Assembly: GCA_043228905.1 (NCBI GenBank)
Contig: JBHGNT010000004.1
Coordinates: 9,796,001-9,860,000 of the forward strand
DNA length: 64,000 nucleotides
Reading direction: 5' to 3'
DNA from: Azolla caroliniana
Taxonomy: Eukaryota > Plantae > Polypodiophyta
The translations under genes and the position numbers were made by a program. This document shows, one piece after another, positions 1 to 64,000 of this stretch. The notes beneath the pieces were generated by a model. That model was not told where the DNA came from and did not search any database. It saw nothing but the letters and a program-made list of their open reading frames with translations. Numbering within the stretch: position 1 is the stretch's first letter; the number at the start of each line of letters is the position of its first letter.

Positions 1-1776
1 AACCCCATCTTACACAACCGGTGCGTGATCTTCGCATTCCAAGCTCAGGGGGCTTGCTTAAGGCCATAAAGGGACTTCTTCAGCCGGCATACCGCCGACT
101 TGTTCATCTCCGTCTGGAAACCGAGGGGTTGTATCATAAAGACCTCTTCTTCAAGATCTCCTTGAAGAAATGCATTCTTCACATCCATCTGGTGAAGATG
201 CCACCCCCTTGCCGCTGCAACCGCCAGCACCACACGAACCATCGTCATCTTCGCTACCGGAGCGAAGGTCTCATCGTAGTCGATTCCGTGGGTCTATGCG
301 TATCCCTTCGCCACTAATCGGGCCTTGTACTGGTTAACTGAACCGTCAGCATTGTACTTTACCTTGTACACCCACTTGCATCCGATCGGTTTACTGTGAC
401 GGGGAGGGTCAACTAGGTCCCATGTATCGTTGGCATCAAGTGCCCGCATCTCTTCTTCCATAGTGGCACGCCAATGTGCGTCCTTTCCCGCTTCTACGTA
501 GTTCTCTGGCTCACGCACATTCGCCACCTTGGTCATGTATGCATAGTGATGCACCATGTACTCATTGTATCTGTACCGCTTAATAGGTTCCTTCTGGTGG
601 GTTGACCGGCCTAACCTACCGTTACCCGGTTTGATGCCCTTCTTGGTCGGTTCGGTCTTTGATGCCGAAGAACCGTCATTTTCCTTTCTAGAGTTGGATC
701 CGCTTCGATCCGACTCATCAATACCAGTTCCATAATCCAGCATCTTCTTCTTCCCCTTCTCTTTGCTCGTGAACCATCTCCTCGGTTCCTTGCGCGGGGA
801 GAGCACGGCAGAGTCTTCACTACTCGCTGGTTCTTCTTACGACTGGTCGGATTGACCTAGTCTCTCCTTCGGCCCACTCAACTGAAACGATTCCGGACTC
901 TCTTCTTGAGTCTCAGATTCATCATCTTCTAACTGGACCGGTTAAGGCTCACTAGCCTCATCCTCCGATATCAGGTCGGGGTCAGAAGTCGGAGCTGGTA
1001 AGGCATACCATGATGCGGCTAACTTAGACCTGCTTCGTCCGGGGGTTATAACACTTATACGCCTTTTGCTCATGTGAGTAGCCGACGAGGATGCACTTCT
1101 CCGATTTTGCATCCAGCTTCCTCCGCTTCTCATCCGGCACATGCACATATGCTATGTTGGTGAAAAATGACAGCGTATTCTCCCTCGTACATACTGTTGT
1201 CCGGAAAGCTCGGAACTTAGACGCTAGGCCGCCAAGACAGACCTATACCATCTCGTCTTCCTCTACAGTAACGTTGATAGAGGCAAGCGAGTCACAGATC
1301 TCTTTGATTCGGGTCGTGTAATCAGCCACCGACATGTTCTTCTGTCGGACATTGCTCAACTCCTGTCGGAGTTGCAGCTTTCGGGTTGTGGTGCTTGTGG
1401 CGAACACCTTCTTCAGGTTTCCCCAAGCCTCTTTCGGCGTCCCGGCATCTCGGACGTGGCTTAGTAGCTGGTCTGCCACACTGGATGCAAAGCAGTACAT
1501 CACTCTACTTGCCGATTGTTCCCACACCGGGAAGTCCTTGTGTGCCGCATCAGGTGCTGTGTCGTTAGGTCTATCGACATAGCTCTAGTAACCATGCCCA
1601 AGCAGGTACTGGTGTATCTTGTATGACCAAGATGCGTAGTTGGATCTATCACGCTTCTCCACCGGAAGCGAGCTAGCCATTCCTCTATCCATTGTTTTTT
1701 TTTTTTTGTTCTTTACAAAGGTTAGGTTTTCTTCTTGCGAAAGCGAATGTTGGCTGTAGAGGTTCACAACCCTTGC

Positions 1777-1788
1777 GCTCTGATACCA
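1777..1788 (-). promoter_or_regulatory. Primer-binding site (tRNA-iMet) of Copia-A
   Basis: gctctgatacca is the reverse complement of TGGTATCAGAGC and abuts the LTR. Confidence 0.9.
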
Positions 1789-2210
1789 TGTAAAAACAAA
1801 TAGCCTGCGGAAGCAATGAAAAAACAGAAAACAGAGAACAAGTTTAATGGAGAGCTTAACAGTACGCGGGAGCGACAAAGAGAGAGAACAAGAATCTCTA
1901 TTCAAAAATTATATCAACGCTCTGTACATCGTAGGTGTTCAACGAGCACTTTTATACAGGTCCATACGGATTGACAGAAGTACGATGTACTTCAATGCTC
2001 CCTCGAGCGTCTGACACTAACTACGAGAGTAATAACTCCCTAGTAGTCTAGCTACTACTAGGCTTCCGGTTACTGATGGATCCGGCTAACTAGCTCCCCA
2101 ACTCACCGGCTCTTTTGCGCACTGGGTGCTCACCGACTCACTGATCCGTCTCGCTCACCGGCTCAGGCTTATCCAGTCGATCTAGCTCCAATTGAGCTTT
2201 CCGCTCAACA
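1789..2210 (-). repeat. 5' LTR of Copia-A
   Basis: Plus strand starts tgtaaaa directly after the reverse-complement PBS and ends ctcaaca at 2210, where Gypsy integrase sequence resumes. Confidence 0.85.
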
Positions 2211-3698
2211 CCAACACACCTAGAACGACATATTACATCTTGTAACAAAACTTTACATACAACTCTAGTTGTTTTTTGTCGTAGTGGTCTTCCTTCTACT
2301 TGGTTTGTAAGGTGTTCTCTTGCTAGTACAAAATATCGCATTTAACCTTCCCCAAGTGGCATTGTCACTAGCTCGACCATCCATTTATAATGCATTGATG
2401 ATGAATATGTTGCCATCTCGATACCAAATAGTTGAATACCTCTGACAGACCTCACTGGTTTCCACAAATTTCGTTACATCTTTATACATATGTAGCCACC
2501 AATACTCTTCTTTCAACTTCTTAGATGTCGTCCATATGTTACTATGTCCTGCCCACAAATATCATGGAATTCAATAATTAATTTTGTCTTAATGTCATCC
2601 TTAAAAATGTCTCGAAGAGGATTTTTGGTTGGTCTTTTTAGACTCCTCCATAAATGCCCTTCATGTAAAAAAAAACTCGAATGCCCATCTTTGAAATTCA
2701 TTTAATTGGTTATTCGACCATGATGGGTTGGCTTCTTCTGTCTTTAGAAAATTTCCTATTTCTAACCATTGACCTTCATACTCCGTGTCTTTGAACATTA
2801 TGCTTACATTAAACTCATCATGAGGCTTAATAGATACTTGATGAGCAACTTGATGGCTTGTAGTTGCCCAATTATTATCTTCAGCTTGCATCACCTTTTC
2901 ATTTATGAACCTTGCTCTTGACAGCATATCTGCGATTGGGTTCTCTTTGCCCTTTATTAATGTATGCAATCCACCGAAACATTGCAATATCTAGTGTCGT
3001 GCAACTTGCTATCATTCTAATGTTTCAACCACTACATCTGCTCCGATCAAGTAATCTTTATCTGTTTTTAATGCATCAAGCAAGCCCCACAATTCTTGTT
3101 TCACTTGTGCATAATTTCTTTGTCTTTCATTTAATATCTTAGGTCCAAACCATATAGCATATCGATGTTGGTATTCATCTTCTTGGTTGATAACCCAACC
3201 GATCCCAATTGGGCTAGTATCAACTGGAGCTTTTTATAATGCTTCTTTCGATTGTTGAACAATGTGTGTATGTTCATTAGTCCAAATAAACTTCCTCCCT
3301 TTTCTTAAAAGTTGGTAGAGAGGATCTGATACATATGCAAAGTGTGGTAACCAAATATGATAAAACACACATGCACCTAAAAATCTTCTCACCTTTGTTA
3401 CCGATTCACAAACCTCCTTCATATTTTGTATTGCGTTAATTTTGATCGGTGAAGGCTTCCTGCCATACCAGCCACACATATGACCAACTATCAGAACTTC
3501 GTTCTTCACAAAGCTTGACTTTGTTCCTAATAGTGTCAAATGAACCTGCTCAAGCTTATTTAAAATACTTTCACAATCATTAATGTGATACATCACAAAC
3601 TTTCTACAACCATTTCCAACCATAGTCTCATCTTTCTCTCTTTCTAAGCATCCCTTAAAAGGAATATCGTCTAAAAATGGCATAGTTACCTTTGGGAT

Positions 3699-4067
3699 TG
3701 TAAAGAATCGGATATGATTCTTGTGAAGTGGAAGAGATATGAGTTATGTGTGTGTATGAGAGAGAGAGACAAGGAATAAGACACAGAGAATACGCAAGGT
3801 AAAAGTATATTAACAAAGGAGAAGACTGAACCTCATACAAGGTGGGAGGAGGGTGCTTTATATAGTCACCCTCTCTAACTACAAGACTCATGGAGCATGG
3901 GGAATGTGAAAGCTCATAAGTTATGTGTCATAGAATATGATTCTATGACTCGTACTAAATGCTAGAATACAAAGTGGTGACTTAATGGTGACTCTTGACC
4001 GTTGGAGTGTCTATTCACTCTCAAGGTGAGTTCACACACTAAACCAAGTTGAGCTTGATTCTCAACA
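3699..4067 (-). repeat. 3' LTR of Copia-B
   Basis: Near-identical direct repeat of 7065-7440; TG..CA termini; adjacent PPT. Confidence 0.95.
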
Positions 4068-4296
4068 CGCCCCCTCAAGCTCAAGTCGGGTCGGTTTTAG
4101 ACGGTATCCGAAATCCGCTTCAACTTGCGTTCTGGAGTCCGCGTCGACTCGCATTTATGCAGAGCTGCGGAATCCGTGCTCCAGCTTGCGTTGTGCATAG
4201 TTGTGAAGGTTGTGCTTCAGCTTGCGTCTTTCTTCATGGCTTTGCGTGGTAGATCGACTCTTCGCGGCTTCGTTGCGTGGTTGCGTAATCCACGCG

Positions 4297-4880
4297 TTAT
4301 TGTGTAATATCTTCAGTACTCCCCCTCAAGATTGGCAGGTCAGGGATCGTCAATCTGAGATCGGTCATGAATTGCCACAGCTTGTCGGCTCCTAAGGCTT
4401 TAGTGAAGATGTCGGCCGTTTGAAGATTTGTGCTAATGTGTTGTAGGTCGACATCGCCAGCAAGAACGCGCTCTCGGATGAAGTGATAGTGCACTTCGAT
4501 GTGCTTTGTCCGCACGTGGAACACCGGGTTCCGAGCCAGATAGATACTGCTCATGTTGTCACAGTAAAGGGAGGTCGGATCCTTCATGGGTATGCACAGA
4601 TCCTTCAAAATCCTCTTGAGCCATACGGCTTCACACGCAGCTACGGTTGTGCCCCTGTATTCTGCCTCCGTACTAGAAAGAGGGACAGTCGGCTGCTTTT
4701 TGCTACTCCAGGATATTGCTCCGATGCCGAGGGAGGAAACAAATCCGGAGGTTGACCTTCTATCGCCTTTGTAGCCGGCCCAATCGGCGTCTGTGTACCC
4801 CTTGAGTTGTATTGGCATTGCGGTCTTGTAGAGGATGCCGTAATCCATTGTGCCGCTCACATATCGTAGAACTCGCTTAG
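4297..4880 (-). pseudogene. Copia-B RT C-terminus and RNase H fragment
   Basis: KRVLRY..GYTDADWAG..RRSTSG..SWSSKKQ..STEAEY..RTKHIEVHYHFIRE..ADIFTKAL. Confidence 0.9.
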
Positions 4881-5077
4881 TGCTACTTCGAGGATGTGCC
4901 AATTTTTGCGCTCGGCTACTCCGTTTTGTTGCGGAGTGTGTCGGCAAGTGAATTCTCGCCGAATTCCTTCCTTTCGGAGATACGCCGTGAAATCATCTAA
5001 GAAGTACTCCTTGCCACCATCCGATCGAAGGCATCATAATGTCGGCCCGTGGCTTTCTCGACTTCATTCTTGAAATT

Positions 5078-6736
5078 TTAGAAGTGTCCGAACACTTCGC
5101 TCTTTTGCCGCCTCGGGTAGATCCAAGTGTGCCTAGAAAAGTCGTCGATGAAGAGCACGTAATATCGGCATCCGCTGAATGTAGCCGTCTGCGCCGGTCC
5201 CCATACGTCGAAATGGACTACGTTGAGTAGACCTTTGCTCACGTTCTGCTCTTTCGGGAATGGGTGTCGGTGTTGCTTGCCGAATTGGCACGCTTCGCAA
5301 ACACCTTCAATCTCCTTCTCTTTGAATGTTGGGAGTCCGATGACGAATCCTTTCGATTTCATTGCTTTGAGCTTTAGGAGATTTATATGTCCAATCCGCT
5401 TGTGCCATAACTCTATGTCAGAGTCAGCTTTCATGCCCTTTGCGAACATGGCCGATTTCATCTCGTGTGAGTCGAGAATGAACATTCGCCCCTCTCTTTG
5501 TCCGCGTGCGATGAGTCGGCCCTCTTTTTCAATGAAGCAACAACCTTGATTAAATCGAACTTGCATCCCTTGCTCTACAATTTGGCCGACGGAGACCAAA
5601 TTCTTCGTAATGGTCGGTACATGCAAAACATTTTTAATGTAATTTTTCTTACCTTCTTTTCCGAACGGAACATTGCCGATGTGCCAAATCGGGTGTGTAC
5701 TGTCGTCTCCGGTTTCGACATAGCCGGGTCGGTCCAACTCTCGAAGTTCTCGGAACCATTCTTGATGCAATGTCATATGGTTCGAGGCACCGGAATCGAC
5801 GAACCATACGTCTTCCGGACCGGAGGCACTAGTTGAGGTAGAGGCCGACATAGAGTTTGCTCTATGTTTCATCATGAACATTCCGCCACGGTCGGAGTTG
5901 TGTGCATACATTCCACCACGATCTTCGTAGTCGGAGTTGTGCCTGTACATTCCGCCACGGTCGGAGTTGTGTGCATACATTCCGCCACGATCTTCGTAGT
6001 TGGAGTTGTGCGCGTAATTCGTGAGTTGTCGGCTTGTGGAAGCCGATTCACGCATCTTCTTTTGGCACTCTTCTTCGTGGTGGCCAAGCTTTCCACAATA
6101 TCCACATTCGGTTGCGTTTTGACGGTTCGGGCCCGAGTGAAAGCTCCCCCTTCTTGCGAAGGTTCCTCGTTGGCTTCCGTTTTGCGGCCAAAATTGGGAG
6201 TTGTTATCGTAGGTCGGACCTCGTCCGCCTTGTCCTTGGCCGAATCGGCCTCTCGACCATCCGCATCCTCTTCCTCCATTCGAGTGCGTGTAGAGCATGT
6301 GGCCTTCCGACTCATTGCTCCTTGTACGCACGTGGTTTTCTTCGACCAATAGCATTGATTGGAGCTCAAAGAAGGAGGGAGATTTCTCCCATGCTAGAAC
6401 GGCGGTTCGCATTGCGCTGAACCGTGGTGCGAAGCCACCGAGGCATATTTGAACCATCTCATCATCATCGATATTTACGGTTATTGAGCCGAGCCAATCG
6501 CAAAGCTCCTTGATCTTCGAGGTGTATGTCGTAATGGACATGTCCCTTTGTTGAATGTTGTTCAACTCTTGGCGGAGTTGAAGCTTCCTCGCGGTCGTGT
6601 TGGCGGCGAAAATCTTTCGTAGATTTTCCCATGCCTCCTTTGGCGTCTTGGCTTCATGAATGTAGCCGAGCATGTGATCGTGAACACATGTCGCCAAGCA
6701 ATCCATCACGCGGCTTGCGGCTTGCTCCCATGTCAC
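5078..6736 (-). pseudogene. Copia-B gag-protease-integrase N-terminal polyprotein fragment (552 aa)
   Basis: Zinc knuckle CGYCGKLGHHEEEC, protease WFVDSGASNHM, GAG-pre-integrase LWHKRIGH..CEACQFGK, integrase start DVWGP..FIDDFSR. Confidence 0.9.
5879..6016 (-). repeat. In-frame tandem repeat in Copia-B gag (alternating 39/30-bp units)
   Basis: Encodes AHNSNYEDRGGMY-AHNSDRGGMY-RHNSDYEDRGGMY-AHNSDRGGMF. Confidence 0.9.
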
Positions 6737-7064
6737 GTATCCGGGAGCTGCTTCCGCGGGTCGGTCTTCATGTGCTGCTTTGATGTAGCTTCAATAGCCT
6801 TGTCCGACAAGGTATTGGTGCATCTTGTACTCCCAAGATGCGAAGTTGTTTCGATCCAACTTCTTGGTATGGAGAGCACTCCCCATTTGAGTATTCATTA
6901 TGTCGATTCTTCTTCTTCTTCTTCTTCTTCTCTCTTCGAATGCAAGCTATGTAGCGAAGCTACAATAGCGATGAGCGGGTTATTGGTCGTCGGCGTGGAG
7001 CACAACACACGATCATGATGAGGTGAATGGGCTAGATCGAGCTACCAAATCGCTCTGATACCAA

Positions 7065-7440
7065 TGTAAAGAATCGGATATGATTCTTGTGAAGCGGAAG
7101 AGATATGAGTTATGTGCGTGTATGAGAGAGAGAGACAAGGAATAAGACACAGAGAATACGCAAGGTAAAAGTATATTAACAAAGGAGAAGACTGAACCTC
7201 ATACAAGGTGGGAGGAGGGTGCTTTATATAGTCACCCTCTCTCTTTATTAACTACAAGACTCGTGGAGCATGGGGAATGTGAAAGCTAATAAGTTATGTG
7301 TCATAGAATATGATTCTATGACTCATACTAAATGCTAGAATACAAAATGGTGACTTAATGGTGACTCTTGACCGTTGGAGTGTCTATTCACTCTCAAGGT
7401 GAGTTCACATACTAGACCAAGTTGAGCTTGATTCTCAATA
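7065..7440 (-). repeat. 5' LTR of Copia-B
   Basis: Direct repeat of 3699-4067; adjacent to the iMet PBS at 7052-7063. Confidence 0.95.
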
Positions 7441-10411
7441 GGGATGTACTCATGTAGAACTTTGTTCATTGCTTTCATCATATGAGCAACTGAATCTGTC
7501 GCACCTTGAGGTAGAGTGCACATTCGAACCAATCCAATTGCTGTTTTCATTGTTGTGATATTGCGACTATCAATTGCTAGCTGAAATTGGTCATATCTTG
7601 AATATAGGTCTCCCATAGAGTAAATAGCTCTCCCAACAAAAGCTTCTAAAAATTCATCAACGATCAGTCCAATTCCTTCATTTGAGATTGTGACTTTGTT
7701 GATTGGTTGTAGATCTTGAATAAATCTTAGAGAGCCATCTTTCTTTGGAACAGTGAACCAACAGTTGGAATGTTGTGCGTTGGAAGGCTCTAAAATCTTT
7801 ATCTTGACTTAATCCTTTAGCAGCTCCAACAACTGAAGCAATCGAGCTCTCCGTACTGCAATAGGTTTAAAATTCCAAGGAATATGAGGGATAGTAAATA
7901 TTACCATTGGCATCACCACGTTTGGATCTACACAACCAATCTCCTCATATTTGAATGTAAACGTTTTCGCATGCCTAAAGATCATTTCTTTGAAAGTCGA
8001 GATATCTGATTGCAGAAGAAATTCATCCCCTCCAATTCTCAAGTTATTTATTGTCTCCGAAGTGGAGTGATGTCCGATCTTATGTATTAGTCGAAGCATA
8101 GGCTCGGTTGTTGCTGCCTTCATCTTCTCTTCGTTACCAATAGGTAATGGTACTACAACAGGTTTGACCTTTTTATCTAATGTTTTGTATTTTTTATTAC
8201 ATAAACTTTCTACTTCTTCATATTTACAATTATACCTATCAATCTCGTATTACATATCAATTGAGTTTACATGTATCTTTTTAACACTCTCATCATCCTC
8301 TTTCAAATACATTTCTAACTCTTCTATAGTATTTGCAAAAGAAATTTCTTCCATAACACTTTGAATCTGCTCTTCCATTTCAAGTACTCCATTACCTTTC
8401 AATGCTTGTTGAAACAAATTAGCATTCTTTTTCAAGTTCCTCTTGCAGTCCTACATCCTAGTCACACATATAGCACCACTTTCAGAAACATGAAATGACT
8501 TATTCATATGTTGTAATGCCCCACATCAAGGTCTTTTAATAATGGGACTATTGCAATCCTCATTTGCAACAGTCCTAGTCAAAAACCTAATTATTAAAAT
8601 TGTCAGAGTCTTTCGGTATCGAATGATCACGAAGCTCTTGCTTGTTCCTCTCATGATTTGGGCGAAATGTCATAAACTATTCCGTTCGTCGTCCATCTTG
8701 GTTGCGGATCTTTGCATAGGCAGAACCATTGTCGAGGACTTTGGTCTCCATCCGTACCATTGTGATGTATGGTTGCCCCAAGATTATTGGATAGGTAGAT
8801 CCTTCTTGCACAAAGAAATGTTGATCTACCTCTATATCACCAATAATAACCTTTACATTTGGGCATGCACCAAATAAATCTTCACTGACTGATGTGGCTA
8901 CTTTTACTCACCAACCATGCTGAGTATACATTAGCCATCTACCTTTCTTGTAAAAATCAGCACTCATTATAATTATTTCAGAACCATGATCAATAAGTGC
9001 CATCACCGGGTCTGGAACATTTCCAATCTTCACATGATGCTAAGTAGTGGCTCTTGCGCAACATTTGTGAGAGTAGTGCCTTCTTGTATATGTTGAACTT
9101 ATCATTGAGGTTGATGCATGCTGAGAGTCAACAATGATATTGTTCGACTCGTTGCTCACCATTTCATATCCACCCTTGGATTTGTCTCTTTAACCTGCTC
9201 ATTTACTTGCTTCTGTCTTCGCACAAATATCAATTATTTCATTCTGAAATTCCTTTTTTGCAATACCTAATACTTCTCTTAGTGTAAATTCTACTCGACT
9301 ATCTAGTATTCTTGTTTCTAAAATTTTCTTTAATCTGTATCCTTTTCAATATGAAACATTAATTTGAATGAAGGACCAGATTTACCTTTATCGACTTTTG
9401 CGTCCATCTCTTTTTTCTTTTGCTTTCTCTTGTTTAATGCTTCTTTGTAAGGCCAATCTCATCATTCGGCTTTTCCTTTTTTCTTCCATTATCACTTCAT
9501 GGTCTCGGTGTTTTGCCATCTGAGCATAGATTGTCATAGCATCTATCGGAACATCCTATCCAGTATTTTTCCTTACAAAATCTCTGGCAACACGAAGGTC
9601 TTCCATCTTCAGCTTTTGCTTTAGTGTGAAACTTACAACCTTCTCCCAAAGTGATGATCGACATGGCCTGTCATCAAGACACATTCCTGTTGTTGCCGAG
9701 TAGTACATTGCAGAAGCCTTTTCTGCTTCAACTTCTTCAAACTTAACCTTAACACCACCATCACCAAAGTTCATTGTAAGTGGACTTCTATTTTCAGTTA
9801 AGAAAATGTTACCATTTTTCCAATTGACCAAGTCTCGATTTTCGATGTCTTTATCTTCCGCACAATCACGGAATCAAAGTTCGAGACCATCACACCACAT
9901 GCATCGAGGTCTAAATGGTTCCCTTGACCTTGAAGTCTAACCATTCTCAAGCTTTGCCACTTTAATTGTTTAATCTTTCATACTTTGTACTAAATCATCA
10001 AGCAAAGACTCACTCTTAGTTTCGATCATTTCTCGTGGTTGATGGACCATTTTGTGTGATGGTTTTCGACCAAGTCTTTGAACTTCAATGTTTTGCTCAA
10101 GTCGATTTGTGATTCCCACATGTGGTATTTGTAGCATTGCACCATTCCTTTGCATTCTTTTCATAAATTTATTAAAAGCATTTGTTACCCCATTCCAATT
10201 TGCAGTTATACCATCCTCGGTATTTGGTACTTCAAGCATAAATTCCAATTCTTTTCTATATCTCTTGTCAACTGCCTACAAAAATAAAGCCATATTTTAC
10301 CAAGACAAAGAATTTCTTTCTTTTGGCTTTTATTGTCCATACAATCTATCAAACTCTTTTTTCATGTCAACTACAGATAATGCTTTATTTTCTTTTATGT
10401 CAACTACAGAT

Positions 10412-11032
10412 AGTAACGCGAGAGAAATCTTCACGGTGTCGTGAAGATTTTCGGCTATGGTGTGAAAATTATGTGGTAGTGAAGTATGAGAAGGAAGAAG
10501 AGAAAAATAAAACTGTGAGATATCCCACAACTAAGCTATTGGATGAATGGGTGTGGCCTAGCTACTTGCAAAGGTTTTGCCCAACCAAAACCGGACCGAC
10601 AACGTAACCGGGACCCGGTGACCGAACGGTAACCAACATCCGGCAATGGAACCGGCATCCAACGACCAAATGGTAACCGGCATCTGGCATCTAGCGACGG
10701 AACCGGCATCCAGCGACCGACGGTAACTAGAGGCATCCGGCAATCGATGATAACCGGCGGCAACCGGATAGATATATAAATAAATAAATATATATATGTA
10801 TACACAAAGAGTGCAAGTGTGGATTCGAACCTTGCACCTCCTAGTTAAGAGTTAATAGGCTTACCACTAAGCCATAACATTTAGTTGAATTTTTATTTCT
10901 ATCATTGTACTTTTACATGTAAATTCTCATACATGAGAGCTAAAATGAGTGACATGGTTATCATGCACCACATGTAATACATGAGCGCCAAATGGCAAAC
11001 ATGCATTTTATGCATGTCTTGTACCCTCACAT
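10412..11032 (+). repeat. Truncated Gypsy-G1-type LTR (plus orientation) with CCGG-rich repeats and a tRNA-like module
   Basis: Same modular layout as the LTR at 24609: 5' hairpin, gtgaaaatt, CCGG tandem repeats (~10590-10770), antisense A/B-box module, then a CATG-rich tract. Left boundary is approximate. Confidence 0.6.
10811..10876 (-). other. tRNA-like (Pol III type-2 promoter / SINE-head-like) module inside an LTR
   Basis: Minus strand reads TGGCTTAGTGGTAAGCC (A box with D-arm stem) ... CTCTTAA ... GGAGGTGCAAGGTTCGAATCC (B box). No acceptor stem, so not a true tRNA. Confidence 0.7.
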
Positions 11033-13420
11033 GCAATAGTTACAAATGACAACCAACCCTCACTAAAGGTTACAAAGTCACTTTATATAGTGACTGTCCT
11101 AGGGCAACTGCCCTTTATGCTATTTACAGAAATAGCCCGAACTTGGGTTGTCCAAAGGGACAGTGTGAATATGGCCATTATACACTCGTATTCGACACTC
11201 CCCCGTAATGGGCGTATACATGGGTTATCTTAAAGATATACAAGTATATATACAAGGTTTCTCGGACAAATTGGTTTTCTCAGAGTCGGCAAGCTCCGAA
11301 GACAGAAGACCGAATCGGTTGGGTCGGAATAGCTAAAGCCGATCCTCAGAGAACCGATGTCGGTGGTCCGAAACTGTCCTAGCTGAATCAGCTCCAAGTT
11401 GTTAGCGGCCACGATGCCGAGGATGAAACCGAGGGTCATCATTTTCACCACTGGTGAAAAGATTTCGTCGAAGTCGATGCCATATTCTTGTCTAAATCCC
11501 TTCGCAACTAATTTGGCCTTGTACTTTGGGTTGGTCGAGTCGGATGTCTCATTTAGTCGATAGACCCACTTACACGGAAGAGCACATTGATTCTTCGGTA
11601 ATTCGACCAAGTCCCAAGTTTTGTTTGCCCGAATGGAGTGCATTTCTGACTCCATCGCCAGATGCCAGGTGGTTGAATTGGCAGATGCCGATGCTTCTTC
11701 GTAAGACGTCGGTTCACCGATGTCAGTAAAGAAAATTCCGGGAGAGTACCTTTCTAGAGGTTGCGACAGTCTCTCAGATCTGTGAGGTATGAGTGGATTG
11801 GTCACAGTAGGTGTTGATGTCGGATGGTCGGGAGCCGAGCCATTCGGCTGTGCCGAATTGTTGGATTCGGTGTGACAGTTGTCGGTTACCCATGAAACCG
11901 ATCTTGTGTTGTGGGCTGGGCCGTCACGAAGGGTTGGCACTTTGGAAAATATTACCCTTCAGACTTCAGTAGGCCTTTCGGCCATTTTATGCATAACCGG
12001 CTCAATGAACACGACGTCGGAACTTCGGACGATTTGTCTGTGCTCGGGGTCCCAAAGTCGGTATCCGATCTCGCCGTCAGGTCCATACCCAAGGGAAACG
12101 CATTTCCTTGATCTTGGTTCGAGTTTCCGTTGGCGACATATTTATGATGTGTACTGCCGTAAGTAGAGCCTCCGCCCAAAAGCCATCCGACAGTCCAGAG
12201 TGTTGAAGCATGGATACTACGCATTCTTGAATCGTCCGATTCATGCGTTCAGCAATTCCGTTCTGCTCTGGACTATAGGGTGTTGTATATTCACGTCGAA
12301 TGCCGCGTTCCCGGCAGAATTTGACGAATTCTTCAGACTTGAATTCTCCTCCATTGTTGGTTCGGAGACATTTCAGTTTCCGACCGGTCTGATTTTCGAC
12401 AATTTCAAGACATTCGGAGAAGATCGAGAACACCCGATCTTTGGTTCTAATGGGGTAAGCCCACACCTTCCGAGTCGAGTCGTCAATAAAACTAACGAAG
12501 TACAAAGCACCACCGAGAGACTAATGTGGCATTGGGCCACAGACGTCTGAGTGGACCAAATCAAGGGGACTGAATTCTCTTGGTGCTGATGTCGGATGTG
12601 ATGGGGCTACCTGTTTGCCGTACTAGCAATGCTCACAGTATTGGTGATTCAAGAAGGAGAGTTTGGGGATGTAACCGGCTCTAGATAGGTGCGTTATGCC
12701 GGCCTTGCTGAGGTGTCCAAGTCGTCCATGCCATAACGATGACACGGGGATATCTACCAAAAATAAGTCACCCTCTTTGAGTGTGACATATAAAGGATAC
12801 AAGGAATGTACCTTTGGTCCTCGAGCAAGCAGGAGGTTCGCTTTGTGGAGTGTCCACCCTCCTAATGAGACTCCAGCACGGATGCCGGCTTCGTCAAACT
12901 GTCCGACTAAGATCAGGGGTCTTGAGAGCTCAGGAACATGTCAGACGTTGTGTAGTACGAGCGTAGGGCCACCCGAAAGGTTGAGCTCTACGGTGCCGAT
13001 TCTGATTATAGCACAGTGTTGGGAGTTTCCTACTCGAACTGAGTCGGAGTGCCGGTTCGAGTATTACCGATACTGAGATCGGTGAGGTGTCACATGATAC
13101 AATGCGCCCGAGTCCAAGAGCCATGTGCTCGATTCCTCAGTCGTAAGCACAACTTCTGATTCGATTGGGTTCTCTATGGACAATATGTTCGGGTCGGTCA
13201 TCAAAATTTCAGCTGAAGAGCCGACATAGGTGACCTCCTCATGCGGGCTACTCTTCTTATCCGCTCTCTGAGCTTTGTCGGTTTTTTCTTTGAGTGCCCG
13301 GCAGTCGACTTTGATGTGTCCCGGTTTCTTGCAGTAGTTGCAGATTCGGTTGTCCCGGGACTTGCTTCGGCTTCGTTGATTGTTCGGCGGTCGGGAAGAA
13401 CTTCTTCCCCAGTTGTTTGG

Positions 13421-14047
13421 TCAGTCGGTCGAACCTTGTACTACGTAAGCTTCATTTGCCAAGTCTTTGGCGGAAGACTTTCTCCGAGCTGCTTCAGTCA
13501 GGATTGCGCTCGTGACTTCGGAGTACTTAACGGCAGCTGTTGAAGCATTGCACACGGTTGTAACGAAAGTTTCCCATGAAGAGGGGAGACTACTCATGAG
13601 TATCATTGCTCTGAGTTCATCCTCCATTGCCGCCCCCTGAGATGAGATTTGGGAGCTTATGCTTTCGTACTCATTGAGGTGTGCCTGAACCGAATCGATT
13701 TCTTTCATCCGCAACTTGTAGAGGCACCGGATCAGATACATCTTCTTTGCGGCGACCTTCTTTTCATAAGTTTCCGATAGTGTTTTCCAAAGTTCAAACG
13801 TTGTCGTGCATGATTGCACTGTGAAGTACACTGACTCCGACAAGTGCATCCGAATCGTGGCTCGGACAATTCTGTCCAGCTTTAGCCACTCGTTTGCCTT
13901 GTATGCTTCTAGAGGATTTTCATTCTCAAACGGGTCTGTTTGACACTTGACTATAAGATAGTCCTGCATTTGTTCCTTGCAGAAGTTGAAGTTCGAACCG
14001 TCGAACCTCCTTAGACTCATCTCCGATGAGTTGGATGTTGATGCCAT
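13421..14047 (-). pseudogene. Copia-C gag (UBN2-type) fragment
   Basis: RFDGSNFNF..MQDYL; LMSSLPSSWETFV. Confidence 0.85.
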
Positions 14048-14728
14048 CTAATTCAGTTTCGGTTTGGAAGACTCGGTTTGGAGTTGACTACGAACCTTAG
14101 TGGGGTGCAGCCGGTTGGCTCACCCGATATCGTTCTAGTCGGTTTTGAACCTGAGTCGGTTTGGTTTCGAATACTTGTTGCTGAACTTGCTCGGAGTGAC
14201 TCCGGTAACTTGAGGAACAAAACCGGTTGGTCTTCCCTAATGTTGCCGAGTCGGAGTGAGCCCGGTTAGCTTCCGATTGTATGCCGAATACCGATTACAC
14301 GAAACCGATTGTTTGGGTCGATTCTGCTTCGGATGACTGCAGCGATGAGAGGGACGGATCCAACTGATCCTCCCGAATGTCGATCAGCCAAGTGAAGCAT
14401 GAAGTGGTTGTTGCTAGGTGACCAATTTGTAGCGGGTGGTTACAACAAGCGGGTGAATAGTGTCCGGTGACCTATTCGAATGCCTTTTAACCGAATGAAG
14501 CACGATTGGGTCGGGTGTTGCACATGGAGCTCCCCTCAAGCGGTTACAATCACAGGAACAGAGTACAACCGGTTGGCTTACTCCAGTTTGTGATTTAACA
14601 CAGTGAGATGCGAGCTTTTTGTTTGTCTTCTCCCTTCTCTGTTCTTCAAAGAAAACAAAAACAGAATGTTGTGTTGTACGATGACGGCCGATAGTGGGTT
14701 GAAGAACCTCCAACGCTCTGATACCAAA

Positions 14729-15029
14729 TGTTGTGGACAAGGCCGTCAATGTAGAAGTGCAAGCAACATTCGTGATGAAGAAGAACCTGTGTATGCATGA
14801 GCAAGATAGACACAGAGGGAGAGAGAGAGAGAGAGAGGCACAAAGGAAACGTTATATTCCAATAGCAACAGTTACAAATGACAACCAACCCTCACTAAAG
14901 GTTACAAAGTCACTTTATATAGTGACTGTCCTAGGGCAACTGCCCTTAATGCTATTTACAGAAATAGCCTGAACTTGGGTTGTCCAAAGGGACAGTGTGA
15001 ATACGGCCATTATACACTCGTATTCGACA
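14729..15029 (-). repeat. 5' LTR of Copia-C (301 bp)
   Basis: TG..CA; homologous to 11033-11197, 44329-44630 and 47228-47499. Confidence 0.93.
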
Positions 15030-15468
15030 AAAAGGTGAATGGGTTTCGCCTTAAACCTTAATTGGGATCTACGCCACCTAACCTATTTCCTGCCGGACAG
15101 GACAAAGCCGGAGAATCCACGGAGTAAGTATAGGTCCCTACTTGTACTATAGTGTAAAAATAAGATTGTATGTAATAGTTACAAAAGAAAAAAGAGAGAG
15201 AAGATAGTGACACTATTAAAAGGACTTAAGGCATGCACAAACTTCTAAACCAAGAACACATGACACCACGATGGCTCACTGACCAATGAACCCTAGGCCA
15301 CAAAAAGAAGAAAATAGAAGGTTTTCTACACAATATAGAAATCAACCTTCTAACTCTCATTACCCTCATCGCTCCCCTCACTCACCCTCCGCTCCATCAT
15401 ATCACAAAGCTCAAGTTCGCCATAGCCAGCAGTCCTCACCCACTAGCCACGAGTCTCAGCATCCTACT

Positions 15469-18121
15469 ATGCCAATCCCTATTTCTGTCGCCTTGCGTCG
15501 ATGGCTCGTGGAGAAACTCCTGGATGGATACATCAAAGTCGCAGAGGCACCCCCTCACCCTGAAGCCGTGGACATTGCTAGGAAGCTTAATATCGACACA
15601 GTCACCAACACATCCATCCGGAAGACGCTTGACCTGTCATCGCTGGGAGAAAGACATTTTGAAATCCCACTTGCGGAAACTTTGTAGAGATATTTTAGGC
15701 CATATTTGGCGTCCGCCAAGGCCTACCAAACGAAGGAAATCCCCGACCCCTTCTTTCGCGAAATAGCCAAGTTCCTATTGGAGGTCGGATGTGTGCATGT
15801 AAATACATATGGGATGCCCAAGCAGAAGGCAGATATTATCATTGATACCTTCGAAGGGCGCACGAACGATTGGGGGGTCATTATGGGGCCAATGTTACGA
15901 GAAGGCCTGCACATGTATCAAGGCCGCAAAAAGCTAAGGCCTATCATACAACAGTATCTGATGATACTATATCCACCCCGAGGTCTACCCACACCACAAC
16001 CCAGCAAACCCACGCCGCCGCCACGATCCACGAAACGAAGGTTAGCGGAGTTGGCCACCATAGAGTGGGAGGATGAACCCCAATCAGCCCAACCCAGCAC
16101 GCGAACAACACAGGAGGAACGGGCGGAGCGCAAGGAGGAAGCCGAGCAACCTCTGGGAAGCCCGAGGCCGAAATGGCGGAGGCTAGACAGGAAAGATGGG
16201 CGCAGGTTAGTTAAAGACACACTCGCGGCCACAGAGACGACCAGCATGGTTGACAACTCTGTAGCTACGGAGCCCAACACCACCTTCGAAATAATCCGGG
16301 AACCACAACCGATCATTTCGGCCCAGTCACGGCGGGGGAAAGGCGTATTTACGGCGGAAAGCGAGGTCCTGGCGTATCCGGACATTCCGGACACGGCCCA
16401 TGAGTTCGGCGCACTATTACAGTTCAGAACTACTTTTGAACTCATGGAATTTTTGGCAACACAACAAATAAAAGTCTCACAACGAATGGCCGAGGAGCAC
16501 GCGGAGAGACAAATGAACGAGTGCGCACTAACACAAACGGCGGAAATCGATGATGAGGGGTATCTAGCCAAAGTCGGCAGACAGCGGAACGCCGGTATAC
16601 GACGAATGGAGATGGAACTATCCCCATTAAACGCAACCCTTGTTGAGGTTCATAAGGAACTGGCTAAGGTCAGTATCGGCGCCAAGGATATGGCGATTAA
16701 AAATAAAAATGTCTGGAAAACGATCAAACAGACCCAAGCCGAGCTACAAAAGTCCAACAAACGCATCGCGGAGTTGAAACGTGACGCGATTATGGCGCAA
16801 CGGGTAGCTCAACCAACAAACAACGCCGCCAAGGCCCTGAGAGAAGAAAGCGCAGACCGCCATTGCCTCGAAAGCAAAGAGGTCGTGCAACTGGGGGAAT
16901 CAGAGATTGACCGCCTCTACTCTGAACTTTGCTAATCCTCTGACAGAGAAAAGGACATCCGGGCCAACGGCCGAAAGGCAGTGAAGACCCTTGAAGAGAA
17001 ACTCATAATAGAGGCAGCACAGCACACCCGCATGAAAGAAGAAAACGCCAAACTACGGGAGGAAGCGCAAAAATAAAAAACATCAATCATAGGACTCCGG
17101 GTGTTATTGGAAAAGAAGAAAGCATGGTTCGACGAGCAGCTGGTACGGGAACAGGAGAGGAGGCATCAGCTCGAAATCCGCTTGAACAATGAAATGGGAA
17201 AGCTAGAGGAATTACATTCGAAGGAATCTCAGCTATGGGCAGGAATGAGGAGCAATTATGAGGAAGCGGCGGCGGTCAGTAAACAAGAGATCGAAAACCT
17301 CAAGAAAACCGTAGAAGAAGCACGCAACCGCTGCCAAGCAATAACCGACAACGTGCGCATACTTCTTCAAACAAATCGGGAGAGGTTTATGGTGCAATTA
17401 CACGAGGCACTAGACAAAGGTTGGATGGCGTGGGCTGCACAAGCGGCGGAGTTGCATACGTACCGGGCGGACTGGGAGAACCGAAGAAAAGACAACTGAG
17501 GTTTCTACAAACTCAATGAGGAAAGCATTGATTGCGGCAGTATGCGAGGACGTAGCATAGGATTATCGCACTCTAGCGGACCAACACTTCGAGGACCTCG
17601 CGCAGCTACTAGACGATTTTGGCGAAAGTTAGGAGGACTTGTTTCACCAAATCATGCAAGTCGGCAGCACGCGACCAAACGCGGAATCCATCGCGGTACC
17701 AATACAGGATAATGCCAAACGAGAGGAACCTCAGCCCACGTCACTAGAAATAACCACTATGGTGGACAACACGGAACAGCAAGTAGAGCCCCCCGCGATA
17801 ACAGAAAGTGAGACCGCCAACCAAGAGGAACCCCAACCCCATTCACCGGAGCGTACAACTACGGCCGACACCACGGAGGAAGTTACGGACGAGACAGAAC
17901 CTCGACCTACCGAGAGCCCGCCAACGGTTGAGCCAGCCACAATAGCACGGGATGAGCCAACAGAGCCTGGACCGCCCACATAGGAAGCCAACGACACCAT
18001 GGGAAGCCATATTGAGCAAGTAATGGAACCACGCAACGACGCGCCTATGGACACTACGCCGTCCCCAAACCCAAACATTGGAGCGGAACCAAACATCCGG
18101 GCCATTTTGGAGGAGGATTAA
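15469..18121 (+). pseudogene. Additional 3' ORF of Gypsy-P1 (~880 codons, disrupted; globular N-domain, coiled coil, Pro/Glu/Thr-rich tail)
   Basis: ORF pieces 15286-15687, 15706-16935 and 17101-17499 share one frame. After a frameshift, the 17639 frame continues to a TAA at 18119-18121 abutting the PPT. Homologous to the ORF at 28660-30230. Confidence 0.8.
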
Positions 18122-18135
18122 AGGGGTGGGTCCAA

Positions 18136-18637
18136 TGTGCCATGGCACTATCCCATAGGCATGCCAGGTGTTGTCCACCGGAATAGTAACTGACAGACAG
18201 GAGTGTAGAAATATAGAATATAGAAAAAAACGTAAGTAACGCATGTAACGGTTCACGCGGGAAGCGTGAACGGTTAAAAGACCCTGTGTATATAAAGGGC
18301 AGAAATCCTCTGTAAGAGGTAGTGTGTAAATTTTGGGCATAGAGTGTTATGTTAATAGAGTACTATATTCTCTTATTATCGTGCATATCTATGCTTGATC
18401 TACTGTGTTTCTGTGATTCTCGATGGCGTATTGTAAGCGTAAGAGCATAGCCGTGAGTGCGTTTACTAGCACACTATCTAAGGAGTTCGGTTGTAGCCAT
18501 CTCCCTTATATGCTACTAGGATACAGGGAAGTATCCCATTACGTATTACGGTACGACGTTACCGTTCGTTGCAACGCAGTCACTTTGAGGTTCCTAATCG
18601 AAGGACTAACTGTAGACCGTGTTCCTAATCGGTAACA
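18136..18637 (+). repeat. 3' LTR of Gypsy-P1
   Basis: Follows the PPT; TG..CA; TATA near 18288. Gag sequence of another element starts immediately after 18637. Confidence 0.72.
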
Positions 18638-20454
18638 GTCATCGATCGGGTGCTGGAAATGGATAAACATAGCTCTCTGATGACGACGGGAGCCCTGCAT
18701 ATGGCCCTTCCAAATAAGGAGGATCTCAGGGTTCGCCAGGAGTTGCAATGCACAACGTGTTTAAACTCGGGCCATTCGACAATAGACTACACAATGAGGA
18801 CACAATGTATGATATGTCACTCACGGGCACACACAACGGACCGATGTGAGTACAACCTGCTCAACCGACAAGCGGCACCAGTGCGGAACATTAAACCACG
18901 TCGCAGTCATGAACCGGACGACGAATGGTTCCGGAGGGAGGACCGATACCGACCAGAACGTGGGAATCGATACAATGATAGAAGACACGACGACTATGAC
19001 CGCGATCGCGACAACCGCCATAGGGAAGGCTACAACCGAGATCGGTATGAATGGGACTACTCCCCTGATTACGACCGGAGAAGGGACGATAGACGCTCTC
19101 TAGAACGACAAGGAAATCGGAATTTCCGACGCAACAAAAAATGAGGGTATTTTCGTAGGGAAGAGCGCCGGGAAGCAACCAGAGAGTACAATCCAAGAAG
19201 CACAAACACTGTTGTGACACCACCGAAGCAACGATAAACGGAGGACAACCGCCGGATAACCTTCGATGCACAGAACAGAAACATGGACAAGAGGGAGTCA
19301 GGCAGCAACCGTAAGGCATATTGCTATTATTTCCGGAAGGATGGGCATTATAGCAACCAATGTCCGGTCAAGGCTAACGAAAAACAACCGGCGGTAAACA
19401 TGGTCACCGCTGAAGTTACCGACATCTAGCAAGTCGCTACCCGTTCCAAAGGAACAACGGTCGAGTGGGAAACTCAGGAGCATATCCGGAAGCAAGCCAC
19501 CGAATGGATTAAGAAATCCAATGAACTTAATGTGGCCGAGATATAGGAACAAAACTTATAGCCGGAGGAGCCCGTAAAGAGTACCGACAAGGACCCAACT
19601 TGGCAGGCATTACAAGAATGCCAGATTGTGTTACCATTGGGGCGCCTGCTACAATTACTCCCCCAGTTTACTGAAGGGCTCAAAACAACGTTCACCGCAC
19701 CAAATCAGGAGCCGTCACTAGCATTCTTCTCCAATTCGGAGGAAGGACCGGTAGTGGTGGACACAAGCAGCCTGTCCATCATAGTGATTGTTAAAGGCAA
19801 AGAGATCACCGGAACCATTATTGACGGTGGTTCAGGGGTGAACGTCATCAGCAAGGGGACATGTGACACCATGGGAATCTGAGATTGGGAACCGTGTCCA
19901 TTCCGGCTAAGAATGGCGGATACAAGTTCGGTTCGACCAACCAGACTCATCCAGGACTTGGACATCACAATCGGAGGATACGCATTCCGGATATCGGTAG
20001 TAGTATTACAACTTAATGTGCAAGGGGGCTATCCCCTATTGCTAGGATACCATGGTTGCGGATGGCACACATAAAACAAAACAAGCAAAAGAATGTAATC
20101 ACCTTTCCACGAGGAAAGACCAAAGTACGCGTACCGCCACAACCACGAGTAGGAACCAGTAAGGAAGTAACCCCCCTATATGCGGAGAGCATCAACATGT
20201 TGGACGGGTTAGATGACGAAGAAGTCGACCGTTACTTGGAAGAGCACCCGAAGATTGTGCCATTATTTGAGGTAGACATAACTGAAGCCGTCATACCATA
20301 TGTGACGAACCTGGGAAAGGAATCAGACGAACCGGATGAAGAAGAAATCCAGGAGTTATGACAAGCACAAGAATCATTGGAAAGGGAAATGACTATATCC
20401 CAAAGAGTAAAAGCATCCCAGCTGAGAGTAACGGATGCGTTCCCACTACCGTTC
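18638..20454 (+). mobile_element. Gypsy-P2 fragment: gag C-half, protease and start of RT (same lineage as P3)
   Basis: Knuckles CTTCLNSGH and CMICHSRAHTTDRC, protease IIDGGSGVNVI and PLLLG..W, then deletion to VTDAFPLPF. Colinear with 31500-32700 on the minus strand. Confidence 0.85.
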
Positions 20455-23156
20455 AACCATGGGCTCGGGAGACTATGACCGAGAAGGGAGTCGACGCAAC
20501 CACAGTGGAGCAATTGTTGAAGGAGATGGAGAATCTGAAAATCGCAATGGTGAAGAAGATAAAAGACCGTCCCACAAGTTCCAAGTACATGGACCGTCGA
20601 TGCATATGGTGCGATAGCACCGAACATGATCGAAGAGATTGCGACGAGCACAAGGAGGCGTTACAACGGGATCTTATCTACTACGAGGGAAATCGGATCC
20701 ATTCGATGGACTCTCGGAAGCCACTCCGACCGAACTTCCGAAAAGGCGGCATGAAGAAGGTCTTAGAGGAGGAGATCGCGGCGAAAAACAACTATGCGAC
20801 AACCGCGGGAATACGTGTGGGGGAGTCATCTAGAGCAAATGCGTCTTTTTGGCCGGAAGTGCTAGAAATTTCGAAGAAAGCCGACCATGATGAAATCCGA
20901 AGCACCGGGGAATGTATCCGGGAAGCTATGGGATGAGAGTGCCCCATAGATAAGAATAGCGTACATGCGCTATGTCAATTGCATGAAGTGTATGTGGATG
21001 AAAAACGAAGGCGCACGGATGATGCGGTCGGACCATCAAAGGTGTCGGAGAGCTAAAACTCTGAAGGGAAGGGGAAAGGAAAAACAATTCCGGCATTCAA
21101 ACTCACCTAGTACATCGAACAACAGACGGACCTAAAGAAGGTGTTTGAAGAGAGAATCCTTGATATCAATTTGATATCCAACGAGAAAAGAAGAAAGAAT
21201 ACCAGAAACTAGAGGATAAGTTGAGGTCGGCATTAATAATAAAAGAAGACGAAGAAATTGTGGGGGTAGTCGAAGAAGTGTTCTATGGGAGCATGCTACA
21301 ACAGCTTGAAGAGCTTGTGGAGGATAGAAGCCAAGGAGACCAGGTAGTCTCGATGGAATCAGTCGAGATGTACAAGATCATTGCGAAAATGGGGCCGGAT
21401 GCGCTCCACAAAGAAGAAGCAATGGTAAGTACGAAATACAAGACCGTGGAGAAGAAAGTGAAACCAGTCGCGGGACCGTTACCCGCTGATAGCGAGCAAA
21501 AGAGGAAAGAAGTCTCGGGAGATCCGACACTTCGGAAGTCCGTGGATATCGGACATGCCTTCATGGATGAGACCCGGAAGAAACTTCGGATCGATGGAGG
21601 TGGTTTCCTTTTACAAAATGAAGAAGAACGATTCCGTGGGATGTTGGAACAACATGGGAAAGCATTTGCATTCACATCGATGGAGACAGGGTGCGTTGAT
21701 CCGAAGATAGTGGAGCCGATGGTGATCTTAACGATTGACCATATGCTGTGGAACCTGAAGCCGATTCCGGTGCCACGGGCGCATATTCCAAAAGTCATCG
21801 ACTTGCTCAAGGAGAAGGTGGCGATGGGGATTCTAGAGCCATCAAATGCTCCGTACTCAAATCTATGGTTTACGGTTCCGAAGAAGAATGGGTCACTCCG
21901 ATTTATCCAAGACTTGCAACCCGTGAACAAAGTCACAATCCGGAACTCCGGAGTCAGTCCGATAGTGGACGAATTTGCGGAAGCATTTGCTGGTCATGGG
22001 ATATACTCCATCAGAGACCTATACTCGGGTATGACCAATTCCAACTATCCGTGGAGAGCCGAGACATCACTACCATGTGGACACCGATAGGATTAGTTTG
22101 AATGTGCACATTACCACAAGGAGCGACAAACTCGGTTGCACATATGATGAACGCAATGAACAAGGTGCTTTGAGACTGTCGTTCCTAGATGACATTCCGG
22201 TGAAAGGATGCGCGGTGGAAGAAAAAGATGAGATTATGGATGATCGGGGATGCCGACAGTTTGTAGTCGACCATATTCGCGATTGCAAGAAAGTGCTATG
22301 AAAGTTAGAAGATGTGCACCTAACACTTTCCAGTGAGAAATCGGCATTCGGACAAGAAGAAATATTGGTAGTTAGACATCTATGTGGGCCCTACGGCCGA
22401 AGACCAGCACCAACCAAGATCGATGCGATTCAAGCTATGAAAGAAGTATGTGAGTCACAATCCGAAGTTCGAAGGGTTCTTGGAGCTTGTGCATTTTATC
22501 ACATATGGATTCCACACTATGCACATATTGCGGACCCACTCTATCACTTGTTGTGGAAGGGTAAGAAGTTCAAATGGAGACCGGAACATACTAAAGCCAT
22601 GAAGAAGCTTAAGAAAATACTACGGAGGGCGGAATCACTTAAGAAGCCGAGCTATGACCGACCGATCATAGTAACGGTTGACACGAGTCAAACCGGAATC
22701 GGATGGGTCATCAATCAAGCTGACTTGGATGGTTCACGATATCCGATCCGATTCAGAGCAAAGGTTCTCAACGAAAGGCAACTTGAGTATGCACAAGTCA
22801 AAAGAGAGTTATGGGGAGTCGTGCCGGCAATCAAATTGGATCGAGATTATTTGATCGGAGCCGAAGTAGTGATCAAAACGGATTGTCTTCCGATACTTGG
22901 GATGATGTGATGTTGCACGATACCAGATGTGGCTATGCTAAGATGGATTGCATATGTTAAGTCGCTTAACCCGGACGTACGACACATCTCCGGAAAAGAT
23001 AACGTGGTAGCGGATATGCTATCAAGGGCTCAATTCTGAGACGACATATCTGAATCCGATAATGAAGAAGTTTCGGAAGACTACTTTGCTTCGAAGCACA
23101 TATGCCGATTAAACGTAATCCGAGAATTCCGAGAAGAAGAGTACAAGGGAGAAAGC

Positions 23157-24698
23157 TTGATGATCAGGAAGGTGCTACAAGAGATTGAGGAATCACCGTA
23201 TGATAAAGAGAAGAGAGCTGAGATCCGAAGGAAGAAGAGGCAAGTCCAAAAGTTCTTCTTGAAAAATGGATTAATATGGAGGGAGCCAAAAAGACCGGAT
23301 GGCATACCACTTTGGGTAGTCGGGATGAAAGAGCAACGAAACTGGATAATGTCCGAGTTTCACGAATCCGATTGGGCGGGACATCGAGGAACATGGGCAA
23401 CTTTTGTGAAAATCAAACAAAAATATTGGTGGAAGAATATGTACAAAGATATAGCGGAGTTCACGGAGAGCTGCGAGAAGTGTCAAATCTACTTCGGAGT
23501 TCGACACCGAGACGAGTTACATCCGACATTGTCACCAACAATCAACTTCAAATGGATTGTCGACATTGTAGCCATGCCAACTAGGATCGGACAAAAGAAG
23601 TACTTGGTGTTAGCTCGGGAAGATCTCATAAACCAAGTAGAAGGTCGAGCGCTATGGAGGAAAACGTGTTCTGCGGTATGCCAATTCCTTTTGGAAGAAG
23701 TGTTTTGCAAGTACGGGTGCGTAGGAAAAATGATTGCGGATCGGGGAGAACTCGACTCTGATAAAGCTAGGGAAGTCTTCACCAAACATGGAGTTCGATT
23801 AACACTAACAACGGCATACAATCTAGAGGCCAACGGAAAAATCGAACGAGGACATAGTCCAATCGTCAAAGCACTTGCCAAAGCATGCAACGGAAGGGTG
23901 AAGGATTGGCCGCAGATGCTCCCGTATGCACTATGGGCGGATCGGACAACGCATAGCTCCGTAACCGGTTATATGCCGACTGAACTTATGACTGGACAAG
24001 CACCGGTAATGCCGACGGAAACCGCGATCGCAACATGGACAATGCTACCATGGAAGGAAGAGATGAGCCGGGAAGAACTACTAGCGGTCCGGATACGACA
24101 ACTAGAGGGAAGACCGGAAGACATAGCGGAAGCAACACGCCAACAACAAGAAGCGCGATTCAGGAACAAAAGCCTATTCAACACAAAACATCGACTACGA
24201 CCGCGGAAGATTGAAGAAGGAGATTGGGTGATTGTCTATGACAGTAGTCTGGATCATCAACATACAACGATACGAAAGTTTGCGAAAAGGTGGTTCGGGC
24301 CATACGAGGTTCGAAAAGTTTTCGACAATGGAACTTACCGACTATGTGAGTTGGATGGGACGATACTACGAGTGCCTATAGCGGGGAAATGGGTAAAGAT
24401 CTTCAAGAAGCGGATTGACAACGAACCCTATGTAACCCTAGACAAGACCGACAACGAGGAGCAACCAGACAAAGATCGTGGTGATGCGGAAAGCGAAGAA
24501 AGTGGTCTACAATTGATGGTTGATATAAGGGAGGAATTGGGTAGTGCTATGGATGAAGACGAACAACAGGCATCGGGAACTTCGGCACCCGGGTTTGGAG
24601 GGGGCGAGTGTCGTAGTGTCATTCGCACACTACGTGAAAATTGCATTTTTGTCCCTCTGGATGGAATCGGTAAGGAGGAACCGGTGAGAACCGGATGA
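23157..24698 (+). pseudogene. Gypsy integrase ORF remnant (513 aa, open)
   Basis: H-H-C-C zinc domain (HESDWAGHRG..CEKCQ), DDE core and GPY module. Confidence 0.88.
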
Positions 24699-25370
24699 AG
24701 GATGGAATCGGTAAGGAGGAACCGGTGAGAACCGGATGAAGGATGGAATCGGCAAGGAGGAACCGGTAAGGAGACCCGGTAAGAACGAGATCAAGCAGAA
24801 CTGGCAAGAGCCAGATAAAGAAGGCCGGTGAGAGTTTCTCACCAGATGAAGACACAAATTTGTAAATAAAAGAAAAGATTGTTACATGCATAGGGCAAGA
24901 TTCGAACCCTATACCTCCTTGTTAACGATTTTTAAGCCTTACCACTATACTAGCATATTATGAATTGTAAAGTTATACTAAACTTTATCTCATGTAAATA
25001 TTCTAGATATGCATGGTACAAAAAGTTATTCATGCATACATACTCGAGTTAAAAGAAAAGATGGGATAGAAAGCTAATCATGCACATGCAGTGTGCATGA
25101 AAACTAAAGTTAGGAAAAGCATGATGTTTGCATGTGATAAACTTAGACTCTTCGAACACTATATAAGGAAGAGAGATAGATGTATAGGGGTTGTTGATTT
25201 TTATAAGGTTTGAATAATATAAAATAATCGTGGGATTCACGATTTTACCATCTATTTCTCTCTTACAATCTAAGTATCAATTAATACACTATACTCGTGG
25301 GATTCACGAGTTTCATATCTTCTTCTTGCAATCTCTTCCTAACTAACATTATCTCATATTCTTCTTTCTC
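24609..25370 (+). repeat. 3' LTR of Gypsy-G1b (right end lost or approximate)
   Basis: Starts TG after the PPT. Contains a 41-bp tandem repeat (~2.7 copies, 24660-24770), a tRNA-like module, and TATATAAGG near 25160. Confidence 0.75.
24888..24954 (-). other. tRNA-like A-box/B-box module inside an LTR (second copy)
   Basis: Minus strand reads TAGTATAGTGGTAAGGC...CGTTAACAAGGAGGTATAGGGTTCGAATC, followed about 12 nt later by TTTTCTTTT. Confidence 0.7.
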
Positions 25371-25795
25371 CTAGTCCAAAACCCCAACGGTTCCCACCCA
25401 ACTCATGCAAACGATCCAACGCCGAAAGGCACGAAAACATTGTCGTGAAGGATTACGACCATAAAGAGAAATGGACCCAAGTGCACGCCAACGGGTGTGT
25501 GCACCAATGCACATGAACCAAGTACTAGGTAGTAGGATGTAATGAGGTACGTAAAAGTCACACACGTAGAGAAAGAGATCAAGGAGTGGGGGGATCTCTG
25601 ATACCAATCACAATGTAACGGTCTCCCCTTGTGCTATAAAAGGGAAGACTTAAGCCTGTTTTAGGCATCCGGTTTTGGGAGGACGAAGTGTTGTCGGTTT
25701 GTGGGCTGAACTCTCTCTTCTTCTTCTTTTTTGTAAATCAATGTTTGTTATTAAAACAAGATGATAATACAACCCTCGCTATCTTCACTACTTCA
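25371..25795 (+). repeat. Probable LTR fragment of an unidentified family
   Basis: Non-coding; has GCTATAAAAGGG TATA, CT-rich and T-rich tracts, and ends ..cttca where LINE sequence begins. No second copy in the window. Confidence 0.4.
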
Positions 25796-26398
25796 TAAAT
25801 AGTGATAGTGCAAGGGAAACCCTCTCAACTGCTGTAAAACTAGATGACATAAGTCTATCTCCTCTTGGGACAAGATCCCCATACAACATAGTTTTGAAAA
25901 TTGCCAAATCAATTTCCCTTTCATCCTACGGAGTTGTTGTGTTATCCCATGAAGTCCGTCAAACAAGAACTCATATCTCATGGTCCAATTAAACCATATC
26001 CCCCAATATCTAAGGTAATCAAAAGCCACCTTATATGATGGTGTGGGCATAACTTTATCCTCATCCATATAAACCCATTTATAAAGTGACAAAATATTTT
26101 CTATTATCGATGCCCAAATTTGTGACATAATCACCCAAATGGCCTATGTCTGGCATCTTCTTCAACCACCGTACAAGAAAAAGCATGTCCCATTCGAAAT
26201 ATGTCTTCGTTTTAAGGTCATCGCCAAAGGCAACCCACCAACTATGGCACGCCAAAGAAACACCATTGCACGGAATGGAAGATGAGGTTGCCACCCTACA
26301 TCTAAAACTCTACACCACCACTTTACATTTCTAGTAATGCTCCATGTATCCAACACCTTATTTGCTAACCAAGCTCTATCTTCAACCAACTTATGGTG
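25796..26398 (-). mobile_element. LINE (L1 clade) 3' part: ORF2 zf-RVT region
   Basis: WQPHLPFRAMVFLWRAIVGGLPL..L..R..CFF matches the zf-RVT motif. Continues 55242-57085 across the Copia-D insertion. Confidence 0.75.
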
Positions 26399-26915
26399 TG
26401 AGGGAAATAGCGCGGAATATCGCTCGGCCACAACCGAGTCTTGAATCACTTGTCGATGAGAATCAAACACAGAAATGGGAAGTAGGGAGATTGGTACGCA
26501 TACGCACATGCACACAAACAACGATAGAGGATACACAGGATGTTTATGTGGGAAAACCCTAACAGGGAAAAAACCACGGGAGCCCACAGACTCCAAAATA
26601 TCACTAAATGAGAAAGGTACATTCAGAGACTCGGAGGCAACGACCTCGAGCTCTATTTCTTCGCCAAGCGGCGGTTATGACAGAGTATCACTCTTTATCT
26701 CTCTCTCTATATATACAACAGTTATGCACATACAAGAATATGACAATAACCTTACAAAGTCATTGCCCTAAGTCATATTTATACTTATATAAACTTAGGG
26801 CTATTCACAAATATAGCCTCAATAGGCTTACTCAAAACATATTTACAAATATGTCTTCTCTTTCAGTTCTCACCGGGTCCATCTGATCCATAACTGGATC
26901 CCATCTAGAGGGACC
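26399..26915 (-). repeat. 3' LTR of Copia-D (inner end deleted)
   Basis: Direct repeat of 54714-55236. Confidence 0.9.
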
Positions 26916-28049
26916 TCCGTGTGGATCTTCGTCAACACGAACTGTTGATCTTCTACTCTCTCTCGGATCTAGTGATACCTCCACTGGATATGTTTCGTCC
27001 AGGAATGGTAGGCCGCTTTCTTTGAAAGGTGGATGACACTTTGATTGTCGTAGTAGAGCCGGTATTCCTCCTGTTGGATCCCTAACTCTTCGATGAACTC
27101 CTTCATCCAAATTATTTCCTTGCCAGCTTCGACAGCTACCATGTACTCCGCCCGCTTCCGTGGTTGTCAACGCAACCATCTTTTGCAGCCTCGACTACCA
27201 TGAAACAGCTCCCCCTACATAAGTCATGACATATCCGAATGTAGACCGGCTGGTATCTACATCAGCGGACATATCCGAATCCGTGAATCTGTCAAGTTGG
27301 GGATTACTGAAGCTGAACCGGAGGCACATACTCAAGGTGCCTTTCAGATACCGGGGTATCCACTTGACCGCGTTCCAGTGCTCTTTTTCGAGATTTCTCA
27401 TGAATCGGCTCACCAGTCCGATTGCATATTTGATATCCGGTCGGGTACATACCATTGTGTACATCAAGCTCCTGACGGCAGAGGCATATGGTATCTTCAT
27501 CATATCTGTCTTCTCTGTCTTTGTTTTCCAGATAGCTTGTAGTTTGCCGGAAGTGTCGATCTGATCGGTTTTGCCTCCGACATGTTGAACCGTTGAAGTA
27601 CTTTTGTCACGTACTTCTCCTATGACAACCACAACAACTTTTTCGACCGGTCCCGGATGATGTGCATTCCCAATATTTGTCTTGCCGGATCCAAGTCTTT
27701 CATTGAGAAGGTCCGGTTCAAAGCCTTCTTCAGCATCCAAATCTTGCCTTGGTCTCATCCGACGATCAACATATCATCCACATATAGGAGTATCAGCAAA
27801 TCTCCTCCATCAAAATTCTTGACAAACACGCAGTGATCAGCCTACGTCTTGTGGTACGCTTGGTCAGTCATGAAGGAGTCGAACTTCTGGTACGATTGTT
27901 GGGGGGCTTGCTTTAATCCGTATAAGCTCTTCTTCAGCCGGCACACTAGGTGCTCCTTCCCTTTCTTTTGAAATCCTTATGGTTGATGCATGTAGATCTC
28001 TTTTTGAGGTTGCCATGTAGGAACGCTATCTTGATGTCCAGTTGCTCTA

Positions 28050-28428
28050 CGTTGAGATACAAGCTCAACATTGGCTAGGTCGGTTGTGCAAGCCGAGAAC
28101 CGGATCGGTGCGTAAACTGGTGCGCAAACCAGGAGGCTGTTGAATAGATATTCCGCAAGGGAATATATTTGGGAGTTAGTGAAGCCGCTCAGTTATGAGC
28201 ATTGAAGTATGTGTCAGTACTTTTGTCAATCTATATGGATTTGTATAAAAGTGCTCTCTAAGCACATCCTATGTACAAAGTTTACACATTATTCCAATTC
28301 AGTTTTTCTGTGTGTTTTTCCCTCTCTGTCTCTCCCGCGTACATTGTGTCTTAAGCTATCCATTAAACTTGTTTTTTTCTCTATCGGTATTCTATGTTTC
28401 GTATAGCTTCCGCACGTAACATTTCAAA
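28050..28428 (+). repeat. 5' LTR of Copia-E
   Basis: Diverged direct repeat of 47540-47993, shorter in the U3 repeat tract. Confidence 0.9.
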
Positions 28429-28547
28429 TAGTATCAGAGCGCGAGGGTTGAGAACCTCTACAGTCAACTTCAGCCCGAAACAAAAAAAAACCTAATCTTG
28501 GTGAAGAACAGAAAGGAAAAAAATTGGATCGAGAAATGGCTAGTTCG

Positions 28548-28659
28548 TGTTACAGGCTGGCAAGAAGGCTTAAGGAGGTCCAAATCAGAGTGTGAAAAGG
28601 AATAGTTATTCGGGAACTATTGTAATTAGTAATCTTATTAATATATGAGAAGATGTGGA
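28548..28659 (+). repeat. Left terminal inverted repeat (inverted copy of the LTR U3 start) of Gypsy-P3
   Basis: 108/112 identity to the reverse complement of 34112-34223. Confidence 0.95.
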
Positions 28660-30230
28660 CGCCGTCTCCGCCATCCATCGCAGCTTGTCTTTTTCCTGCA
28701 ACACTTTCTCTTTTTCCTCCTTCAGCCGGTCGTAAGCATGATGTCCTTTACGCAGGTTTTCCTCTGCCCGGCGAAGGTTCTGAACAATCTTTTTTAATTC
28801 TTCTTCGGCCGCCTTCTTCAAGTCGCGTTCGCAGCTCCGTAATGCTTCTTGTGCGGCGAGCTCATCTCGTAATTCCGCAAGCTCGTGGGCTTGCGCCGCA
28901 TCTTTCTCCGGGACAGTTTGTGTCTCTGGGGTCTTATTCCTCTGTACATCAACCGAAGTCACCGGTGCTTGGATTTGCATTGTGGTTAAGGCCATTTTGG
29001 CCATATCTCCTGTGATCCGATCCAAGTCTTGTTTGAGGCACCGGATCCTTGACCGGGCCTCCTCTAGCTCATCGGTTGTGACGAGCAACCGTTCCGTTTG
29101 TGCTCTTTCCTCTGCCTCTATGCATCCGACTACTCCGACAATTTGTTCTCCTACCCACCGGAGCCATTGGCTGCCGGTGCACTGTTGTTGCGCTTGCACA
29201 GAGAGTTGGCTGATGGGTTCACTCACCGGTGGCTGGTCCCGCCTTACTACGTCGAGCTACGCTTCTGGTTCTGCCAGCTGACCACTTTGTCGTTCCAGCT
29301 CTGAGTGTGTTTCGGTTCGCCGCCCCTTGTCTGCTTGTTCTTAGCCGGCTGGGGCGGTTGGCCTTTGTATATCCGGCTCTTGAGTGACAGGGCTTGCCGG
29401 CGCTGCCTGTTGTGCTGGGACTTCTGTGACCAGTTCCATCCGAACTAGTTCCGATGCCTCCCTTGGCGTGGGTTGCGTAGCGTGAGTTGCGGGCGTTCCA
29501 TCCTTCTGTGGGTCCGAACGCTTCCCGGCTGATTCAGCGGTGCTCTTCACCGGCCGCCGCTGAAGGTGCTCCATGGGTTCTTCCTCCATTTCTTCCGCCT
29601 GAGTCCCGTCATTCATTCTTGCCGCCAAGGTGTCTGTTTCCTGTTGCACCGGCCGGTGGAGTGGGCTCTTCAGGGGCCGTGCCAGTGTCTCCTCACTTGC
29701 ATCCGTCGGCCACTTCCGCCTGGCGCATTCCTTTGTCGCCTTCTCTGCGTCGGCCGTCTTCCCCTTAGTGGCCTTGGAGGCCCACAGTTGTTGCCGTTTC
29801 GAAGCAGGTTTCGGGGTGTCGTCCGTTGCTCTTCCCCCTTCTTGGTTTGGACGGGCTCAACCGGTGGCGCCAGCAGGGTGAGCCATTGTGCCACCGCATG
29901 CCATATTTTCTGGCCTTCCTTGCCGTCCTTTCCTCTTACTATATCAATGGTCGTACACAACCCATCGGCGATCAGCACCGGCCAATCTACCTTGACCCCT
30001 TCGTACGTTGCGATGATCAAGCTTGCTCGGTTCTGAGGCATGACGGGGGGTCGAGGGTACACGTCGCCGAACTCATGGAGCACACGGGCAATTTCGCGGA
30101 ATAGCATATCTTCGCCACCCTGTGTCCTGTAGCCCTTGCTGGCTAGAGAGTACTCACCGAAATATTTGATGAGTTGCTCGGAGGTAGGATTGTCGATCGT
30201 GTAGATGCCTCCCTCCGGAAGGCCTATTAA
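28660..30230 (-). pseudogene. Additional 3' ORF of Gypsy-P3 (disrupted)
   Basis: LIKYFGEY..KGYRT..DMLFREIARVLHEFG..MPQNRASLIIATYEGVKVDW, followed by a coiled-coil region. Homologous to the P1 extra ORF. Confidence 0.8.
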
Positions 30231-30608
30231 CGATGTTCGATAAGCCCAGAGCGCACTGTGCAGCTTCGTATCCCAATCCGTCCGGTTTTCGTTGAGGATT
30301 TTCCGGAGGATATTCTGGAGCGTTTTGTTCGTTGACTCAGCTAACCCGTTTTCTTGCGGATAGTACGGTGTGCTTCGTTTATGTACTCCGTAAGCTGCAT
30401 GAACGCGCTGCCGATTGCGATGTCAGAGGCGTCCATGAACACATGAAACTCTTTACTCCAATCCAAAGGCTGCACTACTGATGCTTGTGACAATAACACC
30501 TTTAGTGCCTTGTATGCCTTGTCTTCGATGTCGGTCCATTGGAACGGTGTTCGATGTACTGCCGTATGCAGAGGTGTAGCCAGGTCTGCCAAATATCGGA
30601 GCATACGG

Positions 30609-31754
30609 CTATGCCAGCAGATTTGTCCTAGGAAACGGCTCAATGCCTTTTGCCGTTGCCGGTGCCGGTGCTTCCCAGATTGCTTTCACTTTGTCCGGAT
30701 CTACGACAATGCCTTCCTTGCTTACTATATGCCCTAGTAGCGTTCCGCTGGACACTCCAAATACACTCTTCGTCGGATTCAGGTTTAGCCGGTACGCCCT
30801 ACGCTTCTCCAGACATAGTCTGAGGTGCTGCAAATGGTCTTCTTCTCGGCTATAGACGGCGAAGTCGTCAAGGAATACCTGCATAAAAGATGGTATGTAT
30901 TCGCCAAAGATCTCCATGATGATCCCTTGGAATGTTGTTGGTGCCGTTTTCAGACCGAACATCATCACCACGGCAACAAACACTCCCCATTCGGTGACGA
31001 AAGTCGTTTTCTCTTGATGATCAGGATGCATCCGGATCTGATTATACCTGCTGAATCCGTCTAAGAAACTGTAGACTTCATGGCCAGCGACGACATCCAA
31101 AACCCCATCCGTAAACGGAAGTGGAAATGCATCCGTTACCGTTGCCGCATTGAGCTTCCGGTAGTCGACACAAACTCTAATTTTGTCGTTCTTCTTTGGT
31201 ACGACTACGATCGGGCTCAACCATGTAGATTTCTTTACGGAACGGATGAAGCCAACCCTCAACAATTTGTCGATTTCCTCCTTGGCTTTGGTGGCGTAGT
31301 TTGGGTTCATCCGGTATCGACGTTGTGCTACCGGCTTAGCGTCTTTGCTCAGGTGTATCTGGTGTTGATACAACTGAGGATCCAGCCCTCTCATATCCTC
31401 GTAAGACCAGGCAAATACATCGCGAAACTCGTTGAGTGTAATTATCGCCATTTTGTTCTTTGCATTCATTTCTTTGGCGACGTGCACTAGTTTTGCCTCC
31501 TCCACCGTACCTAGATTTACCTCTTCCAATTGAGACGCTTTTACACGTTGTGATACGGCCATTTCTCTTTCCAATGCCTCCTGCGCTTGCCGTAACTCCC
31601 GGATTGCTTCTTTATCCGGTTCCGCTTCGATTCCGTCCGGTTGCAGTAAGTAAGGTGATACCGCTTCGGCAACGTCAATTTCGAATAGGGGTACAATCTC
31701 CGGGTTCTCCTTCAAGTATTGATCTTCTTCTTCATCTGCGAATCCTTCCAGCAT
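30609..31754 (-). pseudogene. Gypsy-P3 reverse transcriptase (381-aa open fragment)
   Basis: WLSPIVVVPKK..RVCVDYRKLN..DAFPLP..SFLDGFS.YNQI..MFGLK..VFLDDF..LGHIVS. Confidence 0.92.
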
Positions 31755-33763
31755 ATTGATGCACTCCGCATATAACAGTGTCAGATCCTTGCCAGTGTCC
31801 TTCCTTGGTTGTGTTGGTGATCATATTCCTCCTCCAATTCTGCTTGATGTGTGTCGTCTTTAACCAAGGGCGTCCCAACAATAATGGGTACGCTCCTTGA
31901 GCCTGCAACTGGAGAACTACGGCTGAGATTCGGAATGTGTGGCCCCCGATGGTTACTTCTAAGTCCCGTATTAATCCTGTCAGTCGCACCGAGCTTGTGT
32001 CCGCCATTCGGAGCCAAAACGGACATGGCTCCCACTCTTGGATTCCAAGAGCATCGCACGTCCGGAGGCTTATTACATTAACGTCGGAGCCTCCGTCTAT
32101 TATCATGCTGGGGAGTTCTTTCCCTTTCACAATGGCAGTAATTGCTAGACTGTTGGTGTCCACCACCGTCGGTCCCTCCTCCGGATTTGAGAAGAATGCC
32201 GAAGCCGGTGGTGTTCCGCTTGTCGCCGTGTCGGACTTGAGTCCTTCTGTGCATCTTGGTACCGTCCATTGTAATCTCGGTACTTGTCATATCTCTTGTA
32301 CCGATCATAGTTGTCTCGCCGATTGTCATACCGGACATCCTGTGCCGGTCGATACCGCTCCTCTCGTCGCCAGCGTTCGTCTTCCTCATCTTGGTTGCTG
32401 CATGGCTCGATTTGCCGGACTAGTGGAGCTTGCCGATTCAATAAGTTATATTCGCACCGATCCATCGTGTGGCTCATGGAGTGGCAGAGTAAGCAGTGCG
32501 TCCGCATGGTGCACTCCAGTGATGAGTGTCCGGAATTCAAGCAGGTCGTGCATTGGATTGCTTGCCGGAAGCCGAGATCCTCATCGGTTGGTAACGCTTG
32601 TTGGAGAGCTCCCATTGTTAGCCAAGAGCTCGTTTTTTCCATTTCTCTAACCCGGCCGATGACCTGGCCGACGGTGCTTGTGCGAAAGTCGATGACCGTG
32701 CATACTATTCGGAGAGGTTCCCAGAGGGAGGCTAAAAATATAGCCCGCGTTTCTTCCTCCGGAGGTGCGTGGGTAAGCTGACTGTGCATCCGTTGAAACC
32801 GGATGACAAACTGCGGGATGCTCTCCCAGGGTCCTACCGGATGGTATAAAATAAGCCCACCATTTCTCGTTGGTCCACCTCCTCCTGGAAGAAGTGCAAG
32901 AATTTGTCTTTCAGGTCTGCAAAGGTGGTGATGGTGCTGCGATCCTGCGTCCGGTGCCATCTGGCGGCCGATCCTTCCAATGTCACACCGAATTCGGCTA
33001 TCTTAGATCGTTCCTCTTCTACCGCAATTAACCGTTGTGACACATGGTTAACCTCCCATGTTTGTTGGAATGCGTGAACATGAGCCTCCGCGTCTGGATC
33101 ATCCCTATACTTGGAGTACTGGAACGACATGTTGTTGTCCGGTGTCGGTACGCGGGCTGGCGGTGTTGGTGGTCTTTCCTGCTGTTCCGTCAGTGTGGGA
33201 GGTCTTTGCCGATCTTCCTTTGGTGTTGCCGGCTCGACTTCCGGTGTTGGAGGTTTTTGCCGGTCTTCCTCCGTCTCCGGAGGTTGCTCCACGTGTAGTG
33301 TCGGAGGTTCCTGATCTGCCAACTCTGGTTCCGGTGTCGGTACTGTATCCAAATCCGGTGTCGTCTGGTCCTCCCAGGGTGTTGTTACTGCTGCGATAGT
33401 TCGTGTGCGTGTTGTAACCCCCTTCCGAATCTGATTCCAGTGCTGAAAACGCTTCGGATTCGCCGTCTCTTCCGGCCAAGGCCTGCAGAAGGGATTCCGC
33501 TTCCCGGAGGCTGCTTAAGCTGCTTCCTTCGTCCGGGTAGGCGTTTTGTTGTAGACGGAGCGACTCCTCTGCCACTTTCCGGATCACTTTGGAAAATGAT
33601 CGATCCATTCGGATTTCTTCCTCTGCTTGTTGGAAAGCCTCTCGCCACCTTCTCCGTTCAGCAAGTCTTCGTGCTCTCTCCGTAACCGGGTCGTCTGTTG
33701 GCCTCGTCATCCATTCCCGTCATTGTTCATTGCAATTGTGCAGGAATCGTGCTTGCCAAAAAC

Positions 33764-34223
33764 TGTGTTAATCCGAGGGCAGGACAACAGCCTAACACAG
33801 GGTGTCCACTTAAGACACTTCACCAAAGGGTGGTACGGCAGAATGACTTACGGCACAACGTTTAATTAGACCTTAATTGGCTACTTAGCAATCCGTAAAT
33901 AACACGCGTAAGATATAACAATGAATACAAAACAATAATCAACACTGGAAGATTAAGACAAAAAGCTCTATTAATTATCCGCTTCTGATTACATTATAAC
34001 CGGGCCTTTATATAGGTCTCCGGTGCAAAATACAAAACGGTGCCAATCGGCACCTTTACGGGATCGGTCCGGATCCGGATCCGGATCGGCATACCGATTC
34101 CGGTCCGTCCATCCACATCTTCTCATGTATTAATAAGATTACTAATTACAACAGTTCCCGAATAACTATTCCTTTTCACACTCTGATTTGGACCTCCTGA
34201 AGCCTTCTTGCCAGCCGGTAACA
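33764..34223 (-). repeat. 5' LTR of Gypsy-P3 (its first 112 bp form the right inverted repeat)
   Basis: Minus strand runs TGTTA..TAACACA, then gtttt and TGGC (PBS-like). TATA at ~34005-34014. Confidence 0.8.
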
Positions 34224-35996
34224 GTTCGCTTCCAACTGACAAACTGGACAGAAGTAACTATGCATCTTGGTCGTACAAGATGCACCAGTACCTGCTCGGA
34301 CATGGATACTGGAGCTATGTCGATGGAGCGAATGATGCAGCACCCGAATCAACATAGAGAGACTTCCCAGCCTGGGAACAGTTGACGAGCGGAGCTCTCT
34401 ACTGTTTCGCATCCTATGTGAGCGAACAACTCTTGAGCTACATTCAGGATGCAAGAATGCCGAAGGATGCTTGGGGAAATCTGAAAAAGATTTTCGTCGC
34501 AAGCACCACAGCAAGGAAACTCTAATTCCGATAGGAGTTGAGCAATGTGCGTCAACGTGACATGACGGTGGCTGACTACACCTCCAAGATAAAGGATATC
34601 TGTGACTCCCTTGCCTCCATCAATGTGAACGTTGAGGGCGAAATGGTGCAGATCTGCCTCCGAGGATTGGTGTCGATGTTCGGAGCATTCCGAACTGCTG
34701 TTTGTACAAGGGAGAATACGCCGTTGTTTTTCGACTTGTAGTCGATGCTTCTTGTAGAGGAGAATCACACGGGTGCGTCGACAAGTGTGCACGCCGATAG
34801 CAAGATGTTGTACACGGAGGGAGATAGGCCCCATGGTCATGATGGACAAAGCAAATCAGCGTGCAATGGAGGCGGTCGATGGGTGCAAGGAAGAAGGCAT
34901 CGTGGTGATGCCGACAGCAATTCCAGACCCTCCAAAAGCAGGGGGAGTCGAGGAGGCGACGAGAACCGACAAGGGAAACACGTCGCGGAATTTTGGTATT
35001 GTGGCAAGAAAGGCCACAAGGAGAGTGAGTGTTGGAAGAAGCGAGCCGATTCAGAGAAAATTGGATCCGAATCCGGACGGACCGAACAAGGAAATCGGCA
35101 GCGGACGCACTACGCTGAAGGATCCGAAGAAGTCAGAAAGGGGGCAGCCTTCGTGACAAGACATGAAGCGAACTCGATGAAGAAGACCACCCCGGAATCA
35201 GACGAAGTGTGGTACGTTGACTCTGGAGTGTCAAACCGGAACAACCGGGAGTAGTCGCAATAGGACACGACAATCCGCATCCGATTGTACATGTCAGTGA
35301 AGTTCCCCTCAGCCACGTCAATCAAAAAGGGATGCTAATGAATGTGTTATACGTCCCGACAATTACCTAGAATCTGGTGTCGGTCGAACAGATCGTCGAC
35401 CAGGGGATGGAAGTCTGGTTCACGCATCTCAGGTGCTTCATCAAGGAAGAAGGCCAAGTTATTGCACAAGGGTGTAGAGATGGGAAGATGTTCATCCTCG
35501 ACACCAATGACGTAGGCACCGCCATGTTCGCAAAAGGGTGAAAAGTCGAGTTGGATATCGACTTGTGGCATAAACGGATAGGCCACGTCAACTATCAAAG
35601 GCTTCAGGACCTACAATCAAAACAAGTTCTGTTCGGATTGCCGAAATTTAGTGGTCGAAAGGCCCAAATTTTGAGAAGCCTGCCAGTTAGGGAAGAACCA
35701 CCGAATTCCTTTCCCCAACGAGCGTAATCGGAGCCGAAATAAGCTCGACTTGATACACTCAGATGTATGGGGACCCGCACAGAACGTGAGTCTTGGCAAG
35801 AGGCGATATTTCGTCTCCTTCATCGACGACTACACCCGGCACACATGGATCTACCTCATCAAAAAGAAGAGTGAAGTCTTCTACTGTTTCCGGAACCTCA
35901 AAAATCTTGTCGAAAAGGAAATAGGGAGGAAGATCAAGTGCCTGCGGTGTGATGGAGGAAAAGAGTATTTTTTTGGCCAATTCAACAGTTATCTAC

Positions 35997-36694
35997 TGTT
36001 GGTAGACAGGTCCCTCCGGATGGGAAGGGAGAAGAACAGTGCCAACGGTATGAACCGGATGGGGAGAACCCGACTTCGGAGAGTCGGATGGTGTAGGCCC
36101 GATATGAACCGGATGAGGAGTGCCCGACTGCGGAGAGTCGGATGGTGTAGGCCCGATATGAACCGGATGAGGAGTACCCGACTGCGGAGAGTCGGATGGT
36201 GTAGGCCCGGTATGAACCGGATGAGGAGTACCCGACTGCAGAGAGCCGGATGGAGCCCATCGAGGCTACATTTGTAAATAGCCAAAAAGTCATATTAGTA
36301 TAAATATGACTTAGGGCAAACTTTTTTTTGGGGTAGTTGTTGTTGTTTTTTTTTGTTGTTGGTGCAAGAAGAAATCAGTGTGTGTAACTGTACAGAGTAA
36401 GAGAGAGAGAGAGAGACGAGGTCGTTGCCTCTGTTGTAACCGCCGCCTGTGGCGAAGATCTGAGAGCACGAGGTCGTTGCCTCAGTGATCTCACTGTTGT
36501 ATATTTCTGCATAGTGACAGTTTGCAGCTTGTGGGCTGTCGTGGTTTTTCCCCCTATTTTGGGGTTTTCCACGTATACCTCCTGTGCACCATTTCTCCTC
36601 TTTTGTGTAGCGTTTCATTACCTGTTTTTCTGTGTATGTAAAGAATCTCGGTTGTGGCCGAGCGTCGGACATAAGGAACGTCGAGTTCTCAACA
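35997..36694 (+). repeat. 5' LTR of Copia-F with a 54-bp U3 tandem repeat (~3.7 copies)
   Basis: Repeat unit tatgaaccggatgaggagtacccgactgcggagagtcggatggtgtaggcccga. Confidence 0.95.
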
Positions 36695-36725
36695 AGTGGT
36701 ATCAGAGCAAAATCGACACAGAAAA

Positions 36726-39700
36726 TGGACGAATCGTTTGGCGGCATGTTCAAGCTCACCGGCTCCAACTATTCAGTGTGGAAGTCGAAGATGAGGGACA
36801 TGCTCGTGGTTAAAGACCTCTGGCTGCCGGTTCAGTTCGGGGACAAGAGACCGGACAAAATCGACGCCGCGATATGGGAGGTGATGCACATGAAGACAAC
36901 GGCGTACATACGGTGCTTCATCGACATGAGCCTGTACAACAACTTCAATGAAGAGAGCAAGGCTCATGAGCTCTGGGAGAAGATCGGCATGATGTTCCAG
37001 AACAAAAATGCTGTCAATCAGGCGTCGGTATTCCGGAAGCTTGTAAGACTCCGGTACCAAGATGGCTCCAGCATGGCGGAGCATATGAATGCCTTCCAGG
37101 GGCTGATTCACCAGGCAACGTCATTGGAAGTACCTCTTGCCGATGAGGTCCTAGCGCTACTCCTGCTCGGTTCCCTCCCGAATAGCTGGGAGACGTTAGT
37201 TGTTACTTTGGGCAACGCCGGCCCGGAAGGAAAACGGCTATCCCTAGCAAGATGAGGAGGCTCGTCGGAAAGACAAAGATACGAGCTCCGACTCCAAAGC
37301 GCTCCTTACCGAATCGGAACGCGGAAGACATAGAAACCGTAGTCCCCTGAACCGGGAGAAGTCGGGGACACGATCAAAGTCAAGGGGGGGGCCGACTTGC
37401 TTCTATTGCGGCAAGCCGGGACACTTCCAAAAGAACTGTCGGCATTTCCGTAAAGACAAGGAAACCGACGGTACCGATTCGAAGCAAACCCCGAACCAGA
37501 ACGGTAAAGACCGGAGGGGTCCGGACCGGAAGGGAACGACGGCAATTGCGGCAAGTGAAGAGGAGTTGATGCTCATCACCGAGGAGAGTGAGATAAACCA
37601 TGTCGGCGATGAGATGACCTGGGTGGTAGACTCCGGAGCGTCGTTCCACCTTACCCCGGACCGGAAATGCTTCTCATCCTACTCAGCCGGTGATCACGGC
37701 TGTGTCCGGATGGGGAATGAAGGAACATGCCGAATTGTCGGCATAGGAGACGTGTGGCTGACAACACCAACCGGATGCAAGTTGCTGTTGAAAGATGTCC
37801 GACACGTTCCGGAAGTACGTCTGAACCTGATATCAGCCGGTCAGCTAGATGATGAAGGCTACACGGGTAGCATCCGGAACGGTGTCATGAAGTTCAGCAA
37901 AGGGAGCCTGATTGTGGCTCGGGCCCGGAAGGTAAACACACTGTACCTGATGAATGCCCGGTTATGTCCGGAAGAAGTGAACGTGGCTTCCGACACTACC
38001 GGTGAGCTGTGGCACAAGAGGCTATGTCACATGAGTGAGAAGGGGATGAAGAGGCTTGGAGACGACAACCTCATTCCAGTGAAGAACGTGCACTTAGAGA
38101 AGTGCACTGATTGTCTGGCCGGTAAGCAAAACCGGACCTCCTTCCGACCAAGGCCACCGATGAGACGTAATGCACCACTGGAGTTGGTGCATACGGATGT
38201 TTGTCAAGTAGACACGAAGTCACATGCCGGAGCGCAGTACTTCGTGACGTTCATAGATGACCACAGCCGGAAGCTGTGGGCCACACCACTGAAGACGAAG
38301 GATCAAGTGTTATCCGTCTTCAAAGAGCTCCACGCGAGAGTGGAAAGAGAAACCGGCAGGAAGCTGAAGGCGGTTCGAGCAGATAACGGAGGTGAGTACC
38401 GGGGGCAGTTCGAGGAGTACTGCCGCTCGAAGGGAATCCGGCTCGAATTTACCGTGCCGAAGACGCCGGAGCTAAACGGACTAGCCGAGAGGATGAACCG
38501 GACCATAATGGAGAGGGTCCGGAGTATGCTAGCGCATGCAAAACTACCCAAGAAGTTTTGGGCTGAGGCACTGTCGACGGCGACATATGTGATAAACAGA
38601 TCACCCTCAGTGCCCCTGGACGGAGACACGCCACAGAGAGTATGGACCAGTAAGGAAGTGTCCTACCAGCATCTAAGGGTGTTCGGGTGTCTCGTGTACG
38701 TGCATGTAGCAAAGGACCGAAGAGGAAAGCTAGATCCAAAGACCCGGCCATGCATATTCCTCGGTTACGGTGACGACGAGTTCGGCTACCGAGTGTGGGA
38801 CCCGGTCGACAAGAAGGTATTCCGGAGTCGAGATATTATCTTCATGGAGGACAAGACGCTCGCCGACTGGGAGTTGGAGAAGAAGATAGTGAACTCCGAG
38901 TCGACCGGTAAGGATAGACTCTACAATGAGCAGACCCAACCGGCAAGAGACCGGTTAGCACTCGAGGAACCAGCCGGTTACGGTGAGGATACCGAACCGG
39001 CAGAAGGAGAAGTAGAGGAAGTTGAGACCGGAACCGGTCAAGATCCCGAATCGGATTCGGATGAAGAGCAAATGGAGGAACCGATTACCGAAGCCCGAAG
39101 ACGTAGATATCCTCTCAGAGAGAGAAGGGCGCCCCGGAGATTTCCGGATGCAGAGCATGTCCTGCTAACCGATGAGGGGGAGCCGGAAAGCTTCGAAGAA
39201 GCGAAGGAAGACACCCACAGCCGAAAATGGTTAAGTGCCATGCAGGATGAGATGGATTCCCTGCATGAGAACCATACGTACGAATTGGTGGAGCTGCCGA
39301 AAGAAAAGCGGGCACTCTGAAACAAGTGGGTGTTCAAGTTGAAACCGGGAGATGCCGGCAACCCCCTGAGATACAAAGCCAGGATCGTGGTGAAGGGGTT
39401 CCAACAGAAGAAGGGCGTGGACTTCGACGAAATATTCGCCCCGGTAGTAAAGATGACCTCCATCCGGATGGTGCTGAGTATAGCAGCAAGCATGGATCTC
39501 GAGGTAGAGCAGCTGGATGTGAAGACGACATTCCTCCACGGCGACCTCGAAGAGGAAATCTACATGCAGCAACCGGAAGGATTTGTGGAGAAAGGGAAGG
39601 AGCACCTGGTATGCCGGTTGAAGAAGAGCCTGTACGGACTGAAGCTGGCTCCCCAGCAATGGTATCGGAAGTTCGACTCCTTCATGACCAATCAAGGGTA

Positions 39701-40751
39701 CCATAAGACGCAGGCCGATCACTGCGTGTTTGTGAAGAAGTTCGAAGGAGGGGACTTCCTGATACTCCTCCTGTACGTGGATGACATGTTGATCGTCGGA
39801 CGAGACAAAGGCAAAATACGGATGCTGAAGAAGGCTCTCAATCGGACCTTCTCAGTGAAAGACCTGGGTCCGACAATACAGATGTTGGGGATGCACATCA
39901 TTCGGGACCGGTCAGTGAAGCAACTATGGCTGTCACAGGAGAAGTATGTGACAAAGGTGCTTCACCGGTTCAACATGTCAGATGCAAAACCGGTCGGATC
40001 GACACTTCCGGCAAACTGCAAGTTGTCCGGCAAGCAAAGCCCGAAGACAAAGGGAGAGAAGGAAGATATGATGAAGATTCCATATGCCTCTACCATCGGG
40101 AGCTTGATGTACGCCATGGTTTGTACCCGACCGGACATTGGATACGCAGTCGGAGTGGTGAGCCGGTTCATGAGCAATCCCGGCAAGCAGCATTGGAATG
40201 CGGTCAAATGGATACTCCGGTATTTGAAGGGCACTTCAAATATGTGTCTCCAATTCGGCTCCGGAAAACCTCAACTGGACGGTTTCACCGATTCGGACAT
40301 GTCGGCTGATGTGGATACCAGCCGGTCTACATCCGGGTATGTGATGACATATGCAGGGGGAGCTGTTTCGTGGCAGTCGAGGCTGCAGAAGACGGTTGCA
40401 TTGTCAACCACAGAGGCGGAGTACATGGCGGCTGTAGAAGCCGGCAAGGAAATATTATGGATGAAGGACTTCATCGGAGAGCTCGGTATCCGGCAAAAGG
40501 AATACCGACTCTACTGCGACAGTCAAAGTGCCATCCACCTTGCTAAGAATGCGGCCTACCATTCCCGGACGAAGCATATCCAGCGGAGGTATCACTGGAT
40601 CCGGGAAAGGGTAGATGACCAGGAGTTCGCATTGGCGAAGATCCACACGGCCGAGCACGGGTCAGATATGCTGACCAAAGTGCTGACACCCGACAAGCTG
40701 GACGCATGCCGGAAGAGGATCGAGCTGGAAAGACACCCCATGCCGGAGTGA
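36726..40751 (+). pseudogene. Copia-F gag-pol, broken by a small deletion/frameshift (~37255) and a premature TGA (39318-39320)
   Basis: ORF pieces 36632-37255, 37566-39320 and 39330-40751 are colinear with the intact 48715-52791 polyprotein. Motifs: DSGAS, DNGGEY, LYVDDML, DSDMS..AEY. Confidence 0.93.
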
Positions 40752-40761
40752 AGGGGGAGTT

Positions 40762-41460
40762 TGTTGGTAGACAGGTCCCTCCGGATGGGAAGGGAGAAGA
40801 ACAGTGCCAACGGTATGAACCGGATGGGGAGAACCTGACTTCGGAGAGTCGGATGGTGTAGGCCCGATATGAACCGGATGAGGAGTGCCCGACTGCGGAG
40901 AGTCGGATGGTGTAGGCCCGATATGAACCGGATGAGGAGTACCCGACTGCGGAGAGTCGGATGGTGTAGGCCCGGTATGAACCGGATGAGGAGTACCCGA
41001 CTGCGGAGAGCCGGATGGAGCCCATCGAGGCTACATTTGTAAATAGCCGAAAAGTCATATTAGTATAAATATGACTTAGGGCAAACTTTTTTTTGGGGTA
41101 GTTGTTGTTGTTGTTTCTTTTTGTTGTTGGTGCAAGAAGAAATCAGTGTGTGTAACTGTACAGAGTAAGAGAGAGAGAGAGACGAGGTCGTTGCCTCTGT
41201 TGTAACCGCCGCTTGTGGCGAATATCTGAGAGCACGAGGTCGTTGCCTCAGTGATCTCACTGTTGTATATTTCTGCATAGTGACAGTTTGCAGCTTGTGG
41301 GCTGCCGTGGTTTTTCCCCCTATTTTGGGGTTTTCCACGTATACCTCCTGTGCACCATTTCTCCTCTTTTGTGTAGCGTTTCATTACCTGTTTTTCTGTG
41401 TATGTAAAGAATCTCGGTTGTGGCCGAGCGTCGGACATAAGGAACGTCGAGTTCTCAACA
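40762..41460 (+). repeat. 3' LTR of Copia-F
   Basis: Direct repeat of 35997-36694. Confidence 0.95.
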
Positions 41461-44328
41461 TCTACAACAAATGGGAATTCGGCGTGAATTCAGTTGCAAG
41501 TATATGCCGGAGCAAAACGGCGTAGCTGAAAGGAAGAATTGGTCGGTTGTGGAAGCGGCACGGGCAATGCTGGAAGAAAAGAGCATGCCCAAGTTCTATT
41601 GGGCCGAAGCAGTCCGAACTGTGGTCTACATCCAAAATCGGATTGGCAAAAAAGTGTCAGCACATGAGCTGTATTTCGGAAGGATGCCGAATCTACGTCA
41701 TTTGAGGGTTTTCGGTAGCATCGCGTGTGTGCATGTGCCAAAGGAGAAGTGGAGGACACTAGATGCGAAAGCCAAGAAGTGTATCTTGGTCGGCTATTCG
41801 GATGAAAAAAAGGGTTAGAAGTGTTATAACCCCCGAACCAAACAAGCTCACGTAAGTCGCGATGTCGTATTCGATGAGTCTGCGTCTTGGTACTTGTCCC
41901 CAACTCCAGACCTCAACTACAATCCGAGTTCTGAAGATGAGGTCAGCAAGGCGAAGATGCCTCCTGATGAACGCGAAGTCGGAACTCTTGAAGAGAGTCC
42001 GATCTCCTTTTGGCTAAATGGATCGAATAAGTGACTAAGTCGGCGAGTAGTGGAGACTCGGCCGTGCATTTCCTGCACAGGAAGCCGTAGAGACGACTTA
42101 CACACAAAGAAAAGGGAAAGAAGAAGATGTCGGAGTACGACACGGATAGGGATGAGTCGGATCGACGTGAATCCGACTCCGAGAAGAGCGATGACGTGCC
42201 TTCAAGATTGACGCCCGCGTCGACCAATATGGCCTCAACATCGTCTAATGAACAATTACGTTGATCTATCTAATAGAAGAACCCTGGTGTGCAGTTCGGA
42301 TACAACGAGTACATGGTGCATCACTATGCATACATGACACGTGTAGCGGAAGTGCCTGAGCCGGAGAGCTACGCAAAAGCGGCAAAGAACGCTAATTGGC
42401 GTGCCGCCATGGAGGAAGAGATGAATACACTTGCCGAGAATGAAACTTGGAACCTGGTTGACGCCCCCAAGGGTGTAAATTCGATGGGATGCAGGTGGGT
42501 GTACAAGATCAAGTACAACACCGACAGTTTGGTCAACCGATACAACGCCCGGTTAGTAGCAAAAGGCTATGCGCAACAACATGGCATCGATTACGATGAG
42601 ACGTTGGCGCTGTTCGTGCAGATGACGATCGTCCGTGTTTTGCTAGCAGTAGTTGCGGCGAAGGGGTGGCACATACATCTAATGGATGTAAAATGAGTTC
42701 CTGCAAGGCGAGCTTGAGGAACAAGTGTACGTGGTACAGCCCCCTAGATTTCACTCTGGAACAAACACTTCGGCGGTATGCCGGTTGAAGAAGTCCCTTT
42801 ACGGACTAAAGCAAGCCCTGCATGCCTGGAATGCAAACATCACGCAACAATTGCGTCGGATGGGATTTGCGATGTCCAAATCGGACTCTTCATTGTTTGT
42901 CTGGTAAAGTTGACTTGGGCCGGTTAGTATTTTACTTTATGTTGATGACTTGGTCATCGCCGGCGTCGACCTAGGTGAAATTGATCGCGTAAAGCTCTAG
43001 CTTGTGGCATCATTTGATATGAAGGACCGGGGGGACCTTCATTACTTTCTCGGGATCAAAGTGATCCGAACCCCCGGAGACATATTGATCAGCCAACGGC
43101 ATTACGTGCTGAGTATGCTCTTCAAGTTCGGGATGGTGGCCTGTAAGTCTGTCTCAACTCCTCTGGACAGAACCGTGAAGCTTCGCCCTGACTCCGTAAA
43201 GGTCTGCAACCCGAAAAGGTTCCGACAGATTGTCGGAAGCCTCATATACTTGACTAGCACCCGGCCGGACCTCAGTTACCCAGTCGGCTTGATTAGTCGG
43301 TTCATGGCACGGCCAACCAAGGAGCACCTCAAGTATGCGCAACGCGTTGGTACGTCAGTGGCACTAAGGACCGGGGGCTACTATATCGGACCGCTACTAC
43401 CGTTCAACTAGTCGGCTATATAGATGTCGACTGGGCCGGAAACGTCGGTGATCGCCGATCCACATACGGATTCACGTTCTCCCTTGGGAGTGCCGCGATC
43501 GCGTGGAGTAGCAAGAAGCAGCTGACAGTTGCATTGTCGAGCATAGAGGCTAAGTATCGAGGAGCAGTTGTCACAACATGCGAAGCCATATGGCTGAAGT
43601 GGCTACTTAAGGATCTACAGGTGGACGTGTCTGATCCGACGACGATCTACTCCGACAACCGCAACAACATCCAACTTGCGAAGAACCCCGTCTTCCACGC
43701 CCAGACTAAGCACGTTGAGGTGCACTACCACTTTGTCCGTGAGCGTGTTCTCTCTGGTGAAGTTGAACTTCAATATGTTTCGATGGATCGGCAAACCGCT
43801 GACATTTTCACCAAGCCCGTTGGTCTGGACAAGTTGCGGCAATTCTTGGGTGCGCTTGAGTTGCGGCACCTTGATGTGCCGAACTTGAGGGGGAGAAAAG
43901 TCCCGCAAGACCAAGGAAAGAACAAGAAAGAAGCAGGAGTGACCGCGACATCAAACCGGATGACGAATTCGATTTAGTGTTGACTGAAGAAGCCGAAGGC
44001 GGATCCACAGAAGAGTCTGGAAGCGGACGAGAGGGCAGCAGCCGAAAGAAAGAGCCGGAGCCAAACAAACATGTGGGAGATGAAGCCAACAAGGCCGAGA
44101 AGGCCAAGATTGAGGACGAATTGGAGACAGCCAATTCGGACAAAAGCGGAGACGAATCGAAGGCCAAGCGGAATAAAGGGCAGTAGAAGAGGCACCAACA
44201 CCGTGATAGCAAGGGAGCTGGAAAAGGCCGCACGAGCAAACAAGCCAACCGAAAGGGTCAAGGCGCAGGGAATTGAACAGGTCGAGGAGTGCGAGCGAGG
44301 CATGAAGCCAAGAAAAACTGGAGGGAAG

Positions 44329-47272
44329 TGTTGGGGACAAGGTCGTCAGTGCGGAAGAACAAACAACATCTGTGATGTTGAAGGACCTATGTATGAGAAT
44401 GAACAAGATATACACAAATAGAGACAGAGAGAGATAGGCACAAAGAAATGTTTTATTTCTTAATAGCAACAGTTACAAATGACAACCGACCTTCACTAAA
44501 GGTTACAAAGTCACTTTATATAGTGACTATCCTAGGGCAACTGCCCTTTATGCTATTTACAGAAATAGCCCAAACTTGGGCTGTCCAAAGGGACAGTGTG
44601 AATACGGTCATTATACACTCGTATTCGACACTCCCTCGTAATGGGCGTATACATGGCTTATTTGGAATTACAAGTATATACAAAGTATATTGGACAGATC
44701 GGTTTTGTTCAAGTCGGCAAGATCTGAAGACAAAAAACTGAACCAGTCGGGTCGGAAGAGCTAAAGTCGATCCTCAAAGGACCGATGTCGGTTGTCCGAA
44801 ACCATCCTGTGCTGTGTGTCCGACTTTAACCGAACCGATTTTTCGTTACCCCCATCTGGGGCCGGAGGGACCGGAAGCGATCCGCCGAAAGACACTTGGG
44901 CATTCCATCTACGACATTACCGGTTATGGAAATCTTCTCGAGACCGATTTTCCGTGAAATGACGCAGTCCCGAACAAAGTGATATCAAACGTCGATATGC
45001 TTGGAGAACTGAGTGGTGAACCGGATTTTTTGACAAAGCAACAGCACCCTAACTATCTTTGTAGACAACTGGAGCCGAGTCTAGGTCGACTTGTCGAAAC
45101 GTGTGCGCCAACCGACCGAGCCATAAAGCTTCTTTTGCTGCGTCGGACGTAGCTACATATTCCACTTCGGTCGTTGAGGTGGCTGTGCACTCCTGAAGTT
45201 TCAACTTCCACAAGATTGCTCCATTGTCGAATTTGTAACAATATCCGGTCGTTGATTTCCGACTGTCTACGCATCCGGCGAAGTCCGAGTCGATGTAACC
45301 GACTATGCTTGAGGTTGAGTTCGGGTCAAAAAGAATATTGTGGTCTTTTGTGCTAGCTAGATATTTGAACGCATGCACACTGTCGAAAACTTATGAAAAG
45401 AAGGTCGCCGCGAGAAGATGTATCTAATCCGGTGCCTCTACAACTTGTGGATTAAAGAATGTCATGGTCTTTTGTGACAGCTAGATATCTGAATGCATGC
45501 TTGACTGCGTTCCAATACAATCAGCCTAGGTTGTGCATGAATCTACTAACGACTCCTACGACGTGAGAAATATCAGGCCGTGTCACGACCATCACGTACA
45601 TAAAGGAGCCGATTTCCGGTCCATACGATACGGACTTCATATCTTCCCCCTCCGGACCAGTTGTCAGGTCTCACTGAGATAACCGAAGGTTAATGGGGAG
45701 CGGGGTCGAAGCAGAGTTGGCCGACTGCATGTTGAAGCGTTCCAAGACACATCTGATGTAGTCGGTTTGAGACAAGAAAAGTTGTCGTTTATCGCGATGC
45801 CGACTAATCTTCATACCAAGTATGTGTCTTGCCGAACAGAGCTCCTTCATGGAAAACTTCAACCGCAATTTCCGAACGAGTTCAGTGAGCTCTCTGGCAT
45901 GTCGGCCGAAGAGTAGCACGTCGTCCACGTAAATGATGAGGAAGACAGGAGACCCGTCTTGAGTTGTTTTGGTGAAGAGACAGTAGTCCTCATCGCTCTT
46001 CGAGAAGCCGACCGACTGGATGAAGTCATCGAACTTCCTGTACCACTGTCGGGGTGCCTATTTCAGGCCGTATAAAGTCTTCCTGAGTTGGCAGACTAGA
46101 TGTTCCTAGTCAGATGCCACAAACCCTTTCAGCTACTCCATATAGATTTCCTCCTATAGGTCACCGTGGAGGAATGTCGTTTTTACATCTACCTGAATCA
46201 ACCACAAGTTGTCGGTGGCCACGACGTCGAGCATGAAACGAAGGGTTGTCATTTTCACCACTGGTGAAAAGATTTCGTCGAAGTTGACGCCATATTCTTG
46301 TCTAAATCCCTTCGCAACTAATCTGGCCTTGTACTTTGGGTTGGTCTAGTCAGACATCTCATTTAGTCGATAGACCCACTTACACGGAAGAGCACGTCGA
46401 TTCTTTGGCAATTCGACCAGGTCCCAAGTCTTGTTTGTGCGATTGGAGTGCATTTCCGACTCCATCGCCAGATGCCAGGTGGTTGAGTCGGCAGATGCTG
46501 ATGCTTCTTCGTAAGACATCAGTTCGCCGGCGTCGGTAAAGAAAATTCCGGGAGAGTACCTTTCTGGAGGTTGCGACAATCTCTCGGATCTTCGAGGTAT
46601 GACTGGACTGGTCCCACCAGGTATAGATGTCAGATGGTCGGAAGCCGAACCATTCAGTTATGCTCAATCAGTGGATTAAGGACGTGAGGTGTCGGTTACC
46701 CGTGAAACTGATCTCGTGTTGTGGGCTGGGCCTTCATGAAGGGTTGGCACTTCGGAAAATATTACCCTTCCGACTTCAATAGGCCTTTCGGCCGTTTTAT
46801 GCATAGCCGACTCGTTGAACACGACGTCCAAATTTCAGACAATTTGTCTACGCTTGGGGTCCCACAGTTGGTATCCGAACTCGCCGTCGAGTCCATATCC
46901 AAAGAAAACGCATTTCCTTGATCTTGGTTCAAGTTTCCGGCGGTCTTCTTTCGGTATGAAGGCATACGCCTCGCAACCGAAGATCCTCAGCTTGTCATAA
47001 TTCAGCTTACTACCGGTCCATGTTTCCTAAGGTATTTTAAGTCCTAGAGGTCTACTTGGCGACATATTTATTATGTGTACTATTGTAAGTAGAGCCTCCG
47101 CCCAGAAGCCATCCGACAGTCCGGAGTGTTGGAGCATGGATACTATCCGTTCTTGAATCGTCCGATTCATGCGTTTAGCAATTCCGTTCTGCTCCGAACT
47201 ATAGGGTGCCGTATATTCACGTGGTCTTCTGTGATGTTGAAGGACCTGTGTATGAGAATGAACAAGATACAC

Positions 47273-47303
<31 letters not shown>

Positions 47304-47499
47304 TAGGCACAAAGAAACGTTTTATTTCTGAATAGCAACAGTTTCAAATGACAACCGACCTTCACTAAAGGTTACAAAGTCACTTGATATAGTGACTATC
47401 CTAGGGCAACTGCCCTTTTTGCTATTTACAGAAATAACCCAAACTTGGGCTATCCAAAGGGACAGTGTGAATACGGACATTATACACTCGTATTCGACA
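44329..47499 (-). mobile_element. Copia-G: Copia-C-family element with gag/PR deleted, inserted in the 3' UTR of Copia-E
   Basis: 3' LTR 44329-44630; truncated 5' LTR ~47228-47499. Near-TSD GGAAG/CGAAG. Integrase, RT and RNase H remnants at 44900-47220. Confidence 0.9.
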
Positions 47500-47539
47500 C
47501 GAAGGATTGGAAGAGCCTCAGGTTGAGCTTGAGGGGGAG

Positions 47540-47993
47540 TGTTGAAATACAAGCTCAACATTGACCGGATCGGTTGTGCAAGTGGAGAACTGGATCAGTT
47601 TGGACCGATCGGTTAGGCCGGATCGGTGTGTAAACCCGTTCGTAAATTGGTGCGCAAACCGGTGTGCAACAAGAAGCCGGATCGGTGCGGAAATCGGGAG
47701 GCTGTTGAATAGATATTCTACGACGGAATATATTTGGGAGTTAGTGTAGGAGCTCAGTTATGAGCATTGAAGTACGTGTCAATACTTCTGCCAGTCCGTA
47801 TGGACTTGTATAAAAGTGTTCTTTGAGCACATCCTATGTACAGAGTTTACACATTATTCGAATTCAGTTTTTCTGTGTGTGTTTTCCTCTCACTCTCTCC
47901 CGTGTACATTGTGTCTTAAGCTCTCCATTAAACCTATTTTTTTCTCTGTGGGTATTATGTGTTTCGTATAGCTTCCGCACGTAACATTTCACA
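47540..47993 (+). repeat. 3' LTR of Copia-E
   Basis: TG..CA after the PPT; followed by the TSD CTCTA. Confidence 0.92.
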
Positions 47994-48096
47994 CTCTACC
48001 TCGAGGTCCATGCTTGCCGCTATGCCCAAAACCGTCCGTATGGATGTCATCTTTACTACGAGGGCAAAGATCTCATCGAAGTCTACTCCTTTCTTT

Positions 48097-48683
48097 TGTT
48101 GGGATTACGGTCCCTCCGGATGGGATGTCCGGAGATGAATGACGGCAAGCCCGGTTGCGGTTACGGAACCGGATGAAGAGTACCCGGCATGAAGCCGGAT
48201 GAAGAGTACCCGGATACGGATCCGGATGATGAAGACCCCGGCTACGGAGCCGGATGACGAATGTACCCGGAGAGAGAGATCCGGATGCAGGGCTATATTT
48301 GTAAATATCCCGAAAGTCATATATGTATAAATGTGACTTAGGGCAAACAGTTTTATGAGGTTGTTGCTTAATTTTCATGCGAAGTGAGAGCAGCCGAGAG
48401 AGAGAGAGAGAGAGAGACGAAGAGGTCGTTGCCTCTGTGTATTGCCGCCGCCTGTGGCGAAGACAGTGAGCTCAAGGTTGTTGCCTTGTAGCTTCACCAG
48501 TGTACATCCCTGTTCATAGTGATAGTTGGAGTTTGAGGCTCCCGTGGTTTTTCCCATTTAGGGTTTTCCACGTAAAACATCCAGTGTACCTTTCTCTCTA
48601 TTGTCTTTCGTGCATTGTTGTATTTCCCGTTTTCTGTGAATCGATCCTGTTCCTCGGTTGTGGCCGAGCACGGAATTTCAATA
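48097..48683 (+). repeat. 5' LTR of Copia-H (TG..TA)
   Basis: Direct repeat of 52802-53388. Confidence 0.97.
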
Positions 48684-48714
48684 AAGTGGTATCAGAGCGA
48701 CGATAACACAGAAG

Positions 48715-51700
48715 ATGGAAGGCGGCGGTAGCGGGCAGCCGGGAATGATGGTGCTGAATGCGCAGAATTACGCCGACTGGAAGATCAAGATGGAGGATCT
48801 TCTGATTGTTCGGGACCTGTACGAACCGATTGACAGGTCGGAAATACCGAAGGGAGTACTTGAGTCGGAGTGGAAGCTCCTGAACCGGAAAGCAGTAGCG
48901 ACGATCCGGCAATATGTCGATGTAAGTGTCCTGCAACATGTGGCGAACGATACGAACGCCTATGAGATGTGGAAGAAGCTGTCGGGCCTCTATGAGAGGA
49001 AGAATGCGTTGAACCGGACCTCCCTGATGAGAAAGATAGTGAACCTCAAGTACCGGGACGGCGAGAGTATGGTGGAACACGTAAGCACGTTCATGGGATT
49101 CGTGAACCAGCTTGCGGCGATCAAGTTCCCGTTGGAGGATGCAATGCAAGCCATCATCCTGATGTGTACATTGCCGGACAGCTGGGAGAACTTGGTGGTG
49201 ACTCTCAGCACCTCCTGCACGGAAGACAACTTGTCCCTACAAATGGTAAAGACAAGTATTCTAAATGAAGAAGCGCGTCGGAGAGATAAAGAACCGGCCT
49301 CCGACTCGAAGGCGCTGCTTACCGAATCGGAACGGGGAAGACACTGGAACCGGAGTCCGCAAAGACGGGAGAAGTCGGGGACCCGGTCGCAGTCAAGAGG
49401 AAGACCCATTTGCTTCCACTGTGGGAAGCCGGGGCACTTCCGGAAGAATTGTCGGCATTACCGAAAGGACAACGGAGCCGACGACACCGATTCGAAGAAG
49501 TCACCGGAGAGAAACGGTGCATACCGGGGAGCCACGGACCGGAGAGGTCCGGATCGGCGAGGGCAGGACCGGAAAGGAACGACGGCACTCGCGGCAAGTG
49601 AAGAAGAGATAATGCTCATTACCGAAGAGAGGGAGCTGAACCTTGCCGGCGTAGAGATGACCTGGGTGGTCGATTCCGGAGCGTCGTTCCACCTGACCCC
49701 GGAGAAGAAATACTTCTCATCCTACACAGCCGGTGAGCACGGTTTTGTCCGGATGGGAAATGAAGGTACATGCCGAATTGCCGGTATAGGAGACGTGTGG
49801 CTGATGACATCAACCGGATGCAAGATGCTGTTGAAGGATGTGCGACACGTTCCGGAGGTCCGATTGAACCTGATCTCGGCCGGGAGGCTAGATGATGAAG
49901 GCTACACGGGTAGCATCCGGAACGGCGTAATGAAGTTCAGCAAGGGGAGCCTGATAGTGGCTCGGGCCCGGAAGGTCAACACTCTGTACCTGATGAATGC
50001 CCGGTTATGTCCGGAAGAGCTGAATGTAGCAGCCGACACTGCCGGTGAGCTGTGGCACAAAAGACTGTGCCACATGAGTGAGAAGGGGATGAAGAGGCTT
50101 GCAGAAGACAACCTTATTCCAGTGAAGCATGTGCACCTGGAGAAGTGCACCGACTGCCTGGCCGGTAAGCAAAACCGGACCTCCTTCCACTCAAGGCCAC
50201 CGACGAGACGTAGCGCACCCTTGGAGCTGGTGCACACTGATGTGTGTCAGGTAGAAACGAAGTCACATGGCGGAGCCCAGTACTTCGTGACATTCATTGA
50301 TGATCACAGCCGGAAGCTGTGGACGGCACCGTTGAAGACAAAGGACCAAGTGTTGTCCGTCTTCAGAGAACTCCACGCGAGAGTGGAAAGAGAATCCGGC
50401 AAGAAGCTGAAAGCGATACGAGCAGATAACGGAGGGGAATACCGGGGGCAGTTCCAGGAGTACTGTCGCTCGAAGGGAATCCGGCTCGAGTTTACTGTGC
50501 CGAAGACGCCGGAACTGAACGGGCTGGCCGAGAGGATGAACCGGACCATAATGGAGAGGGTCCGGAGTATGCTAGCGCATGCGAAACTACCCAAGGGATT
50601 TTGGGCTGAGGCAATGTCGACGGCGACGTATGTGATAAATAGATCACCCTCAGTACCTTTGGACGGAGACACGCCGCAGAAAGTGTGGACCGGTAAGGAA
50701 GTGTCCTACCGGCATCTGAAGGTGTTCGGGTGTCTCACATACGTGCATGTGGCAAAGGACCGGAGAGGAAAGTTAGATCCAAAGACCCGGCCATGCATAT
50801 TCCTCGGTTACGGCGACGACGAGTTCGGCTACCGAGTATGGGACCCGGTCGACAAGAAGATATTCAGGAGTCGAGATATCATTTTCATGGAGGACAAGAC
50901 GCTCGCCGACTGGGAGTCGGAGAAGAAGATGAAGAGCTCCAAGTCGACCGGTGAGGATAAACTCTACGAGGAGCAGTCCCGACTGGCAAGGGACCGGTTA
51001 ACACTCGAAGACCCGGCCGAAGACGGTGAAGAAACAGAACCGGCCGAAGAAGATGAAAATGATACCGGAACCGGCCCCGATCCCGAAATGGATTCGGATG
51101 AAGAAGAAGAATCGGAAGAACCGGTTACCGAAGCTCCCGAACGGAGATATCCTCTAAGAGAGAGAAGGGCCCCCCGGAGATTTCCGGAACCAGAGCACGT
51201 GCTGCTAACCGACGAGGGGGAGCCGGAGAGCTTTGAAGAAGCAAAGCACGACACCCAGAGCCGCAGGTGGTTAAGTGCCATGCAGGAGGAGATGGATTCC
51301 CTGCATGAGAACCACACATATGAACTTGTGGAGTTGCCGAAAGGAAAGCGGGCACTTCGAAACAAGTGGGTGTTCAAGCTGAAACCGGGAGATGCCGGAA
51401 ACCCCCAGAGATACAAAGCCAGGATCGTGGTGAAGGGGTTCCAGCAGAAGAAGGGCGTCGACTTCGACGAGATATTTGCCCCGGTAGTGAAGATGACCTC
51501 TATCCGGACGGTGCTGAGCATAGCGGCAAGCATGGACCTCGAGGTAGAACAGATGGACGTGAAGACGGCATTCCTTCACGGTGACCTCGATGAAGAGATC
51601 TACATGCAGCAACCGGAAGGATTCGAGAAGAAAGGGAAGGAGCACCTGGTATGCCGGTTGAAGAAGAGCCTTTACGGATTGAAGCAGGCTCCCCGGCAAT

Positions 51701-52791
51701 GGTACCGGAAGTTCGACTCCTTCATGACCGACGAAGGGTACCTCAAAACGCAGTCCGACCACTGCGTGTTTGTGAAGAAGTTCGAAGGAGGAGACTTTCT
51801 AATACTCCTCCTGTACGTGGACGACATGTTGATCGTCGGACGGGACCAGGTCAAGATACGGATGCTGAAGAAGGCTCTTCACCAAACCTTCTCAATGAAG
51901 GACCTGGGTCCGGCAAGGAAAATACTAGGGATGCACATCATCCGGGACCGGAAGAAGAAGCAGTTGTGGCTGTCACAGGAGAAGTACGTGACGAAGGTGC
52001 TTCACCGGTTCAACATGTCGGAAGCAAGACCGGTCGGGTCAACCCTCCCAGCAAACTGCAAGTTGTCCAGCAAGCAGAGCCCCAAGACAAAGGCTGAGAA
52101 GGAGGATATGATGAAAGTGCCGTATGCCTCAGCCGTCGGGAGCTTGATGTACGCCATGGTGTGTACGAGACCGGACATAGGATATGCAGTCGGAGTGGTA
52201 AGCCGGTACATGAGCAATCCTGGCAAAGAGCATTGGAACGCGGTCAAGTGGACACTCCGATACCTGAAGGGCACGGCAAACGTGTGCCTTCGATTCGGCT
52301 CCGGTAAGCCCCAACTCGACGGCTTCACCGATTCGGATATGTCGGCTGATGCAGATACCAGCCGGTCCACATCAGGGTATGTGATGACCTATGCAGGGGG
52401 AGCCGTTTCGTGGCAGTCGAGGCTGCAGAAGACGGTTGCGTTGTCAACCACGGAGGCGGAGTACATGGCAGCTGTTGAAGCCGGCAAGGAAATAATATGG
52501 ATGAAGGACTTCATTAGAGAGCTCGGTATCCAACAGGAGGAGTACCGACTCTACTGCGACAGTCAGAGTGCCATCCACCTTGCGAAGAACGCGGCCTACC
52601 ATTCCCGGACGAAACACATCCAGCGGAGATACCACTGGATCCGGGAGAGGATAGAAGACGAGGAGTTCGTGCTGACGAAGATCCACACTGACGAGAACGG
52701 GTCGGATATGCTGACCAAGGTGCTCACACCCGACAAGCTGGAAGCATGCCGGAAGAGGATCGGATTGGAGAGACATCCCATGCCGAAGTGA
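48715..52791 (+). CDS. Ty1/Copia gag-pol polyprotein (Gag, zinc knuckle, protease, integrase, RT, RNase H), 1358 aa
   Basis: CFHCGKPGHFRKNC; WVVDSGAS; LWHKRLCH..CTDC; D-D-E (TDVC, DNGGEY, AERMN); YKARIVVKGF; LYVDDML; FTDSD..TEAEY..CDSQSA..DMLTK. Copia domain order PR-IN-RT-RH. Confidence 0.97.
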   Translation: MEGGGSGQPGMMVLNAQNYADWKIKMEDLLIVRDLYEPIDRSEIPKGVLESEWKLLNRKAVATIRQYVDVSVLQHVANDTNAYEMWKKLSGLYERKNALNRTSLMRKIVNLKYRDGESMVEHVSTFMGFVNQLAAIKFPLEDAMQAIILMCTLPDSWENLVVTLSTSCTEDNLSLQMVKTSILNEEARRRDKEPASDSKALLTESERGRHWNRSPQRREKSGTRSQSRGRPICFHCGKPGHFRKNCRHYRKDNGADDTDSKKSPERNGAYRGATDRRGPDRRGQDRKGTTALAASEEEIMLITEERELNLAGVEMTWVVDSGASFHLTPEKKYFSSYTAGEHGFVRMGNEGTCRIAGIGDVWLMTSTGCKMLLKDVRHVPEVRLNLISAGRLDDEGYTGSIRNGVMKFSKGSLIVARARKVNTLYLMNARLCPEELNVAADTAGELWHKRLCHMSEKGMKRLAEDNLIPVKHVHLEKCTDCLAGKQNRTSFHSRPPTRRSAPLELVHTDVCQVETKSHGGAQYFVTFIDDHSRKLWTAPLKTKDQVLSVFRELHARVERESGKKLKAIRADNGGEYRGQFQEYCRSKGIRLEFTVPKTPELNGLAERMNRTIMERVRSMLAHAKLPKGFWAEAMSTATYVINRSPSVPLDGDTPQKVWTGKEVSYRHLKVFGCLTYVHVAKDRRGKLDPKTRPCIFLGYGDDEFGYRVWDPVDKKIFRSRDIIFMEDKTLADWESEKKMKSSKSTGEDKLYEEQSRLARDRLTLEDPAEDGEETEPAEEDENDTGTGPDPEMDSDEEEESEEPVTEAPERRYPLRERRAPRRFPEPEHVLLTDEGEPESFEEAKHDTQSRRWLSAMQEEMDSLHENHTYELVELPKGKRALRNKWVFKLKPGDAGNPQRYKARIVVKGFQQKKGVDFDEIFAPVVKMTSIRTVLSIAASMDLEVEQMDVKTAFLHGDLDEEIYMQQPEGFEKKGKEHLVCRLKKSLYGLKQAPRQWYRKFDSFMTDEGYLKTQSDHCVFVKKFEGGDFLILLLYVDDMLIVGRDQVKIRMLKKALHQTFSMKDLGPARKILGMHIIRDRKKKQLWLSQEKYVTKVLHRFNMSEARPVGSTLPANCKLSSKQSPKTKAEKEDMMKVPYASAVGSLMYAMVCTRPDIGYAVGVVSRYMSNPGKEHWNAVKWTLRYLKGTANVCLRFGSGKPQLDGFTDSDMSADADTSRSTSGYVMTYAGGAVSWQSRLQKTVALSTTEAEYMAAVEAGKEIIWMKDFIRELGIQQEEYRLYCDSQSAIHLAKNAAYHSRTKHIQRRYHWIRERIEDEEFVLTKIHTDENGSDMLTKVLTPDKLEACRKRIGLERHPMPK

Positions 52792-52801
52792 AGGGGGAGT
52801 T

Positions 52802-53388
52802 TGTTGGGATTACGGTCCCTCCGGATGGGATGTCCGGAGATGAATGACGGCAAGCCCGGTTGCGGTTACGGAACCGGATGAAGAGTACCCGGCATGAAGC
52901 CGGATGAAGAGTACCCGGATACGGATCCGGATGATGAAGACCCCGGCTACGGAGCCGGATGACGAATGTACCCGGAGAGAGAGATCCGGATGCAGGGCTA
53001 TATTTGTAAATATCCCGAAAGTCATATATGTATAAATGTGACTTAGGGCAAACAGTTTTATGAGGTTGTTGCTTAATTTTCATGCGAAGTGAGAGCAGCC
53101 GAGAGAGAGAGAGAGAGAGAGACGAAGAGGTCGTTGCCTCTGTGTATTGCCGCCGCCTGTGGCGAAGACAGTGAGCTCAAGGTTGTTGCCTTGTAGCTTC
53201 ACCAGTGTACATCCCTGTTCATAGTGATAGTTGGAGTTTGAGGCTCCCGTGGTTTTTCCCATTTAGGGTTTTCCACGTAAAACATCCAGTGTACCTTTCT
53301 CTCTATTGTCTTTCGTGCATTGTTGTATTTCCCGTTTTCTGTGAATCGATCCTGTTCCTCGGTTGTGGCCGAGCACGGAATTTCAATA
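52802..53388 (+). repeat. 3' LTR of Copia-H (TG..TA)
   Basis: Follows the PPT; followed by the TSD TCTTT. Confidence 0.97.
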
Positions 53389-54713
53389 TCTTTTGTTGGA
53401 AGCCCTTCACTATGATTCGGGCCTTATACCTTGGTGGATTTCCGGCATCTCCCGGTTTCAGCTTGTACACCCACTTGTTCCGGAGTGCTCTCTTCCCTTT
53501 TAGCAAATCCATCAGTTCATATGTGTGGTTCTCATGCAAGGAAACCATCTCATCCTGCATGGCACTCAACCACTTGCCACTCTGGGTGTCTCTCTTTGCT
53601 TCTTCGAATCTTTCCGGCTCCCCCTCATCGGTTAGCAACACATGCTCTGCATGAGGAAATCTCCGGGGGGCTCTTCTCTCTCGGAGAGGATATCTCCGTC
53701 CTTGGTTTCTAACTATCAATTCCTTCGTTTGTTCCTTATCCGAATCCGATTTAGGATCTTGTCTTGTTACGGTGTGTCCTTCTTCTTCTTCTTCTTCTTC
53801 TTCTTCTTCGGTCAGTTCAGTTTCTTGTCCGTATCTAGACGGTTTGTCGAGTGTCATCCGGTTACCTCTCCGGTTCGAACCGTTTCGGTTCAAACTCTTC
53901 TTCGAATCGGTAGTGCTGGTTTCTTTCTCTTTCCGGAAATGCTGGAAGTTCTTCTGGAAGTGCCCTGGCTTCCCACAATAGAAGCAAGTAGACCTCCCGC
54001 TTGACTTCGACCTCGTCCCTGATTTGTCTCGATTTTGGGGACTCCGATACCGGCCTCTTCCCCAGTTGTGGTCATCTTCCGCAACCAAGGCCTTCGGATT
54101 GGTTCCGGACTCCCGGTCCTTCCAACGAGCTTCTTCATCTTACAAGCTTGACTTGACTCTTGCGAGGGACAACTGTTTTCCTTCCGCCCCGGCGTTGCCC
54201 AACGTGACAACTAACGTCTCCCAGCTATCCGGGAGGGAACCGAGCAAGAGCAATGCGAGTACCTCATCGGCGAGAGGTACTTCCAGCGAGGTTGCTTTGT
54301 GTATTAGCCCCTGGAAGGCATTCATGTGCTCCGCCATACTAGAGTCGTCCTGGTACCGGAGCCTCACTAGCTTCCAGAATACCGAAACCCGATTAACGGC
54401 ATTCTTGTTCTGGAACATGATGTCGATCTTCTCCCAGAGTTCATGAGCCTTAGTCTCTTCATTGAAGTTGTTGTGCAGGCTCATGACAATGAAGCACTGG
54501 ATGTATGCCGTCATCTTCATGTGCATCACCTCCCACACTTTGGCGTCGATCTTATCCAGTCTCTTATCCCCGAAGTGAACCGGCAACCAAAGATCTTTAA
54601 CCACCAGCATATCCCTCATCTTCAACTTCCACACTGAGTAGTTGGAGGGGTGAGCTTGAACATGCTGCTGAACGATTCTTACATTTCCTGTGTTGTTTGC
54701 TCTGATACCAGAT

Positions 54714-55236
54714 TGAGGGAAATAGCGTGGAATTTTTCTTGGCCACAACCGAGTCTTGAATCACTTGTCGATGAGAATGAAACACAAAAATGGGAAGTAG
54801 GGAGATTGATACGCATACGCACACAAACAACGATAGAGGATACACAAGTTGTTTACGTGGAAAAACCCTAATAGGGAAAAAACCACGGGAGCCCATAGAC
54901 TCCAAATTATCACTATTTGAGAAAGGTACAATCAGAGACTCGGAGGCAACGACCTCGAGCTCTGTTTCTTCATCGAGTGGCGGTTACAACAGAGTATCGC
55001 TCTGTATCTCTCTCTATATGTATACAACAATTATGCACATACAAGAATATGACAACAACCTTACAAAGTGATTGCCCTAAGTCATATTTATACTTATATG
55101 AACTTAGGGCTATTTAAAAATATAGCCTCAATAGGCTTACTCAAAATATATTTACAAATATGTCTTCTCTTCCGGTTCTCACCAGGTCCATCCAATCCAT
55201 AACCGGATACCATCCGGAGGGACCGATTTCCCAACA
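54714..55236 (-). repeat. 5' LTR of Copia-D
   Basis: TG..CA; adjacent to the iMet PBS. Confidence 0.92.
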
Positions 55237-55241
55237 TGGTA

Positions 55242-57085
55242 CACATCATTAGTGTGCACCACATAAATCGATTTCCCATTACCAAGTGACCAATCTTTCT
55301 ATGGTTCCTCGACTACCAACTTTGGAATTGGGAAACTAATATAGGCAATGCCAATATTGATTGCCAAATATACTCATATCAATGTGGTATATGAAACTTA
55401 TTTTTGATTGTCTGAAAGACTATCATTTTCCTACGTGACTCTAGAATACCATCTTCTACAATTACCAAACCTAGCCTTGCCATTCGATTAAGCTATGAAT
55501 TTAGACTTTCTTTTCCCTCCCAGTGTAATATCCTTGAAGCTACCAACACCTCGAATGCCAATGAATTTATATCTTTTCTGCACTCAGGAGGCCTCCAATT
55601 AATCAATTTCAAACACCGCTGCCAAGAAAACACCAATTGTTGAACCATACTAGATTCTGAACACTTAAATTGCTGGGTACTATTAACAACATGCCACCAC
55701 GAAGCTGTAATTCTCGTTTTCCCATGGTAAATACCAACCTTTTCCACAAAATAAGTAATTATTTCTGCCCAAGGTTGGGTACCTAAGCACATACCTTTCA
55801 AAAGATTGAATCTTTGAGCCACCATATGATCTTCTAAATTGAGTAAAGCAGCACCCCCTAACTGTTTTCGAGTACAAATATTGTTCCATGATACCCAACT
55901 CCTACCAAGGTTTGTGTCTTTCTTCCATAGTGTATATTTAAGTGAACGAGCTAAATGATCAAAAGACATAGGAGATGCAACTTTTGGTATAAGTTTAACC
56001 AAACCAACTTTCCATGAATCGGGCATTTTACCAAAACTCCACATTTCTTGGAATATCAGTGTTATAGGGGCTTTGAGTTCTTATAAAAAGGCTTTAAAAA
56101 ACTCGTTTGTAATGCCATCCCAACCCGGGCTTTTATCAATTGCAAGATGTGATAATACATATTCCACCTCCTCCTCTTTTATATCCTCCTCCAATGCGAT
56201 CATGTCATGTTGTCCATCACTCACCTTGACTGAGTTAAATAGCATCCATTGCGTTTGTGTTATGTCATCATTCATAATACAGTCTTGCCCAAAAAGATTT
56301 GTGCAGTATTTAACACAATTATCAATAATCCCTTGTGGGTTTGTATTCAAAGTTCCATCAATCTCTACACTTACCACATTCATTCTAGCATGAGATGCCT
56401 GCAACCCATGGTAAAACTTATGTGAATTATAGTTGTGATCATGTACTTCATTTTTCAAGCATGCTATGGGACTTGTCTTATAAACTCTCCCACCAATTGT
56501 CCTGTAGCATGCTTAGATTTATCATGTCCAAGAAAAGATGAATTAAATCTCAATGGTTGTCTCCCCAATAAAGATCTAAAACCATCCACAGTTTTATGTG
56601 TGCATTCCAAAACAACTAGGAAATGATCTGATGATCCAATCCCCCTAACCACTTGCATAGTCAAAAACTCTAGCAAGAATGTATCATCATGCATAATATA
56701 AATGTGATCCAGTCTACTCCAAGTTTATCTATATTGTGCTAATTGAAAGGTATAACCAACACCATTTCCATTGATCCAAGTCCATGCATCATACCTTACG
56801 ACATCCATCATAAGCAAATCCCATACCTCTCTCATTCAAGAGCATCCATCAAGCCATGCATCGAAGTAGATTGGCGCATCTCAAAACACATATTAAAATC
56901 CCCTAACAAAAAACCGGATCTCCGATGAAGCAAAACTTGATTTAAGCATCTCCAAAGTTCCGTACAATGTCTTGCAACATTCGATCCATAAATACCAACC
57001 ACCCAAATTTGTTACCCTTCATAATTAACTTCAATCACCAAAAACCGACCATGTACATCACTTTGAGTGACTACGGGTTTCAAGC
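55242..57085 (-). mobile_element. LINE (L1 clade) ORF2 remnant: endonuclease and RT fragments
   Basis: GDFN (~56895-56906), SRLDHIY, SSDHFLV, DKSPGWDGITNEFFK, PDSWKVGLVKLIPK, WVSWNNICTRKQLGG. RT core is deleted. Confidence 0.85.
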
Positions 57086-60000
57086 TACCGTACGACTCTG
57101 CTACCGGCCAAGCCCAGTTGTATTCTGTTTACCTTAATCAATTCTTTCCATAGTTCGGGTCGATCTCTTCTTGTTTCAAGTTTCATCTCTATTTCTTCCC
57201 TTTGTATCTATTTCCTCGCTCTACCTGTGAGCTGCATGACACGGTTCCGTTCGCAAACATACACACTCGATGTCCCGCTTCCGGTAACCATCTAGGCACA
57301 CCGTCACGGTTGCTCTTCCTAGTCCCTATGACTCCTTGGTCTGGGACTCCCGTGGTCCTACCCGTTTCAACACTTACTGGTTACATCATTGGTGAACCCG
57401 ACGTGAAAGGGGTAGCAGAGGAGTCTGGAAATGAGAGGAAGTGAACTTGCCGAAGCAATGGTGGTGGCTGTAACCGCCTAATTAACGCTCACTAGGGCAC
57501 AAGCACCCTTGATAGGGCCATAGAAACGATGCTCGACAAGATAGGTCAGTTTAATGGGAAAGACGTAACAAGCTACCTGGAGACCTACAGGGCCGAGATG
57601 TTGATGAGGAATATTCCAAAGGACAGACAGTTGTCCGGATTCCCTCGGGTCGTAACACCGAGCACCCATGCAGAGGTGCTCGAAGTGCAAGCGGACTGCC
57701 ATAATTGGGCAGACTTCGAGGCGCGGTTGCTCGAGAAGTACGGCTTCGATGATTCTCTACAATTGTCGAAGAAGGACTTTATGGATTGGGTCGAGAGCCC
57801 CCACAAGGGACGGAATACATCAACTTTGCTTCAGGAGTTCGAAAAGCGGCTCGCGTGACTCTCGATGCTAGAACGGACCATGCTCCAGACGAGCAAGGTC
57901 CTACTGTATGTGAAGTCGATCGACGTGCTTGACCGCGAAAAGGTTGGTTTCCTCTTGGAGACGGATGAAGGGCTCATGGTCTACTAGGCCATGGTTAAAA
58001 GATTTTGTAGCCGTTTCGATAAACCGTAGGATTGGAACGACGCGAGGTCGTCGACAACCGGTGCGGGTGCTGGGAGGAAGCCAGAGGAATCGATTTTGAC
58101 GAGAGCGGACAAAATGAGACAGTGACTCGAATCAGGCATGGCGCCAACCAATGTGGTCGCAAGACCGTCCGGGGGAGCGGATCTAGAGGAGCTAATGAAG
58201 ATGGTGCGTGATCTCCAGATCGCTCAGGCTTGAAGGGACGGCGGAGGCCAATCACGCGACCGACGGCCGCTAACTGACTAACGGTGTAAATGGTGTGATG
58301 TCGTTGGCCATGCCTGAAGGGAGTGGGCCGACTTCGGAAAAGCGCTTAGAAGTAACGTGGTGTACCTTTGGAATGGTCGAGTGCATGCGAGTGACACATG
58401 AAGGCCGCACGAATTAAGCACCAGATGAGGCGGCATGAAGAGGATAATGGAGGAGGCAGCAACACATCATGTCGAGGCCATTCACTACTCGATCCTGGCT
58501 GGCATCTGTGTGAGTGGAGAGAAAGCTACTGGCTCCGGGGCCGAATCAGGATTTTGGCCACTACTACTAGAGGGCTTCCACGGAAAGAAATTGAAGAAGG
58601 AGGAAGTCAACCGCGCGGAGAGGCGGGTTCGTGAAGTTACCGGATGGAGCGATCCGGTTGAGGACAAGACCGGCTTCGTAGAAGCCGCGTGCCAGAACTG
58701 CATGGTTCTGGTCAAGGACAAGCGGGCCGGAAAGGCCGGAGGGGTAGGCCCTTCGAGGAGTTACGACACCCGGAGCGGACCCAACTGACGTGATTCACAA
58801 GAGAAAGAAAAGGGGAAGTTCTCGAGCTTCTAGTTAAGCTCAGAGATAGAGCAAACTGTGGACCTACGGAAGGTCCTCGAGGAGCGAATCCTCGATAGTC
58901 GCGTGTAACTCACGGTGCGGGAAGTGCTAGGAATAACAAAGAAAGAGTTTCACAATGGCATCATGGACCTGGTAAAGAGGAAGCGACTCTCAACAGAGCT
59001 AGAGCCAAAGAAGCCGGTTGAAGTAAAGGTGTCCTACATCAAAGAGGTTGTGATGGAAGAGAAGTTCCCGGACAGCCACTATATGAACCCACACTAGGCC
59101 AGAGCGACAACGGAAACCCCCTATCCGAATCCGGAACGTGAAAGAGCTGGTGGTGCCGCTAATCGACCACAGATCAAAGATTAACTTAATTTCCATGGAC
59201 TTCTACGAGAAGGGTAAATGGTCGATCAACACGAAGCATGGGTGGAAGATATGCGCGGCGACCCACGCTACGGAGGAGGTTCATGGAGCGTGCCCAAACG
59301 TCCGGGTGAAGGTCAGGGATGTGGAGATCGATCAACACTTCTTCGTACAGGAGACATCCTCCCATCCAGTGATTCTTGGTGAACCATACATTATGGCGGC
59401 TCGTGTGGAGACCAAAGTGTTGGACAGCAGATCGGCATACGCAAGGGTAAAGAGCTAGGATGGTAAGCACTACTTCCAATTCCTGGCGGTGAGGTCAAAT
59501 CATGAACAAAACCATGATTCTCTTGATGGCGAGGGCCGAGGGGATTTTTAGAGAGGACTATCAAGGCATGGGGCCGCGATAATCTAGACAACCGGAAGAA
59601 TTCCCACACCTGTACCATAGGTAGGAAGTTTTGGCCCTCCGCTAGTGGAGGTTGTACCATAACCGACATTGATGGCCGAGAGAAGAAGCGGGTAGAAGGA
59701 CCCTTGAAGGCTTGTGGCACCTTAGGCTCTGATGACGAGATTAGTGGCACCATGGAGGCGGTTTCATTCGATGACACTCTCGGAGAGATCGAGAGGATGG
59801 CCAAAGAGGACCTATGCGAAATGTACGAAGTCATTGCGGACTTTGGAAGGATGGTCGGGTCAGATCAAATAGCCCAGTGAGCATGAAGTACAAGACTGTG
59901 GACTGGAAGGTGAGGCCAATCGTGGCTCCCTTGGATATAACCAATTCCAGCTAGCCATAGAGAGTGGGGACATCATGACGATGCGAACTCCTCTCAGCTT

Positions 60001-60672
60001 GGTTCAGATGTGTACCTTGCCGCAAGGAGGGACCAACTCGGTGGCACACATGGTGAATGCAATGATCAAGGTCTTGTAGGACTACATCTCGGACATCACC
60101 ATGCCTTTCTTGGATGACATCCCGATCAAGGGATGTCCGGAGGAAGTGAAAGATGAATTGATCGGGCCGAACAGATGCCAGAGTTTTGTCGCGGCCCACA
60201 TCTCCGACTACAAGAAGATATTGCAGAGGCGTGAGAGCGCTCAACTTACCTTCTCTGGGAAGAAGTCAGCTTTCGGACAATCCGAGATCCTCGTAGTGGG
60301 GCACCTGTGCGAACCATACTGCCGGAAACCATCTCCGGCGAAAGTAGAGGCCATCTCCGCGATGAAGGAGGAATGGGGGTCGGTCTCGGAAGTCCGGAGA
60401 TTCTTGGGAGCGTGCACCATCTACCACATTTGGATCCCACACTACCCACACCTTGCCGAACCGCTCTACCGGTTGCTAAAGAAAGGTCAGAAGTTCAAAT
60501 GGGGCACAGAGCACATAGGGGTTGTCCGGAAACTAAAGGACAAGTTGACAGTAGCACCAGCTCTCCGAAAATCGATATACAAGGTGGAAACTCCGGCTTA
60601 CGTAACGATGGATACGATTCCAACCAGAATCGGGTGGGTGGTTAATCAGGAAGACAAGGACGGGATATATTC
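57086..60672 (+). mobile_element. Gypsy-G1c: 5' part of a G1-lineage Gypsy (LTR end, PBS, gag, PR, partial RT/RH)
   Basis: LTR remnant ending ttacatca at 57388; PBS 57390-57407. Gag MLDKIGQFNGKDVTSYL, protease LIDHRSKINL, KYKTVDWKVRP, RT PFLDDIPIKG. Confidence 0.88.
57390..57407 (+). promoter_or_regulatory. Primer-binding site complementary to the tRNA-Trp 3' end
   Basis: TGGTGAACCCGACGTGAA matches the reverse complement of the plant cytosolic tRNA-Trp 3' end (..TTCACGTCGGGTTCACCA, recalled, not searched). Confidence 0.75.
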
Positions 60673-63490
60673 ATGATAATCTTGCAAATGGCTTTATTCA
60701 ACATTCTCAATCTCCTACTGGCACTCCTATTTTTTTCGTTAAGAAGAAAGAAGGATGTTTACTTTTGGTCGTAGATTATCGAGGCTTGAACAAGGTTATG
60801 ATCCGAAATCGATATGCTCTACCATTGATTCCAAATCTCTTGGAATATCTCAGTGGGTCCAAATACTTCACAAGGCTAGACTTACAAGGTGCTTATAACC
60901 TTGTTCGTATTCGACCTTGTGATGAATGGAAAATTGCTTTTTGCACGCAATATGGTCACTTCGAGTACACAATAATGCCATTCGATTGTACAAATGCTCC
61001 AACAATTTTCCAACATATGGAAAATGATATCTTTCGAGATTTCCTTGATATCTTCACACTAATTTACTTGGATGACATACTAATATACTTATAGACACAA
61101 GAGGAGCACGATAACCATGTTCGACAAGTTCTCCAACGATTACGGGAATTTGGTCTTTTTGCCAAACTCTAAGAAATGTTGGTTTGACCGCAATCAAGTG
61201 GAATTTCTAGGGTATATGATCTCTCTGGAAGGTATTTCTATAGATCCAAAGAAAGTACAAACGGTTCTAGATTGGAAGACACCAGGCTTAGTTCGCGACC
61301 TGCAATGTTTCTTGGGATTTGCAAATTTCTACCACAATTTCATCAGGAGTTACTCAAAAGTTGCTTTGCCCCTCACAAAACTATCACAAAAGAACCAAAC
61401 ATTTGTATGCACGACAAGCGCATCCGATGCATTTGATAGCTTGAAGCAAGCATTTACATCTGCTCCGATTTTGGTCCACGTTGACCTTGAAAAGCCGTTT
61501 ATCATAGAAGTAGATACATTTGATTTTGCACTAGGAAGTGTTGTATCGCAAATAGCGCATGATGAGAAATTGCATCCAATTGCATTTCATTCAAGAAAGT
61601 TTGAACCTATAGAAATCAATTATGAAAACCATGACAAATAATTGTTGGCAATTGCTGATTCTTTCGAACAATGGTTTCACTTCTTGGAAGGTTCTCCCCA
61701 CCAAATTGTTGTTTACAGTGTGACGGGAACTCAACGCTCGTTATATGCAACGCTCGGCCACAACCGAGCTTAGAATCATACACAGAAAACGGGAAATAAT
61801 GAACGACATGAAGAAGAGACGAGTACGCAGGATGTTTACGTGGAAAACCCAAACTAAGGGAAAAACCACGGCAGCCCACAGGCTGCAAACTATCACTATG
61901 CTAGAATGTACAACAGTGAGTTCACGGAGGCAACGACCTCGTGCTCACGATCCTCGCCACAGGCGGTGGTTACAACAGAGGCAACGACCTCTTCCTCTCT
62001 CTCTCTCGCTCTCTGTACACTGTTACACACACGCTCTCTTCTTACACCAACAAGAAAATGAAAACTGCTACTAAAAGTTTGCCCTAAGTCATATTTATAC
62101 TAATATGACTTTTCGGCTATTTACAAATATAGCCATGATGGACTCTCAGAAACATATTTACGAATATGTCTCTTCATCCGGTCTTGACCGGGTCTGCACC
62201 ATCCGGCTCTCCATAGCCGGGTACTCCTCATTCGGTTCTCACTGGGTCTGCACCATCCGGCTCTCCGTAGCCGGGTACTCCTCATCCGGTTCTCACCGGG
62301 TCTGCACCATCCGGCTCTCCGTAGCCGGGGACTCCTCATACGGTTTCGGCCTCGGCCGAGTTTGTTCATCAGCATTGTTCTTCTCCCTTCCCATCCGAAG
62401 GGACCTGTCTCCCAACACAGTGATCATAAAAACCTCACATACTTTCAGAATGCTCAAGTTCTAAATCGATGACAAGCTCGGTGGACACAATTTTTGTCAC
62501 GGTTCAACTTTATGATAACATATCGACTAGGAATACAACAAGGTAAAGTTGATGCCTTATCAAGACGCTCTTATTTTGCACCAAAACCGGGGGACCCAAC
62601 TTATGACCATCAAGAACAAGTCCTTTTGAGCCCTAGTCGTCTACAATTAATGGTGACAAATGTTGCTGAGACAACTTTGGATTCAAAATTTCTTGATTCT
62701 ATTCGCTCAAGCATTGGTTCAAATGATTTTGCACAATACATTTTAGACCACATTGTTCCAACTTTTTGTACACGCTCCAACTTTTCTCGCATGGATTATG
62801 GGAACTTCAGTTGGCATGATGGGATTTTTTATCGAAACAACTGTACTTATATTCCCAATGGACCTTCTCGACTTGAAGTCTTGCATCACTGCCATGATTC
62901 ACCATTAGCTGGACATTTCGGAGTTTTGAAAACATTGGAGCTAGTTACCTAAAACTATTGGTGGCCTCAGGTTCGTCAATTTGTCATAGAATATTTTTCT
63001 ACATGTGATGTATGTTGTCAATCAAAGATGCCTCGACATCGGCCATATGGTTAGTTGCACCCATTGCCCATTCCAGATGGTCCGTGAAAATCCATTTCTA
63101 TCGATTTCATTACAGATCTCCCATCTTCCCAAGGCTATGATGCTATTCTTACAATCCCACGGTCAAGGATCGTCTAGAACAACTCAAAGAAATTCAAGCC
63201 AACCTTTCCCATAATTTGCTTCATGCTCTCATTATCTTCTTTTCTTGGATGTCTACATCTTCTTTGAAGCTTGGGCCGCGACAGAATTCATCAAGACATG
63301 CAATACTTGTGCTTGATCCAAAGTAGCATATCATCATTCATACAATCTTCTCTAACAACTCCCATTCCAAGCAGGTTGTGGGCATCTATGTCACTTAACT
63401 TCATCACCAACTTAGCTCAAGTTGATAGAGTCGACTCGGTGATAGTAACGGTCGACCATTTTACCAATTTGGTTCACTTTGTCCCCTAGG
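60673..63490 (+). mobile_element. Degenerate chromovirus-type (Tcn1/MAGGY-like) Gypsy pol fragment
   Basis: VDYRGLNK..RNRYALPLI..LDLQGAYNLVRI..EWK..YGHFEY..IYLDDILIY; RNase H DFALGSV..LHPIAFHSRKF; DALSRR; integrase HDSPLAGHFGVLKT..YWWP. Confidence 0.88.
61721..62417 (-). mobile_element. Solo LTR of the Copia-F family with TSD CAGTG
   Basis: TG..CA; homologous to the Copia-F LTR including the 54-bp repeats. CAGTG at 61716-61720 and 62418-62422. Splits the host RNase H motif VYS|DHK. Confidence 0.95.
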
Positions 63491-63729
63491 GAGTTCACTG
63501 TCAAAACTTGTATGATACCACATGAGTTCATCAAAAGGGGTTTAAATTAGTCACAAAGATACAGAATGTATATATATAAGGGTATTAATAAATATTTGGA
63601 AATATATTTACATAAGGGTATTATCGATTATGCTAGTGAAAGCAATTTCATAACCCCATGAAATATTACATATTTCAATGAGATAGTAAAGAATATATTA
63701 TACAAACAATACTCAAATTTGGAGTAGCA

Positions 63730-63935
63730 TATATACATACATTATTTTATACATACATACATATACATGCATGCATGCATATATACCTACATTCAAACAT
63801 TACATCCATGAATATGTATATACATACATTACACCCATTTATACATGCATACTCACTAAACATAAATATATGTACAAATTATATATATTAGCATATGTAA
63901 ATATGTACATACACATACATAAATACATTACATAC
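63730..63935. repeat. AT-rich degenerate (TACA)n/(TA)n low-complexity tract
   Basis: Runs such as atacatacatacatatacatgcatgc. Confidence 0.8.
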
Positions 63936-64000
63936 TACGATCTAACATTTCATTGACGTATGTGATAAGAAAAAACAGGAGAAAAAACAGAGAACACTGA

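What the first reader, a model, noticed from the sequence alone, without database searches (positions are those of the whole stretch)
28543..34228. Gypsy retroelement with terminal INVERTED repeats (two U3 ends) and a perfect 5-bp TSD
Seen: 28548-28659 is the reverse complement of 34112-34223 (112 bp, 4 mismatches), with both ends reading TGTTAC.GGCTGGCAAG inward. The unit is flanked by GTTCG/GTTCG, and removing it restores the host Copia gag start ATG GCT AGT TCG CTT CCA (MASSLP). Inside are gag, protease, RT, an integrase remnant and an extra ORF; there is no direct 3' LTR or PPT. Established: LTR elements integrate via one U3 and one U5 end with direct repeats; DIRS elements have inverted repeats but use a tyrosine recombinase and typically make no TSD; Ginger transposons have TIRs and a Gypsy-like integrase but no RT. 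Inference: post-insertion recombination between LTRs would leave a U5 end next to the TSD, so two U3 ends were probably joined in one integration event. Possible causes are two-donor concerted integration followed by repair, a fold-back cDNA, or a real TIR-bounded Gypsy subfamily (a possible LTR-to-TIR intermediate). The relative Gypsy-P1 appears to have a normal PPT plus sense LTR, so a one-off event is plausible.
Basis: partly seen in the sequence, partly recalled or inferred. Interest (0 to 1): 0.85.

Follow-up and report, generated by a model that had tools for sequence, protein, structure and literature searches.

The report
Gypsy copy with two left ends
This dead plant jumping gene carries its start end at both termini under one clean insertion scar, likely because the copying enzyme stalled and jumped templates and the insertion enzyme accepted the result; sequencing depth hints at about three copies in one sample, but nothing yet shows that it moves as a unit.

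Summary
Observation confirmed. 28548-28659 is the reverse complement of 34112-34223 (112 nt, 4 mismatches), both ends are the start (U3) of one LTR, and the same five bases flank both, collinear with an uninterrupted Copia paralogue. Contigs of sample S1 hold the arm/ORF joint, so misassembly is unlikely. The element is a defective Ty3/Gypsy: three internal deletions, about 50 aa of integrase, and an extra ORF cut 350 aa short. Ordinary relatives run on past the joint (10 of 14 homologous proteins; none has the chimeric end). Best reading: one integrase-made insertion of a cDNA with two U3 ends, from a reverse-transcriptase jump (0.55). A mobile TIR subfamily is not excluded (0.08). The scan noted such two-U3 insertions before, in several other genomes and once for a Copia in this one.

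The parts
28138..28426 (+). 5' LTR of the host Copia (also the 3' LTR of an element upstream); partner at 47703-47991, 88.9% identical
28536..28547 (+). first four codons of the host Copia gag, interrupted by the insertion
   Evidence: paralogue at 1888-1401
28543..28547 (.). left target-site duplication GTTCG
28548..28661 (+). inverted copy of LTR nt 1-114 (U3 start); 112 nt at 4 mismatches, 114 nt at 5
28662..30233 (-). extra ORF remnant (aa 153-621 of the 972-aa relative P0004), one frameshift near 29835; cut bluntly by the inverted arm
30234..30385 (-). integrase core fragment, about 50 aa, between two deletions
   Evidence: (rve_3, E 0.003, below cut-off)
30386..31816 (-). reverse transcriptase, connection and first residues of RNase H; frameshift near 30648; RNase H deleted beyond 30386
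31817..32264 (-). protease region
32265..33514 (-). gag remnant with frameshifts; zinc-knuckle part (about 0.6 kb) deleted near 32265
33742..33758 (-). PBS-like site starting TGGCA, 7 nt behind the LTR; primer tRNA not identified
33766..34223 (-). complete 5' LTR, 458 nt, TGTTA...TAACA, TATA box at 34014
34064..34109 (.). strongest predicted local DNA hairpin of the element, directly behind LTR nt 114
34224..34228 (.). right target-site duplication GTTCG; host Copia gag continues

Best explanation
This is one dead Ty3/Gypsy insertion with the LTR start (U3) at both termini and a 5-base target duplication, likely inserted by the family's integrase from a miscopied cDNA that likely arose when reverse transcriptase jumped templates. 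Shown: two U3 termini, TSD, blunt joint between LTR nt 114 and the extra ORF, loss of about 1.4 kb or more of the normal 3' end, three further internal deletions. Inferred chain: (1) a plus strand starts at the U3 boundary and stalls at about nt 114, in front of the predicted hairpin; (2) it jumps without homology onto element RNA or plus-strand DNA inside the extra ORF and goes on as a minus strand (equivalently, a nearly complete plus strand jumps onto a second strong-stop DNA and copies back to its start); (3) a normal second strand transfer completes the 5' LTR, giving a linear DNA with two U3 ends; (4) integrase joins both ends to one staggered site. The product has no 3' R and no plus-strand priming site, so it is predicted not to retrotranspose as such, and its integrase is a 50-aa scrap. 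The roughly three copies in S1 are likely alleles or DNA-level duplicates of one locus (untested).
For: Both termini are exact LTR starts next to a perfect TSD; integrase is the known source of a 5-base TSD in plant LTR elements (93.4% in PMC6317226, passages). Retroviral integrase inserts two copies of one end type together in vitro (PMC6705210, passages). Joint present in contigs of S1: X5 record 25 covers 28614-28691 (46 and 32 letters either side of 28659/28660), X1 records 3 and 4 cover 28634-28691. Ordinary members continue the ORF past 28662 in all 4 runs (loose ends) and in 10 of 14 homologous proteins; 0 of 14 carry the chimeric end, so the shape is not the family norm. The five most stable 40-nt windows of the whole element start at nt 109-117; the 111-nt stretch folds at z -3.4 and -3.1, 1 of 200 shuffles each. 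Aberrant template switches that still integrate with a TSD are known in plants (PMC1950507, part 1 of 2 read).
Against: No microhomology at the joint, so the jump would be non-homologous. The element has three other deletions, so a longer inverted arm may have been trimmed later and today's joint may not be the original; a hairpin can also mark a genomic break point. The hairpin was noticed after the fact and is a prediction. HTLV-1, HIV-1 and SIV integrases disfavour U3 ends in vitro; this family's preference is unknown. S1 depth suggests more than one copy (44.3 + 73.4 against a median of 37.6 for 15 hand-picked single-contig rows), and one contig that enters the joint has depth 230, twice the sum of its two listed branches, which I cannot explain. 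In HIV and RSV, one-ended aberrant integrations usually lose the normal TSD (PMC5041404, passages), which says nothing for my specific route.
Confidence: 0.55

Rival explanations
1. Two-donor concerted integration: one integrase complex inserted the U3 ends of two cDNAs at one site; the two free inner ends were joined head to head, and the large palindrome was trimmed to a long and a 114-nt arm.
For: Explains TSD, two U3 ends and a blunt, homology-free joint. The arms differ at 5 of 114 positions, and L001 sides with the left arm at 3 of them, as two templates could. Two separate donors are the standard in vitro reaction.
Against: Needs two cDNAs in one complex plus a repair step. The arm difference (K2P 0.045) fits decay alone: L001 sides with the right arm at the other 2 positions. 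No in vivo case found in my searches.
Confidence: 0.15
2. Repair after a normal insertion: a break removed the 3' LTR and part of the extra ORF, and repair synthesis from the flank, anchored on the five bases shared by both LTR termini, copied 114 nt of an LTR start in inverted orientation before rejoining.
For: The U5 end seen from the flank and the U3 start share TGTTA. The element has three other deletions. The family is very abundant, so templates are plentiful.
Against: Needs two jumps, one landing exactly at LTR nt 1 on a 5-base anchor with the TSD untouched. Earlier notes report many such two-U3 insertions in other genomes (unchecked), which a rare repair path explains less well.
Confidence: 0.13
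3. A mobile TIR-bounded subfamily: the unit has been copied or cut and pasted by integrase supplied in trans and lies at several sites.
For: In run X1 the joint has two variants at depths 44.3 and 73.4 and the matching 5' LTR haplotype has 110, about three single-locus equivalents each; the contig entering the joint has 230. Ends fit the TGTNR pattern and length of Ginger TIRs (PMC2836005).
Against: Flanks of the S1 copies were not seen; alleles, a pooled or polyploid sample, segmental duplication or carriage inside the host Copia give the same depths. No 3' R or priming site; integrase is a scrap. 0 of 14 homologous proteins have the chimeric end. Excision by integrase is described as unknown and theoretical (PMC2836005 section 9).
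Confidence: 0.08
4. Assembly artefact (fold-back read or repeat mis-join).
For: The window is repeat-dense; S1 may be the sample behind the assembly, and its library type is not on record.
Against: Joint contigs at depth 44-230 in two runs; arms differ at 4-5 positions; perfect TSD collinear with a paralogue.
Confidence: 0.02

Closest known systems
Plant non-chromovirus Ty3/Gypsy elements, OTA side (Neumann et al. 2019, PMC6317226; passages read)
   Same: Order gag-PR-RT-RH-INT, 3' forward extra ORF, 5-base TSD, TG...CA LTR; RT closest to named proteins of Adiantum nelumboides and Riccia (about 50-60% identity).
   Different: 3' LTR replaced by an inverted 114-nt U3 piece; no PPT; three internal deletions. 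Lineage not placed on a tree here.
Template-switch complex LTR insertions (Sabot and Schulman 2007, PMC1950507; part 1 of 2 read)
   Same: Abnormal reverse-transcription product inserted as one unit with a true TSD.
   Different: Those keep direct LTRs (three of them) and a U3 and a U5 end; this has inverted ends.
Aberrant HIV-1/RSV proviruses (PMC5041404; passages read)
   Same: Rearranged, truncated viral end.
   Different: There one end is joined by host enzymes and the short TSD is usually lost; here both ends are exact and the TSD is perfect.
Guppy PrERV-1 with an inverted 5' LTR (PMC5210030; two passages read)
   Same: An endogenous retroelement with inverted LTRs.
   Different: Origin left open there (recombination suggested); the two passages I read give no TSD.
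Ginger1, Ginger2/Tdd and GingerRoot DNA transposons (PMC2836005 passages and section 9; PMC6839031 abstract)
   Same: TGTNR termini, inverted repeats of 40-270 bp, Gypsy-type integrase ancestry; Bao et al. proposed TIRs from two opposed LTRs.
   Different: Gingers encode an intact DDE transposase, no RT, and make 4-bp (TDD-4/5: 5-bp; GingerRoot: 6-bp) TSDs at many sites; this copy keeps RT, lacks a working integrase and is seen at one site.
DIRS tyrosine-recombinase retroelements (features recalled)
   Same: RT plus inverted terminal repeats.
   Different: No tyrosine recombinase or internal complementary region found; has a TSD and a DDE integrase fragment.

Membership tests
Ty3/Gypsy LTR retrotransposon | domain order gag-PR-RT-RH-INT | tested here: met
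   fragments lie in this order; gag, PR and INT hits are below Pfam cut-offs but backed by 74-89% identity to close relatives for PR, RT and RH
Ty3/Gypsy LTR retrotransposon | two direct LTRs | tested here: not met
   one complete LTR plus an inverted 114-nt piece; a derived copy, not a canonical member
Ty3/Gypsy LTR retrotransposon | PBS behind the 5' LTR | tested here: inconclusive
   TGGCA-starting site at 33758; tRNA not identified; no match in the 5 text supplements of PMC6317226 that are held
Ty3/Gypsy LTR retrotransposon | PPT before the 3' LTR | tested here: not met
   none at the left arm; L001 and the window relative have a tRNA-end copy in that place
Ty3/Gypsy LTR retrotransposon | 4-6 bp TSD | tested here: met
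   5 bp, collinear with paralogue
OTA superclade (Athila/Tat) | 3' forward extra ORF | tested here: met
   aa 153-621 of P0004; no Pfam family above cut-off
OTA superclade (Athila/Tat) | placement by RT-RH-INT phylogeny; aRH present or absent | not tested
   no labelled reference set held; the RH-INT stretch is deleted in this copy
Ginger1 / Ginger2 / GingerRoot | TIRs of 40-270 bp starting TGTNR | tested here: met
   112-114 nt, TGTTA (definition)
Ginger1 / Ginger2 / GingerRoot | intact DDE transposase and no RT | tested here: not met
   50-aa integrase scrap; RT present
Ginger1 / Ginger2 / GingerRoot | TSD of 4 bp (Ginger1, most Ginger2) or 6 bp (GingerRoot) | tested here: not met
   5 bp here; only TDD-4/5 have 5 bp
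Ginger1 / Ginger2 / GingerRoot | dispersed copies with the same ends and different TSDs | tested here: inconclusive
   about three depth equivalents in S1, flanks unseen; no genome held
DIRS | tyrosine recombinase, no TSD (recalled) | tested here: not met
   no such Pfam hit in the 9 element ORFs scanned; TSD present

The most novel reading that the evidence does not exclude
A Gypsy derivative with U3 terminal inverted repeats has multiplied as a unit to three or more sites with different target duplications, moved by integrase in trans: a living step from LTR retrotransposon to Ginger-like DNA transposon, born in a lineage whose plus strand starts at a tRNA-end site and stalls at a U3 hairpin.
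Probability: 0.08. Interest if true: 0.85.

Novelty: new variant of a known kind. Interest (0 to 1): 0.47.

Why it matters
It is a clean natural case of a Gypsy integrase joining two identical U3 ends at one site, which LTR finders that need direct repeats miss. It gives a one-step route to inverted ends around pol sequence, simpler than the two-insertion route proposed for Ginger (PMC2836005, section 9). If arms of such copies end at the same U3 hairpin across the genome, they would map a reverse-transcriptase pause and the plus-strand start in a lineage that seems to lack a PPT. As it stands it is one dead copy, and the scan has noted the class before, so the surprise is moderate.

Tried and rejected
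No genome is held for this window, so copies and flanks could not be counted. Runs X2 and X3 had no contig on the arm side of the joint at 90% likeness; a hole in contigs proves nothing and I do not use it. The wide lay listed 15 of 74 joints, none at the element's ends. Viral contigs: no relative of the extra ORF or RT and no joint pattern. Prokaryote genomes: 120 hits to a 16-mer, none aligning beyond 38 columns, taken as chance. Metagenome contigs gave one locus, L001. Look-ups of earlier findings by sequence and 'near' were empty. The RSV paper PMC1317513 is not held; an id recalled for a Ty1 review was an unrelated paper, so Ty1 end preference is not cited. Rejected: the arms as TIRs of a separate DNA transposon (the right arm runs on into a full LTR with TATA box and PBS-like site); simple inversion or LTR-LTR recombination (would leave U5 or internal sequence at the TSD); annealing of the strong-stop PBS copy to the 3' tRNA-end site (the two sites agree at only 9 of the first 11 bases and differ beyond). 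Self-priming is unresolved (see noticed). A sub-cut-off Pfam hit of the relative's extra ORF to PF03497 (17.7 bits, cut-off 25) was taken as chance.
Full report
1. Observation. GTTCG lies directly outside both arms (chance 0.001). I compared each flank on its own with the window: the left flank ends and the right flank begins on the same five positions of an uninterrupted Copia paralogue at 1888-1401, minus strand. So exactly five host bases are duplicated, in codons 3-4 of a Copia gag.

2. Anatomy, read on the minus strand. A complete 458-nt LTR (34223-33766, TGTTA...TAACA, TATA box at LTR nt 210) is followed after 7 nt by a PBS-like site. Then come gag, protease, RT and the start of RNase H. 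Relatives show three deletions: the zinc-knuckle part of gag near 32265, most of RNase H to the integrase core at 30386 (loose ends at 30386), and the integrase C-terminus to aa 153 of the extra ORF at about 30234. The extra ORF matches a 972-aa relative (P0004) up to aa 621 and stops at 28662; 1053 nt of ORF, the 3' untranslated part and 344 nt of LTR are missing. In their place stands the inverted LTR start. Named RT relatives are from Adiantum nelumboides and Riccia at about 50-60% identity, which points to a seed-free land plant.

3. The joint. Contigs of ordinary family members leave the window sequence before 28662 in all four runs. The related LTR start in L001 has the left arm's base at position 113, so the arm can be read to nt 114 (28661). 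The joint is therefore blunt: no shared and no added bases. Of 14 homologous proteins, 10 continue the ORF normally, 4 end earlier or differently, and none has the read-through end of this copy. The inverted shape is not the family norm.

4. Is it real, and how many? Sample S1 holds the joint: X5 record 25 covers 28614-28691 at depth 47, and X1 records 3 and 4 cover 28634-28691 at 44.3 and 73.4, differing by one letter. Only the X5 record meets the tool's 31-letter rule, and only with the joint at 28659/28660. S1 may be the source of the assembly and its library is not on record, but depth, arm differences and TSD make a mis-join unlikely. Against a median of 37.6 for 15 single-contig X1 rows that I picked from those shown, the two variants sum to 3.1 equivalents and the contig matching the element's own 5' LTR (110) to 2.9. 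The contig entering the joint has 230 (6.1 equivalents), which I cannot account for. The baseline is rough, ploidy is unknown and the flanks were not shown. Alleles, a mixed sample, segmental duplication, carriage inside the host Copia and true mobility all remain open. The host Copia LTRs are 88.9% identical, so this locus is not a fresh Copia copy.

5. The family's plus-strand start. L001, the single metagenome hit, has a 16-nt copy of a tRNA-like 3' end 2 nt before an LTR start 89% identical to ours. The relative at 15.3-18.6 kb has a decayed version (3 mismatches) with a small hairpin 2 nt before its direct LTR; its purine run lies about 40 nt upstream, at the ORF stop. Earlier notes on this genome describe such PPT-less families and name tRNA-Arg; I first read the L001 site as another element's PBS and changed my reading after seeing them. 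My own support is one contig and one decayed relative; the tRNA name is theirs.

6. A hairpin at the arm end. The five most stable 40-nt windows of the whole element, template strand, start at nt 109-117; the first 85 nt of the LTR are nearly unstructured. The stretch 34020-34130 folds at z -3.4 and -3.1 (1 of 200 shuffles each). The arm ends at nt 114, at the foot of this structure, and L001 departs from our LTR at nt 126. This fits a polymerase pause but was noticed after the fact and would also fit a genomic break.

7. Mechanism. Most likely a nascent strand jumped between the U3 plus strand at about nt 114 and the extra ORF, giving a linear cDNA with two U3 ends that integrase inserted normally (0.55). 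Shown: ends, TSD, joint, losses. Inferred: the jump, the pause, the order of deletions. Rivals: two-donor integration with trimming (0.15), repair after a normal insertion anchored on the five bases shared by both LTR termini (0.13), a mobile TIR subfamily (0.08), misassembly (0.02). The first two readings share the core claim of one integrase event with two U3 ends (about 0.7 together). The arms differ by K2P 0.045; L001 sides with the left arm at three positions and the right at two, which fits decay and does not require two donors.

8. Comparison. It derives from a non-chromovirus Gypsy with a 3' extra ORF (PMC6317226, passages) but fails the direct-LTR and PPT tests. It resembles Ginger elements in its ends only (PMC2836005, passages and section 9; PMC6839031, abstract). 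Template-switch products with a TSD are known in grasses but keep direct LTRs (PMC1950507, part 1 of 2). Aberrant HIV and RSV proviruses usually lose the short TSD (PMC5041404, passages). Integrases join two like ends in vitro, with a bias against U3 in HTLV-1, HIV-1 and SIV (PMC6705210, passages). One fish endogenous retrovirus with an inverted LTR is mentioned in print (PMC5210030, two passages). Ten searches found no account of two-U3 insertions in plants; the library lacks most subscription papers, and the large supplement tables of PMC6317226 were not among the text searched. Earlier unreviewed notes of this scan report the same shape in several other genomes (9 findings in at least 7 genomes hold the search words, 8 shown) and for a Copia in this genome; I did not check them.

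9. Verdict. Real, well-formed, dead, and probably a member of a recurring class of reverse-transcription accidents. New variant of a known kind; interest 0.47. The copy number and flanks in S1 are the one open point that could raise it.

Noticed in passing
window 18125-18169 (+): The Gypsy relative at 15.3-18.6 kb has a decayed tRNA-end copy with a 12-nt hairpin 2 nt before its direct 3' LTR (18169-18637), in place of an abutting PPT; the LTR is followed directly by a gag piece with no PBS.
   Followed up: partly
window 33742-33758 and 34086-34102: The PBS-like site pairs with LTR nt 122-138, inside the U3 hairpin (-20.4 kcal/mol; 1 of 300 dinucleotide shuffles, window chosen after seeing the match; 12 of 200 with a wider window). 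Could allow fold-back of strong-stop DNA or self-priming.
   Followed up: partly
L001 1-1318: Two tRNA-end sites in one 1.3-kb contig: one before an LTR start of this family that departs at nt 126, and one with a hairpin before an unrelated LTR start.
   Followed up: partly
window 48095-53388: Copia with 589-nt LTRs that are 100% identical and a 1368-aa open frame: a very recent insertion.
   Followed up: no
window 35997-41460: Copia nested in the host Copia's integrase, LTRs about 99% identical, apparent TSD TCTAC.
   Followed up: no
window 28006-28426: The host Copia's 5' LTR is preceded by the 3' end of another Copia, so the LTR is shared in a tandem arrangement and no TSD could be read for the host.
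   Followed up: partly
window 20420-24700 (+): The relative's pol breaks at 20420 and is joined to a different Gypsy lineage (RT, RNase H, H2C2 integrase) without an LTR in between.
   Followed up: no
window 33105-33719 (-): A 204-aa open frame between PBS and gag, overlapping gag in another frame; no Pfam hit.
   Followed up: no
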